Shown in pieces: positions 1 to 64,000 of a stretch of 64,000 nt of DNA. The stretch lies in assembly GCA_051294905.1 (NCBI GenBank), contig CM119372.1, positions 28,398,001 through 28,462,000 of the forward strand. Reading direction: 5' to 3'. The notes under the pieces are model-generated. The model saw only the letters and a program-made list of their open reading frames with translations, was not told the origin of the DNA and made no database searches. Numbering within the stretch: position 1 is the first letter of the stretch; each line of letters opens with the position of its first letter. This DNA is from Botryllus schlosseri (taxonomy: Eukaryota). The translations under genes were made by a program, and so were the position numbers.

Positions 1-2170
1 CGGTTAACCACATACAATATACTCTTGTACACAGAAATGTATGTTTCGGAAAATTGGACAATAGGCTTCGATAGTTCTGTGATGTCCGGGTTCGTGCTTT
101 GGATTTTCCAGAGTCAAAATGTCTGAATAAAACACCTCCTCGACGATGGTTGGTATGTGGATAACGGTGTTCGGAAAACGGTTGGATTTATGTCACCAAT
201 CGCGATGACAATTCCAGGTCGAGTTTTCCCCCGCATGTTTACTATATTGTGTCTTTATTGGTCAATGTATGTCTCGACATTCAGTTTGAAATCGGAAACC
301 CTGATAAAGTATGTAACCGGATCCGGATATCAACTCTGAATCGCTGAACCAATGAACAATATTCAAAGTAAACATGTTACACCCTGTGTTTCCACGAAAA
401 TATACCATCCAGACATACGTCGCGCTTGTTTACCCACAACAGTATACGCGTAAATGGAGGTGTGTGACATTGCATGCAATGTGTTGGTATACAAACATCG
501 GGGAGTAAGCCTTCGATCCACAGACATTATCATAGCCGGTAGTTTTAATGTAGATCGAATGTCATCACACCTGATAACAATGTCATACCAATAAGCCACA
601 TTGCAATGACTCTGAGTCAATCTGAAGCAGGACATACAGACACCGTTCACTGATTTACTCGATTGTTTTATCGCGTTGTAACATTACAAGATAGTCATGA
701 CCCTATCTCCGGACAGACGTCCCAGATCAATTGGATACATGGGTCAATATCCATCGTGTTGTCGAGACCGAAGTTTTCTGCTGAGACTGCAGCGTTTCAC
801 CAATGTGAACTATCGAAGTACGGTGCTCGAAATGATTGTGATCAGTCTTTCAGACACGATGCGAGGATGTCGCTACTCCCACATAACGACTCCAGATAAA
901 TATCGTGAACAGTGATTCTGAAAATCTCGGACTGATACTGTGATCCAATAAGGTATGTTTCTGTGGAATGAAGACTGCAATCGTACACCACAATAGAACA
1001 CTACCTCGCGATTTCACACACAATCATAAAACACATCATCGTAAGGGTCCAGTTCGTCCGGCAACATTTCGAAACGGTCATCGCCACAAGAGATCGGGTT
1101 GGTCTCGTCGTATCGGTAGCATTTTGACACTGTCATCACCACAAGGCTATTGACGTCGTTTCGGTTGGTCATGTCAATCCGTTTTACAATTTACCGTTTT
1201 TCAACTCCCCGCACCATACTGTTACGACACAGACAAGAAGCGTCGGTGGAAATGATAAAACACGGAAGGCACACTTTGGTGTTATTTGATATGGATTTTA
1301 CACCAGACGAACCTCACATTCGAGCGATGCATTTGAATGGTGATTGTATTATTGATGTCCAAGGAAAAGAAATGTATCGATTTATCGGTTTCGTACATAT
1401 TCAACAAAAACCTGGGTATATGATTGTGCACGGTTCGCATATTTGACTGTGATCACAATATTGGTATGTGCTGTACAGTTCACTTTCACTGTCGTGCGAA
1501 TAACCCATGTTACGGTTCCATGTTTGTGTGTCTGTATGTCCTGCTTCAGATTGACTCAGAGTCATTGCAATGTGGCTTATTGGTATGACATTGTTATCAG
1601 GTGTGATGACATTCGATCTACATTAAAACTACCGGCTATGATAATGTCTGTGGATCGAAGGCTTACTCCCCGATGTTTGTATACCAACACATTGCATGCA
1701 ATGTCACACACCTCCATTTACGCGTATACTGTTGTGGGTAAACAAGCGCGACGTATGTCTGGATGGTATATTTTCGTGGAAACACAGGGTGTAACATGTT
1801 TACTTTGAATATTGTTCATTGGTTCAGCGATTCAGAGTTGATATCCGGATCCGGTTACATACTTTATCAGGGTTTCCGATTTCAAACTGAATGTCGAGAC
1901 ATACATTGACCAATAAAGACACAATATAGTAAACATGCGGGGGAAAACTCGACCTGGAATTGTCATCGCGATTGGTGACATAAATCCAACCGTTTTCCGA
2001 ACACCGTTATCCACATACCAACCATCGTCGAGGAGGTGTTTTATTCAGACATTTTGACTCTGGAAAATCCAAAGCACGAACCCGGACATCACAGAACTAT
2101 CGAAGCCTATTGTCCAATTTTCCGAAACATACATTTCTGTGTACAAGAGTATATTGTATGTGGTTAACCG
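1..2170. repeat. Inverted repeat, copy 1: left arm 1-643 (truncated by window), spacer 644-1527, matching right arm 1528-2170
   Basis: 1-643 is the reverse complement of 1528-2170. Mirror ORFs: 157..339+ and 1832..2014-. Confidence 0.97.
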
Positions 2171-2309
2171 ATGATATTGATGTGATACGCCTGATGGAGG
2201 TATACTCTGTAACCGGTAGTCCGTGTATGTTTCCGTCACTGTTCGTTGTAATCTATTTCAAACTATCGTCAATACAACAAATACCAAATTGTCAGGTGCG
2301 TTTGTCAGA

Positions 2310-3040
2310 TTTCAAAATGAAAATGGTTTTGTTACTCTAGGAAAAGCTAGATGACCAAGAGAAAATTTATTGTTACACTAGGTAAACGCCGGATCTCCAA
2401 AGGAAAATGATATTTTTACTAAGGTAAACGACGACCCACCAAGTGAAAATGGTTTGTTGCTCAGGGAAAAAATATATTTCCAAGTGAAAAAGGTTTGTTA
2501 CCCAGAGAAAAAATATATTTCCAAGTGAAAAAGGTTTGTTACCCAGAGAAAAAATATATTTCCAAGTGAAAAAGGTTTGGTACCAAGAGAAAAAATATAT
2601 TTCCAAGTGAAAAAGGTTTGTTACCAAGAGAAAAAATATATTTCCAAGTGAAAAAGGTTTGTTACCAAGAGAAAAAATATATTTCCAAGTGAAAAAGGTT
2701 TGTTGCTCAGGGAAAAAATATATTTCCAAGTAAAAATGGTCTGTTGCTCAAGGAAAAAATATATTTCCAAGTGAAAATGATCTGTTGCTCAAGGAAAAAA
2801 TATATTTCCTAGCGAAAAAAGGTTTGTTACCCGGGGGGAAAAATATATTTGCAAGTGAAAAAGGTTTGTTACCCGGGGAAAAATAGATTTCCAAAGGAAA
2901 GGGGGTTTGTTACTCTTGGAAACGATAGACCCCCAAGTGAAAATGTTTTGTTACTCTGATTAAACGATAAATCTCCAAAGAATAATGGTATTTTTACTCA
3001 GGTAACGACTGACCTCCAGGTGAAAATGGTAATTTTACTT
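2310..3040 (+). repeat. 41-bp tandem array (CCAAGTGAAAAAGGTTTGTTACCCAGAGAAAAAATATATTT), degenerate at the edges
   Basis: Units start at 2480, 2521, 2562 and onward. Confidence 0.95.
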
Positions 3041-5281
3041 GGGTAGGTATCGTATGTTTAGTGTCGTTGGTGTTGTTAAAAGTAGCTGTCGAGCTGTACA
3101 ATATGCTTGTCGTGAGTCTACAATTACGAAGGGAGAGAATGAAATTGCTATTATGAGTGCCAGAAGGTTGTTGTATGTAGATTTGACAGTAACCCTATCA
3201 TTCGCATATGACAAACACAATCATGACCATTAACTAACTTGCTCGGTCTCGATCAATGCAAAAGAGATGATGAGTTTTTTGAAACCGTAGCGAAGAGCAC
3301 ATGTAAATCTATGCGATAGACTTCTATCTCCTTACATTCAGTCGTGTCGTGTCCATTTTAATACGGATCCCACATGTATGACATGCACACACTAACGCCG
3401 TAAACAGAAGTCGATGATTTTGATTAATAAAAATATTTCTTGACTACATCGGAATGTCTATGTTGTAGAAAGTAAATACTTTTATGGTGTTGTGTGTTTA
3501 ATGAAAGCGATTGGTTACAAGTATGTTTTGGCGGAATAAAATTTATTTTTCTGTATGTGACGAAATGAAAATAGATTCGTGGTTTTAATTGAATTGTGAC
3601 TGTGTTGTTTTAATGTACGTTTCAACAGGTAGACTTGACACTGAACAACAATTCGACCCACAAAACATATTCGTTGTATGATTTGTCACTGGTGTGTAAA
3701 GGGTTAGGAATATTTTGAATGATAATATCTACTAGCTGTTTTGTTGTGAGGGCGATCATGTGATGACTCAGCACTTTTCGTTAGCAAAGTAGATTGATCT
3801 ATGTGAAAGATGTAAGGACCGTGGCTAGAAACATATGTACTTTCTTGTTGGAGTAGCTGATTTACTGCTATGGTATTGACATAACCCTCTGGAAGTGAGT
3901 ATGCTTTTCTTCACGAAAGTTTACGTGGCTCCGTTGTAATAAATTTGTGTTAACTAAACTCGGATGGATACCACAATTGCGCTGGACTTACACATGGGAT
4001 TCGCATACTGTACACATACAAACTTTTGTGTAAACAACTCTGTGATGTTTCTGTTAGTACTAGTTCTAGTTCTGTGTTGAATTATTTGATTATTAAGATA
4101 CATGAACACCCATTCAGACAATAAAGGTCTTGTGATATCGAAACAGTTTGTAGAGTCTAACCAACCATTCTTTAGTTTCGTAATGCGAGAATATCGAGTA
4201 AAGTTAATTACTTAGTGCGATGTTAATATACTTCGTACTTTTGTAAGAGTTGTGGGGTAACATACAAAGTACCTAATTGACACAAACAAAATATTGAATG
4301 AAGGTTCGTCTGTTGTTTTCATAAGTCAAGAGAGTGGAAATTGTTGTTGTTGTTTTTGATACACTAAATCGAAATAGTGTGAAAGCGTCACCAATCATTG
4401 CGTATGTTCGTAGCATGGAATATCGAATATTTTCGTGTACCATGAATATCTTTCATATGTCTTCGGTAAGAAATGAGTTATTTGGGATAATAATTAGTGT
4501 CCTACAGTAAAACTTGTTGTGTTTGATTGCATACTTTTTTATCATTGTTTGTTGTTGAAAGACGGGCGAGTTTACATTTAAATATAGTAAGCAGAACAAC
4601 TCAAGTAATAAATTTTACTCGTTTGAAAATCGACAACGGAAAAAATACCGATGAATGGGGTAACACTATCAATATTAGCGGTATATTATTTTTCGCGGTA
4701 TGTACCAATATTCTAAGCATAACTTGTCAAAAATTTATCATGTCATAGAAAAGTAGTCGGTTGTTATGAATTCGAAACAAATGTACTTTGATTATCACGA
4801 TGATGGAAATTACGATCAACACAGTATTTCGTAAGTGAATGTGTATCGCTTGGTATGTTCAGCAGTCACTAAATGACAAAAATAGCAAACTGATGCAACC
4901 CAGTAGTTAAACGATACAGTTACAAGTTGGATGTAATCTTGATTTACAGATGACAGCTTGATGAGTATTGTGATGACATTTACTTTAGCGAATGATAACG
5001 GAAAAATTTTCGGTTGCATTGTCGGTGTATGTGTTAGACAAATAATTCTAGTACACCTAACTATAGGATACATTTGGCAAACATCGTACAAATTGTTTCG
5101 TTGTGCTGGTAACGACTTTCGGCGGTTTGGTTTCATGTCGGGAATTATTATTTGGGGGTTCAAAAACAATCAATACTACAAATGAACAACAATACAAAAC
5201 ACGTTAAGTGAATTACAGTGTAGCAAGTACTTCCTCGATATTACGATTGTTGTGTAACAGACATTTGTAACTGAATTGAAT

Positions 5282-5381
5282 NNNNNNNNNNNNNNNNNNN
5301 NNNNNNNNNNNNNNNNNNNNNNNNNNNNNNNNNNNNNNNNNNNNNNNNNNNNNNNNNNNNNNNNNNNNNNNNNNNNNNNNN
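5282..5381. other. Assembly gap (100 N)
   Basis: Run of N. Confidence 1.
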
Positions 5382-6445
5382 CATGTATCTTAATAATCAA
5401 ATAATTCAACACAGAACTAGAACTAGTACTAACAGAAACATCACAGAGTTGTTTACACAAAAGTTTGTATGTGTACAGTATGCGAATACCATGTGTAAGT
5501 CCAGCGCAATTGTGGTATCCATCCGAGTTTAGTTAACACAAATTTATTACAACGGAGCCACGTAAACTTTCGTGAAGAAAAGCATACTCACTTCCAGAGG
5601 GTTATGTCAATACCATAGCAGTAAATCAGCTACTCCAACAAGAAAGTACATATGTTTCTAGCCACGGTCCTTACATCTTTCACATAGATCAATCTACTTT
5701 GCTAACGAAAAGTGCTGAGTCATCACATGATCGCCCTCACAACAAAACAGCTAGTAGATATTATCATTCAAAATATTCCTAACCCTTTACACACCAGTGA
5801 CAAATCATACAACGAATATGTTTTGTGGGTCGAATTGTTGTTCAGTGTCAAGTCTACCTGTTGAAACGTACATTAAAACAACACAGTCACAATTCAATTA
5901 AAACCACGAATCTATTTTCATTTCGTCACATACAGAAAAATAAATTTTATTCCGCCAAAACATACTTGTAACCAATCGCTTTCATTAAACACACAACACC
6001 ATAAAAGTATTTACTTTCTACAACATAGACATTCCGATGTAGTCAAGAAATATTTTTATTAATCAAAATCATCGACTTCTGTTTACGGCGTTAGTGTGTG
6101 CATGTCATACATGTGGGATCCGTATTAAAATGGACACGACACGACTGAATGTAAGGAGATAGAAGTCTATCGCATAGATTTACATGTGCTCTTCGCTACG
6201 GTTTCAAAAAACTCATCATCTCTTTTGCATTGATCGAGACCGAGCAAGTTAGTTAATGGTCATGATTGTGTTTGTCATATGCGAATGATAGGGTTACTGT
6301 CAAATCTACATACAACAACCTTCTGGCACTCATAATAGCAATTTCATTCTCTCCCTTCGTAATTGTAGACTCACGACAAGCATATTGTACAGCTCGACAG
6401 CTACTTTTAACAACACCAACGACACTAAACATACGATACCTACCC

Positions 6446-7176
6446 AAGTAAAATTACCATTTTCACCTGGAGGTCAGTCGTTACCTGAGTAAAAATACCA
6501 TTATTCTTTGGAGATTTATCGTTTAATCAGAGTAACAAAACATTTTCACTTGGGGGTCTATCGTTTCCAAGAGTAACAAACCCCCTTTCCTTTGGAAATC
6601 TATTTTTCCCCGGGTAACAAACCTTTTTCACTTGCAAATATATTTTTCCCCCCGGGTAACAAACCTTTTTTCGCTAGGAAATATATTTTTTCCTTGAGCA
6701 ACAGATCATTTTCACTTGGAAATATATTTTTTCCTTGAGCAACAGACCATTTTTACTTGGAAATATATTTTTTCCCTGAGCAACAAACCTTTTTCACTTG
6801 GAAATATATTTTTTCTCTTGGTAACAAACCTTTTTCACTTGGAAATATATTTTTTCTCTTGGTAACAAACCTTTTTCACTTGGAAATATATTTTTTCTCT
6901 TGGTACCAAACCTTTTTCACTTGGAAATATATTTTTTCTCTGGGTAACAAACCTTTTTCACTTGGAAATATATTTTTTCTCTGGGTAACAAACCTTTTTC
7001 ACTTGGAAATATATTTTTTCCCTGAGCAACAAACCATTTTCACTTGGTGGGTCGTCGTTTACCTTAGTAAAAATATCATTTTCCTTTGGAGATCCGGCGT
7101 TTACCTAGTGTAACAATAAATTTTCTCTTGGTCATCTAGCTTTTCCTAGAGTAACAAAACCATTTTCATTTTGAAA
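6446..7176 (-). repeat. 41-bp tandem array, inverted copy
   Basis: Reverse complement of the array at 9625-10355. Confidence 0.95.
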
Positions 7177-7315
7177 TCTGACAAACGCACCTGACAATTT
7201 GGTATTTGTTGTATTGACGATAGTTTGAAATAGATTACAACGAACAGTGACGGAAACATACACGGACTACCGGTTACAGAGTATACCTCCATCAGGCGTA
7301 TCACATCAATATCAT

Positions 7316-10300
7316 CGGTTAACCACATACAATATACTCTTGTACACAGAAATGTATGTTTCGGAAAATTGGACAATAGGCTTCGATAGTTCTGTGATGT
7401 CCGGGTTCGTGCTTTGGATTTTCCAGAGTCAAAATGTCTGAATAAAACACCTCCTCGACGATGGTTGGTATGTGGATAACGGTGTTCGGAAAACGGTTGG
7501 ATTTATGTCACCAATCGCGATGACAATTCCAGGTCGAGTTTTCCCCCGCATGTTTACTATATTGTGTCTTTATTGGTCAATGTATGTCTCGACATTCAGT
7601 TTGAAATCGGAAACCCTGATAAAGTATGTAACCGGATCCGGATATCAACTCTGAATCGCTGAACCAATGAACAATATTCAAAGTAAACATGTTACACCCT
7701 GTGTTTCCACGAAAATATACCATCCAGACATACGTCGCGCTTGTTTACCCACAACAGTATACGCGTAAATGGAGGTGTGTGACATTGCATGCAATGTGTT
7801 GGTATACAAACATCGGGGAGTAAGCCTTCGATCCACAGACATTATCATAGCCGGTAGTTTTAATGTAGATCGAATGTCATCACACCTGATAACAATGTCA
7901 TACCAATAAGCCACATTGCAATGACTCTGAGTCAATCTGAAGCAGGACATACAGACACCGTTCACTGATTTACTCGATTGTTTTATCGCGTTGTAACATT
8001 ACAAGATAGTCATGACCCTATCTCCGGACAGACGTCCCAGATCAATTGGATACATGGGTCAATATCCATCGTGTTGTCGAGACCGAAGTTTTCTGCTGAG
8101 ACTGCAGCGTTTCACCAATGTGAACTATCGAAGTACGGTGCTCGAAATGATTGTGATCAGTCTTTCAGACACGATGCGAGGATGTCGCTACTCCCACATA
8201 ACGACTCCAGATAAATATCGTGAACAGTGATTCTGAAAATCTCGGACTGATACTGTGATCCAATAAGGTATGTTTCTGTGGAATGAAGACTGCAATCGTA
8301 CACCACAATAGAACACTACCTCGCGATTTCACACACAATCATAAAACACATCATCGTAAGGGTCCAGTTCGTCCGGCAACATTTCGAAACGGTCATCGCC
8401 ACAAGAGATCGGGTTGGTCTCGTCGTATCGGTAGCATTTTGACACTGTCATCACCACAAGGCTATTGACGTCGTTTCGGTTGGTCATGTCAATCCGTTTT
8501 ACAATTTACCGTTTTTCAACTCCCCGCACCATACTGTTACGACACAGACAAGAAGCGTCGGTGGAAATGATAAAACACGGAAGGCACACTTTGGTGTTAT
8601 TTGATATGGATTTTACACCAGACGAACCTCACATTCGAGCGATGCATTTGAATGGTGATTGTATTATTGATGTCCAAGGAAAAGAAATGTATCGATTTAT
8701 CGGTTTCGTACATATTCAACAAAAACCTGGGTATATGATTGTGCACGGTTCGCATATTTGACTGTGATCACAATATTGGTATGTGCTGTACAGTTCACTT
8801 TCACTGTCGTGCGAATAACCCATGTTACGGTTCCATGTTTGTGTGTCTGTATGTCCTGCTTCAGATTGACTCAGAGTCATTGCAATGTGGCTTATTGGTA
8901 TGACATTGTTATCAGGTGTGATGACATTCGATCTACATTAAAACTACCGGCTATGATAATGTCTGTGGATCGAAGGCTTACTCCCCGATGTTTGTATACC
9001 AACACATTGCATGCAATGTCACACACCTCCATTTACGCGTATACTGTTGTGGGTAAACAAGCGCGACGTATGTCTGGATGGTATATTTTCGTGGAAACAC
9101 AGGGTGTAACATGTTTACTTTGAATATTGTTCATTGGTTCAGCGATTCAGAGTTGATATCCGGATCCGGTTACATACTTTATCAGGGTTTCCGATTTCAA
9201 ACTGAATGTCGAGACATACATTGACCAATAAAGACACAATATAGTAAACATGCGGGGGAAAACTCGACCTGGAATTGTCATCGCGATTGGTGACATAAAT
9301 CCAACCGTTTTCCGAACACCGTTATCCACATACCAACCATCGTCGAGGAGGTGTTTTATTCAGACATTTTGACTCTGGAAAATCCAAAGCACGAACCCGG
9401 ACATCACAGAACTATCGAAGCCTATTGTCCAATTTTCCGAAACATACATTTCTGTGTACAAGAGTATATTGTATGTGGTTAACCGATGATATTGATGTGA
9501 TACGCCTGATGGAGGTATACTCTGTAACCGGTAGTCCGTGTATGTTTCCGTCACTGTTCGTTGTAATCTATTTCAAACTATCGTCAATACAACAAATACC
9601 AAATTGTCAGGTGCGTTTGTCAGATTTCAAAATGAAAATGGTTTTGTTACTCTAGGAAAAGCTAGATGACCAAGAGAAAATTTATTGTTACACTAGGTAA
9701 ACGCCGGATCTCCAAAGGAAAATGATATTTTTACTAAGGTAAACGACGACCCACCAAGTGAAAATGGTTTGTTGCTCAGGGAAAAAATATATTTCCAAGT
9801 GAAAAAGGTTTGTTACCCAGAGAAAAAATATATTTCCAAGTGAAAAAGGTTTGTTACCCAGAGAAAAAATATATTTCCAAGTGAAAAAGGTTTGGTACCA
9901 AGAGAAAAAATATATTTCCAAGTGAAAAAGGTTTGTTACCAAGAGAAAAAATATATTTCCAAGTGAAAAAGGTTTGTTACCAAGAGAAAAAATATATTTC
10001 CAAGTGAAAAAGGTTTGTTGCTCAGGGAAAAAATATATTTCCAAGTAAAAATGGTCTGTTGCTCAAGGAAAAAATATATTTCCAAGTGAAAATGATCTGT
10101 TGCTCAAGGAAAAAATATATTTCCTAGCGAAAAAAGGTTTGTTACCCGGGGGGAAAAATATATTTGCAAGTGAAAAAGGTTTGTTACCCGGGGAAAAATA
10201 GATTTCCAAAGGAAAGGGGGTTTGTTACTCTTGGAAACGATAGACCCCCAAGTGAAAATGTTTTGTTACTCTGATTAAACGATAAATCTCCAAAGAATAA

Positions 10301-12596
10301 TGGTATTTTTACTCAGGTAACGACTGACCTCCAGGTGAAAATGGTAATTTTACTTGGGTAGGTATCGTATGTTTAGTGTCGTTGGTGTTGTTAAAAGTAG
10401 CTGTCGAGCTGTACAATATGCTTGTCGTGAGTCTACAATTACGAAGGGAGAGAATGAAATTGCTATTATGAGTGCCAGAAGGTTGTTGTATGTAGATTTG
10501 ACAGTAACCCTATCATTCGCATATGACAAACACAATCATGACCATTAACTAACTTGCTCGGTCTCGATCAATGCAAAAGAGATGATGAGTTTTTTGAAAC
10601 CGTAGCGAAGAGCACATGTAAATCTATGCGATAGACTTCTATCTCCTTACATTCAGTCGTGTCGTGTCCATTTTAATACGGATCCCACATGTATGACATG
10701 CACACACTAACGCCGTAAACAGAAGTCGATGATTTTGATTAATAAAAATATTTCTTGACTACATCGGAATGTCTATGTTGTAGAAAGTAAATACTTTTAT
10801 GGTGTTGTGTGTTTAATGAAAGCGATTGGTTACAAGTATGTTTTGGCGGAATAAAATTTATTTTTCTGTATGTGACGAAATGAAAATAGATTCGTGGTTT
10901 TAATTGAATTGTGACTGTGTTGTTTTAATGTACGTTTCAACAGGTAGACTTGACACTGAACAACAATTCGACCCACAAAACATATTCGTTGTATGATTTG
11001 TCACTGGTGTGTAAAGGGTTAGGAATATTTTGAATGATAATATCTACTAGCTGTTTTGTTGTGAGGGCGATCATGTGATGACTCAGCACTTTTCGTTAGC
11101 AAAGTAGATTGATCTATGTGAAAGATGTAAGGACCGTGGCTAGAAACATATGTACTTTCTTGTTGGAGTAGCTGATTTACTGCTATGGTATTGACATAAC
11201 CCTCTGGAAGTGAGTATGCTTTTCTTCACGAAAGTTTACGTGGCTCCGTTGTAATAAATTTGTGTTAACTAAACTCGGATGGATACCACAATTGCGCTGG
11301 ACTTACACATGGGATTCGCATACTGTACACATACAAACTTTTGTGTAAACAACTCTGTGATGTTTCTGTTAGTACTAGTTCTAGTTCTGTGTTGAATTAT
11401 TTGATTATTAAGATACATGAACACCCATTCAGACAATAAAGGTCTTGTGATATCGAAACAGTTTGTAGAGTCTAACCAACCATTCTTTAGTTTCGTAATG
11501 CGAGAATATCGAGTAAAGTTAATTACTTAGTGCGATGTTAATATACTTCGTACTTTTGTAAGAGTTGTGGGGTAACATACAAAGTACCTAATTGACACAA
11601 ACAAAATATTGAATGAAGGTTCGTCTGTTGTTTTCATAAGTCAAGAGAGTGGAAATTGTTGTTGTTGTTTTTGATACACTAAATCGAAATAGTGTGAAAG
11701 CGTCACCAATCATTGCGTATGTTCGTAGCATGGAATATCGAATATTTTCGTGTACCATGAATATCTTTCATATGTCTTCGGTAAGAAATGAGTTATTTGG
11801 GATAATAATTAGTGTCCTACAGTAAAACTTGTTGTGTTTGATTGCATACTTTTTTATCATTGTTTGTTGTTGAAAGACGGGCGAGTTTACATTTAAATAT
11901 AGTAAGCAGAACAACTCAAGTAATAAATTTTACTCGTTTGAAAATCGACAACGGAAAAAATACCGATGAATGGGGTAACACTATCAATATTAGCGGTATA
12001 TTATTTTTCGCGGTATGTACCAATATTCTAAGCATAACTTGTCAAAAATTTATCATGTCATAGAAAAGTAGTCGGTTGTTATGAATTCGAAACAAATGTA
12101 CTTTGATTATCACGATGATGGAAATTACGATCAACACAGTATTTCGTAAGTGAATGTGTATCGCTTGGTATGTTCAGCAGTCACTAAATGACAAAAATAG
12201 CAAACTGATGCAACCCAGTAGTTAAACGATACAGTTACAAGTTGGATGTAATCTTGATTTACAGATGACAGCTTGATGAGTATTGTGATGACATTTACTT
12301 TAGCGAATGATAACGGAAAAATTTTCGGTTGCATTGTCGGTGTATGTGTTAGACAAATAATTCTAGTACACCTAACTATAGGATACATTTGGCAAACATC
12401 GTACAAATTGTTTCGTTGTGCTGGTAACGACTTTCGGCGGTTTGGTTTCATGTCGGGAATTATTATTTGGGGGTTCAAAAACAATCAATACTACAAATGA
12501 ACAACAATACAAAACACGTTAAGTGAATTACAGTGTAGCAAGTACTTCCTCGATATTACGATTGTTGTGTAACAGACATTTGTAACTGAATTGAAT
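7316..12596 (+). repeat. Direct duplicate of 1-5281 (offset 7315)
   Basis: Identical ORFs at a constant 7315 offset. The first copy ends exactly at the gap. Confidence 0.97.
9625..10355 (+). repeat. 41-bp tandem array
   Basis: Same as 2310-3040. Confidence 0.95.
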
Positions 12597-13159
12597 GCAT
12601 CTAGCAAACATATTCCAATTTACTTTTGTAATGATCAAAGTATGTGAAATGGTGCGAATGGATTAGGTATTAATCAAGCGGCGGTATGTCAATTCACCTA
12701 GTGTGATATCTTGACGCCGGATAATGTGCGAAAGTGTTTCAATTCTCACTGCTGATTACGATGATAAAGTATTGTACCGGTTATTGTTTAACAAAGGAAA
12801 TTGTTGTTTCATCTTTAGTCTTGGTTAGTGGAGCCAATTACATTTGTAAAATATTTTCTGATATCCGCGATACGCAGGGTGATATGTACCAAGGTGGAAT
12901 AATTTTCCATTCAAGAACATTTCAGACACGCATAGTTTTACAACTCAATATGTTAATAACAACGGTACTGAAAAGTTTGTTGCTGTCCTAATAACCTTTA
13001 CCACAACGCCGGGTCTAATTAACCCGAATAATTTAATAATCAAGTCATGATAGACCATTACAAAATCTCATATGTTAAATCGATGTGACAATCCTTATGT
13101 TTACATCACGATAATTTTCGATATAACACCTGCGTTCGATTGTAAGAAACTACGTTGAT

Positions 13160-14860
13160 CAGACTTTCAAATGTCGTATACTCAAATATATTATGTTAAT
13201 CTCAAGTCACCTGCACCGAGTAGAAATTACTTTTGTCTTACAAAATATATCGAGTAGTAATTACTTTGTCTTGCAAAATAGTAACGACTTTTCCAGTTGA
13301 ACAAAAAAGACGAGTTGGTGGTATATGCCTAAAACCGAACTTGATATGTTTGTGGGTTGTAGTGATTACTTGCGTAGTCTTGTCTACTTTTCGTATGGAC
13401 ACTTTTTGCTTTGGTTCGGTGAGTTACAAACGGATTGACTTGACAAGGTTTGTGTATTTTACTCTTTTGTTGATGGTAAGATGGTGAGATGTCGAGACGT
13501 AATACTATTTCCGTACACTCAATTACAACAAAACATAACCCGCATTCAAATAAGCCGTAAGCTACAAGCGGATTTAAAACTTGATGCTGTTTTGTGGTTG
13601 ACTCAAGTCAGTAGTCATGTTTGTGTTGATTTCGGGAATGATCATGACGAGTTGGTCGGGTAAATTAGGTAATGTGGTAGTAACTATGACCTTACCGAGT
13701 TGCTGACATTCAAATATCTTTTACGACTTTAATTGTGATAAATTATTTCTCAGTTATTGTTCAGACATTCAAATGTCGTATACTCAAAATATAATATGTT
13801 CAAGTCGAATCGTGTATGCACCGATATAGTAAATACTTTGTCTTCAGAATAGTAACGACCTTTACAATCGAATAAAAAAAAGACCGATCATACGAATACA
13901 ACCAGGATGAATTAATTCAAATTTATGAGTTGTAGTGATATAATCAAGTAAGTGAAAACTAGATTTTTAACAATTGTTAATGTTGTGAATAATTCTTTTG
14001 AGTATGGTAAGATGTTAAAATATCTCTTTGACAAACGGAAAGCGGGACGTGAATAGAGATGCAATGTTACATTACTTGTTTCAAATCAATGTGTGTATAA
14101 TATCGAAACGGGACTGCGGGAAAGTTGGTAGTCATGTTTTTCAATCCTATTTCAATTCACACTACGCCAAAGTCAAAATATTCGGTTTCGGATTATCTCG
14201 ATTTACCTCTAGAACATCTCACGAATGGATTCCGACACCGTACTATAACTAGATCGCTATGTCTGATGCATTATCGTGTCAGTGACGTAGGATTTTTACA
14301 ATTATTTCACACCTTTTTGAATAAGCGTCAACTTCACAGAGGATTAGGGTTGGATCAGAAATAAGTGAGAATTTGTCGGTATTCGAATCACCGTCTACAC
14401 CGGCTCTGGTGTAAACTAATTACCAAAATATTACCTTGCGAGTGATTCCTAAATTTAGCAAACTAGTTCACACCCTTTTTGTTGAAAGTACGACATGTCG
14501 CTCGCAGCCTATACCCGGAAGTACGAATCACCGCCGCGCCCATAAGAATAACGATATATCATTGTTGCACTCACCGTGCCATTATCTTGTCAGCGATTGT
14601 GGGGTTTTGCAAACTATTTCACACATTTTTGAAGTGTTAGTTTGTGAACGCGGTTATTGTTGGTATTCGAATCGCCGTCTACGCCGGCTCTGTGGTAAAC
14701 TAATTACCGAAATATTACCTTGTGAGTGATCGGTATGTCTTTAACACCAAGTCACTAAAAATGGTTATGTCCGAGACATTATCTTGTTAGCGATCGCGGG
14801 ATTTGCAATCTATTTTACACTTTTTGAAGTGTTAATTTACGAGCGCGGTTATTTGTTGCT
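13160..14860 (+). repeat. Diverged internal tandem duplications (about 600-bp pair, then about 200-300-bp units)
   Basis: CAGAC(T/A)TTCAAATGTCGTATACTCAAA at ~13160 and ~13762. GGTATTCGAATC(A/G)CCGTCTAC...TAAACTAATTACC at ~14378 and ~14662. Confidence 0.8.
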
Positions 14861-15184
14861 GAAGGTGTTAATAATCCGAAAGTATTATTCAGGTAGCAAT
14901 CAATAGTGAGGAAAGAGAACACGATCGGTCATTTGACACGACTAAACTACGACATCATATATCATAATTTATGATCAAACTATTTCGCACTGAATGGAAT
15001 AGTGTAATAATCGATAGTAGCGGCTGGACGAGAAATAATTCAGCGCGCAGGTCATTCGAAATATAGGTCGCACTGCTTAATCCTCACAACAAGCCACGTT
15101 TCCGTCCGCGCGGTTATTGTTGGTGACTCGTACATATTCAACACCACGCGAGAGATGTCTGAAAGTGCGAATCACGACCGCATC

Positions 15185-15504
15185 CATAAGAACACATGGC
15201 ACCTCACCAGAGATCTCATAAGAACCAATGACACATCACCAGAGATCTCGTAAGAAACAATGGCACATCACGAGCGATAGGGGGTCTGAAAGGGTGCCAT
15301 CACCAACACGAGTTTTCACGGCACATCACCGACGAAGCCTATACCCGAAAGGGTACCATCACCAGAGATCCCATAAGAACACATGGCACCTCACCAGCGG
15401 AAGGGGGGGTCAAAAGGGTGCCATCACCAATACGAGTTTCGCGGCACCTCACCAGCGGGCCCATAAGAACCCCAGGCAAATCACGAGCGATCTACATAAC
15501 TACT
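15185..15504 (-). repeat. Subterminal 32-bp repeats and putative Polinton-type terminus
   Basis: CATAAGAACACATGGCACCTCACCAGAGATCT-like units at 15185, 15217, 15249 and later. Ends ACATAACTACT, followed by GACATA (candidate 6-bp TSD). Confidence 0.65.
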
Positions 15505-16114
15505 GACATAAAACACCATATTGATTGAGAAGATGAGGAGGCTTTGTCGTAAAGAGGAGTTCATGGTCTACTTTGAACGTAGCGTACGTAAAAAATGTGC
15601 AACTGTTGTCCGAAACCGGTTAAAAAGGTAGCCTACATGTCAATTTGGAAAAGTTAAGTGTGAAAACTATGGAGCCTTTCAAAGAAACTTCCTTAACGTC
15701 TGACAGTGCAGTCAAGCAACACTTGGCAGCAATGTTCCGTGTAAGCTGCGCGCACAGAAAAATCTGATGATCGAAAGACCAAATCCTCGACCCTTTCACT
15801 AATTTCACAATTTCACGAACAGTAATTCGTAATCAGATGATGCGACATCATCTCTTTTGTAGAAAATGTATTGAAATGCGATAAAAAAACTCGATTCCGA
15901 CGCAGCGAACGTCAGAGTTTTGTAAAATTCGAGGAAATCGGCAATCAAGTTAAAGTGATGACCTTAAAAATGCTGGTAAACCGAGAGTCCAGCCGTGGTT
16001 GGCTACCAACATATGTTACGCAATCTTGTTCACGGGACCGCCCAATGAGTTGGTGAGTTTGCGTGAAAAATTAGACGGAACATATTGCTTGGAAGTGTAA
16101 TAGAGCCTATATAG

Positions 16115-16458
16115 TAGGGCTACCATATTTTGGAATCGGGAAATGAGGACACTTTTTCGAAATTTTCAAACCCAGAATTCCGGAGAAAAATCTTGAGAAA
16201 GTGGTAAATTTTTCTCACTTCGCGGTCGATTGACTAAAAGGTCATCTTTCTGGCTCAGCTCCCGAAATACCCGCCGGAGCTTTACTTCGGTGCTGATTTA
16301 CGGTATCTCACTTCAATTACACAGTAAATCTGACCAAAATTCTCAGAAAAGAGGACAAAATCTCAAAAAGGAGGACATTTCGGCGTCCTCGGAGGACGTT
16401 TTCAAAATCCTGAAAAAGGAGGACAAATACTCCTGTAGGAGGACGTATGGTAACCCTA
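16115..16458. mobile_element. hAT (Blackjack-like) MITE
   Basis: TIR TAGGGCTACCATA...TATGGTAACCCTA, GGAGGAC subterminal repeats, imperfect TSD CTATATAG/GTATTTAG. Confidence 0.75.
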
Positions 16459-16904
16459 GTATTTAGCAAACAGGCAAGTCGTAATTCTTTCAAAGAAGAA
16501 AATCATGTTAGTGGTCTTTAACAAGAATGCGAGAGCTTTTCCTTGCTGGAACTTCCTTAGAACCACGTATTCATATTTCATATCAAAAAGCAGCATTAAA
16601 TAAAGCTTCAGGTATTGCATTTAGGTTGCATGCATAATGTCGTAAATAAATTTAGGGTTACTTTTGATATTTGAAGGTTCACCAGTCCACAACATTTGTC
16701 TGATGGTTTTACCGGTCCGCAAGGTAGAAAACGCTGGCAACCACTATTGTAGATGATTTTATGGATGTTTATCCTACACAGTGTTCATCCCTGTCACTAT
16801 TGGACCATACCGTTATATGAGGTGTTGCCGTGCTAAGTTTCACCTCTTTGATGCATTGCTAGTTACGGATTGCATTTTGATCCATGGAGTAGTATAGTTG
16901 CGAC

Positions 16905-17505
16905 CAGTGGTGGCTTTTGGGGTGGGCGAGGTGGGCGGTCGCCCGGGGCCCCCTGGTCGAAGGGTCCCCTTATTTGGTTTTAGCGCTTTCTTTCAAGAGT
17001 TATAGTGAATAGACGTTGAAATCCGTGTACCAATGAAGAAGATGATACCGTTCCGATGGGTCAATAATCAAATCTCAGTATTCGTTAGAAGTATCTCATA
17101 TCCCGATAATCACCAAGTCTCTGGATGCGGTAGAGGTAGGCTACTTAGTTTTGATGTAGTCTATTCTAGTAACCATGCAATAATAGATATGACGTAATCC
17201 GGCACCTGGCTCAAACCTTGACGTGGTGTGCTGGCTTATTACTAATTTCAGCCGCTAGCTTTCCAGATTAGTGTGGTCTATTTAGCCTGTAGCAGCTGTA
17301 TTGCTATTATATTTAGGCCTGTTTCAAAGCCATGTTATAATTTCATATACGTAACACATAATACCGCTCCATACGACGCACTAATACTAAGTTGGTATGC
17401 GAAGGGGGTTCTGGGGGGCTACGCCCCCAAGAAGCTACGATTACATAATTATAGCCCCCCCCGGAAGTCTCGCCCAGGGTACCCCCAATCGTAGGGCCAC
17501 CACTG
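16905..17505. mobile_element. hAT-type MITE
   Basis: TIR CAGTGGTGGC...GCCACCACTG; TSD GTTGCGAC/GTTGTGAC. Confidence 0.85.
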
Positions 17506-17878
17506 GTTGTGACCAAAGTTGTTGATCCCGATGTGCATATAATTAGAATTTTATCTCTAGGGCAAATGATAAAATTTGAGTCTTCTGTCGTGAAGTGATA
17601 TGTTGTGCTTCGGATTCACTCTTGAAGGTTCGCAATGCCGAACATGATATCATTATACAGGTAATATATCTATTCAATCCGCTCCCTATAATCGCACCAT
17701 TTCAAATTACAAGAGATTTCTATAGAAGAAAGCAAGCAATTTGATTTTGTTGGTCAGTTATGTATAAACCAAATGCTTTTCAATAAAATCTGATATTTCA
17801 ATTCATCTCTCAGTTATGGTTAAACAAGGGCGCCAGGCGCGAAATTTTTTTATGGTTAATGAATGAAATTGGTTCATT

Positions 17879-18360
17879 ATAGGGATGGAGTGAACCTCTG
17901 AAAGGTTCAGGTTCATGTCAACGCGATACTTTTTGAAAGGTTCTGTGTGAACGCGAACGTAAACCTCAAGACGTCACGTGACGTCATATTGCTAATTCCA
18001 ACCCTACATTTCAGTGAAGTGATAGCCTATATTAATGTACACGATTCCTAGCGACGACTCGGGCCACATAATCCGCAATGCTGAAGTACATATTGACGTT
18101 ATAAATGTCGCCAAATATATCAACTGTGGCAATCAAATGATATAATAATCCCATAAAATCAATATCTTCCGTCGCTTTGTCAACAATTTCGAGGAGGACT
18201 TACAAGGGAATATAAGCTTACGCCTTAACGGTCTAGGCCAGCCGGACAATGTATTCGGCGTCCGAGTATTGCTACGTTGATATTGAGCAGAGTGTAAAAC
18301 GAGTTTATGTACTTGCTACCGATATGACCCCTTTAAAAAGTTATATACCAGTAGCCAACT
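17879..18360 (+). mobile_element. Partial copy of the TAGGGATGGTGTGAAC MITE family
   Basis: Matches the left part of 32599-34341. Confidence 0.75.
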
Positions 18361-18930
18361 AGTCGTGCGAAGCGAATAAGTGAAATAATTTGATCAATAA
18401 TAAATTGGCGCGTGTGCATGAGTGGTGTCCTTTGTTATTATAATTACTTCGTTGAAGCACGGTTATTTAGTAACCTCTGGTAAAGATTGACGCCACTTTA
18501 AAGATTGGAATCGCTGATACATACCAGACCAAATTAAAATATAAAACTCCTTTGATCAGACTCGTGCGATTTCAAAAGGGAGGTGGCGATATTTTTCCTG
18601 TGTCAGTCGCATTCATGTAGGACGGGTCTGATTGCAGGGACAAGATCATTAGGCGCCAGCCATTTAAGCAACCGACAATCTATATCAAAGGAGGCTTCGG
18701 AATACATGCATCGGTTTTAGGGCCGTCAATCATTTTGGGAGTGCACTTTGCAGAGTCGCGTGTAACCTACTCTATTATGTCTTCGTGTGTCCTGGAACGG
18801 AAATTGCCAGAACTAACAGTACCCAACCCCCATACTGAACAATAACACCCCTGGACTCAATCAACTCAACGACCTCGGGCTACTCTATAAAATTTATCTA
18901 CTGGTACTGTGTATTCTCATACTTGAAAAT

Positions 18931-19160
18931 GTAATGGTTATGCGTCCGGCTTCTCGAGCGGTAGGTCGTGGGTTCGATCCCCGGCCGGGTCATACCAAAG
19001 ACTCGAAAATTGGCATCCGCAGCTATCCTACTAGGCGCTCAGCAATTACGGATAGCATGGAGGAGAAAAAAAACGGGAGCGCAGACTAAATGACCTCATG
19101 GGGCCGTATCGCAACTCCGTCGTCAAAGCATCTCGATGGTGCAGGCGAAAAATAATATCA
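18931..19160 (+). mobile_element. tRNA-derived SINE
   Basis: A/B-box-like head (GTAATGGTT...GGGTTCGATCCCCGG) followed by a non-tRNA body (GGTCATACCAAAGAC...GGCGCTCAGCA). Confidence 0.7.
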
Positions 19161-20943
19161 TATCTTTCTCTCTCTCAACTATGGGTATTTGCGGAAGAAT
19201 GTTTTTTCGAAACATCGGTAATAAAATCAAGACATGTGTGTGGACACTTAGGGTGGATTGCACAGATGTCGATTAATCCCTAATCGCCGATTAAACGTCA
19301 GTAATCGACTGGCTTCCGTGGCACAGATACCGATCTGCCACTAATCGGTGAATTTTAATCGGCCAAATGTAATCCGCCGAGCGAGGTGTCTAGAAAGTTA
19401 ATCGGCTGTGTGCTTCGCGTTGACTGCGGTCCGGGCTGGCTATATTATGTACACTAGTATTTGGTATTGAGATGGTGTTAACTGGATGTTCTGACGCGCA
19501 GTTGCGGTATTAGCTGAAAATATTGTACTCAGACACTACTACAACTGTTGTTGGCGCATATTATGGGCGTAGGCCTACCACAGCCGATAGTACCTTATGC
19601 TATGATTACCGGTATGACATTTTTTACAGACTGTACACTGTACGATAGTATACTTTGGAAATAAAATACGAGGACGGAAAATTGCAACAGACAGGAAAAG
19701 TTTCGAATAATTGAATTGATAGAAGAATATATTGAAACCAAGGAAGACAAAAAGACTGATAGCAAAACAAAAAGATGCGGCCTGAGATGTAATCAGTAAG
19801 AAATATGCAGCTATGAATACTGGTCCTGCGCGTGCAGCCGTACAACTTGCCAAATCCAGAATGTATTGAAAAATTTGAAACGAAAAGCAAAAAAGATATA
19901 TGCATCACGACGCGTCGAACGGGCCAAAACTGGCCCGGACCTCCAGTTGACGAACTCCTTGGAAAAGGTTTTCGATAGGTAATTCTACTGGCAATTCTTT
20001 AAAATTCGCAGTAGGAGATGTATTGTTTCCATCTGTGTTAATCGTGACTCTCTGCGTGCTTCATACTCACGTTTTCACGCTCGTTTTGAACTGAATAGAC
20101 AAATTTTGATGATCTTGAAAAACATGGATTTATTTTCTTTTTGTAATGGCCAACAAACTAACCATATCCAGAGACTGCTGCACGTCATCAGCTATACGAA
20201 AACGACACATGGGGAACACTGCTCGGCAAATTCCTAATCTGAACCACTCCTTGATCAATCTGCAATTTATTTTTATAGCACTGGTATATTTATTATCACT
20301 TTTCAGACTGTGCAGTGCAGGTGCCTGAGAAGTATCGTTGGCCATATTATTGTTAGGCTTGCAACTTGACTTGAAGATTTGACTTCGAATCAGGATTTCT
20401 CATACCGTATGTCATATTGAAGCAGTGACTCGAGTCGAATCTATTCATCCTATTCCCACTCGAGTCAAGTCATGATTTTAGTCATCCATCCTTCCTGTGT
20501 TTCGCGAGGTTAAGATAAACCGTGAAAGAATAATTTGAAAGTAGCTTTTCTAATGTATTTCCAACTAAAATTTTTAAATAAAATGTTTATTCAGATGCAT
20601 ATTCCGAAGATTCAGTTTGCACCTTCATAATCGACGAGGATGTGAACACAGAGCCTGGTTCTTCATGTCACAACAGTGATGGTAAGTTGAGGTACTAATT
20701 TGAAATCGATATGAATCGTGTTGGTACTAACATAGGCACACGGATACTTCAAATAGAACATTGCGGGTTGTTTTGATTGACATTAACATTGCTCTATTGA
20801 ATCAATATAACTGTTGTTAACCATAGTTTTCTTGCAGCAAATGAAATTGCTGCCTTCTCGTTGTTGATGGCGATGTGACGCTTCCTTCAGTTCCTTCGAC
20901 AGACTTCAGGATGGAACACCAGACCGGTAAGTGTTAGCATACA

Positions 20944-21225
20944 ATGATGGTGATGCAACCCACAGTTTATTCATTACTACATTCAGATATGCAAGATGAA
21001 ACAGAGAACACAAAAAGCTCAATGCCAATTGTCTCGAAAAAGAGAGCCAGGTGTGTTGATGAAAAAAATCATATTTTAACTATAATGTTGGTGATCAAAA
21101 TGTGGTGTTCAGAAATGAGCGTCCTGGAAATGGCGAAGGAGCAGCATGATATCAGAATGAAATATTTTGACTTACAGATGCATATCAAGTACCAGAAACT
21201 GGAAATGGAAAAAGAACTGCACTGA
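20944..21225 (+). pseudogene. 3' part of the Harbinger accessory (Myb/SANT-type) gene, coiled-coil C-terminus
   Basis: SVLEMAKEQHDIRMKYFDLQMHIKYQKLEMEKELH; its position opposite the transposase remnant fits Harbinger organisation. Confidence 0.5.
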
Positions 21226-21499
21226 AAATTCTACAGTAGAACTCTACAATACTAAGCGAGTTGTGTAGATTCAATTTCCAAATTTTCACATATTCAGTAA
21301 TCCCTATTCTGATTTAATTGAAAAATAACTACCGTGTCTATAATTCTATTCTAATTTGTAAAAATATGCAGCCATAATTATCATCATAGTCTAATTTTGA
21401 AAAGCTGATTTTCCAGTTGTCCAATTCTGACTACAGCATAGGGTATTGGATCTCGTAATAAAAATAATTGACGAGGAATTGAATGTGTGGTTATTGTGT

Positions 21500-21728
21500 T
21501 CAAACACGAGATGAAATAAATACTCAAGACATTCCAGAGAAGTGATTTTGAACAATCTGTCATCGCTGAAGTTGTGCTCGGTTGTGCCGTCACGTTATCG
21601 GTGTCGCTAACCTCCAGGGTATATTCCAATGGATTTTCTGTGTCTTTGACCAACCTTCTTGGCACTCTCTCTTCTACTAGGCTCTCTAACATCTGGAGGG
21701 TAGCAAGAATATCGAGGTATGGATCCAT
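21500..21728 (-). pseudogene. Harbinger transposase N-terminus, catalytic core missing
   Basis: MDPYLDILATLQMLESLVEERVPRRLVKDTENPLEY resembles HARBI1-type N-termini (RR..RD..NPLE). No DDE core follows. Confidence 0.55.
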
Positions 21729-24700
21729 TGTTATTCTCAGTCGGTATTGCAATATATTCATGTAGCTCTCTATAAAACAGGTTGTATTGAATTTTATGGT
21801 TGACCAAATTCTTGATAAACTGAAGTGGGGTTTGGCTGTCAACAAACAAGATTACTCAACTGGGTAACAGCAGGATAACTTGCATTGCAAAATTGTAACA
21901 TAAATGCATTACTGTTTGTACAGCACTTGAGCACATGTATGCATATGACTTATTATATGATAAAATCGTCACATTGCACAACAGTTAGATCCTTGCAACG
22001 GCTGAAATTTACTTCTACACTCCTGCAGAGTCAATTGTCATAGGTTTGGAGAAATCAAAATCGTATGCAAATGTTTGTGTATGAACTCAATTTGTATATA
22101 ATCACATTGGTGAAGCGGCTATCATGACTAATGCACCAAAAGACGGAAAATAAAATTATATCTGAAAGTATCTATCTAGTTCTAGATGTCCCTGAGTAAT
22201 GAGATAAATGTCCTGCAATATACGAAATTTGTAGTAGAGTTTCTGGCATAGCAATACCGGTATAAGACGATGATTTTGGTACGATATTCCTACAATACCT
22301 CTTTTCATAACCTCAAAACGTTTGTTCTGACGGGTTCTGGCGTTCATAACCTTACACTGTGCAGTAGCAACAGTTTAGTTAGCTGCTATACGCACATGAC
22401 ATCAACTAAACATTCATATCTATGAAGAGCGCATCTCTCCCTTATGACGACACAGTTCATATCGCCACCGACCGAAAACAGCTGATTGCTAACGTACGTC
22501 ATTTGCGTCGATTTGCGTCAGTAATCCGCGATAAGATAACTCACAGGCGAATCCGTATCTGTACCACAGAGTCACCAGGTGACCTTGCTCGCTGATTAAA
22601 TTATCGCCGATTAAGGCAATCGGTGATTACTTTTCAATCGGCATCTGTGCAATCCACCCTTAATTGCACGAAACGCGAATAGCTTTTTTAGGTTACATTC
22701 AACTGCCCAGAATACTTCAATATTTATTGATTTAACGAAAATTTTCCCAAAATTGGGGGGATTTCTCGGATCCATACTTAGTTCTATAAGTTCACAATCA
22801 TTCTCTGTTTCACCTCTGTAATGCCCGCAATAGGCTATTGTTGCTCCAAACCAATCGTTACCTAGCTTTAACACTAGAACATTCAATAACCAGGTATCTC
22901 GTTTTATTATTAAATCACCAACGTACAATGCGCTTACAGAATCATTGCCGTTAGCGAACTTCTTGAACTGGTAGAAGCACATAATCACAAATCAGCAAGC
23001 CGCTGCGGTCGTGATCATTCAAGCATAGCTGACTAACCAATCAAGAGACGTGATTTCGTGTTTACTAGTCTTCTCGCCGTTCTATGGTCATTAATACGGC
23101 CACTCTACGACAGCTACTTTCAAACGCATTTAGACAAATCTTAACGACTTTCCCGTGAGCTTATTGCAGGTTCATAGAGTTTTTTTTATTATCAATAATC
23201 TATAGAATGAGTCATGGATACGAATCATTTTCGAGATTTTCCAAATTATGGACAACCCTAATGCCATTGGCGCTTAAACTTAATCTGCGACCAAAATGCG
23301 AGTATTATTGGCATCTCGCATGTCGCGACCCAAGCCTAGCATCGAAATAATGCATTTTTGATGTCAGTATGCTACGTTTTACGGTCGTATACGAAATAGA
23401 AAAGATGCAGACAACCAGTTGCACGCAACGCAATTCTAAGAAACATGTGTGAAGCGCGCGATTTCAAATTTTGAAGTAATCGGGATTATTCGGTTCCGAT
23501 CATTACGTCGATCGGACACATCAATATCGAAGGATTTAACCAAACAGCATTTTGAGCCAAAGTTTTAGTGTCGCCGATTTTTTTGGCACCACACTTTGCC
23601 CAGTCCGATGTTGTTCAACGCTTCACGTCTTCATTTGGGCATTCCCACTTCATCTCGAACACTGGGGGCGACAAAGATAACTCGACACAAAACATTGAAT
23701 CCTGGCAGCTTACATAGCTGTGAATTTCGGAGAGTCGTATGATATGGCTGTTGTTATATTCGACATTGTGAAACGAATAGGGCCGTTCCAAAAATGCCTG
23801 TGTGTAATAGTCCAGCACCCGCACATTGCATTGAAGAACCCTAACGGTCCCCGACACCGTTAAGCGATATTATAAATATACCGTTCTTTCACAATCGCGA
23901 ATAATATTCAATTCATTTTTGTAAATTATACGTATTGAAAAATATTGGATGCGGTATTTATGCTGTGTCCCTGCCACTACTCTGCTAGAGTATAATCCAC
24001 GCAAGTTACAGATTTCCAGAGAAGCCAATGTCATTCATTCCTTATCTTAACATGAAACCAATTGAGATTGGTACATTTTCCTGATCAAGGCCCATTGTCG
24101 CAAAGTTTTTTGTCGCAAGAAATCCAGTAAATATTTTGTCCATGGGCTGCTATATTATGATATGATGGGTACTTGCCAGATTGCGCAACGGTAGATAAAA
24201 ACGAAAATGTAGAAGTAGCCTACTTATCGTTACTGACCACCTCTGAAAAACAGTACATTGAAGTAAAGCGATCACTTGGCATCGATTGTTCGTTGGTATC
24301 GATTTCCCTTGACGAGAGTCAGCGGAAAATATGCCGGCTCATTTCAATATGAATATACTATTGAATCCTACAGTATTGTATAACAAAGTGGTTTGGTTAC
24401 ACTTGCATACCACGTAATAATCGTTATGTGCCTAATGTTATGCATCTCCTGAAATCCGGTTGGCAAATTGATACAAAAGCCCATTGTGTTATTCGCTTTC
24501 AATGCAATGACTAATATATCGAATTTAATAGTATATATTTCCTTCATATTTGAATATAAGGCGGTATCCTACAACGAATTTTACTTGTCTGTTGTAATCG
24601 ACTGCGTGTATGGTAAAATGTGCGCGGTGTTTGTTATAAGTATAATAGCATTACTTCGATGTAAGGTTTGTCTATATGTGATATATACCTGCATGAGTTA

Positions 24701-25126
24701 AGTATGTTCAATGTTCATGATAATAACTCATTAATTTCTGGAAAACGTCGGTTAACATTCTTTCAATAATTAAGGAACGGGATACTTGAAACATGATTTC
24801 TGACTTCTCAGAAGCTGTCGTTATACTTCGTCAGTTGGTTTGAAGTGATATGCAGATACTTTTAGCTATACTCCAAACTTGTCCAAGGTTAAATTCGTCA
24901 TTATACGATGTTCATATTCTTCAAGACTACGGACCATAAACATAGTTTACTGCCTGCATTTTTTACACAGTGGACTATGCCGGTCCTACGTTACACTTGA
25001 ACGGGGTAGCCTAAACAATATACACGGTGTCACTTATTTCATTTATCCCTCTAACGTGTAGACAACTTCATTGTTTTATCACGCATACCCACAAGAGATT
25101 TGAATCAGATAGGCCTAACTGATGAT

Positions 25127-26551
25127 ATGAGGGGACTAGTACTTGCAACGTTTCTTGTGCTGGCTATGGTGACATCGAGTCATGCATGGTTTCACGTTCA
25201 CCTTCACAATTGTTGGTAAGATTTATCAACACATATATATGGCTTGTATAATTGATCTAAATTGCTTGATAAATTGCTTGATAAATTGATCTCATTGCTC
25301 TAAACGCCTAGGACAGTGGTTCTCAAAATTTTTTGGACACGCCCCCCATTATGATAGAGAAAAATTTCGCGCCCCCCCTTATCGTCATATCACAAAATGC
25401 AACGAGAATGCTGGTAATCCCAACGGATAGTTTGATGGCATGGGAGGTTATGACTGTTGATGAGAGAGTTCTAAAATATGAAATTAGGACAGTACACACA
25501 GCAATAACTATGAATTAGAGGTAAATCGCGCCGAGTGCGAAAATTTTTCAAGTTCGCAGCTTCGCCCCTCCCCTCTTCAGATGCTTTCACGCGCCCCAAT
25601 GGGGCGCGCCTTCCAGTTTGAGAACCACTGGCCTAGGCTACTCTATTACATATAGCACATATACGTCACCATCAATATTGGTCGGTCGTTTAAATTCACT
25701 AACGACCTGCCCCACGTTCCGACATAACCTGTATGCGTCATGCGATCGCAAGATCGACCGGAATTTTCAAGCAAAATCCCGATGCGCTTTGTCTCGCTTC
25801 GTTTACTCTGTTTCCTTATAAGGGCGGGTAAGATTGAACCAACTTTCCGCACTTACGATTTCGATTATTATTGATACATCATTACTTTACTCGAGTCACA
25901 GTGGTTCGTGACATTGTCCAAATACGTTTTCGATTTCCCGGTGCCATTAATGTCCACATCATTATCCAGCGTTACTGTTTGCTTACTTTGTAGGGATGAA
26001 GCCGGAGAGCCCGGCGAGCATGAAAAGTCCGAAGAGCACGGGCGTGAATGGCATGAAGATGTTCATGAGCACCTGAACCCTGCGCGTAGAAAGTAAGATT
26101 TAGCGATATCTAAATATATAATTTGTAGACGATTGTATGCATTGTGTCTGTCGAAACATGTCGTACATTATCATGAATGCCTGATCTACTCCACACAAAA
26201 GATAGACGTCACCGTCAATGTTGTTTGGTAGATTAGGTCACTGACGACCAACCCTCGCGTTCGGAGGTAACGTATAAGCGCATGCGGGTAGAACATAAGA
26301 TGAAAACAAAATGAGAAGGGCTCTGTAACATAATATTTGCCTCGCTCTACTATTGGGATGTAATAGATTGTCTTACCTCTTCCTCCTCCTCCATTTCGTG
26401 ACATTGACAAAATACTTTTGCGCTTCCAGATGACAATGTGCGCACCTCATTTACGAGGGTCAATGTTTGCTTACTTTGTAGAGATGAAGAGGGAAAGCCC
26501 GAGGAGCACGAACATGAAACGAATGAAGATATTACAGGTATCATTGCATAA
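25127..26551 (+). CDS. Secreted His-rich peptide precursor A (85 aa). Exons 25127-25215, 25994-26092, 26482-26551: MRGLVLATFLVLAMVTSSHA-WFHVHLHNCW-DEAGEPGEHEKSEEHGREWHEDVHEHLNPARRK-DEEGKPEEHEHETNEDITGIIA
   Basis: Signal-peptide-like N-terminus. GTAAG donors and TACTTTGTAG acceptors, both introns phase 2 and in frame. Structure conserved in paralog B. The 3' end is less certain: exon 2 could stop at AAG TAA, or exon 3 could splice at 26538. Confidence 0.8.
25314..25630. mobile_element. hAT (Charlie-like) MITE in intron 1 of gene A
   Basis: TIR CAGTGGTTCTCAAA...TTTGAGAACCACTG; TSD GCCTAGGA/GCCTAGGC; absent from paralog B. Confidence 0.9.
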
Positions 26552-29211
26552 TGTTGCTATTGCAAAGCCACCATTCTCGCTTTAACCTACTCACAGCCCT
26601 GATAAAGGATATCGTCCAGCAACAACGTAACGACGGGAATGCGGCAAACTACTTTCCGTAGGAAGAATGCTATCTCAATTGAATATTTGAAACATGCGCA
26701 ATCAGCGGCCGTGATTAAGAAAAGCAAAATATATCACATCATTCAAAGCAGCGTTAGGCTATATATTTGACTTTGAACTTTGGATTTTCTATGAAGGATT
26801 TAAAAATTTCTGCAATGGTTATGTCGATTTTGACCATTAGGCTAGATTACAGCACTACCCGCTCGGTGCAGATACCGATTGCAGATTTGGCGTAACATAG
26901 CCCGATCACAGGACGTGCGAGTTCTAGGCTCATTGGCCTTATATAAAATATATACGATTGCTTCGCGAATTCTCAATTTTTCAGTGTTCAGCTTCGTCGA
27001 AGAATATACTTGGCGAAAAAGTAGACGCTCTCATCTCCTGCAAGGAGGGTTCATAACGTAAATAAAATAGCAGTGTTATCCGAACCCTGTTCCGTAGGCT
27101 CCGCGGGCACGAGAGACAGCGACTCGAGTGGTTCTTCTCAGGGATATCTAGACTTCAGATATCTACTTTTCAATAATTATCTCTTGTTTGATAGTAGATG
27201 ACGAATATCTGCTGATAATATGGGAGTGCACCGCAAAGGATGGTGCGAGAGACAGATAGAGAGGCTGATACAGTTTTATTGAATAGTTTTGCAATCGAAA
27301 TTATATTACAAGGTGAAGCGACACGATCCAGTCAGCTGCATTGGTGGAGTACAACAGCGTTTATGCTATATTAAATCGAGTGTTGCGTCATGACTAAATT
27401 GAGAACAGATCGAACGGTGGGAGGTTGCAACATCAACAGAGTAACAGGCAACAATATTAAACTAAGCAACGAAATACTTAAATTCAATAAATATATATAC
27501 AAGTCTGGAAAGGTTTGGTTCGTGTGAACACGAGCTTTACACAAAATGTCCTCTCTCAGCATGAACGTAAACACAAACCAATAACATCACGTCATATTGC
27601 CGATTACAAACTCTGTGTACATTTATATTTAGCAGGTGGAAAAAGTAGTTACCTATAATTAATATATAATATAATATAATCGCAACAACAGTGACGTTCA
27701 GTAACATCACAGTCAGTTAATATAAAAGATCGATGAGGGCACTTGAGCTACACCTACATTAACAATCCCTGTCTACATCAAAGTATAGGCCTACTGCATA
27801 TTTACACACACATGTACCTGGGTGTCTACATGAATGCTCATTTGCATAGATAAATTTTAATCTTTGATCCCGCTTGACGGAATTAGCAAAGAAATGGATT
27901 TGCTTTATTAGTTCGGTATGACTTCTATTGCAAAGCGCTTCTGTATTTTCGTCCAAGCTGCTGTTTGAATAAAATACTGCCGCTGTAGTAGTCATTATTC
28001 AGAGTACGCATGAAGTAGTAAGCAATTGGAATGTTGTCACTCATGGCGACGCTACTTCAAATACACTTGAGGTCACTTTAACACCGTCAGGTCCGAGCTT
28101 TCGCACCCATTTTGCAGTATGGTTCGGAAATCTTCGCATTGTAAAAACTATTTTCCACCGGCGTCCAGCGACCAACCTAGACCATTTTTGATCTCATCTC
28201 ACATAGATAACTCAAAAGCGTCATTCTGTTATCTACATCCATAATAATATAGTGATATGTCCAGTAGAATTTCGACAATGAGCATAATTCATAACGTCAC
28301 GAGGTTTATCATAATTTAAAAGTCCAACGGCTACCAGGATTACTTTGTGAACTTCACAATCGACAGAAAGCTGAATGATTTCAGAGCCAAAAATCATTGG
28401 ACCAGTATATTTAAATCCATCATGGATTGGAAAATTCTCTAATAGATTTGGAATGCAAATCATATCGTCTGTTGGTCACTGTTTCTTATGTGTGCAGTGC
28501 AATCTCAGGTCGTTTTCAACAGAAAATATCGTTTGTCTGCACCACATAAGGCGATGCAGTAGCCTACCTGACACAAAACAGAGTAGGCCTAGTATAAGGT
28601 AGCAATTGCCATACGTCCGGATTTTGCCGGACATGTCCGCAATTTTGGTGTTTAAACTGCGTCCGGGAGGAAATGAAATTCTCCCATCTTTTTCTAGGTA
28701 ATGAACATTTTGAGCTCGCCAAAGTTATATACCTTAAACATGTCTGCAACTCGTTTACTATCTTTTACAAGGAACAGCAATAGGGTTTGGCTTAATCTAG
28801 TTCAGGGTTTCCTAAGCTATGAGACGTGGAAGTGAGAAGCAAAGTGTTTGAAGACAAGGCGCTACGAACTAGAAACACAACTACTGCACCCCAACCCCCC
28901 CAATTAATCATATGATATCGAATAACGTGGAATGCATTTTCACAGTCATCACCTTCACGATCTCTACAGCCAACTCTGGTCGCATGGGTGGAGAGAGGAT
29001 AATAATTTAACAGTGATTTACAGAAGAACCAATAGTATTGACAGAATTCATCCGAATGTCTGTAGTAACCACGTAAGCGAATGAAAAAGTAGCTAAATAT
29101 TGCGTTCGCTTTATTCCGGCTCGTTGGTGAATCACCAAATCCTGGGGATCGTGCAAACCCCTTAAAGGATCTGGTTCATGTCAACGCGAACTTTTTGGAA
29201 AGGTTCTGTGT

Positions 29212-31339
29212 CAGAAGTGGTCAACCTTTTTGGCCAAAGGGCCACATGAGATTTATTACGAATGATTGACCGCGCGGGCGACTTGAATGTTGATGACCTT
29301 TTTTAGACGTCCGATTGGAGCGAACCAAATTAGGTAACGTTGAAAACAAGACTTATATTACTACGCTTTAAAATTGATAACAATTATGTCATGAAAACTC
29401 TGTGTGCAACTGTGCAGTGTGCATTCATGTCCTGGTTGCGCCAAGCGTGAAATTTTTTCAACGGTAACGAATGAATTCGATCAATAAATGTGTTATTTGC
29501 ATGTATTGGGGGTTGCCTCTGTATACCACTGGGCTCATTTCGCAAGGACAGGATTATTCGAAGATTATACATAGCAATATCGAAGGTTACGCTGAGCATG
29601 CCTCTATCATTTTGTGCAAATGTTTCATCGCCGACGATCTCGTTGCGAGCGCACGAGCAAAGTCGCCTGTTGGACGACAAGTTATCTCCAAATTGCGAAC
29701 ATAGTTAGACTTAATTCTGTAAATTACGCGTATTTATAATTTTCAAGAGGAAGCTCCAATACTAAATGCAAGAAACAGAGCGACAATAAATCATGCGAAA
29801 TGCTAAGCGCATGATGAGAAATTGTGATCTAGAGGTAGACAACATTGTCAGAATAAAGCAACACGGTGAGTCACCAGCACTGTACGCCAGTGTTGGGATG
29901 ACTCGAGTCATGACTTGACTCGAGTCAGACTCGAGTCAACTTTTTCGTATGACTTGACTTGACTCGAGTCCCTTTGCAAAAATGACTTGACTTGACTTGA
30001 CTCGACGCTTCAAAAATGCGGATTGACTCGTGACTCGAAGCAAAATTTACGAGTCACTTTCAAGTCATCGATAAGTAAATGGTGTCGACTAAATCACTGC
30101 ATCATATCTATATTCGGACTATTCGCGATACGCCGGTGACACTCGCGAGAGCAACCACTTATTGTAAGTTTTACTAGTCCTCCATTGTTAGATCACAAAT
30201 AAATTGACCGCAAACGAAATGATCTCAGCTTACGTTGCCGTAGTAGTAGTAGATTAATTGCAACGTATCTTTGTTTCTTAGTCCGCTCAATGCTTACATT
30301 TATCAACCCGCATGTATGACTTAAAGCGAATGAATATAGTTTATGCGTTTATGTTCTCACGGATGTGTCGATGGGGAGTGTATTGTACCATTTTGATGAA
30401 ATTTCTCGGGGCTTCGTATTTGATCCTTTATTTTGGCTGATCATACCAAACTGTAGCAGGTAAACTATACAGTTACTCACGTATTTCATTAGCAGTTCCA
30501 CGTGTGCACGTGCGATACAACGCCTTTTTTGCATGTATATTTATCTTTATATTCCTTATTAGATTCAAGATAAATGGCTAATTAAGCGATCATTCATACA
30601 GCTGGCAAAATGTTATGACTTTAATTAAATGATCACTCATACTTCGAAAATTCAATTAACTTGAATTGTGACTTGACTCGTGACTTGACTTGACTTGACT
30701 CGACTTGACTCGAGTCACCTCCAAAAATCGAGTGAATTAACTTGACTCGAGTCAAAATTTGCAATGACTCGAGATGACTCGTGACTCGAAGGTAGTGACT
30801 TGATCCCAACACTGCTGTACGCATAACTTCAGTCTTGTCAGCCAACAGCTGCTGCTCCATTCTAGGCAATCTACTAAGTAAGGACAGACACTTTCTACCA
30901 GAGAATGTGGGAAAGTATCTTTCGTTGCACTACAACAAATTTTAATTATGTCTACCATATTGCGTGATGTAGCTACTGGAATTCTTCATAGGGCCAGATT
31001 TCGTTAAAAATAAGTTTTTCATGAAAAAATTGGCCAGTTTTTAAGTCAAAAACGTTTTTTCAGGCCAAACTACTTCTTGAGGACAGACAGTTCCAACCAG
31101 AAATGAAGACAAGTATAGTACAATTTTAACACAATGTGCGAAAACACCTAATTTGCATACATTAGGTCAAAATTTGGTCAAAATCAATTTTTTTAATTCA
31201 AAAAAGATCAAAATTTTGATTTTTTTAGGTCAAAATCTTTCGTTTTTTAGGTAAAAAAATGGCCTTCGTTATAACTGATTTGAAGACTTACCTCGTGGGC
31301 CACAAAAGCTTCTCACGGGCCACGGGTTGGCTGCCCCTG
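29212..31339. mobile_element. hAT-type element nested in a TAGGGATGG-family MITE (~29144-32549), with further insertions inside
   Basis: CAGAAGTGGTCAACC...GGTTGGCTGCCCCTG with TSD TTCTGTGT/TTATGTGT; the host MITE resumes on both sides. Confidence 0.65.
29888..30814 (+). mobile_element. hAT MITE, CAGTGTTGGGAT family, copy 1
   Basis: 12-bp TIR; TSD CTGTACGC; GACTCGAGTC/GACTT subterminal repeats; a paralogous empty site lies at ~36500. Confidence 0.95.
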
Positions 31340-32598
31340 TTATGTGTGAACGCGACCGTGAAGACGATCCGATGACGTCATGTGACGTCATATTGCTAAT
31401 TATAACCGTACATTTCAGTAATGTAGGCACTGTAGGCTACATACACGATACCCACAGCACCGACTCCGGCCATATTATTCGCCAATGCTGTAGTGCATTC
31501 TGACTTTTTAAAGATCACCAAATGCATCAACTGGAACAATCAAAAGCTATATTAATCCCATAAAATAAATATCTTCCGTCGCTTTGCCAACACTTATTAG
31601 CTTGCACCTTACCGGTGTAGAGCACTGGCTCCCTCTCTTTGCTATCCGTTACGGAACAGTACCCCATCACGTGACTTATCGCTGGTATATAACATAGTGC
31701 ATATCGTATATTGACTCAGAGAGACTCATGTACGCTGTATAACCTACTGCTTGAAACACGCACCATCCGTACAATATATCTGGAAAAGGCAATATTGTCG
31801 TCTATTGAACTGTCTGTCAAGATCTCACTCAGGACGCGTTCGTATCAGCTACTGCCAGTTAAGTATTTTGTAAGCTGCTATCCGTAACATACGGACTTGC
31901 TGTAAATACCATCGCAGACTATCTGACAGACACCTCCTCCCATCGCAACGATTTAGGCTAGACCGGACAATAATGTATTCGGATTCTGACTATCGCTAGA
32001 TTGATAGTGATCAGAGTGTAAAACGAAATTCTATACTACTACTGTACTTCTATTAAAGTTATGCAGTAGCCAACTACTCAACCACACGGATTTCGTCTCT
32101 TAGATTTTTTACAGCGATGTAGGCTATTCTTCATGTTAATTTGAGTGACTAATTGAATAAGCACAGTTCGCTGACTCTAAATAGTGTATTTTGCTTTTAA
32201 TGTTGTGAGATTGCGGGTCAAGCTCACAGCAGAGAGTCACTAAATATTCACAAAGGGTAGGCTGAATATTTCGAGCAAACTATGTACCAAAGCAAGTTAA
32301 ATTTTTGAAATTGGCATGGCGCGTTTAGTGTTGAATATATTTTTATGCTGCTAGCGCCATGCAGAGATTGGTCCGAAGTCGAAATGCGAAGAATTTAACC
32401 CAAAGATTTTATAATGACTTAAAAATCGTAATGAAGGAAAAAGGCTCACAGTGCAGAACCTACCAAGGATCGTTAATGAACGCTAACCTCTAAATTCTGA
32501 AGTTCACACACAGAACGCGAACGTGAACGTCACGTTAACACCATCCCTACTAAATACTATACTTCACTACACTACAGAAACAGTTCATTAATGTTGAC

Positions 32599-34341
32599 TA
32601 GGGATGGTGTGAACCTCTGAAAGGTTCAGGTTCGTGTGAACACGAACCTTTTTGGAAGGTTCTGTGTGAATGCAAGAGTGAACCTCATGACGTCACGTGA
32701 CGTCATATTGCTAATTCCAACCTTACATTTCAGTGAAGTGATAGCCTATAATAATGTACACGATACCTAGCGACGATCGGGCCACATAATGCCACAATTC
32801 TAAAGTACATATTGACGTTTTAAACGTCGCCAAACTGGGGCAATCAAATGATACAATAATTCCATAAAATCGATATCTTCCGTCGCTCTGTCAACAATTT
32901 CGACGGGGACTTGCTAGGGAATATAAGCTTACGTCTGACCGGTCTAGCAGACCGGACGATGTATTCGGCGTTTGAGTGTTGCTACATCAGACAGCGATAT
33001 CAGCTTCTTTGATTGGTTGAATAAGCATCATTCGCTGACTACATACCAGTGTTGGGATCAAGTCACTACCTTCGAGTCACGAGTCATTTCGAGTCACTGC
33101 ACATTTTGACTCGAGTCAAGTCAAGTCAATCGATTTTCGAAGGTGACTCGAGTCAAGTCAAGTCAGTCGATTTTTGGAGGTGACTCGAGTCAAGTCGAGT
33201 CAAGTCAAGTCAAGTCACGAGTCAAGTCAAAATTCAAGTCAAGTTGCCTTCTAGAAGTATGAAGCATGATTACGTCATTGCACTTCGCTAGGTGTCTGAA
33301 TAACAGATTGATTGGTCATTTATTCTGAACCGATGAACGTATATAGAGTTGAATATACTTGCAATAAGGGGTTGCATCGCTCACATAAACGTAGAACTGT
33401 TGAACTACGTAAGTAATTGCATAGCCTCATTTTATAGTTACCAGCCAAGATAGAGAGAGTTGAGAAACGAATTGAGAAGATGCAATACAGTATACCCATT
33501 TATACATATTGATATGATACAATTCGAGTCAGCGCCAATGGTTGAGGAGTATATAAACTATATTCGATTACAATTTCAATAAAACAAGAGGTTCGGTTAA
33601 GGTAAGAACAGAGAACACAAATATATATTTTGCTATTAAATTACTTTTATACTAGTTTACGACAACGTAAGCTGTAGCTTCGATCACTTCGTTTGTGATA
33701 GAATATTGGGAGCTCAGTAAAACGCACGATCATTTAATGATCGGTCGCTCTCATGAATTACACAAAAGTTTGGCGAACAATCCGAACAAAATGCAAGATG
33801 CAAGATGAGGTGATTTTTACTTGATGACTTGAAATTGACTCGTCAATTTTGCTCCGAGTCACGAGTCAATCCACATTTCTGATACGCCGAGTCAAGTCAA
33901 GTTAAGTCATTTTAGCAAAGTGACTCGAGTCAAGTCAAGTCATACGAAAAAGTCATGACTTGAGTCATCCCAACACTGCTACATACATGTACTGAATTTC
34001 GCTCTTGATGTTGTGTGATTGCGGGTCAAGCTCACAGCAGTGAGTCACTAAATATTCGAGCAAACTTCTGTAACAAAGCAAGTAAAATTTTGGAGATTGT
34101 CAAATTGCATGCTCGTTCAGTGATGATTTTTTCATGTTGCCAGTGACATGCACATATAGTGTCCCGCAGTTGAAATGCAATAAATTTCCACCAAAGATGT
34201 TAGAATGAAGTGAAAATTGTAATATATGAAAAAAGTTCACAGTGCAAAATCGACCAAGGTTCGTTTGTGAACGTGAACCTTTAAATTTCTGAGGTTCACA
34301 CACAGAACGCGAACGTGAACTTCACATTCACACCATCCCTA
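32599..34341 (+). mobile_element. hAT-type MITE (TAGGGATGGTGTGAA TIR) containing a nested MITE
   Basis: TIR TAGGGATGGTGTGAA...TTCACACCATCCCTA; TSD ATGTTGAC/TTGTTGAC. Confidence 0.9.
33047..33978 (-). mobile_element. CAGTGTTGGGAT MITE, copy 2
   Basis: TIRs; TSD CTACATAC. Confidence 0.95.
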
Positions 34342-34805
34342 TTGTTGACATTAGTCGTAAAGCGACGTTGAAGCGAGAGTTCCGTTTATTGAGAGGGATG
34401 TAATAACTGTCAAGAAATCACAGTAACATGCGGGCATTGAAAAGGCAGCGGAAGCATTCACGAATTGGTGATCAAACAATCAACAATCAGATGAGCGCGC
34501 TTTGTAGAGTCGTTACACTACCCTCTCCGATGACGCGGATCCTCAAAACCGTAATGCGAGATGGAGGATGCGTGTTGCGTTTCGATCTTCGTGCACCCTT
34601 TCGAATGAGTCGGTATTATGACAGACGGACTGTTGGCTGAATCTGAGAGGAGGAAGACTCGCTAGCCAAATGTTCGTGTCTTAATAGAAAAAAGTGTATG
34701 TGGATTATTATCATTAAAACAATATTTTTCAATCCCTATCATTGTTTTGAATAATTACACAGACTGAATATAAATTTTTAATATTATCCCTCACTTACTC
34801 ATTAC

Positions 34806-36976
34806 TAGGGCAATTTTATTTTGACATGTCAAAAAAAGTCAAAATTCAGTCAAAATTGTAGCGTTAGGTTGAAAAATGTCAAAATTGTTTATAAAGTCGA
34901 AATTGTTTTACAACCTGTATTTCGTTTGTATCGTAGATTTTGCACTGTCGGTAGACTTATCATTTGACATTTTATAGCTTGTATCCTTCTTTATAATCAC
35001 GGTTGCCATACCGTCCTTATTTCTAAGATTTGTCCTTATTTTGAGGGTCCAGGTCTTAAAAAACTCAACAGTCCTTATTTCTAAGAAATGTCCTTGTTTT
35101 CGACTTGCGTCCTTATTTTGTCTTATTTTCAAGAACTATAGAACTTCGATAGTTTTCCTTCGGTATCTGTGTGGCATAATATTCTAAAATTATGCTTTGT
35201 TATGCTTCGACACTATAAATGAAAGAAACTCCCTTTGCGTACACACCACGGGATCTGACTTATAAGTAGTGAGATAGCTAGGGTAGTGAGTGGTATAACA
35301 GGTTCGGCTCTACCTGCAGCGGGCGTCATTTTGGCAGTAAACAGCAGTACCAGGTTTCTGCTGTTTAGTCTACATCAGAATAAGCTGTGGGTAAGGCAGC
35401 ATTTATTGCGTAGTGAAAAAGGGTGCAGTGCAGTCGACACTTGGTAAAAGTAGCAAAGCTATAAATCATTTATAAATTTATATTGCACATACAGTTTTAG
35501 CTCTTAATAAGGCTAAATCTGATTAGTCAAAATGAGCTAACGTAAAAACATTTTTCGTGACGACTATGAGAGAAAATTCAAAGGTATCAAACGAAGCTTG
35601 AAGGGCGAGTGCTTCGCACATTGCAATATCTGCAATTGTGACATTAACCTGGACGCCATCGAAAATACCGCCATTTCAACTCACATTGATACCCAAAAAA
35701 ACCAAGAAGTGTGTCATAATGATTAGTTCGAGCCAGGCGATGAATATGTTTTTTGACAAGTCGATCAGCACCAACGACCACAGACTACATGACAGCTTCT
35801 GCTGACGGTACCTGAGCATCCCAATACTGTCAAACACCAGCAATCATTCATCACTAACGATTGCACATCGCAATTGTTCAAAGTAATATTCCCCGATTCC
35901 AACATCGCAAAGAAGTTTGCTTCGGCCAAGACTAGGACTACAAGCATTGTTACTGGTGTTCTTGCTCCATACGCTCAAAATGTTCTTTTTCTTCTGAACT
36001 TGGTGTACAGCCTTTTTCCTTCTCGGTTGACGCCTCTAATTACAACTTAGTGAAATGGCAGTCACACCCCAGCTACAAGTAAAGGCAAACCTAGACCTGA
36101 GCTGTCGTGAGATCCATGAAGCACCTTCTAATAACAAGGAATTGCCGGAGCAGATTGTTTCTGGCAAAAAGTATGAAGTGTGATATGCCACGGCTTCGTA
36201 ATGCACAAAAAAATATTTTTAATCCTAATCTAATTTTGGACTGTCCTTATTTTTGGGTCCATGTTGATGGCAACCCTGTTTATAGGCCCACCGTTGTAGA
36301 CGACCCATTGTCTGCTCATTGTGAATCATAAACATCCAAATGAAACAAATAGGTTGACATGGTGTTATGCTCAGCGTACCGCAATATCCTAACTGAAGCA
36401 AGACTGCGTGGGCATTGCATGGTTCTTATATCAAGAATCGCATGATGAAAAATTGTGATGTAGACACCATTGCCAGAATGAAGCAACACGGTGTGTCACC
36501 AGCAGTGTACGCGCAACTTCAGTGTCGTCAGCCAACAACTGCTGCTGTTGAACTTTCTTTCCCCATTCTTGGCAAGCTACCTGGTAAGGACAGACACTTC
36601 CTACCCGAGAATGTAGGAATGTATATTTCGTTATACTACAACAAATTTTAATTATTTCTACCATAGTACGTGATGTAGCCTAACTATTGGATTTCTTCAT
36701 AGGGCCAGATTTCGGTAAAATAAAGTTTTTTCATGTAAAAATTGGTCAGTTTTTGAGTCGAATAAGTGTTTTCAGGCCAAATTACTTTGTAAGGACAGAC
36801 AGTTCCAACCACAAATGAAGGTCAGTAGTACAAATCTAATATTATGTAAGAAAACACCTAATTTGCATACGTTAGGTCGAAATTTTGTCAAAATTAAGTT
36901 TTTTACGGTCAAAAATGTCAAGATTTTGATATTTTAGGTCTACATCTTCCGTTTTTTAGGTAAAAAAATCGCCCTA
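34806..36976. mobile_element. TIR element with 10-bp flanking direct repeat (possibly Mutator-like)
   Basis: TAGGGCAATTTT...AAAATCGCCCTA flanked by TACTCATTAC on both sides; GTCAAAA subterminal repeats. Confidence 0.7.
34998..36278 (+). mobile_element. Deleted hAT element with zinc-finger/transposase remnant
   Basis: TIR CACGGTTGCCAT...ATGGCAACCCTG. ~35530-36050 translates with disruptions to ...FKGIKRSLKGECFAHCNICNCDINLDAIENTAISTH... (BED-like) and FKVIFPDSNIAKKFASAKTRTTSIV. Confidence 0.7.
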
Positions 36977-37519
36977 TACTCATTACTATTAATCCATATC
37001 CACTCAGCAGTTTGTGTTAGCAATGTATTTAAGTGCTTTAAATTTGGAAATTGTGTATAAATTATAAATTATTAGAGATTAGCACGTCATAGAATAGTTT
37101 AAACTTTTGTCTCGACCCGCCAATGTATTATCGGGTTCTCATTTGGCCCGTTGAAAAAATATTTGCTAGCCCATGATAAAGGAAGACCAAAAAGCATTGA
37201 AATACTGTGCTGTTCCGTGATAATTGAAGTACAGTGCGATGTAGGCTACTGCAGTAGCCTAATTGGCCTTGATCGAAAAATGCAAAAGAGTCCGTTATAT
37301 ACCTTCAGGTTAGTTGTATCGTACAGTAAGTCGATACCAAATGGATCCAGACTATATATAATATACATTGTGTATACTAGTGCCGGTCTCCCCAACCTTT
37401 TTGAAACCAAGAGCTTATACACCGATAATTCGAAGGGCTAAATGTTACTCCCGACGTTCACACGCCTATAATTCAATTTCTTCACTTTGACATTAGGAGC
37501 ATTGAACAGGACAGGCTTC

Positions 37520-37772
37520 GTGATCATTACCAAATAAAGATAACTCTTCCTGGGACTCACGCCAGCGACTCCAAGTTCAGTTGCGTAGTCGCAGCCGAAG
37601 CGCAAATGTATGCGCCGAGGCTCGGGGATATTAACGAGATTCCCGTTCGGACTTCGCGGAAGGTGCAGGCGAGTAACGCCCCCGACCTAAAAGAGCGTTC
37701 TCGTGTTACTTACGACTGACCCGTGTTCGACTGCTTATCACACGCAATTCTTCTCCACTCGACCTTCAAAGC
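37520..37772 (-). pseudogene. Diverged 28S rRNA fragment
   Basis: The plus strand matches antisense LSU motifs from memory (AAAGATAACTCTTCC, GGGGATATTAAC..GATTCCC.TTCG, CGACTGACCCGTGTTCGACTGCT, TTCTCCACTCGACCTTCAAAG). Confidence 0.75.
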
Positions 37773-37774
37773 TC

Positions 37775-37926
37775 CATGATCCACCTAAGCGGTGACAAAA
37801 GCCTAGAAGTAGGCCGTGCTACAAGTCGGTAAATACGGAATAAAAAATAAAAAGAGTATCGGCCTGGTGTGAAATGACCAATGTAGTCGAAACACCATGA
37901 ATATCAAACGAACAAACAAACAAACT
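37775..37926 (+). mobile_element. SINE 3' portion with (CAAA)n tail
   Basis: Homologous to the 3' half of the minus-strand element at 45190-45465. Confidence 0.7.
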
Positions 37927-40559
37927 GACCTATGTTCTAGCTACTGCTGTGCACATGTAATCCTTCTCCACTTGGGCCTTCAAAGCTCGCAGTTACACAT
38001 TTGGTACTGCCACCAAAGGTGGCTTGGCTATTCCTTACGGGCGAACTGGTTCCCGCCAGCACTGCGTTAGTGATTCCTGGTCTAGTGTCTAGCACACCCA
38101 TATACGAATAGAATAGTATTGTATTAAGCCATGCAGCATGGGCTGAAACGGTATTTTGATCGAATGAAGAAGCCATTGTTCGGGTTATCCGGTGTTCGAA
38201 ACAATCTGATTTGACTGTATTTCGTTTCGCAGAGCGAGCAAAAGAATAAAAAAGTCTGAATCTTTTAACTTGAATACCGGAATATCACGTGATGCGTTAT
38301 CCATCGAATCTACTGATTGAATTTGTCACTATGTCAAATAAAGAGACATATATAGTTTCATCAATGAACAGACCTGGTGAAAAAGGATTCAGCTGCCCGA
38401 GAAGCTCCCCTCCATATACACACGTCAGGGATATATATATAGTGTTGCATTTGAAACAAAAACTTTGTTGAAAACAGGTTCTTAACAGTGTTTTAAACAA
38501 ATGCCTTAAAATTTTTTTAAAAGTTGGTATGCAATAATCGTGTAAATACTTTCCGAAAAACATGTTGTATGAGCCTACGGACGATTACCACCCGATATAA
38601 CCGACGAATACCAAACGGGATGGTTGAAAACCTTAAGATAGTCATTCAACAGCTATAATACATAGATATTTCGTCAAATGAGCTACATTTCCCCTATATT
38701 TCAAATCGTCAATGTCAATCCACTATGGCGTCACAATTGACTGGAGTTATGAAAATCTCTGACATGCAATACAGACTATTTCTTCTGACCATACTAGTTT
38801 CGAAAAAAGAAAATTACCACAAAGCGACTCTCAAGTGCTTAGGATCTGATGCAACGCTGACAATGCCAGAATTGAAGTTGTAAAGGTGAATGGCTACAAA
38901 TATATGAGCGTCAGAATTGAGTTGATCATTTAATGGTCGAACTTGATGATCATCACGGTGGCCCACTAATCCACCCCTTACTATATGCTATGTAAAATAA
39001 TTTCCATTTACCGGCAGGTACAAATAGAGTGCGTAAATTGCATATTAGGCTCAACGGAATTTTCACCAATGTTTGGGTGCAGAAATCCACGTTGGAGGTA
39101 TACGCATATAGCAGAATCTTACTAGTAATTTATGGAAGATAGGCCATACAATCATTAGAAGTCGCGAAGCAGTTACGTCACTGCGAGAAGACTTCTCTGA
39201 CTGAAAAAGTCAATACGGCAAATACGGTAAGAATCAAATCCCTATCGCTGCATTAATTCAAATCTAGGCGGATTTCCAGCGGAGTTGTTAATCGCTATTG
39301 TGCATTGTCTGGAGAATGCAGTGCGGTATGTACTCACTCTCCGATGTATGTATTCAATATCCTGTAATTGCATACCGCTATATGAAGCATGAGTGGGGCA
39401 TTGTGATGTGCGGCGTTTCATTTAGGACTGTGTTTTGTCACGCAGGATATGCTCTTACGAGTATCTATATCATTCGCTGTATGGTTTTTACAGTGTCGTT
39501 CAGTGTATTCATGATAAATTGATTTCAATACAGAATACCTTCCGGACTTGTAAAGTTGAGGTATAGAAATTAATTCTGTAACGGATATGATATGAATCGT
39601 GAATAATGTATCATGATAAACGAAATTGTGGTGTTTTCCATTCACAAGATTTTATTTCAAAACATATGGGACGATTTCCATTAGGGTGAACAGTATCATA
39701 CATGCGTGATCGCGAATGTCTCATTCAGGAATCGTATAAAGATTCGTCTCTATGGTAAAATGCAACAAATTCCAAACCAGCGGTTCTTAACCTTTAATAA
39801 ATAACCTGTCACATGATAGCATAATATAGTTGATGTTCAATCCGCTCCCTATAGTCGCATCAGCTCAAATTACACGAGATTTCCACAAAAGAATGCAAGC
39901 AACTTAATTGAGTTGATAAGTTATGTATATACCGAATGCGAATTTAAGAATATCTCTTTATACATGAAGCGGAAAGACCTCATTTGACTTTCTGAATCCC
40001 TATTCACGTTACACACCCGAAGGGAGGGCTTGTCAATTACATCTGGTATTTTAATTCATCTGTCAGTTATGGATAGACTGATGAATTCATTTGCTCTGTC
40101 AGAACAATGTTTGCAAACGATTTCAGAAGACCAGAGAGGCTTTTCGAAATTCAAGCGTCTCTGGATGACACATCTCACTTTTCCGCCGCCTCTGTAAATA
40201 TCTTAGGAAGCAAATACTCAAATGATTTCATTAATGTAGGCTACTTCACTATTGAAGTCAATGTTATTTCACTATTGAACACTATAAATTTGTCACGCTC
40301 GTATTTATGGCTTGCCTACGACAGGGTGACATAGGCTGATTCTTCCGCTAATAGTATACAGCAACTACAAACAACCATCCCATTTTCTGACCACTACATC
40401 TAGATAATCTGGTGCACGTCCAACTAAACTATATGTAAAATTCACCCCTCGTGATCAGTAAATTTGTCTGTGATTAATACGGGTTCAAAAATAATTATTA
40501 AATATTTAGTCCTGCTACAGCCTACACTCGTACAGTATTAAACCTAAAAATTTGGACCA

Positions 40560-42253
40560 TTCATCTTCAAGAAACCAACATTCACCGGCCAATACCTACG
40601 CTGGAATTAATTTAGTACTGGATGCAGAAAAATCAACCTCATTGGCATCCACGTGCATGGGGCGTTGATGATCTGTTCGGGCAACAAACAGAGTTTAGAG
40701 TTTTACAACATTCACAAAATCGTACTTGAATGTGTCATCGACCGCTGCACCGAGAGAAAATTAATGCAATTAAACTTATAAAAGTCGACATAGCCAACCA
40801 AACGAACAACTAAAGGCGTTTATATCTATCTACCATTCAGTGTTGGGATCAAGTCACTACCTTCGAGTCACGAGTCATATCGAGTCATTGCACATTTTGA
40901 CTCAAGTCAAGTCAAACGATTTTCGAAAGTGACTCGAGTCAAGTCAAGTCACTCGCTGTTTGGGGGTGACTCGAGTCAAGTCAAGTCAAGTCAAGTCAAG
41001 TCAAGTCAAGTCAATTCAAGTCAATTCAAGTCAAGTCAAGTCAAGTCAAGTCAAGTCAAGTCAAGTCAAGTCAAGTCAAGTCAAGTCAAGTCAAGTCAAG
41101 TCAAGTCACGAGTCAAGTCACAATTCAAGTCTAATTGAATTTTCGAAGTATGAGTAATGATTCGAAGTCATTAAATATGGCTAGTTGTGTGAAGACAGAT
41201 TTATTGGCCATTTATATTGTGTAAAACAGCGAATATAAAGTTCAATATACATGCAAAGTGTGTTGTATCGCTCAAGCGCACCCAGAACTGCTAATAAATT
41301 ATCCGAGTAAATGTATATAGCTGCATGCTACAGTTTGGTATTATCAGTCAAACTAGAGGATCGAATAAGAAGCCTCGAGAAGTTGATGCAAATTGATATG
41401 GTACACCACACCACCCATCTACACATCCATGAGAATACAAAAAGCATTAATTACCTATATTCGTTCGATTCAAACTATGCAAGAGGGTTGGTAAAGAGCA
41501 GCATTGCGCAAAGTAAGCACCAACCCTTCTAAGAAACAGTGCTACGTTGGTATTGGCTTAATCTACTACTTACGACAACGTAACAAGTAACAACGTGAGC
41601 TGTGATCATTTCGTTCGCGGTCGGTTTATTTGTGATGTAACAATGGAGGTCCACTGAGAAGTTCAATCAGGGAATGGCTGGTTGCTCTCACTGGTGATAC
41701 CGGCGTATCGCGAACAATCAAAACATACTTAGGATTCGGTGATTTAATCGACACTGTGCACTTGATGACTTGAAATTGACTTGTAAATTTTTCTTCGAGT
41801 CACGAGTCAATCCACATTTGTGAAGGGCCGAATCAAGTCAAGTCGAGTTATTTTTGAAAAGTGACTCGAGACAAGTCAAATCATACGAAAAAGTTGACTC
41901 GAGTGAAGTCATGACTCGAGTCATCCCAACACTGCCATGTATTGGTCATATTCCCATCCGCTTTTGAAAGCAATTGATTTCTGCTGCCAATATAAGTGTT
42001 ACGACACAGTCAAGACCAACATGATTTTTTGGGCAATTCAACTGCTCCTCGCAACACGTTAAGCAGTTCTTTCTGCTGCTCAACAAAGTATGAATAGAAG
42101 TGCCGCTACGTGGAAAGAACCACACAAACGTTGGAGAACTGCATAAAGCAGTATATCCCCAGTGAGAAAGGGCGCCTTTGACTCGTTACCTGGAGTTTGA
42201 ATCAGAACAGGCAAAGGCGTTAAATTCAGCCATTGGCAAACATTTGTTGGATT
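40560..42253 (+). pseudogene. Penelope-like retroelement remnant (RT C-terminus and GIY-YIG), split by a MITE
   Basis: FKKPTFTGQYLRWN*FSTGCRKINLIGIHVHGALMICS, VYIYLP, CRYVERTTQTLENCIKQY, SAIGKHLLD. Confidence 0.85.
40838..41934 (-). mobile_element. CAGTGTTGGGAT MITE, copy 3, with expanded (TCAAG)n
   Basis: Both TIRs present; no clean TSD; pentamer run ~40975-41105. Confidence 0.9.
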
Positions 42254-43790
42254 ATTTTTTTTCTTTATTCAAAGTAAAACTGGTAAATACACATACAATC
42301 CGAGAGCAACCTGTCCCCAAAGGAAAATGGCGAGATTGGAGTAAATTTTTAAAATTTCAGCAATACAGACAAATTGTTGTTCCTATGCAATACATGAAGA
42401 GGTCAGATTACAGAATTGCAGTACATGAAGAATTGACAAGGGTTACAGAGCAGAGGTAGAGATGATTGAAATTAAAGAATCGAAATTACAGAAATCATCC
42501 TGTGATTCACAAGTGTAATTTTAGTCCAGTGGCGCACTCAAGGCCTTCCGAAGAATATGCACAGTGCCCAATAACGTGATCTTTTATTATCTATTATATC
42601 ATTTATTCACACACACTAAAACTGGTAAATATACCTGTAATCCGGGGGGCAACCTACCCACAAGGAAAATGGCGAGATTGAAGTAAATTGGAAAAAAATC
42701 AGTAATACTGTCAAATTATAATTCCTGTGCAATACATGAAGAAGTCAGATTACATAATTGCCGTAGATGAAGAATTGGCAAGGGTTGCAGAGGTAGAGAT
42801 GAATAAAAATGAAGAATCCAAATTACAGAAATTATGCTATGATTTACGCGCACAAGTTTAATTTTAGTCCAGTGGTGAATTCAAGGCCTTCCGAAGAATA
42901 TGCACAGTGCTCAATAACGTTGTATTTAAGATCATGTCGAATCGAACGTTTCACGGAATCTGTTGGATATGTCTCATGAGTTTTTTTGCTTAGGACCCCT
43001 GTAGCGCCAATGACTATCGGTACATCTTTATTTTTCCATCGCCACATTTTTTCACATTCGATTTGAGGTCTGCGTATTTTACTTGTTTTTCTGATGCCTT
43101 TTGCAGTATGTTTTGATCAGATGGGACGGCCAGTTCATTGAATGAGCATTCAATCCTCTTTTTTAGTTTGATTATCATATCCGGCGGTTGCCCCTGATTT
43201 CGCGGTCAATTATAACTGGTGCACCACACATAATGTTTACTTGGTCGCTTTCTGTCACTGGTGCTGCACTGTAATCATACCAATTTTTTGCCGAAGTGGT
43301 GATGTTAAAGTGTTTCCGTAATTCAAGATGGATGTAGTGACCGATCTTGTTGTGTCTTAATGTGTATTCGGTGGCTGCAAGGGCGCCACAGCCATGTTAT
43401 GAGCTACAGTTTAATTTTGGTTGCGGCAAATTCTGCATTTTCCGTCTGTGTTCTGCTTCAGAATTCTTTTGCGATAGTATACTTTGTACGAAGCGATTGC
43501 TCTTGTGATGTGAAAATGAACCCTTCGTTTGCCGGTTTCAGTCCAGAGCTGGAATATTATAACATTTATAAGTATTGTAAAAAGTGGTAGTGGCGCTTAT
43601 CTCCCAGAAGGGACTGGTGCGCCACGGTCGGTTACTAGACTACCTTCTGGTATAAGTGTTGGATATTTATGTTTGTGCGAAAAATTATCGAGGTGGCAGA
43701 CGTGTCGCCGTTCTAGAGAGGCCGTTTACACTTTAATTTGTGTGCCTTAGAGTCAGCTTTTATCAAAATACGCCAACATAGTTTGTGCAA
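42254..43790 (-). mobile_element. 5'-truncated RLE-type (R4/NeSL-like) non-LTR retrotransposon remnant with tandemly duplicated 3' end
   Basis: Minus-strand motifs RHNKIGHYIHLEL, KASEKQVKYADLK, MWRWKNKDVPIVIGATGVL. About 340-bp duplication (42277/42618). AATAAA and A-rich tail at ~42255-42270 (minus). Confidence 0.75.
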
Positions 43791-43807
43791 ACAGAAGGAG
43801 TTCGTAT

Positions 43808-46040
43808 CAGACATGGGGTAATCGCGATTAGTAATCGTAATCGATTACGACGATTACAGCATTTTCAAGTAATCGTAATCGCAATCGATTACATTCGAGA
43901 AAATTCCAAAGTAATCGTAATCGTAATCGACTACTTCCCATATTTAATCGATTTCTTTGTGAAAGAGCGATTACTTTATATTTCTACAAGACTATATGAC
44001 ATAAACTGAACTTTCGTGAACAAATAGGAGGTATTATACCAGTTAGTGATAGTACAAACGTCAGATTTTCAAACGCCTCTGATCATTATTACGTCAGAAG
44101 TGGTCTATTAGCTTTGCTCGTCATTGCGTAAGAAGTATCCAGCCAGCTATTCACACATAGTGAATAGATATTCGATGTACATTAGTGTGATTGTAAGAAC
44201 ACTCACCGTGCTGTATATCAGGTTATCAATGCATTCCAGACGCCATTACCTCGCAGCAGGATAATTAATCACCACTCTGCCTAGTTTAAAATAGTAACTT
44301 TTGTTTTGATGTTTGGTTTTGCTTGGTTAAACGCAGCTGGACCGTTGCTGCTTGGCGGGCAGTAGGCCTATGTAATACGAACGTACACCGGACAAAGGTT
44401 TAAAATTTTGTAGCCTACTCGTCAAATAAAACATTACGGTTTCCATGACAAAGCATTGAAAATCGACAGCTGGTGGCCGCTTGCATTACATTATTTGTAT
44501 TAAGTTGAAGGCAGAATTTTATGTTCATTTTCGCTTATTCTCATAAGATTCTGCTTAAAACGGGCGCCAATCGTTATTTCACAATTCTTTACTCAACGTT
44601 TGGACCTGCCGCCATAGCCATCGGCTTATATACAATGTTAGCGGGGCTTGTAGCTAGAATCAGGACAAAAACAGCAAATCGTCCCCCACTCCAAACGTTG
44701 GTCTTGGGCCCCCATAGGGTAGTTAATTTTCAAGATGAAGATTTAATTTCGTCAATAATATTGGTATTTGCATTATATTACTATTCATTTTTAATCCTCT
44801 CTCAGCCCCCGATGGTCAGATTTACCCGAAGAACTGGGAGCACGTAATTTATAATTATTACATCTGGTATCTTGTAATAATTACTTTAGGGTATGTTGTC
44901 AATTCGTGACCTCTGGTCTGTTTTAAAATCAAAAGATATTGTTGTGGCCAGAACGCAGCAGACTAAAAGAAATACTTGCGTGAGATGCACACACAAATTG
45001 CCATGTCTTTAATGCTCTGTTGTTGCCCGGGTGGCATTTGCATTGTGGGCTCAGATTAGAAGGACCGGACTATTAGTCACGCCCACCCATAGCGGCTCTT
45101 GACAATGGACACATACCCCAAGTTTCGACCAATGTCTTTCATTAGTATCACACTTTGTGGATTCGCATGTTGATCGAAACTGCATAGTCTTTTGGTGTGT
45201 TTGTTTTGTGGTATTCATGGTGTTTCTCAACTACTATGGTCATTTACACCAGGCCGATATTCTTCATTATTTTCCGTAACTGCCGACTTATAGCACGGCC
45301 CACCTCTAGGCTTTTAGTAAGACACCGCTTGCGGATGAAGTGGCGAGTAGGGGCCTAGGTATCGGAATTGTGAAGTCGACCTCGGTTGGAATCGAACCCG
45401 CACCCATTGGTGTTGCAGCCGCGGACTGTCTTTCGGTGTGTCGTGGCGCGGTATTGACTGGCACCTAAATGCCTGTTACTATATATTATGCATGCTTTTT
45501 TTCTTGAGGAGGAGACATAGGCTATGTATTTCAAAATCAATTTATCTAGAGACATTTAAATCGCGATGCTCGTAGACAATTTTCAAGTTCATGAAACCTC
45601 TCGAAAATAGTCTATAATTTGCGTTGATTTACGAAATACTTTTGAGTCCGCTTCGAGCTCGCTCCCCACCCTATTAGGAAATTTGGGGTTCGGCAGTTGT
45701 GTGTGGACCTAGCAAGAATGCAAATCGCTGGGTGCGATAAATCGTCCAATATAAAATGGGCAATGGTTACTTTATGACGTGACAAGCAAATGTCGCATCT
45801 TTTTTTAAAGAAGGTTGTTCTCATCAGGCCTTTTCAGCGCAATCCATACATTGTCTTCCAATATAACTTCTAAGATGCAAAATAAATGTAATCGTGAGTA
45901 ATCGTGATTACTTTTCCAATGTAATCGTAATCGAAATCGACTACTTTCTGATTTCGCTGTAATCGTAATCGTAATCGGGTTATTCAGAAGTAATCGTAAT
46001 CGCAATCGATTACATTCACGAAGTAATCACCCCATGTCTG
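43808..46040. mobile_element. hAT-type non-autonomous element with GTAATC subterminal repeats
   Basis: TIR CAGACATGGGGT...ACCCCATGTCTG; perfect TSD GTTCGTAT. Confidence 0.9.
45190..45465 (-). mobile_element. tRNA-related SINE
   Basis: B-box GGGTTCGATTCC on the minus strand; body shared with 37775-37926; AAAC-rich tail. Confidence 0.65.
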
Positions 46041-46179
46041 GTTCGTATACCATCTAAAAATAAGACATTGAAGTACAGAATCGATTATTCCAAATTTTAT
46101 GCCGATGACATATTTGGTGATATGATTGTAGATATAAAATGTTTTTTCGAACTCTCTACCGGTTGCTGACGATTACACC

Positions 46180-46495
46180 TGACGAGTATCAGTCGAAAAT
46201 GTTCGGGTTTATTTCAATATGAATTTACTAGGACTGCTGAATCCTACAGTATTGTGGAACGAAGGGGCCTGGTTACACTAACATACAACGAAGTAATCGT
46301 TATCTGCCTAATGTTTGACAAGATCCTGAAATCCTGTTGGCAATATGATACAAAAGTCCTCTTGAATAATTTGTTTTCAATGCAATGACTAATATATTAA
46401 ATTTAATAGTATATATTTCGTTCAAATTAGAATATAGAGCGGCATCCTACAACGAATTATACTTATCTGCTGTGATCGACTGTGCATCGTGAAAA
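46180..46495 (+). repeat. Orphan copy of the upstream region of the peptide genes
   Basis: Homologous to 24310-24620 and to the reverse complement of ~54520-54810. Confidence 0.8.
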
Positions 46496-46524
46496 TCTAC
46501 TGTTTTAATCACATTATTTTCCAG

Positions 46525-47945
46525 CAGGCCATGGTATGGCATGGAATGGGATTGGAAATACCATACTCCATACCCGCCCCAATCGTTCTACACCCTACCT
46601 GACAATTTTCCATACCATAGCAACATTCTTCCATGCCATATTTGGTACTTTTTCCATACTTCGCAATTTGGCCAACTTCTCAAGTAAAATTCTCTTTTTG
46701 GTGTGTTCCGGCTTTAATATTCTAATTATTTTTGATGAAATTATCCATTTAACAGCCCTGATGCACCAATGACATGCCCAGTTTCTTTATTATATCATAT
46801 GACGTCAGCGATGCAGGCTGCCTAATCATGGAGGACGGAACGTAAAATACATACAGTTTACACACGGGATTATTTTGAAATCACACAGAATTTCATGGAA
46901 TGTTGATCTGGTGTAGTAACGCACTGCTAACAGTAACATCATCTACAAATTACAAAAGGTATTTTAAAATTAGAAGAGTGTTTCCTAATCTGTTTTTCTT
47001 CATTACCCACAACCTGAAATCTCTATTCCCACCCTTTAAAATTGCTCCCTACGTTAAATTTCGGGAATACTTACTTATGTAAAGACTTGCTATTGGCGAA
47101 GATTAAGACCCCCGGAATTGAACAGCACGGAACACAGCCAATGAGCACTGAGCAGTGAACTGGTAACCGTATCGTACATGCAGTGCTGCACCTCCGTAAA
47201 ATGTGTATGTAAGCCTACAGAATAATAGAAAGGACTCGAAATCTTTCGAATGTAGCGAGGTGGCAATCAACTTACATGCGTAAATGCGGAATAATGCATA
47301 GGTAAGATAAACTTCCTGGTGTTGACGAACTTATGCGTATGGTAGGTATAAGCCACTATAAGATACACTTTCGCACGCTATTATAACTCGTTAAGAAATA
47401 AATATATCATACATCTGTAACGAGTCTGGCTATAGCCAACATCAGGGTGTCCAGTCCATTCTTTTATCAGAGATAATCAGATTTCATGAAGTTACAATGC
47501 GTGTTGGAGGCCGGCATATCGTACAGTCTCTCCAAGACAACTTACATATTTTGAATCACACTGATATAGTTCTGTCAAATAGATCATCCGACCAAAGCGG
47601 ATTCAAATTGGAATAAGTATATTTTCCTTCACATGCGCATTGTGCAACTTTGTCTTCAAATAGATGTCGACCGGGGTGGGTGAGTCAAGAATTGCAATTT
47701 GAGATATGAACATTGCCAGTGAGCGATTTTCTGAGGTATGCAATCAATTTGACAAATCGAAAGTAGGATTCTTGTCATGGTCGTGGCAAAACTGTCAAAG
47801 TATGGGAAAAGTATGAAAGTATGAAAGTATGAAACACTTCCATACCATACTTGGGAACTTCCATACTCGATATTCCATACCGAAATGTCATTCCATACCA
47901 TACTTTCATACCATACCATACCATACCATACCATGCCATGCCCTA
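46525..47945. mobile_element. TIR element with CCATA subterminal repeats
   Basis: CAGGCCATGGTATGG...CCATGCCATGCCCTA; imperfect TSD TTTTCCAG/ATTACCAG. Confidence 0.7.
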
Positions 47946-48501
47946 ATTACCAGACTCGTTTTTCTATTGAGACACGGAAAGTTTGCTAGCGAAGCTGCCG
48001 TAGATCGCCTCCTCTCAGAGTCAGCCAACTGACCTTATGTTATAATGCTGACTCGATTGTACTCCTGAAACTGGGCGATCTTTTCTTACATAGGCCTACA
48101 CGTTCATCGTTTATTTGTGATGATAAGTGCTTGTCTCACCAATTAAGAATTTGGGATCGTATCACAAAAACATTTGGGCACATATCGTGTATAATTCGTA
48201 TTGTAACATCGGCAACAAACAAGTTTTGGACTATATTTTATGCAAACTATTTTGGATCTTGATTATTATACATGCGTCTTACGTAACTACGTAACCACGG
48301 TACACAAATAAGCACCTTTTAAAGTGCCCCCTTTTCCCGCTTTAGTTTTAGAACCTATGGTTTTACTCCACCTTTTACCATTCACATACGTTTTATGTTC
48401 TATATTCCAAGTAACTTTTCGCGGCCCCGGTCTGAATTGCATCACGGTCGGATTTGACCCATAACGCAAGACACAATGTGATGTAATTAACAGATAGGAC
48501 T

Positions 48502-49445
48502 CAGTGTTGGGATGACTCGAGTCATGACTTGACTCGAGTCAGACTCGAGTCACATTTTTCGCATGACTTGACTTGACTCGAGTCACTTCGCTAAAATGAC
48601 TTGACTTGACTTGACTCGGCGTATCAGAAATGTGGATTGACTCGTGACTCGGAGCAAAATTCACGAGTCAATTTCAAGTCATCAAGTAATCGATATCGAT
48701 AAAAATCACTGTATCTTGCATATGTTCGGATTGTTCGCGAAACGCTGGTGTAACTCGTGAGAGCGACCAATCATTCAATGATCATGTATTGTTCGATTGT
48801 TCTCTCACAAATAAATTGACCACAAACGTAGTGATCGAAGCGTACAGTTTACGTTGTCGTAACTCTAGTAGTAAAGTATAGCGAAATGTTTATTTCTGTT
48901 CTCTGTTCTTACCTTAACTAAACCTAATGTTTTTTTGAAATTGAATTCGAATATAGTTTATATAATTCTGAAGCTCTACCATTGGCGCAGGCTCGAATTC
49001 TATCATGTCTTTTTGTAAATGGGTAATGTATTGCAACTTATCAATTTGTTTCTCTATTCTCTATTTTGGCTGGTAACTATAAACTGAGGCTATGCAATTA
49101 CGAAACATTTCTACGTATATGTAAGCGATGCAGCGCCTTCTTGCGTTTATATTTAACTCTATATTCGTTCATCGGTTTGGAGTCAATGACCACTCAATCT
49201 GTAGTTCAGACAGCTGGCAAATTGCAATGACGTAATCATGTCTCATACTGCGAAAAGCCAACTTGACTTGAATTGTGACTTGACTCGTGACTTGACTTGA
49301 CTTGACTCGACTTGACTCGAGTCACTTCAAAAAATCGAGTGACTTGACTTGACTCGAGTCACATTTGAAAATAGATTGACTGGACTTGACTCGAGTCAAA
49401 ATGTGCAATGACTCGAACGTAGGTAGTGGCTTGATCCCAACACTG
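48502..49445 (+). mobile_element. CAGTGTTGGGAT MITE, copy 4
   Basis: TIRs; TSD ATAGGACT. Confidence 0.95.
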
Positions 49446-50155
49446 ATAGGACTATAGGAGAGTGTTGAAATGACCAAGTAGCCTACGTTGTGTCAATCCC
49501 AGATCCAACTCGGCCTACATCCCGGCCCGCCAAGTACTACATTCTTCTATGTCCAACCCGCCGACTGAAGAAGTTGCCAGCCCCTGCCATAAAACCTACG
49601 GGTCAGGGCTCAGACAACACTGGTATTTTGTTATGTTATGTACCCTCCTTGCCAGCGATGGAAGCATTTATAGTCTATACTCTTTCACCCATTATATTCT
49701 TCAGCGAAGCTGAACACTGCAAAATTGTGCATCCACGAAGCAATTATATTTATATATACGGACAGCAAGCCTTGAATTTGCACGCGTGCTACTATTATCG
49801 GGCGATGTCAAGTCAAATCTACATTTACTACGAGTCAGTATTTGCACTGAATCTGTGCTGCTGTACTGCAACCTAATGGTCGAAATCGACAAGATCCATT
49901 TCATAAATTTTGAAGTCTTTCATAGAAAACACGAAGTTAAAAGGCAAATATATTACGGTGCTTTGAATTATGTCATATATTTTTTCTTTTCCTAATCACG
50001 TCCGATGATTGCGCATGTTTCAAATAATCAATTGAGACAGCATTCTTCCTACTGAAAGTAGTTTGCCGCATTCCTGTCGTTACGTTGTTGCTGGATGATA
50101 TCTCTCAGCAGGGCTGTGAACAGGTTAAAGCGAAAATGGTGGCTTTGCATTATCT

Positions 50156-53100
50156 TTAGGAGCATTGTGAGATAATACCTGTGATATCTTCATGCCTCTG
50201 ATGTTTGTATTGCTCGGGCTTCCCCTCCTCATCCCTACAAAGTACACAAACATTAACTTTATCGAAGAGGTAGACACAATAGCATCTGGAATGCGCATGA
50301 CTATTTTGTCAATGTCACGGACTTGGGTAAAGTGATAATGTCTTAATGATCAAAATCATGAGTTTCAGAGAGGAGGTAGAACATTATCTTTCAGCCTGAT
50401 AACATAATCAAGCTATAATATGTCACAGAGCCGTTTTTGCATTCGACTTCTGTTCTACCAGCATGCGCTCATGTTACCTCGGAACGCGAGGGTTTGTCGG
50501 TAGTGACCTAAGCTACGAAACAATATTGACAGTGACGTATATCTTGTAGGGCCGAGCATGGACCGGAGCCGGATTGGATACCCTGCCGGATTTTCTCACT
50601 TTTTGGCCGGAGCTGGTCGGAGCCGGATCAGTACTTTTTCTGATGCGCCCGGAGTCGGATCGAAGCCGGATCAGTACTTATTACTACGGCTGGGCACAAT
50701 GATTCGAGTACTCGAATCTGAATCGAGTAATTATTTTCATGATTCGAGTCGAGTAGCAAAAGACGATTTTTTCGAGTACTGAAATTATACGCTCCTCGCT
50801 ACTGAAAGTTATGTTATCAACGAGAATTATGGTTTTGATACTATTTTCCACTGCGGAAGCCTTGGAACCTTGATTTGCCGTATCGGAGCATACGGAACAT
50901 AGGGCAAAGCTACTAAGGTTACTGAAAAAAAACATTTCCGAAGTCATGATTCTCCCACGACATTGTCACAAAGTGCAATGAAAGCGGTAGGGTCGGAGAA
51001 ATACCGAAGTATCTTCAATGTGATGGATATCAGGCAAAATATTCTTTGCGGGGGCATAAAAGGTACATATTCGAACTTTGACATACTACATTTTGCTGTG
51101 ACGTCATAATGTGTGATACTCGAATACTCGACTCGACTCGAAGCATAATACGTGATTCAGAATCGAATCACTCAGGTATTCGATTTTGCCCAGCCCTACT
51201 TATTACATAGAATAGGGCAGCCTTATTCTCTTCAACCCTCGAACTAATATCTACGGTGAAACGATCATGGAAATAAACCACATGCTAAGTTCAAGTTGGC
51301 ATAATTACTTAAGACAAGGGTTAGCCTGATCTTGGAGTTTTTAATTTCCTGTTTGCATTGTTTCAATCAATATCCAATAACTATCCGGTGAGTGCATGAT
51401 TATTATTGAAGTTTATCGGATCACGGTCATTTTTAAAATCCGTCCTAGGAGTCGGACCGGAGTAGGACCAGAGCTTTGAAAATAGGATCGGAGTAGGACC
51501 AGAAAATTTGTCGATCCGCTCCGCACTAATATCTGTGTGTAGAATAGATTAGGTAGGGTTACCAAATTTCGAGATCCGTAAATGACACGTTTCAGAGGCT
51601 ACAACAGTTACTACAGCGCAGTGTTGGGATCAAGTCACTACCTTCGAGTCACGAGTCATTTCGAGTCATTGCACATTTTAACTCGAGTCAAGTCAAGTCA
51701 ATCGATTTTCAAAGGTGACTCGAGTCAAGTCAAGTCACTCGATTTTTGGAGGTGACTCGAGTCAAGTCGAGTCAAGTCAAGTCAAGTCACGAGTCAAGTC
51801 ACATTTCAAGTCAAGTTGCCTTTTCGAAGTATGTATGAGGCATGATTTACGTCATTGCAATTTGCTAGCTGTCTGAAATACAGTTTGAGTGTGTATTGAT
51901 TCCGAACGGATGACCGAATATAGAGTTAATTATACACACACGAAGGCGCTGTACCACTCACATATACGTAGAACTGTTAAACTACGTAATTGCATAGCCA
52001 CAGTTTATAGTTACCAGCCGGAATAGAGAATGGAGAAACGAATTGATAAGATTCTATACATTACCCATTTACAAGTAGATATGATACAATTCGAGCCTGC
52101 GCCAATGGCTGAGGACTAAACTATATTCGAAGTCAATTTCAATAAAACAATTTCTTTAGTTAAGGTAAGAACAGATAACGGAAATATACATTTTGCGATT
52201 TTATTACTTTACTACTAGAATTACAACAGCGTAAGCTGTAAGCTTCGATCACTTCGTTTGCGGTCAATTTACTTGTGAGAGAACAATCGAGGCTCGGTGA
52301 AACGCACGATCATTGAATGATTGGTCGCTCTCACGGGTTACACCAGCGTTTTGCGAACAATCCGAACATATGCAAGATACAGTGATTTTTAACGACACCG
52401 ATTAGTTGATGACTTGAAATTGACTCGTGAATTTTGCTCCGAGTCACGAGTCAATCCACATTTCTGATACGCCGAGTCAAGTCAAGTCGAGTCATTTTAG
52501 CAAAGTGACTCGAGTCAAGTCAAGTCATGCGAAAAAGGTGACTCGAGTCTGACTCGAGTCAAGTCATGACTCGAGTCATCCCAACACTACTACAGCGAAC
52601 GAAAAAACGAGTGATTTTCGAATCAATATAGCTGATGCCGTTGGCATGACTGAAAAATAGGTCGTTTTTTCGGCTGGACTAAGATTTGCCAGTATATAGC
52701 TTATATGACGCGGGTTGACTAAAAATGAAACGAGAGGTCCTATTTCGAACTTGACTCTCGAAATACCCGTCTGTCGTCAATATGATCCACATTTTGCGTA
52801 ATTCGTGGTCTGTTGTGGTATTTTAAGATAGAAAGTTGGTCGAATTGCCAAAAAGTAAGACATTCGGGTGACGGGAAGACATCTCTTGAAAAAGGAAGGC
52901 AAATCCTCCTAAAGGAGGACGTATGATATCCCTAGATTAGGCATTCAGGATAATATACGAGATGCTTCGAGAGATACAATCCATGCACTCGTATAATTCA
53001 TATATATATATATATTATTGAATCTTACTTCGTACGTGGAAGGTTCAGGTGTGCATGAACATCTTCATGCCATTCACGCCCATGCTCCTCGGACTTTTCA

Positions 53101-53623
53101 TGCTCGCCGGGCTCTCCCTCTTCATCCCTACAAAGTAAGCAAACATTAACGCTGACAAATGATGTGGGCATCAATGACACCGGGAAATTGAAAAACTATT
53201 TTGCTCATGTCACGAACCACTGTGACTCAAGTAAAGTAATGGTGTCCTAATAAGAATCAAAATCGTAAGTGCGGAAAGTTAGGTCAATCTTCCTAGGCCT
53301 CATAAAGAAACGGATTTAATAAAGCGTCACAGAGCGACTCGTGATTTTGCTTGAAACTTCCGGTCGATCACACAATCGCATATAGGTTATGTCGGAACGT
53401 GGGGTCGGTCGATAGTGAATTTAAAAGACCGACTGATTTTGATGGCGAAGTATACGTGCTACATGCAATCGAGTATGCGTTTAGAGCTGTGCCCGAAAAG
53501 ATCAATAATACAAAATATATATATTGGTAAATCTTACCCACAATGAATGTGAACATGAAACCATGCATGGCTTGATGCCACCATAGCCAGCACCAGAAAC
53601 GTTGCAAGTACTAGTCGCCTCAT
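50156..53623 (-). CDS. Secreted His-rich peptide precursor B (87 aa). Exons 53623-53538, 53127-53029, 50234-50156: MRRLVLATFLVLAMVASSHA-WFHVHIHCG-DEEGEPGEHEKSEEHGREWHEDVHAHLNLPRTK-DEEGKPEQYKHQRHEDITGIISQCS
   Basis: Same exon structure, phases and splice sites as gene A. Frame intact despite substitutions and a one-codon indel. Confidence 0.8.
50547..51528. mobile_element. TIR element (CCGGA repeats) containing a nested MITE at 50685-51198
   Basis: Outer TAGGGCCGAGC...GCTCCGCACTA, TSD ATATCTTG/ATATCTGT. Inner TACGGCTGGGCA...TGCCCAGCCCTA, perfect TSD CTTATTAC. Confidence 0.8.
51554..52934. mobile_element. Blackjack-like hAT MITE hosting MITE copy 5
   Basis: TAGGGTTACCA...TGATATCCCTA flanked by AGATTAGG; similar to 16115-16458. 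Confidence 0.75.
51619..52589 (-). mobile_element. CAGTGTTGGGAT MITE, copy 5
   Basis: TIRs (last base mutated); TSD CTACAGCG. Confidence 0.95.
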
Positions 53624-53726
53624 ATTATCAGTTATCTGATTCAGATCTCTTGTCTGTATGCGTGAAAAAACAATTAGGTTCACTTAGAGATAGAGGGACA
53701 AATGAAATAAGTGACACCGTGTATAC

Positions 53727-54117
53727 TAGGGTTGCATTTAAAAGAAATGGTGTTTTAAAACACTGCCAAATTATGCCATAATTGTGTAAATACTTTCCGA
53801 AAAGCATGTTATATGAGCCTACGGACAATTACCACCCGATTGAGCCGAAGTATATCGATCGATATGGGATGGTTGTAACACTCAAAATATCCGGTTCAAC
53901 AGTTATAGTACATATATTTCGTCAATGTAGCTATATTTATTATTTACCCTATAACTTCAATTGTCAATGTCGATCCATTATGATGTCATACTTGAATATT
54001 CATGACGTCATGTCTTTGAAAAAACAAACAAAAAAAAACAATAAAAAATGTTTTAAATAAGGGCCTTGTTTTAAACATGTTTGTTTTTAATTGATTTTTG
54101 TTTTAAATGCAACCCTA
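53727..54117. mobile_element. hAT MITE about 100 bp upstream of the gene B start codon
   Basis: TIR TAGGGTTGCATTTAAAA...TTTTAAATGCAACCCTA; perfect TSD GTGTATAC; related partial copy at ~38440-38750. Confidence 0.9.
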
Positions 54118-56140
54118 GTGTATACGCCGTGCTAGTGTAATCTAGGCCCGGCATAGTCCGCTGTGTAAGAAATGCTGGCAGTAAATTATATGTTGATGGC
54201 CGATAACATTGAGGAACATGAACATCGACTAATGAAGAATTTAGCACTAGGACAAGTTTGAAGTATAACTAAAAACATCTGCATATCACTTCAAACCAAC
54301 TGCAAGAGTACAACGACAGCTTCTGAGAAGTCAGATTTCATGTTTCAAGAAACCTATGCCTTCTATAATTATTGAAAGAATATAAAGTGAACGTTTTCCT
54401 GAAACTATTGAATTATCATGGATATCCTCAACTCAGCTATATAGTACATACCCAAACCTCCATTTGAAGTTATGCTATCGCACTAAAACAAACACCGCAC
54501 ACTTATTTTATCATACGATTACAACAGACAAGTAAAATTCGTTGTATAGGATGCCGCCTTATATTATAACATGAGGGGAAAAATACTATTAAATATAATA
54601 CATTAGTCATTGCATTGAAAACGAATTTTAAATGAGGGCTTTTGTATCATTTTGCCAACCGGATTTCAGGAGATGCCTAACATAAGGCGGAAAACGGTTA
54701 TTGCGCTGTATGCAAGTGTAACCTAACCACTTCGTTATACAATACTGTATAAGATTAGGATTCAATAGTATATTCATATTGAAATAAACCCGAATATTTT
54801 CGGCAGACACTCGCCAAGCCTCAGGGATGAGCTTTAGCAACTAGTACAGTTGAAAAGAACATTGTACATCCACAATCGCATCACCCAAGAGGACGTCATG
54901 GGCTTTACTTCAATGTACGATTTTTTGATGGTACGCGAACTCTTTCTGTTGGCGCAAACTATGTTGGCGTATTTTGATAAAAGCCGACTCCAATGCACAT
55001 AAATAAAAGTGTGAACGGCTTCTCCTTCTCTGGACGACGCGACATCTGTCGTCTCAATATTTTTTGGCACAAACGAAATTATCCAACAAATTATTGCCAT
55101 TGGCAGAATGCAACGCCCTCTCCTGTTTTGAATCAAGCTTCAGGGGATGAGTCAAGGGCGACCTTTTCTCCGAGTGTGATCCACATGTGCTGATAAATCT
55201 AATAGCTTAGATGACTGAAATTTACGACCTCACTTTTATGGACGTTGGCGGCTCAATAATTCTTTTCATTGACTTATTCAAACCCTTCGAATGGAATGAA
55301 GACTGTAAATAGGTACGAATTTGATGTCAACTGAGGGTCTGCCCGACACGCTTCAGTGAACTGGGTGTCAGTGCAGAGTGCATAAATTAACTCATGGTGG
55401 TATTGTGATAACGGCGGAATGGGAATGTCTTTATTAAGCAGATAGTCTGATATTTTCACAGAAATGTTACCGCGATACTGAAATATAAAGCAGGCTACAT
55501 TGTTCATCTTTGTGTACTTGTAAATCGTTGCAAAGGTGTGCCTTGATTCGGCCTTCGACTTGACTCGAGCCATTTTCTCAAAACACTTAAATGACTCGAC
55601 TCGACTCGAGTCGTTGCGCATGACTAGAACTAAGTCATATGACTCGAGACTCAGACGGCCAAGACCGACATTTCATTGTAATTCCGAAGAATAGTGGAGT
55701 AAACGCCCTTTCGGGATTTTATCTATTGGTACTGGTTTTTGAAAATGCGACCAGAAACTAATAAAAATGAGGAAAATTATTATATTATAAATGCGAACCA
55801 TTCGATATCACCAAACAGAGTTATAACCGTGGGTTTAACAAGACTTCAACTGGAAACTGAGCAGTCAACACAATGACTTGGACTCGGACTCGAGTCATAA
55901 TACCATGACTCGGACTCGAACCTCTGATCGATGACTTGGACTCGGACTTGACTCGGTGACGAATTGAAAATGACTTGAGTTGACTCGAGTCAAAACTATA
56001 AAAGTGAGATTGACTTGTGACTCGGAGACTTGTGACTTGGTTACAACCCCTATGGGCGATAACGTGCCTGTCTTGTACATCATTGGCTGCAGGCAATTAA
56101 GCGCGATCCATAGTCGAATTCTAAATGTTGTGATGATACG

Positions 56141-57074
56141 CAGTGTTGGGATGACTCGAGTCATGACTTGACTCGAGTCAGACTCGAGTCACCTTTTTCG
56201 TATGACTTGACTTGACTCGAGTCACTTTGCTAAAATGACTTGACTTGACTTGACTCGGCCTGTCAGAAATGTGGATTGACTCGTGACTCGGAGCAAAATT
56301 GACGAGTCAATTTCAAGTCATCAAGTAATCGGCTTTGATCAAAATCACTGCATCTTGCATATGTTCGTATTGTTCGCCAAACGTTGGTGTAACCCGTGAG
56401 AGCGACCAATCATTTAATGATCGTGCGTTTTACTGAGCATCCATTGCTCTCTCACAAATGAATTGACCACAAACGAATTGATCGAAACTTACAGCTTACG
56501 TTGTTGTAATCTAGTATAGTAAAGTAAATTTTGTTCTCTGTTTTTACCTTAACCAAACCTATTGTTTTATTGAAACTGAATTCGAATATAGCTTATATAG
56601 TCCTCAGCCATTGGCGCTGGCTCGAATTGTATCATATCTATTTGTAAATGCGCAATGTATTGCATCTTATCAATTCGTGTCTATTCTCTATCTTGGCTGG
56701 TAACTATAAACTGAGGTTTAGCAGTTGTACTTATATGTAATCGATACAGCGCCTTCTTGCATGTATATTTAACTCTATATGCCTTCATCGGTTCAAAATC
56801 AATGAACACTCAATCTGTATATCAGACAGCTAGCAAAATGCAATGACGCTATCATGCTTCATACTTCGAAAAGGCAACTTGACTTGAATTGTGACTTGAC
56901 TCGTGACTTGACTTGACTTGACTCGACTTGACTCGAGTCACCTCTAAAAATGGAGTGACTTGACTTGACTCGAGTCACATTTGAAAATCGATTGACTTGA
57001 CTTGACTCGAGTCAAAATGTGCAATGACTCGAAATGACTCGTGACTCGAAGGTAGTGACTTGATCCCAACACTG
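56141..57074 (+). mobile_element. CAGTGTTGGGAT MITE, copy 6
   Basis: TIRs; TSD ATGATACG. Confidence 0.95.
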
Positions 57075-57605
57075 ATGATACGTCGTTTGAAATAGCGTAC
57101 GCAGCAAAGGTTCGCTACGGAATCGAAAGTCCGTCCATCTGAAATGCCTGTTCTATATCTAATATATTTATTATCAGGATTAGATAGTTACACTGATTTG
57201 CAATGACTATTCGTTATAATGTTTTCGTTTTGTGTGAAAATCTACTTTGAGTGTTTTGTTCTTTTAACACTCTTGACACACAGGATACCCAAAATTCGTA
57301 CAACTTCGAGATTTTCTTCGCGCGATGCGCAATTTACTGTACTTGAATGTTCACCTTTTAATATGAGCTACCCGAGAAAAAATGACGCATCATTTATAAA
57401 AAAAAATTGGCATTTCATTGCCGATCATTACCGTTCCGCGACACACGAATACTTTTGAAGATTCGGCCAACATGCGACTTCGCGAAGTGTGTAACCAGGG
57501 CCTACGATACTACGTACCAAGTATCGTAGGCCCCGGTGTAACCAAACAAAACCTAGGCAAAAATGACCGCCGCATGTTGACCGAAACCATTGATATATAT
57601 ATATT

Positions 57606-58432
57606 TGGGATGGTGTGTGCGTTTTGTGTGTGAACCTCTGGAATTTAGAGGTTCACGTTCACAAACGAACCTTGGTAGGTTCAGCACTTTGAACCTTTTT
57701 CATATATTACAATTTTCACTTCATTATAACATCTTCGGTTGAAATTTATTGCATTTCAACTACGGGCTACTCTATGCATGGCCCTGACAGCATAAAAAAA
57801 TCAACACTAAACGAGCAATCGTATAATCTCAAACATTTTACTTACTTTGTTACAAAAGTTTGCTCGAAATAACCAGCTTTCCGTTTGTGAATATTTAGTG
57901 ACTCTCTGCTGTGAGCTTGACCCGCAATGACACAACATTAAAAGCGAAATACACTACATGTATAGTCAGCGAATGATGCTCATTCGACGAATCAATGGAA
58001 TTGATATCGTTGTCTGATGTAAAAAATCTAGCAGGTGTGCGGGGTCAATCTTGACTTCATATGTTTATTGTATAATAAAAATAAAATCCGCGCAATTGGG
58101 GTGTTGGCTACTGCTGTATAACTTGTTAATGGGGTAATATCGGCAGCCAGTATAGAAACTCGTTTAACACTCTGCTCAATATCAACTTCTCAATACTCAC
58201 ACGCCGAATACATTGTTCGGTCTGGCTTAGACCGTTAAGACGTAAGCTTATATTCCCTTGCAAGTCCTCGTCGTAATTGTTGGCAAAGCAACGGAAGATA
58301 TAGATTTTATGGGAATATTATAGCCTACTATTTGATTGCCCCAGCTGAAACATTTGCCGACGTTTAAAACATCAATTTGCACTTTAGCATATGTGACCCG
58401 AGTCGTCGCTAGGCATCGTGTACTACTGTACT
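57606..58432 (-). mobile_element. TAGGGATGG-family MITE, inverted, interrupted
   Basis: Reverse complement of the 32599-34341 family. Confidence 0.75.
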
Positions 58433-59698
58433 CAGAGGTGGTCAAAGTAGCCTAGAATGCTACTCAAGTAGAAGTAGAAGTAGCGACGAAAAAATCTACT
58501 CAAGTACGAGTAGAAGTACTTCTTCCATAAGCCACCTAAAACTACTTGAAGTAGAAGTAGAATTGACTGACTTTAAATCTACTCAAGTAAGTAAGTAGTT
58601 TTGAAAACAGTCTTAATTCTTTCGCATGGACTGTCAATAGCTGCAAATTGAGCTATGCAGAAGGTGTAGAGAGCTTGATTCATATTACTGCATCCCCGGA
58701 GGTATCATTTTACGACGGAATAAGCATTCTTTCGCATCATGCAAATTATAATATTGATATGAAAATGCGATACTAACCCTTTGTTTACTAGATGACCCCG
58801 TTTTAGAGAATATCATGGCATGACACCCTACCCAATATTATAAGGCCTCAAGTTTAGGCGAAGAGCAATACGGAAAAGTTGTATCGGATACGGCTTCAAC
58901 ACTTCGCGCGATTAGTATACGTTAATAACTTATATTTAGTGTAGCTTTATTTTCGGAAAATAGAGGTATTACTTCACTTGCTTTTATGCGTCAACATGTA
59001 TGTTCTGCAGAAAAATGAATTGAAAGTAATTAGAACTCAAAGTATGATACTCTGAGTATCATACTCGGAATTGAAAGAGGAATACAAATACCAATTCTAT
59101 AAAGCGGAAAATCTATTTCATGTCTTTGTCCATAAAGCTTCAAAGGTGATCTGCTAAAACAGGTGTAACGTTTCAATAAGCCGGATTTTCCAGATTAGCA
59201 TTACACGTCATTGGCTGCTAGATAACGATAGGATAGGTAATTGCTAGATTGCGAAACGGTAGTTTCAAACGTTATGGTGGATCATATTTACTGTGATGAA
59301 ATATTTGATATGGACGACAATGCGGTGTGAGCGGAACCATAAGCAATCCGGTACGTAAATTATTTTCACTGATACTTTCGTGAAAACATTTATGTCACTC
59401 CATCACAACTACTGTGCGCGAAGCGCAACCAAATTTCAGGGATTTACTTGACTTTTCTGAATATTAAATGTTGATACTCCGTGAAAACAGCCCCGAAATT
59501 CCTCAGGCTATCTTTCGTATTGGGGAATAAACTACTTCTACTTTACAAACTGAAAATAGCGAAAAGTAAGTAAGTAGATCACAAAATATTACGAAGAAGA
59601 AGTAGAGAAAATCAGATCTACTTGAGTAAGTACCAGAAGTAGAGGAAAACTACAAGTACTTCCAAAAAGTAGAAGTACTTCGTTACTGACCACCTCTG
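58433..59698. mobile_element. hAT-type element with AAGTAG subterminal repeats
   Basis: TIR CAGAGGTGGTCA...TGACCACCTCTG; perfect TSD ACTGTACT. Confidence 0.9.
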
Positions 59699-59814
59699 AC
59701 TGTACTTGTACATTAAGATAGCCGCCACATACGTTCCGTGACTTTGACGAAATACTTTTGCGCATTCCAGATTCCCTTTAGTCCACCTCTTTGGGAGGGT
59801 AATGTTTGTTGTAG

Positions 59815-59884
59815 AGATGAAGAGGGAAATCCCGAGGAGCACGAATATGAGAGGCATGATGATATTAGACGTATTATTTCATAA
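59815..59884 (+). pseudogene. Orphan exon 3 of a third peptide-precursor paralog (DEEGNPEEHEYERHDDIRRIIS*), with homologous 3' flank to ~60465
   Basis: Homologous to 26482-27135; shortened acceptor; no plus-strand exons 1-2 seen nearby. Confidence 0.75.
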
Positions 59885-61690
59885 TGTTCCTAAGGATAAT
59901 GCAAAGCCAGCATTTTCGCCTCGACCTATCCACAAACCTGCTGAGGGATATTGTCCAGTAACAACGTAAGGACGGGAATGCGGCAAACTGCTTTCAGTAG
60001 GAAGAATACAATCTCAGTTGAAAATATTTGAAACAGGCGCATTACGCAATCATCGGTCGTGATTAGGAAAAGCAAAATATATCACATCATTCATAGAGGC
60101 GTGATTTATTTGCGTTGCAACCTGGGTTTTCAGTGAAGGACTGAAAAAATTCTGAAATGGGAATGTCGATATCGACCTTTCGGCTATATTACAGCTGTAC
60201 AGGTTCGGTACAGACTCCAGATATGGACTCGTAGCCACGTAGATTTGACGTTACATCATGGCTCATTATTCTTAATTAGAAATATGCGATTGCTTCGCGG
60301 ATTCCCAATTTTTCAGTGTTTAATTTCGTTAACGAATATATCTTGGTGAAAAGTAAATGCTTTCATCGCTTGCAAGGAGGGTTCATAACATAACAAAATA
60401 CCTGTGTTGTCCGAACCATGACCGGTAGGCTCCATAGGCTTGAGAGATTACGATTCGAGAGGTTCTTTCGAATCACAATTACAAGTGTCGGGCTCCCCCT
60501 GTCTTGCGCCCCTGTTCTTACGGCGTCTTTACAAGTAGGCTCAGACGAAGACTCGCCGAAGAACGAATAAGAAAATGTATTAAGCAGGAAAAGAAAGAGT
60601 CGTGATCATGATCGAACGATATTTCATCGGACAATAATACTAGTACAACCAATAGGCCGAGTGACATCTGAGATTGATAGAACGCAGGCTACTTGTTCAT
60701 TTCAACATTTTCCTATCTGTTTATTACATCGCATTCTGTTGTGGGTAGGCCTATTACATTGAACTTTGTTGATTTCGATTGGATCAAAATAATCGAAGAC
60801 TGGAAATGATGATGGTGATATCATTGTCCCGAAGATTAGCAGCTTATAATAAAGCTATTGCGTATTCGATATATAAACAATACAACGAATGCCCGTGCAG
60901 TGTGTTTTGGTTGTCGGATAGATCCGTTTACCAATGGCTTTTGGATGCTATTAAGTGATAAATGGTTCCGCTTTTGACCTGAAAATGTGCACAACGTTCA
61001 GCAACTAACCTATTCAAAGCGTCCCGCGTTTCCAATATTCGCATTTCTTCAATGGGTAGTGGGTGCATTATTCATACAATGACCCTGTGGGGCTCAAATT
61101 GCTGGTTAAAGACTATTTGGACCCGGTAGTTTCAGCGCCCGATGACATCAATATCGATAGTTTTGGCCATTCTGCGAGAAATTTTGGGGCAAGGTTTCGT
61201 CGACGCTGACTCTTTGACAGCAAACTTCACGGAGAAGTATGAAATGATCTTGATTTGGAGTCAGATTACCAAGTCCCTGAATATTCTACTTCGCGAGGCA
61301 TTCTGAGCCCCTCAAGCTGTTATTATTCGATTCCTTCTTCATTAGGGTTTTGGATCTGGTTAATTCCATTATCAGCGTGATCGCGAACGAAATAGCTACT
61401 GCATGCGAATAACTGTCATCATTATGACCTTGACACCGATGGGCAATGTATCATCGCTGCTATGCAGAAATTCAGAAATTTATCCAGTAAATATCAGTTG
61501 TGTGATAGTAGCTGGGGCCGCCACAAAGAAAAATACCTCCTTATAAGATAGGTTTGAAATAGGGATGGTGCGCACTGCGCACACTGACCGACAGAGAGGT
61601 AGAGACAGTTTTGCTGAATAGAATTGCAATCAAAAGATAATACAAGGTGCGGCAATACGATCCTCAGGGACTCCCACGGATCATCTAGTC

Positions 61691-64000
61691 CAGTGGTTCT
61701 TAACCTTTTTCGTGTCGTTACCCCCGAGAAGTAAATGACGGAGTTCAATTACCCCCATTTTTAAAAGACAACAAATTACGGATGACAATCATTTATTCGT
61801 AAAACAACACAAAGATGACGCCATGATATACACTCAGAAGCCTTTCAAAAGTAATCAATGCAATTGGAAGGCTGATACTGTTTCCGTGCTATCAAGTGGT
61901 CAAATCTCGGCAAAGTGGAGGATAGACAGCATCTCATCTCATGTCATTGTCAATCGCAAGTTTGTTTCGATATTTCGTTTTGATAGACACCATTGCAGAA
62001 AATCCTACTTCACAGCAATAAGTGGAAGGAAATTGAATCAAAAAGCTTAATGCTCTTCTGGAAAGGATTGAATATTCATTTTGAAGCCCAACCCAAAAGT
62101 CTCCAATATCTTCCCTTGTGAAGTTGATTTTGAGATTTGAATCTTTACGCAGTCCAAGAAACTCTATTTTAGCTGACATGTCGTCATCGCAGATGCATCC
62201 CTCTTCGATCGAAAATGGCTTACTAATCCACAAGTTCTTATGTCGTCCTTCCATTCCAGGATAGTACTTTTCAAGAGCGGTAACAATTGCATTCAGATGG
62301 CTAGCAATAGCCTGAGTAAAGTCGCAATTCATATTTGGATCAGACTGCAAAAGCACGGTCAAATTTGTAAACATGCAAGTGTCGCCTTTTTGTATCATTC
62401 TTTCATAAAATTGCATTTTGCTTTTGAAAGCAGCTACGTTGTCTTGAGTTGTGTGCAACCATACTGACGACCTCCTTGTAGCATCAAATTTAGGGCGTTT
62501 ACTTCCAAAAAAGAAAATCAGCCAAGAAAGCCACCTTAAACAAGAAACAGTTGTTTTTCATTTGGTTGTATAAATATTTTCATTTCGTGCCCAGTTCCTG
62601 CTCGAGTAACGTAGTCACTTCTTCTCGTAGCTGGAGCAAACGATTCAGGACTTTTCCGCGCGATGACCACCTTACCTCGGTGTGTAACAGCAGAACTTTA
62701 TAATCAGCTCCAAATTCTTCACAAAGAGCAGCAAATATTCTCGGTGTTGTTGCATTTGCACAAATGTGATTTACAATTTTAACCACATCTTGCAACACTT
62801 CTCGAAGCCCTGGTGGTAGAGTTTTCATAGCTAAAGCAAAGCGATGAATCAAACAATGTGTGAATGATACATGAGGCGCAATATTGTTTATTAATCCTTT
62901 GAAACCAGATTTGTAACCAATAATCGACGGAGCACCATCTGTACAGATACCGACAAGTCGTTTCCAATCAGGTTTGTGTTTAAAAAAAAAAACACTTTCA
63001 CAATTTTAAAGATATCTTCTCCCTTGCAAGTGGTTTGAAGATGTTCCGAAAATAAATATTGCTCTTTTATGCTGTTTCCAGAGATATGCGAGCGTAAGAA
63101 ACATCTGTGGATCCATCCAATTGTAAAGAAAATATCGGGCTGGATCTCAAATATTCCACTACTTGCAGTAAAATATCTTCACTCATTTCAAGAATATGAC
63201 TCTTGATTGTGTCGTTTGAAAGTGAAATTTCTTTTAACTTGTTTGACTGCTGCTTTCCTAGCACCAAAGTAGTTGATTCTATGAGACGGGGCTTTATCAG
63301 CTCCTCGCCAATTGTGTGCGGTTTCTTTTCTTTTGCAATTCGTAAGGCAATGCGATACGACGCCTCTAATACTGCATTGTTTTGCTGTGCCCCCATTCCA
63401 CTGGAATCAAGGCGAACATTTTTCAAATGCTCCGATTTTCGCTCAAAAAACTCGACTGTCTTTCCTGCCAATTCACCATGACGAGATAGAAGTTGCTGCT
63501 TGAGCTTGCTCGGTTTCATACTTTCTTGAGACAACACTTTGAGACAAATCATGCATTGTGGTTTTTCAAGGGGACCTTCACTAACACTCGTAAATCCTAA
63601 CTTTAGAAAAGCTTCGTTGTAACTTCGCTTCTTCGGAGGCATTTGATGATGTCAGACTTGATTATACTGACTAGACTGGAACACTACAGCTTGCAATACT
63701 AACAGTACAGTACTACTACTACGTACTACGGATAGATACGCAGGTCCCGTCGTTACGCTCCGGCAAGCAGTTACACTTGTTGCTGAACAATCTAAAAGCA
63801 GCATAATTGGTGGTGTTATAGTTCGCGACCCGAGTGCTGAAATTTAATGAAACTGGTCTTAATCGAGAGCTACTGCCGCACTGATTCCAAAAATACAAAT
63901 TAAAATCTTGACGGGGATATGGAACCACCTCAAAACAGCCCTCAAAATCCGAAAATCGGCATTGTTCCAACAATGGCACCACCGATGAACACGATGAACA
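61691..64000 (-). mobile_element. hAT Buster/Charlie-type transposon (other end outside window)
   Basis: TIR CAGTGGTTCTTAACC at 61691, preceded by ATCTAGTC (central TA, Buster-type target). Confidence 0.9.
61900..63642 (-). pseudogene. Disrupted hAT transposase (ZBED8/SCAND3/Buster-like)
   Basis: Fragments [85 protein letters not shown] spread over several frames. Confidence 0.93.

Follow-up and report, generated by a model that had tools for sequence, protein, structure and literature searches.

The biosynthesis of plicatamide, the tunichromes, and related modified short peptides of ascidian blood cells is still unexplained. A paper giving the structure of plicatamide calls the synthesis of the peptide unexplored (PMC3039461), and a 2023 review places the tunichromes under unidentified pathways (PMC10880069). 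The locus described here raises the question of whether peptides of this kind may be cut from a ribosomally made precursor. It lies in a 64-kb window, the whole stretch of DNA analyzed, which is animal DNA of about 39% G+C at chromosome positions 28,398,001–28,462,000. An initial annotation of the window had proposed a spliced gene in which a signal peptide is followed by a short core with alternating His and then by an acidic follower. The sequence and the RNA joints bear out this layout, the signal peptide being a prediction, and show that the gene is expressed. It belongs to an expressed family that puts a plicatamide-like heptad directly behind the predicted signal peptide and of which single-exon searches found no member in either of two large protein libraries. 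The origin of plicatamide is now testable, and the family is a possible first genetic lead to such peptides.

Exon Structure and Transcription of Gene A

Gene A begins with an ATG at 25127, and translation of its frame gives a hydrophobic 20-residue leader ending in SSHA, followed by WFHVHLHNC. The layout of the gene is as follows.

25127..25215, plus strand: exon 1; ATG, 20-aa signal peptide, WFHVHLHNC, and the first 2 bases of a Trp codon; donor GTAAGA
25306..25638, no strand assigned: MITE-like element in intron 1; 333 bp, with 22-nt terminal inverted repeats that are 95% complementary
25994..26092, plus strand: exon 2; acidic and His/Glu-rich, beginning with DEAGEPGEHEK and ending with a second H-x-H motif and a basic RRK
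26482..26537, plus strand: exon 3; a shortened copy of the exon-2-type acidic, His-rich unit, with RNA joints on both sides
26597..26661, plus strand: exon 4, coding part; 21 codons and a stop, present in all paralogs

The 3′ UTR extends past 26750. The initial annotation had described an 85-aa spliced ORF. Such an ORF can be built exactly as described, but exon 3 ends at 26537 rather than at a stop at 26551, and the fourth exon was missed; with exon 4, the product is 102 aa from four exons. Exons 2 and 3 are preceded by the same acceptor sequence, and when the acceptor region upstream of each is included, the two exons align at 77%.

Four RNA runs from the same organism were compared with positions 25050–26750 of the window: X1, X15, and X16, available as contigs, and X23, raw bulk RNA-seq. 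The labels of the three contig runs are themselves a guess; their origin from RNA is concluded from the spliced joints that the contigs carry. The joint 25215/25994 (GT..AG) is found in one contig each of X1 (916 nt) and X15 (593 nt), that is, in two of the four runs. The joint 26092/26482 (GT..AG) is found in X16 only, where it is weak, with a depth of 2.3 and 29 letters on its shorter side. Both of these junctions had been predicted beforehand. The joint 26537/26597 (GT..AG), which removes a 59-nt intron, is carried by contigs of X1, X15, and X16 (three of four runs). An unbroken 107-nt contig of X15 spans 26508–26611, and because it crosses intron 3, the 85-aa read-through form is attested, if perhaps only by unspliced RNA.

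At position 26093, the G of the intron 2 donor, contigs of X1, X15, and X16, which stem from three different studies, have an A, and intron 2 is retained. Therefore, the product of that allele would stop right after the RRK of exon 2. The reference G may perhaps be the rarer allele.

In X23, 882 of 12.9 million reads matched the gene A region, 881 of them only in part and 653 at 95–99% likeness. These reads carry paralog letters, namely G at 25156 in 277 of 277 and C at 25180 in 142 of 144, and their depth is concentrated on exons 1, 3, and 4. The loose ends of the matches include a paralog exon-2 end joined to exon 3 (65 reads) and another exon-2 end joined to exon 3 (187 reads), the latter with a different H-x-H-x-H motif and absent from the assembly. 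Also absent from the assembly is a family form, seen in 52 reads, with a core that apparently ends in WK before the acidic part. Individuals seem to differ in the number of family copies or in the alleles that they carry. To summarize, there is clear evidence that the family is expressed, strongly in X23, and that its transcripts are spliced; the X23 reads come mostly from the paralogs of gene A, and it is the contigs that document gene A itself.

Intron 1 of gene A is 778 nt long, versus 410–425 nt in the paralogs, because the MITE-like element has inserted into it. In the interior of the element (25335–25505), contig depths summed over the three contig runs are 465–3658. The element is thus a highly abundant repeat, probably a transcribed one.

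The Gene Family

The assembly searched comprises 495.5 Mb in 219 contigs. Searches with exon-1 DNA, with exon-3/4 DNA, and with the exon-1 and exon-2 peptides each find the same six intact genes, all at 28.42–28.73 Mb of one chromosome, and the exon-3/4 DNA search adds one decayed fragment. Gene A is thus a member of a family, as had been supposed. Two further family sequences lie in the window.

50049..53623, minus strand: gene B, intact paralog, 101 aa; exons 53623–53538, 53127–53029, 50234–50179, and 50113–50049; core WFHVHIHCG
59734..60140, plus strand: decayed third copy, exon 3/4 region only; 78% match to 26394–26798

Gene B is the paralog that the initial annotation had placed at 50156–53623. 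It is real and intact, but it is on the minus strand, it reaches 50049, and its core lacks the terminal Trp. Intron 2 of gene B (50235–53028) is 2794 nt long, versus 389–418 nt in the other five genes, and is filled by repeats, which include GAGTCAAGTC-type arrays and a number of inverted repeats. In the fragment at 59734–60140, the exon-4 acceptor AG has become AA, a TAA is in frame, and no exon 1 or 2 is found nearby.

All six genes retain an open frame, four exons (86–89, 99, 56, and 65 coding bases), and all three GT..AG pairs. The cores are WFHVHLHNCW in gene A, WFHVHIHCG in gene B, WFHVHFHIG in two genes, and WLHVHFHFG in the remaining two. Five of the six genes have Gly immediately ahead of the acidic part, and only gene A has Trp, the codons GGG and TGG being one base apart. 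This distribution does not favor the Trp as a site of modification, the role suggested for it initially. Past the core, every gene reads DE[A/E]GEPGEHEK. Exon 2 ends with the second H-x-H motif and then a basic site, RRK or SRR in five genes and RTK in gene B. The C-terminal part consists of the shorter acidic repeat of exon 3 and a 21-residue tail conserved in all six. The predicted mature proteins have a pI of 4.9–5.5, with 12–16% His and 24–27% Asp plus Glu.

In six pairwise comparisons of the four distinct genes, whole-CDS pN/pS is 0.25–0.46. The signal peptide is the best-conserved part, with 0–2 non-synonymous differences between genes. Comparison of the older paralogs shows no greater variability in the core than in exon 2 (pN of 0.09–0.18 versus 0.07–0.20). 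Four coding substitutions separate the two youngest gene types: two are non-synonymous, both in the 27-base (9-residue) core, and two are synonymous, in the other 279 bases. This pattern fits selection for core diversity in the young types, four substitutions being too small a number for proof.

The four distal paralogs (28.495, 28.529, 28.627, and 28.732 Mb) are very young and form two near-identical pairs in alternating order. Within the pairs, 1 and 8 of 908 intron bases differ (under 1%), versus about 2% between the types. Either two genes were duplicated together very recently, as a segment, or the assembly contains a duplicated haplotype.

The conserved frame and splice sites, the pN/pS values, and the transcription show that the family is more than a set of chance ORFs, and the latter explanation was rejected on this conservation and RNA evidence. 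The six genes form a real, expressed, and apparently unannotated family of ascidian genes.

Host and Genomic Neighborhood

The host was placed by its cellulose synthases. At C9:15025585-15068854, two tandem multi-exon, cellulose-synthase-like genes bearing a GH6 domain lie about 43 kb apart. The best named relatives of the GH6-bearing protein are from Styela clava (70% identity), Molgula tectiformis (55%), and Ciona (51–53%), and all five named hits have cellulose-synthase domains. To our knowledge, the GH6 domain is found among animals only in tunicate cellulose synthases. Since the protein is nearest to that of Styela clava, the host is a stolidobranch ascidian related to Styela, near S. clava but distinct from it. 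The initial annotation would have read the likeness to plicatamide as convergence in a non-tunicate host lacking a Styela relative with the plicatamide core; the host found here is a tunicate.

A Pfam search of 115 open frames within 104 kb (69 in the 64-kb window and 46 in the 20-kb flanks) found no modifying-enzyme gene and only transposon-related domains. Animal pathways need not be clustered. At 61934–63651, on the minus strand, three consecutive frames (207, 141, and 194 aa) resemble the remnant of a hAT-type transposase, and the 207-aa frame matches the hAT dimerization domain PF05699 with an E value of 3.8e-5. At the other end of the window (1–12500), there are two copies of a block of about 7.3 kb, with identical 150-aa frames at 1356 and 8671 and 124-aa frames at 2373 and 9688. 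The 124-aa frame occurs again, inverted, at 6739, and the block surrounds a 100-N gap at 5282–5381. The frames of this block have no Pfam match. The block may be a repeat or an assembly artifact.

Searches for Relatives

The queries of the protein libraries, Pfam, the ESM Atlas, and the metagenomes were single exons with 28–33 real residues and are weak tests of absence. A word-based search of 5.8 billion protein clusters found no usable relative of the exon-2 frame of gene A at lengths of 40–128 aa, nor, in the same clusters, of the paralog exon-2 frame at lengths of 78–2000 aa. An exon-2 HMM run against 1.84 billion representatives gave 0 hits at E ≤ 0.001. For eight exon pieces, no Pfam family scored above its cut-off, and there was one sub-threshold chance match. 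In the ESM Atlas, exon 2 was recognized poorly, and its top matches were bacterial clusters. In metagenome contigs, 598 pattern matches yielded 0 confirmed cases. Derivation of the FHVH stretch from Cu,Zn superoxide dismutase, whose copper-ligand strand has the same four residues, was rejected, as exon 1 has no Pfam hit.

Resemblance to Plicatamide

In all six genes, W-[F/L]-H-V-H-[F/L/I]-H stands directly behind the predicted signal peptide, the cleavage site being placed by the –3/–1 rule. Counting from this predicted N-terminus, plicatamide (FFHLHFH-) and the family share an aromatic residue, Phe or Leu, His, an aliphatic residue, His, a hydrophobic residue, and His, so that the predicted cores also share the X-X-His N-terminus of plicatamide. 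The WFHVHFHIG genes are identical to plicatamide at five of the first seven residues and conservative at the other two. The lengths are similar, as the family core before the acidic part has 8–10 residues and plicatamide is an octapeptide, and plicatamide comes from an ascidian, Styela, to which the family host is related. Judged from the sequences, the resemblance is real and specific, and a link to plicatamide is plausible.

There are also differences. Position 1 is Trp in the family and Phe in plicatamide. Position 8 is Ile in two genes, Phe in two, Cys in one, and Asn in one; Tyr, the DOPA precursor, is found in none of the six, and a decarboxylated dehydro-DOPA end is therefore impossible in the family. 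The initial annotation had looked ahead to a family member with the plicatamide core FFHLHFHY, and none is encoded here: the back-translated pattern has 0 matches in the 495.5-Mb assembly, a result that says nothing of the Styela plicata genome. The looser pattern FFH[L/F]HFH has three matches in the same assembly, all FFHFHFH and none behind a signal peptide.

The strongest form of the link would be that the family is the ribosomal source of plicatamide-type peptides and that S. plicata has orthologues with an FFHLHFHY core. Signal peptidase would set the N-terminus, a protease of unspecified kind would separate the core from the acidic follower, and the residue thereby left at the C-terminus would be modified, through amidation via Gly in the present family and through hydroxylation and oxidative decarboxylation of Tyr in S. 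plicata. We regard this proposal as doubtful. It is weakened by position 8 without Tyr, the Trp that is a novelty of one gene, the missing FFHLHFHY, a core junction without a known cleavage site (see below), the His motifs of the follower, and the 104 kb scanned, in which no modifying-enzyme gene was found. If true, it would establish a RiPP-like pathway in an animal and allow the origin of tunichrome-like compounds to be approached genetically. A literature search found no paper printing any of the family cores. The initial annotation left open whether such a precursor had been reported, and the accessible papers naming plicatamide, which are reviews or deal with unrelated topics, yielded none for plicatamide or the tunichromes; original or subscription papers might report a cDNA.

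Proposed Function and Alternatives

Our tentative preference, which we would put somewhat below an even chance, is that gene A and its five paralogs encode precursors of a plicatamide-class defense peptide that binds metal and for which Gly possibly donates an amide. The genes would encode pre-pro-peptides of about 101 aa that the ascidian, a stolidobranch, would secrete or store in granules. Cleavage by signal peptidase after SSHA would expose W-[F/L]-H at a free N-terminus, a putative ATCUN copper/nickel site, and the V-H-x-H that comes next would continue the alternation of His and hydrophobic residues as in plicatamide. The core of 8–10 residues would then be freed from the strongly acidic, His-rich follower, with the Gly that ends the core in five genes possibly donating an amide. 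The free core may act as a pH- and metal-dependent, membrane-active defense peptide; up to its release, the acidic follower would hold it in a harmless or metal-loaded state. A further cut may be made where exons 2 and 3 meet, at the basic site that reads RRK or SRR in five genes and RTK in gene B.

This proposal is drawn from a family that is spliced, transcribed, and frame-conserved, from the two non-synonymous changes between the youngest types, both of which fall in the core, from the kinship of the host with Styela, and from the acidity of the follower. The signal peptide, judged by eye, obeys the –3/–1 rule (Ser, Ala). According to PMC2866484, the propiece from which an antimicrobial peptide is set free is usually anionic, and a signal peptide, a short hydrophobic, His-containing core, and an anionic remainder have this usual build, which supports the proposal. 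Counting against release of the core, no recognized cleavage site is present at the core–follower junction (G/DE or W/DE) in the six genes, and the residue at the junction is not fixed, being Gly in five genes, Trp in one, and apparently WK in the X23 form. Moreover, with its conserved H-x-H and HEHE motifs and its conserved tail, the follower looks like more than a disposable propiece.

The same observations bear on a second explanation, in which nothing is cut out and the product is an intact secreted metal-binding protein of about 81 residues, rich in His and Glu. Such a protein would buffer, carry, or withhold Cu, Ni, Zn, or Fe in blood, tunic, or granules through its W-F-H, H-x-H, and HEHE sites. 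Ascidians are known for unusual metal handling. The composition suits this explanation (His 12–16%, Asp plus Glu 24–27%, pI about 5), as do the recurrence of H-x-H in the core and at the end of exon 2, a second acidic His-rich unit in exon 3, a C-terminal tail conserved in all six genes, the lack of a standard cleavage site past the core, and the variable junction residues, which would fit a simple linker. However, the match in register between the N-terminus and a free ascidian octapeptide would then be a coincidence. In addition, the gene A transcripts in X1, X15, and X16 stop past exon 2, so that at least that allele can do without the second half of the protein, and the two youngest gene types differ at the protein level only in the core. 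We consider an intact metal-binding protein the main rival and a serious candidate, if one that we would not expect to prevail. Even if the peptide link fails, the family would still be of a new type, its products being small, predicted to be secreted, and very rich in His.

Precursors of signaling peptides of the hormone or neuropeptide type, cut at the basic site of the exon 2/3 boundary and amidated at Gly, would likewise carry a signal peptide, a site of two or three basic residues (RRK or SRR in five of six genes), and a Gly after the core (again in five of six). Here, though, the Gly is followed by Asp-Glu instead of basic residues, and gene B has only RTK. The extreme His/Glu content, the recent tandem expansion, and the fast evolution (pN/pS 0.25–0.46) are unusual for this class, and single-exon queries of the protein libraries found no relative in any other animal. 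A signaling role is therefore quite unlikely.

Finally, a young lineage-specific transcript family without a settled protein function, its likeness to plicatamide arising by chance, would account for the lack of homologues in every library searched with single exons, the gene-poor, transposon-rich region, the one decayed copy, and the splice donor lost in one gene A allele, but it is very improbable given a frame and all splice sites kept in six copies, pN/pS below 1 in all six pairwise comparisons, high read depth, a nearly invariant signal peptide, and an estimated probability of about 2 in 100 million per protein that the five fixed Phe/His matches would arise by chance at a set position.

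Comparison with Known Peptides

For the proposed defense-peptide precursors, two groups of antimicrobial peptides invite comparison. An ATCUN site needs a free α-amino group, His at position 3, and a residue other than Pro at position 2. W-F-H or W-L-H occupies positions 1–3 in all six genes, and it is an ATCUN site only if signal peptidase cuts before the Trp, as predicted. PMC8208971 describes ATCUN as X-X-H at a free N-terminus and reports its conservation among antimicrobial piscidins. Unlike the family products, these are fish peptides of 22 residues, cationic and helical. They share with the family X-X-His, bulky aromatic residues at positions 1 and 2, and further His residues, the N-terminus of the family being predicted and its metal site putative.

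The second group is closer in host. The clavanins, clavaspirin, and the styelins of Styela clava and botryllin of Botryllus are antimicrobial peptides of ascidian blood cells made as pre-pro-peptides, and the clavanins constitute PF05452. None of the eight exon pieces matches this profile, and the peptides of this group and the family have no sequence relationship. A six-frame search with PF05452 in the family's own genome also gave no match, short exons being able to escape such a search. Clavanin-type cores are longer, 23–37 residues versus 8–10 in the family, and the family differs in having a follower that is itself very His-rich. The likeness is one of build. Both clavanin-type precursors and the family have a signal peptide, a short active peptide (predicted in the present case), and a longer pro-part, and in both the peptides are rich in His and Phe, with a charge that depends on pH. 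In the clavanin precursor, the Gly used for amidation directly precedes the acidic C-terminal extension, as does the Gly in five of the six family genes.
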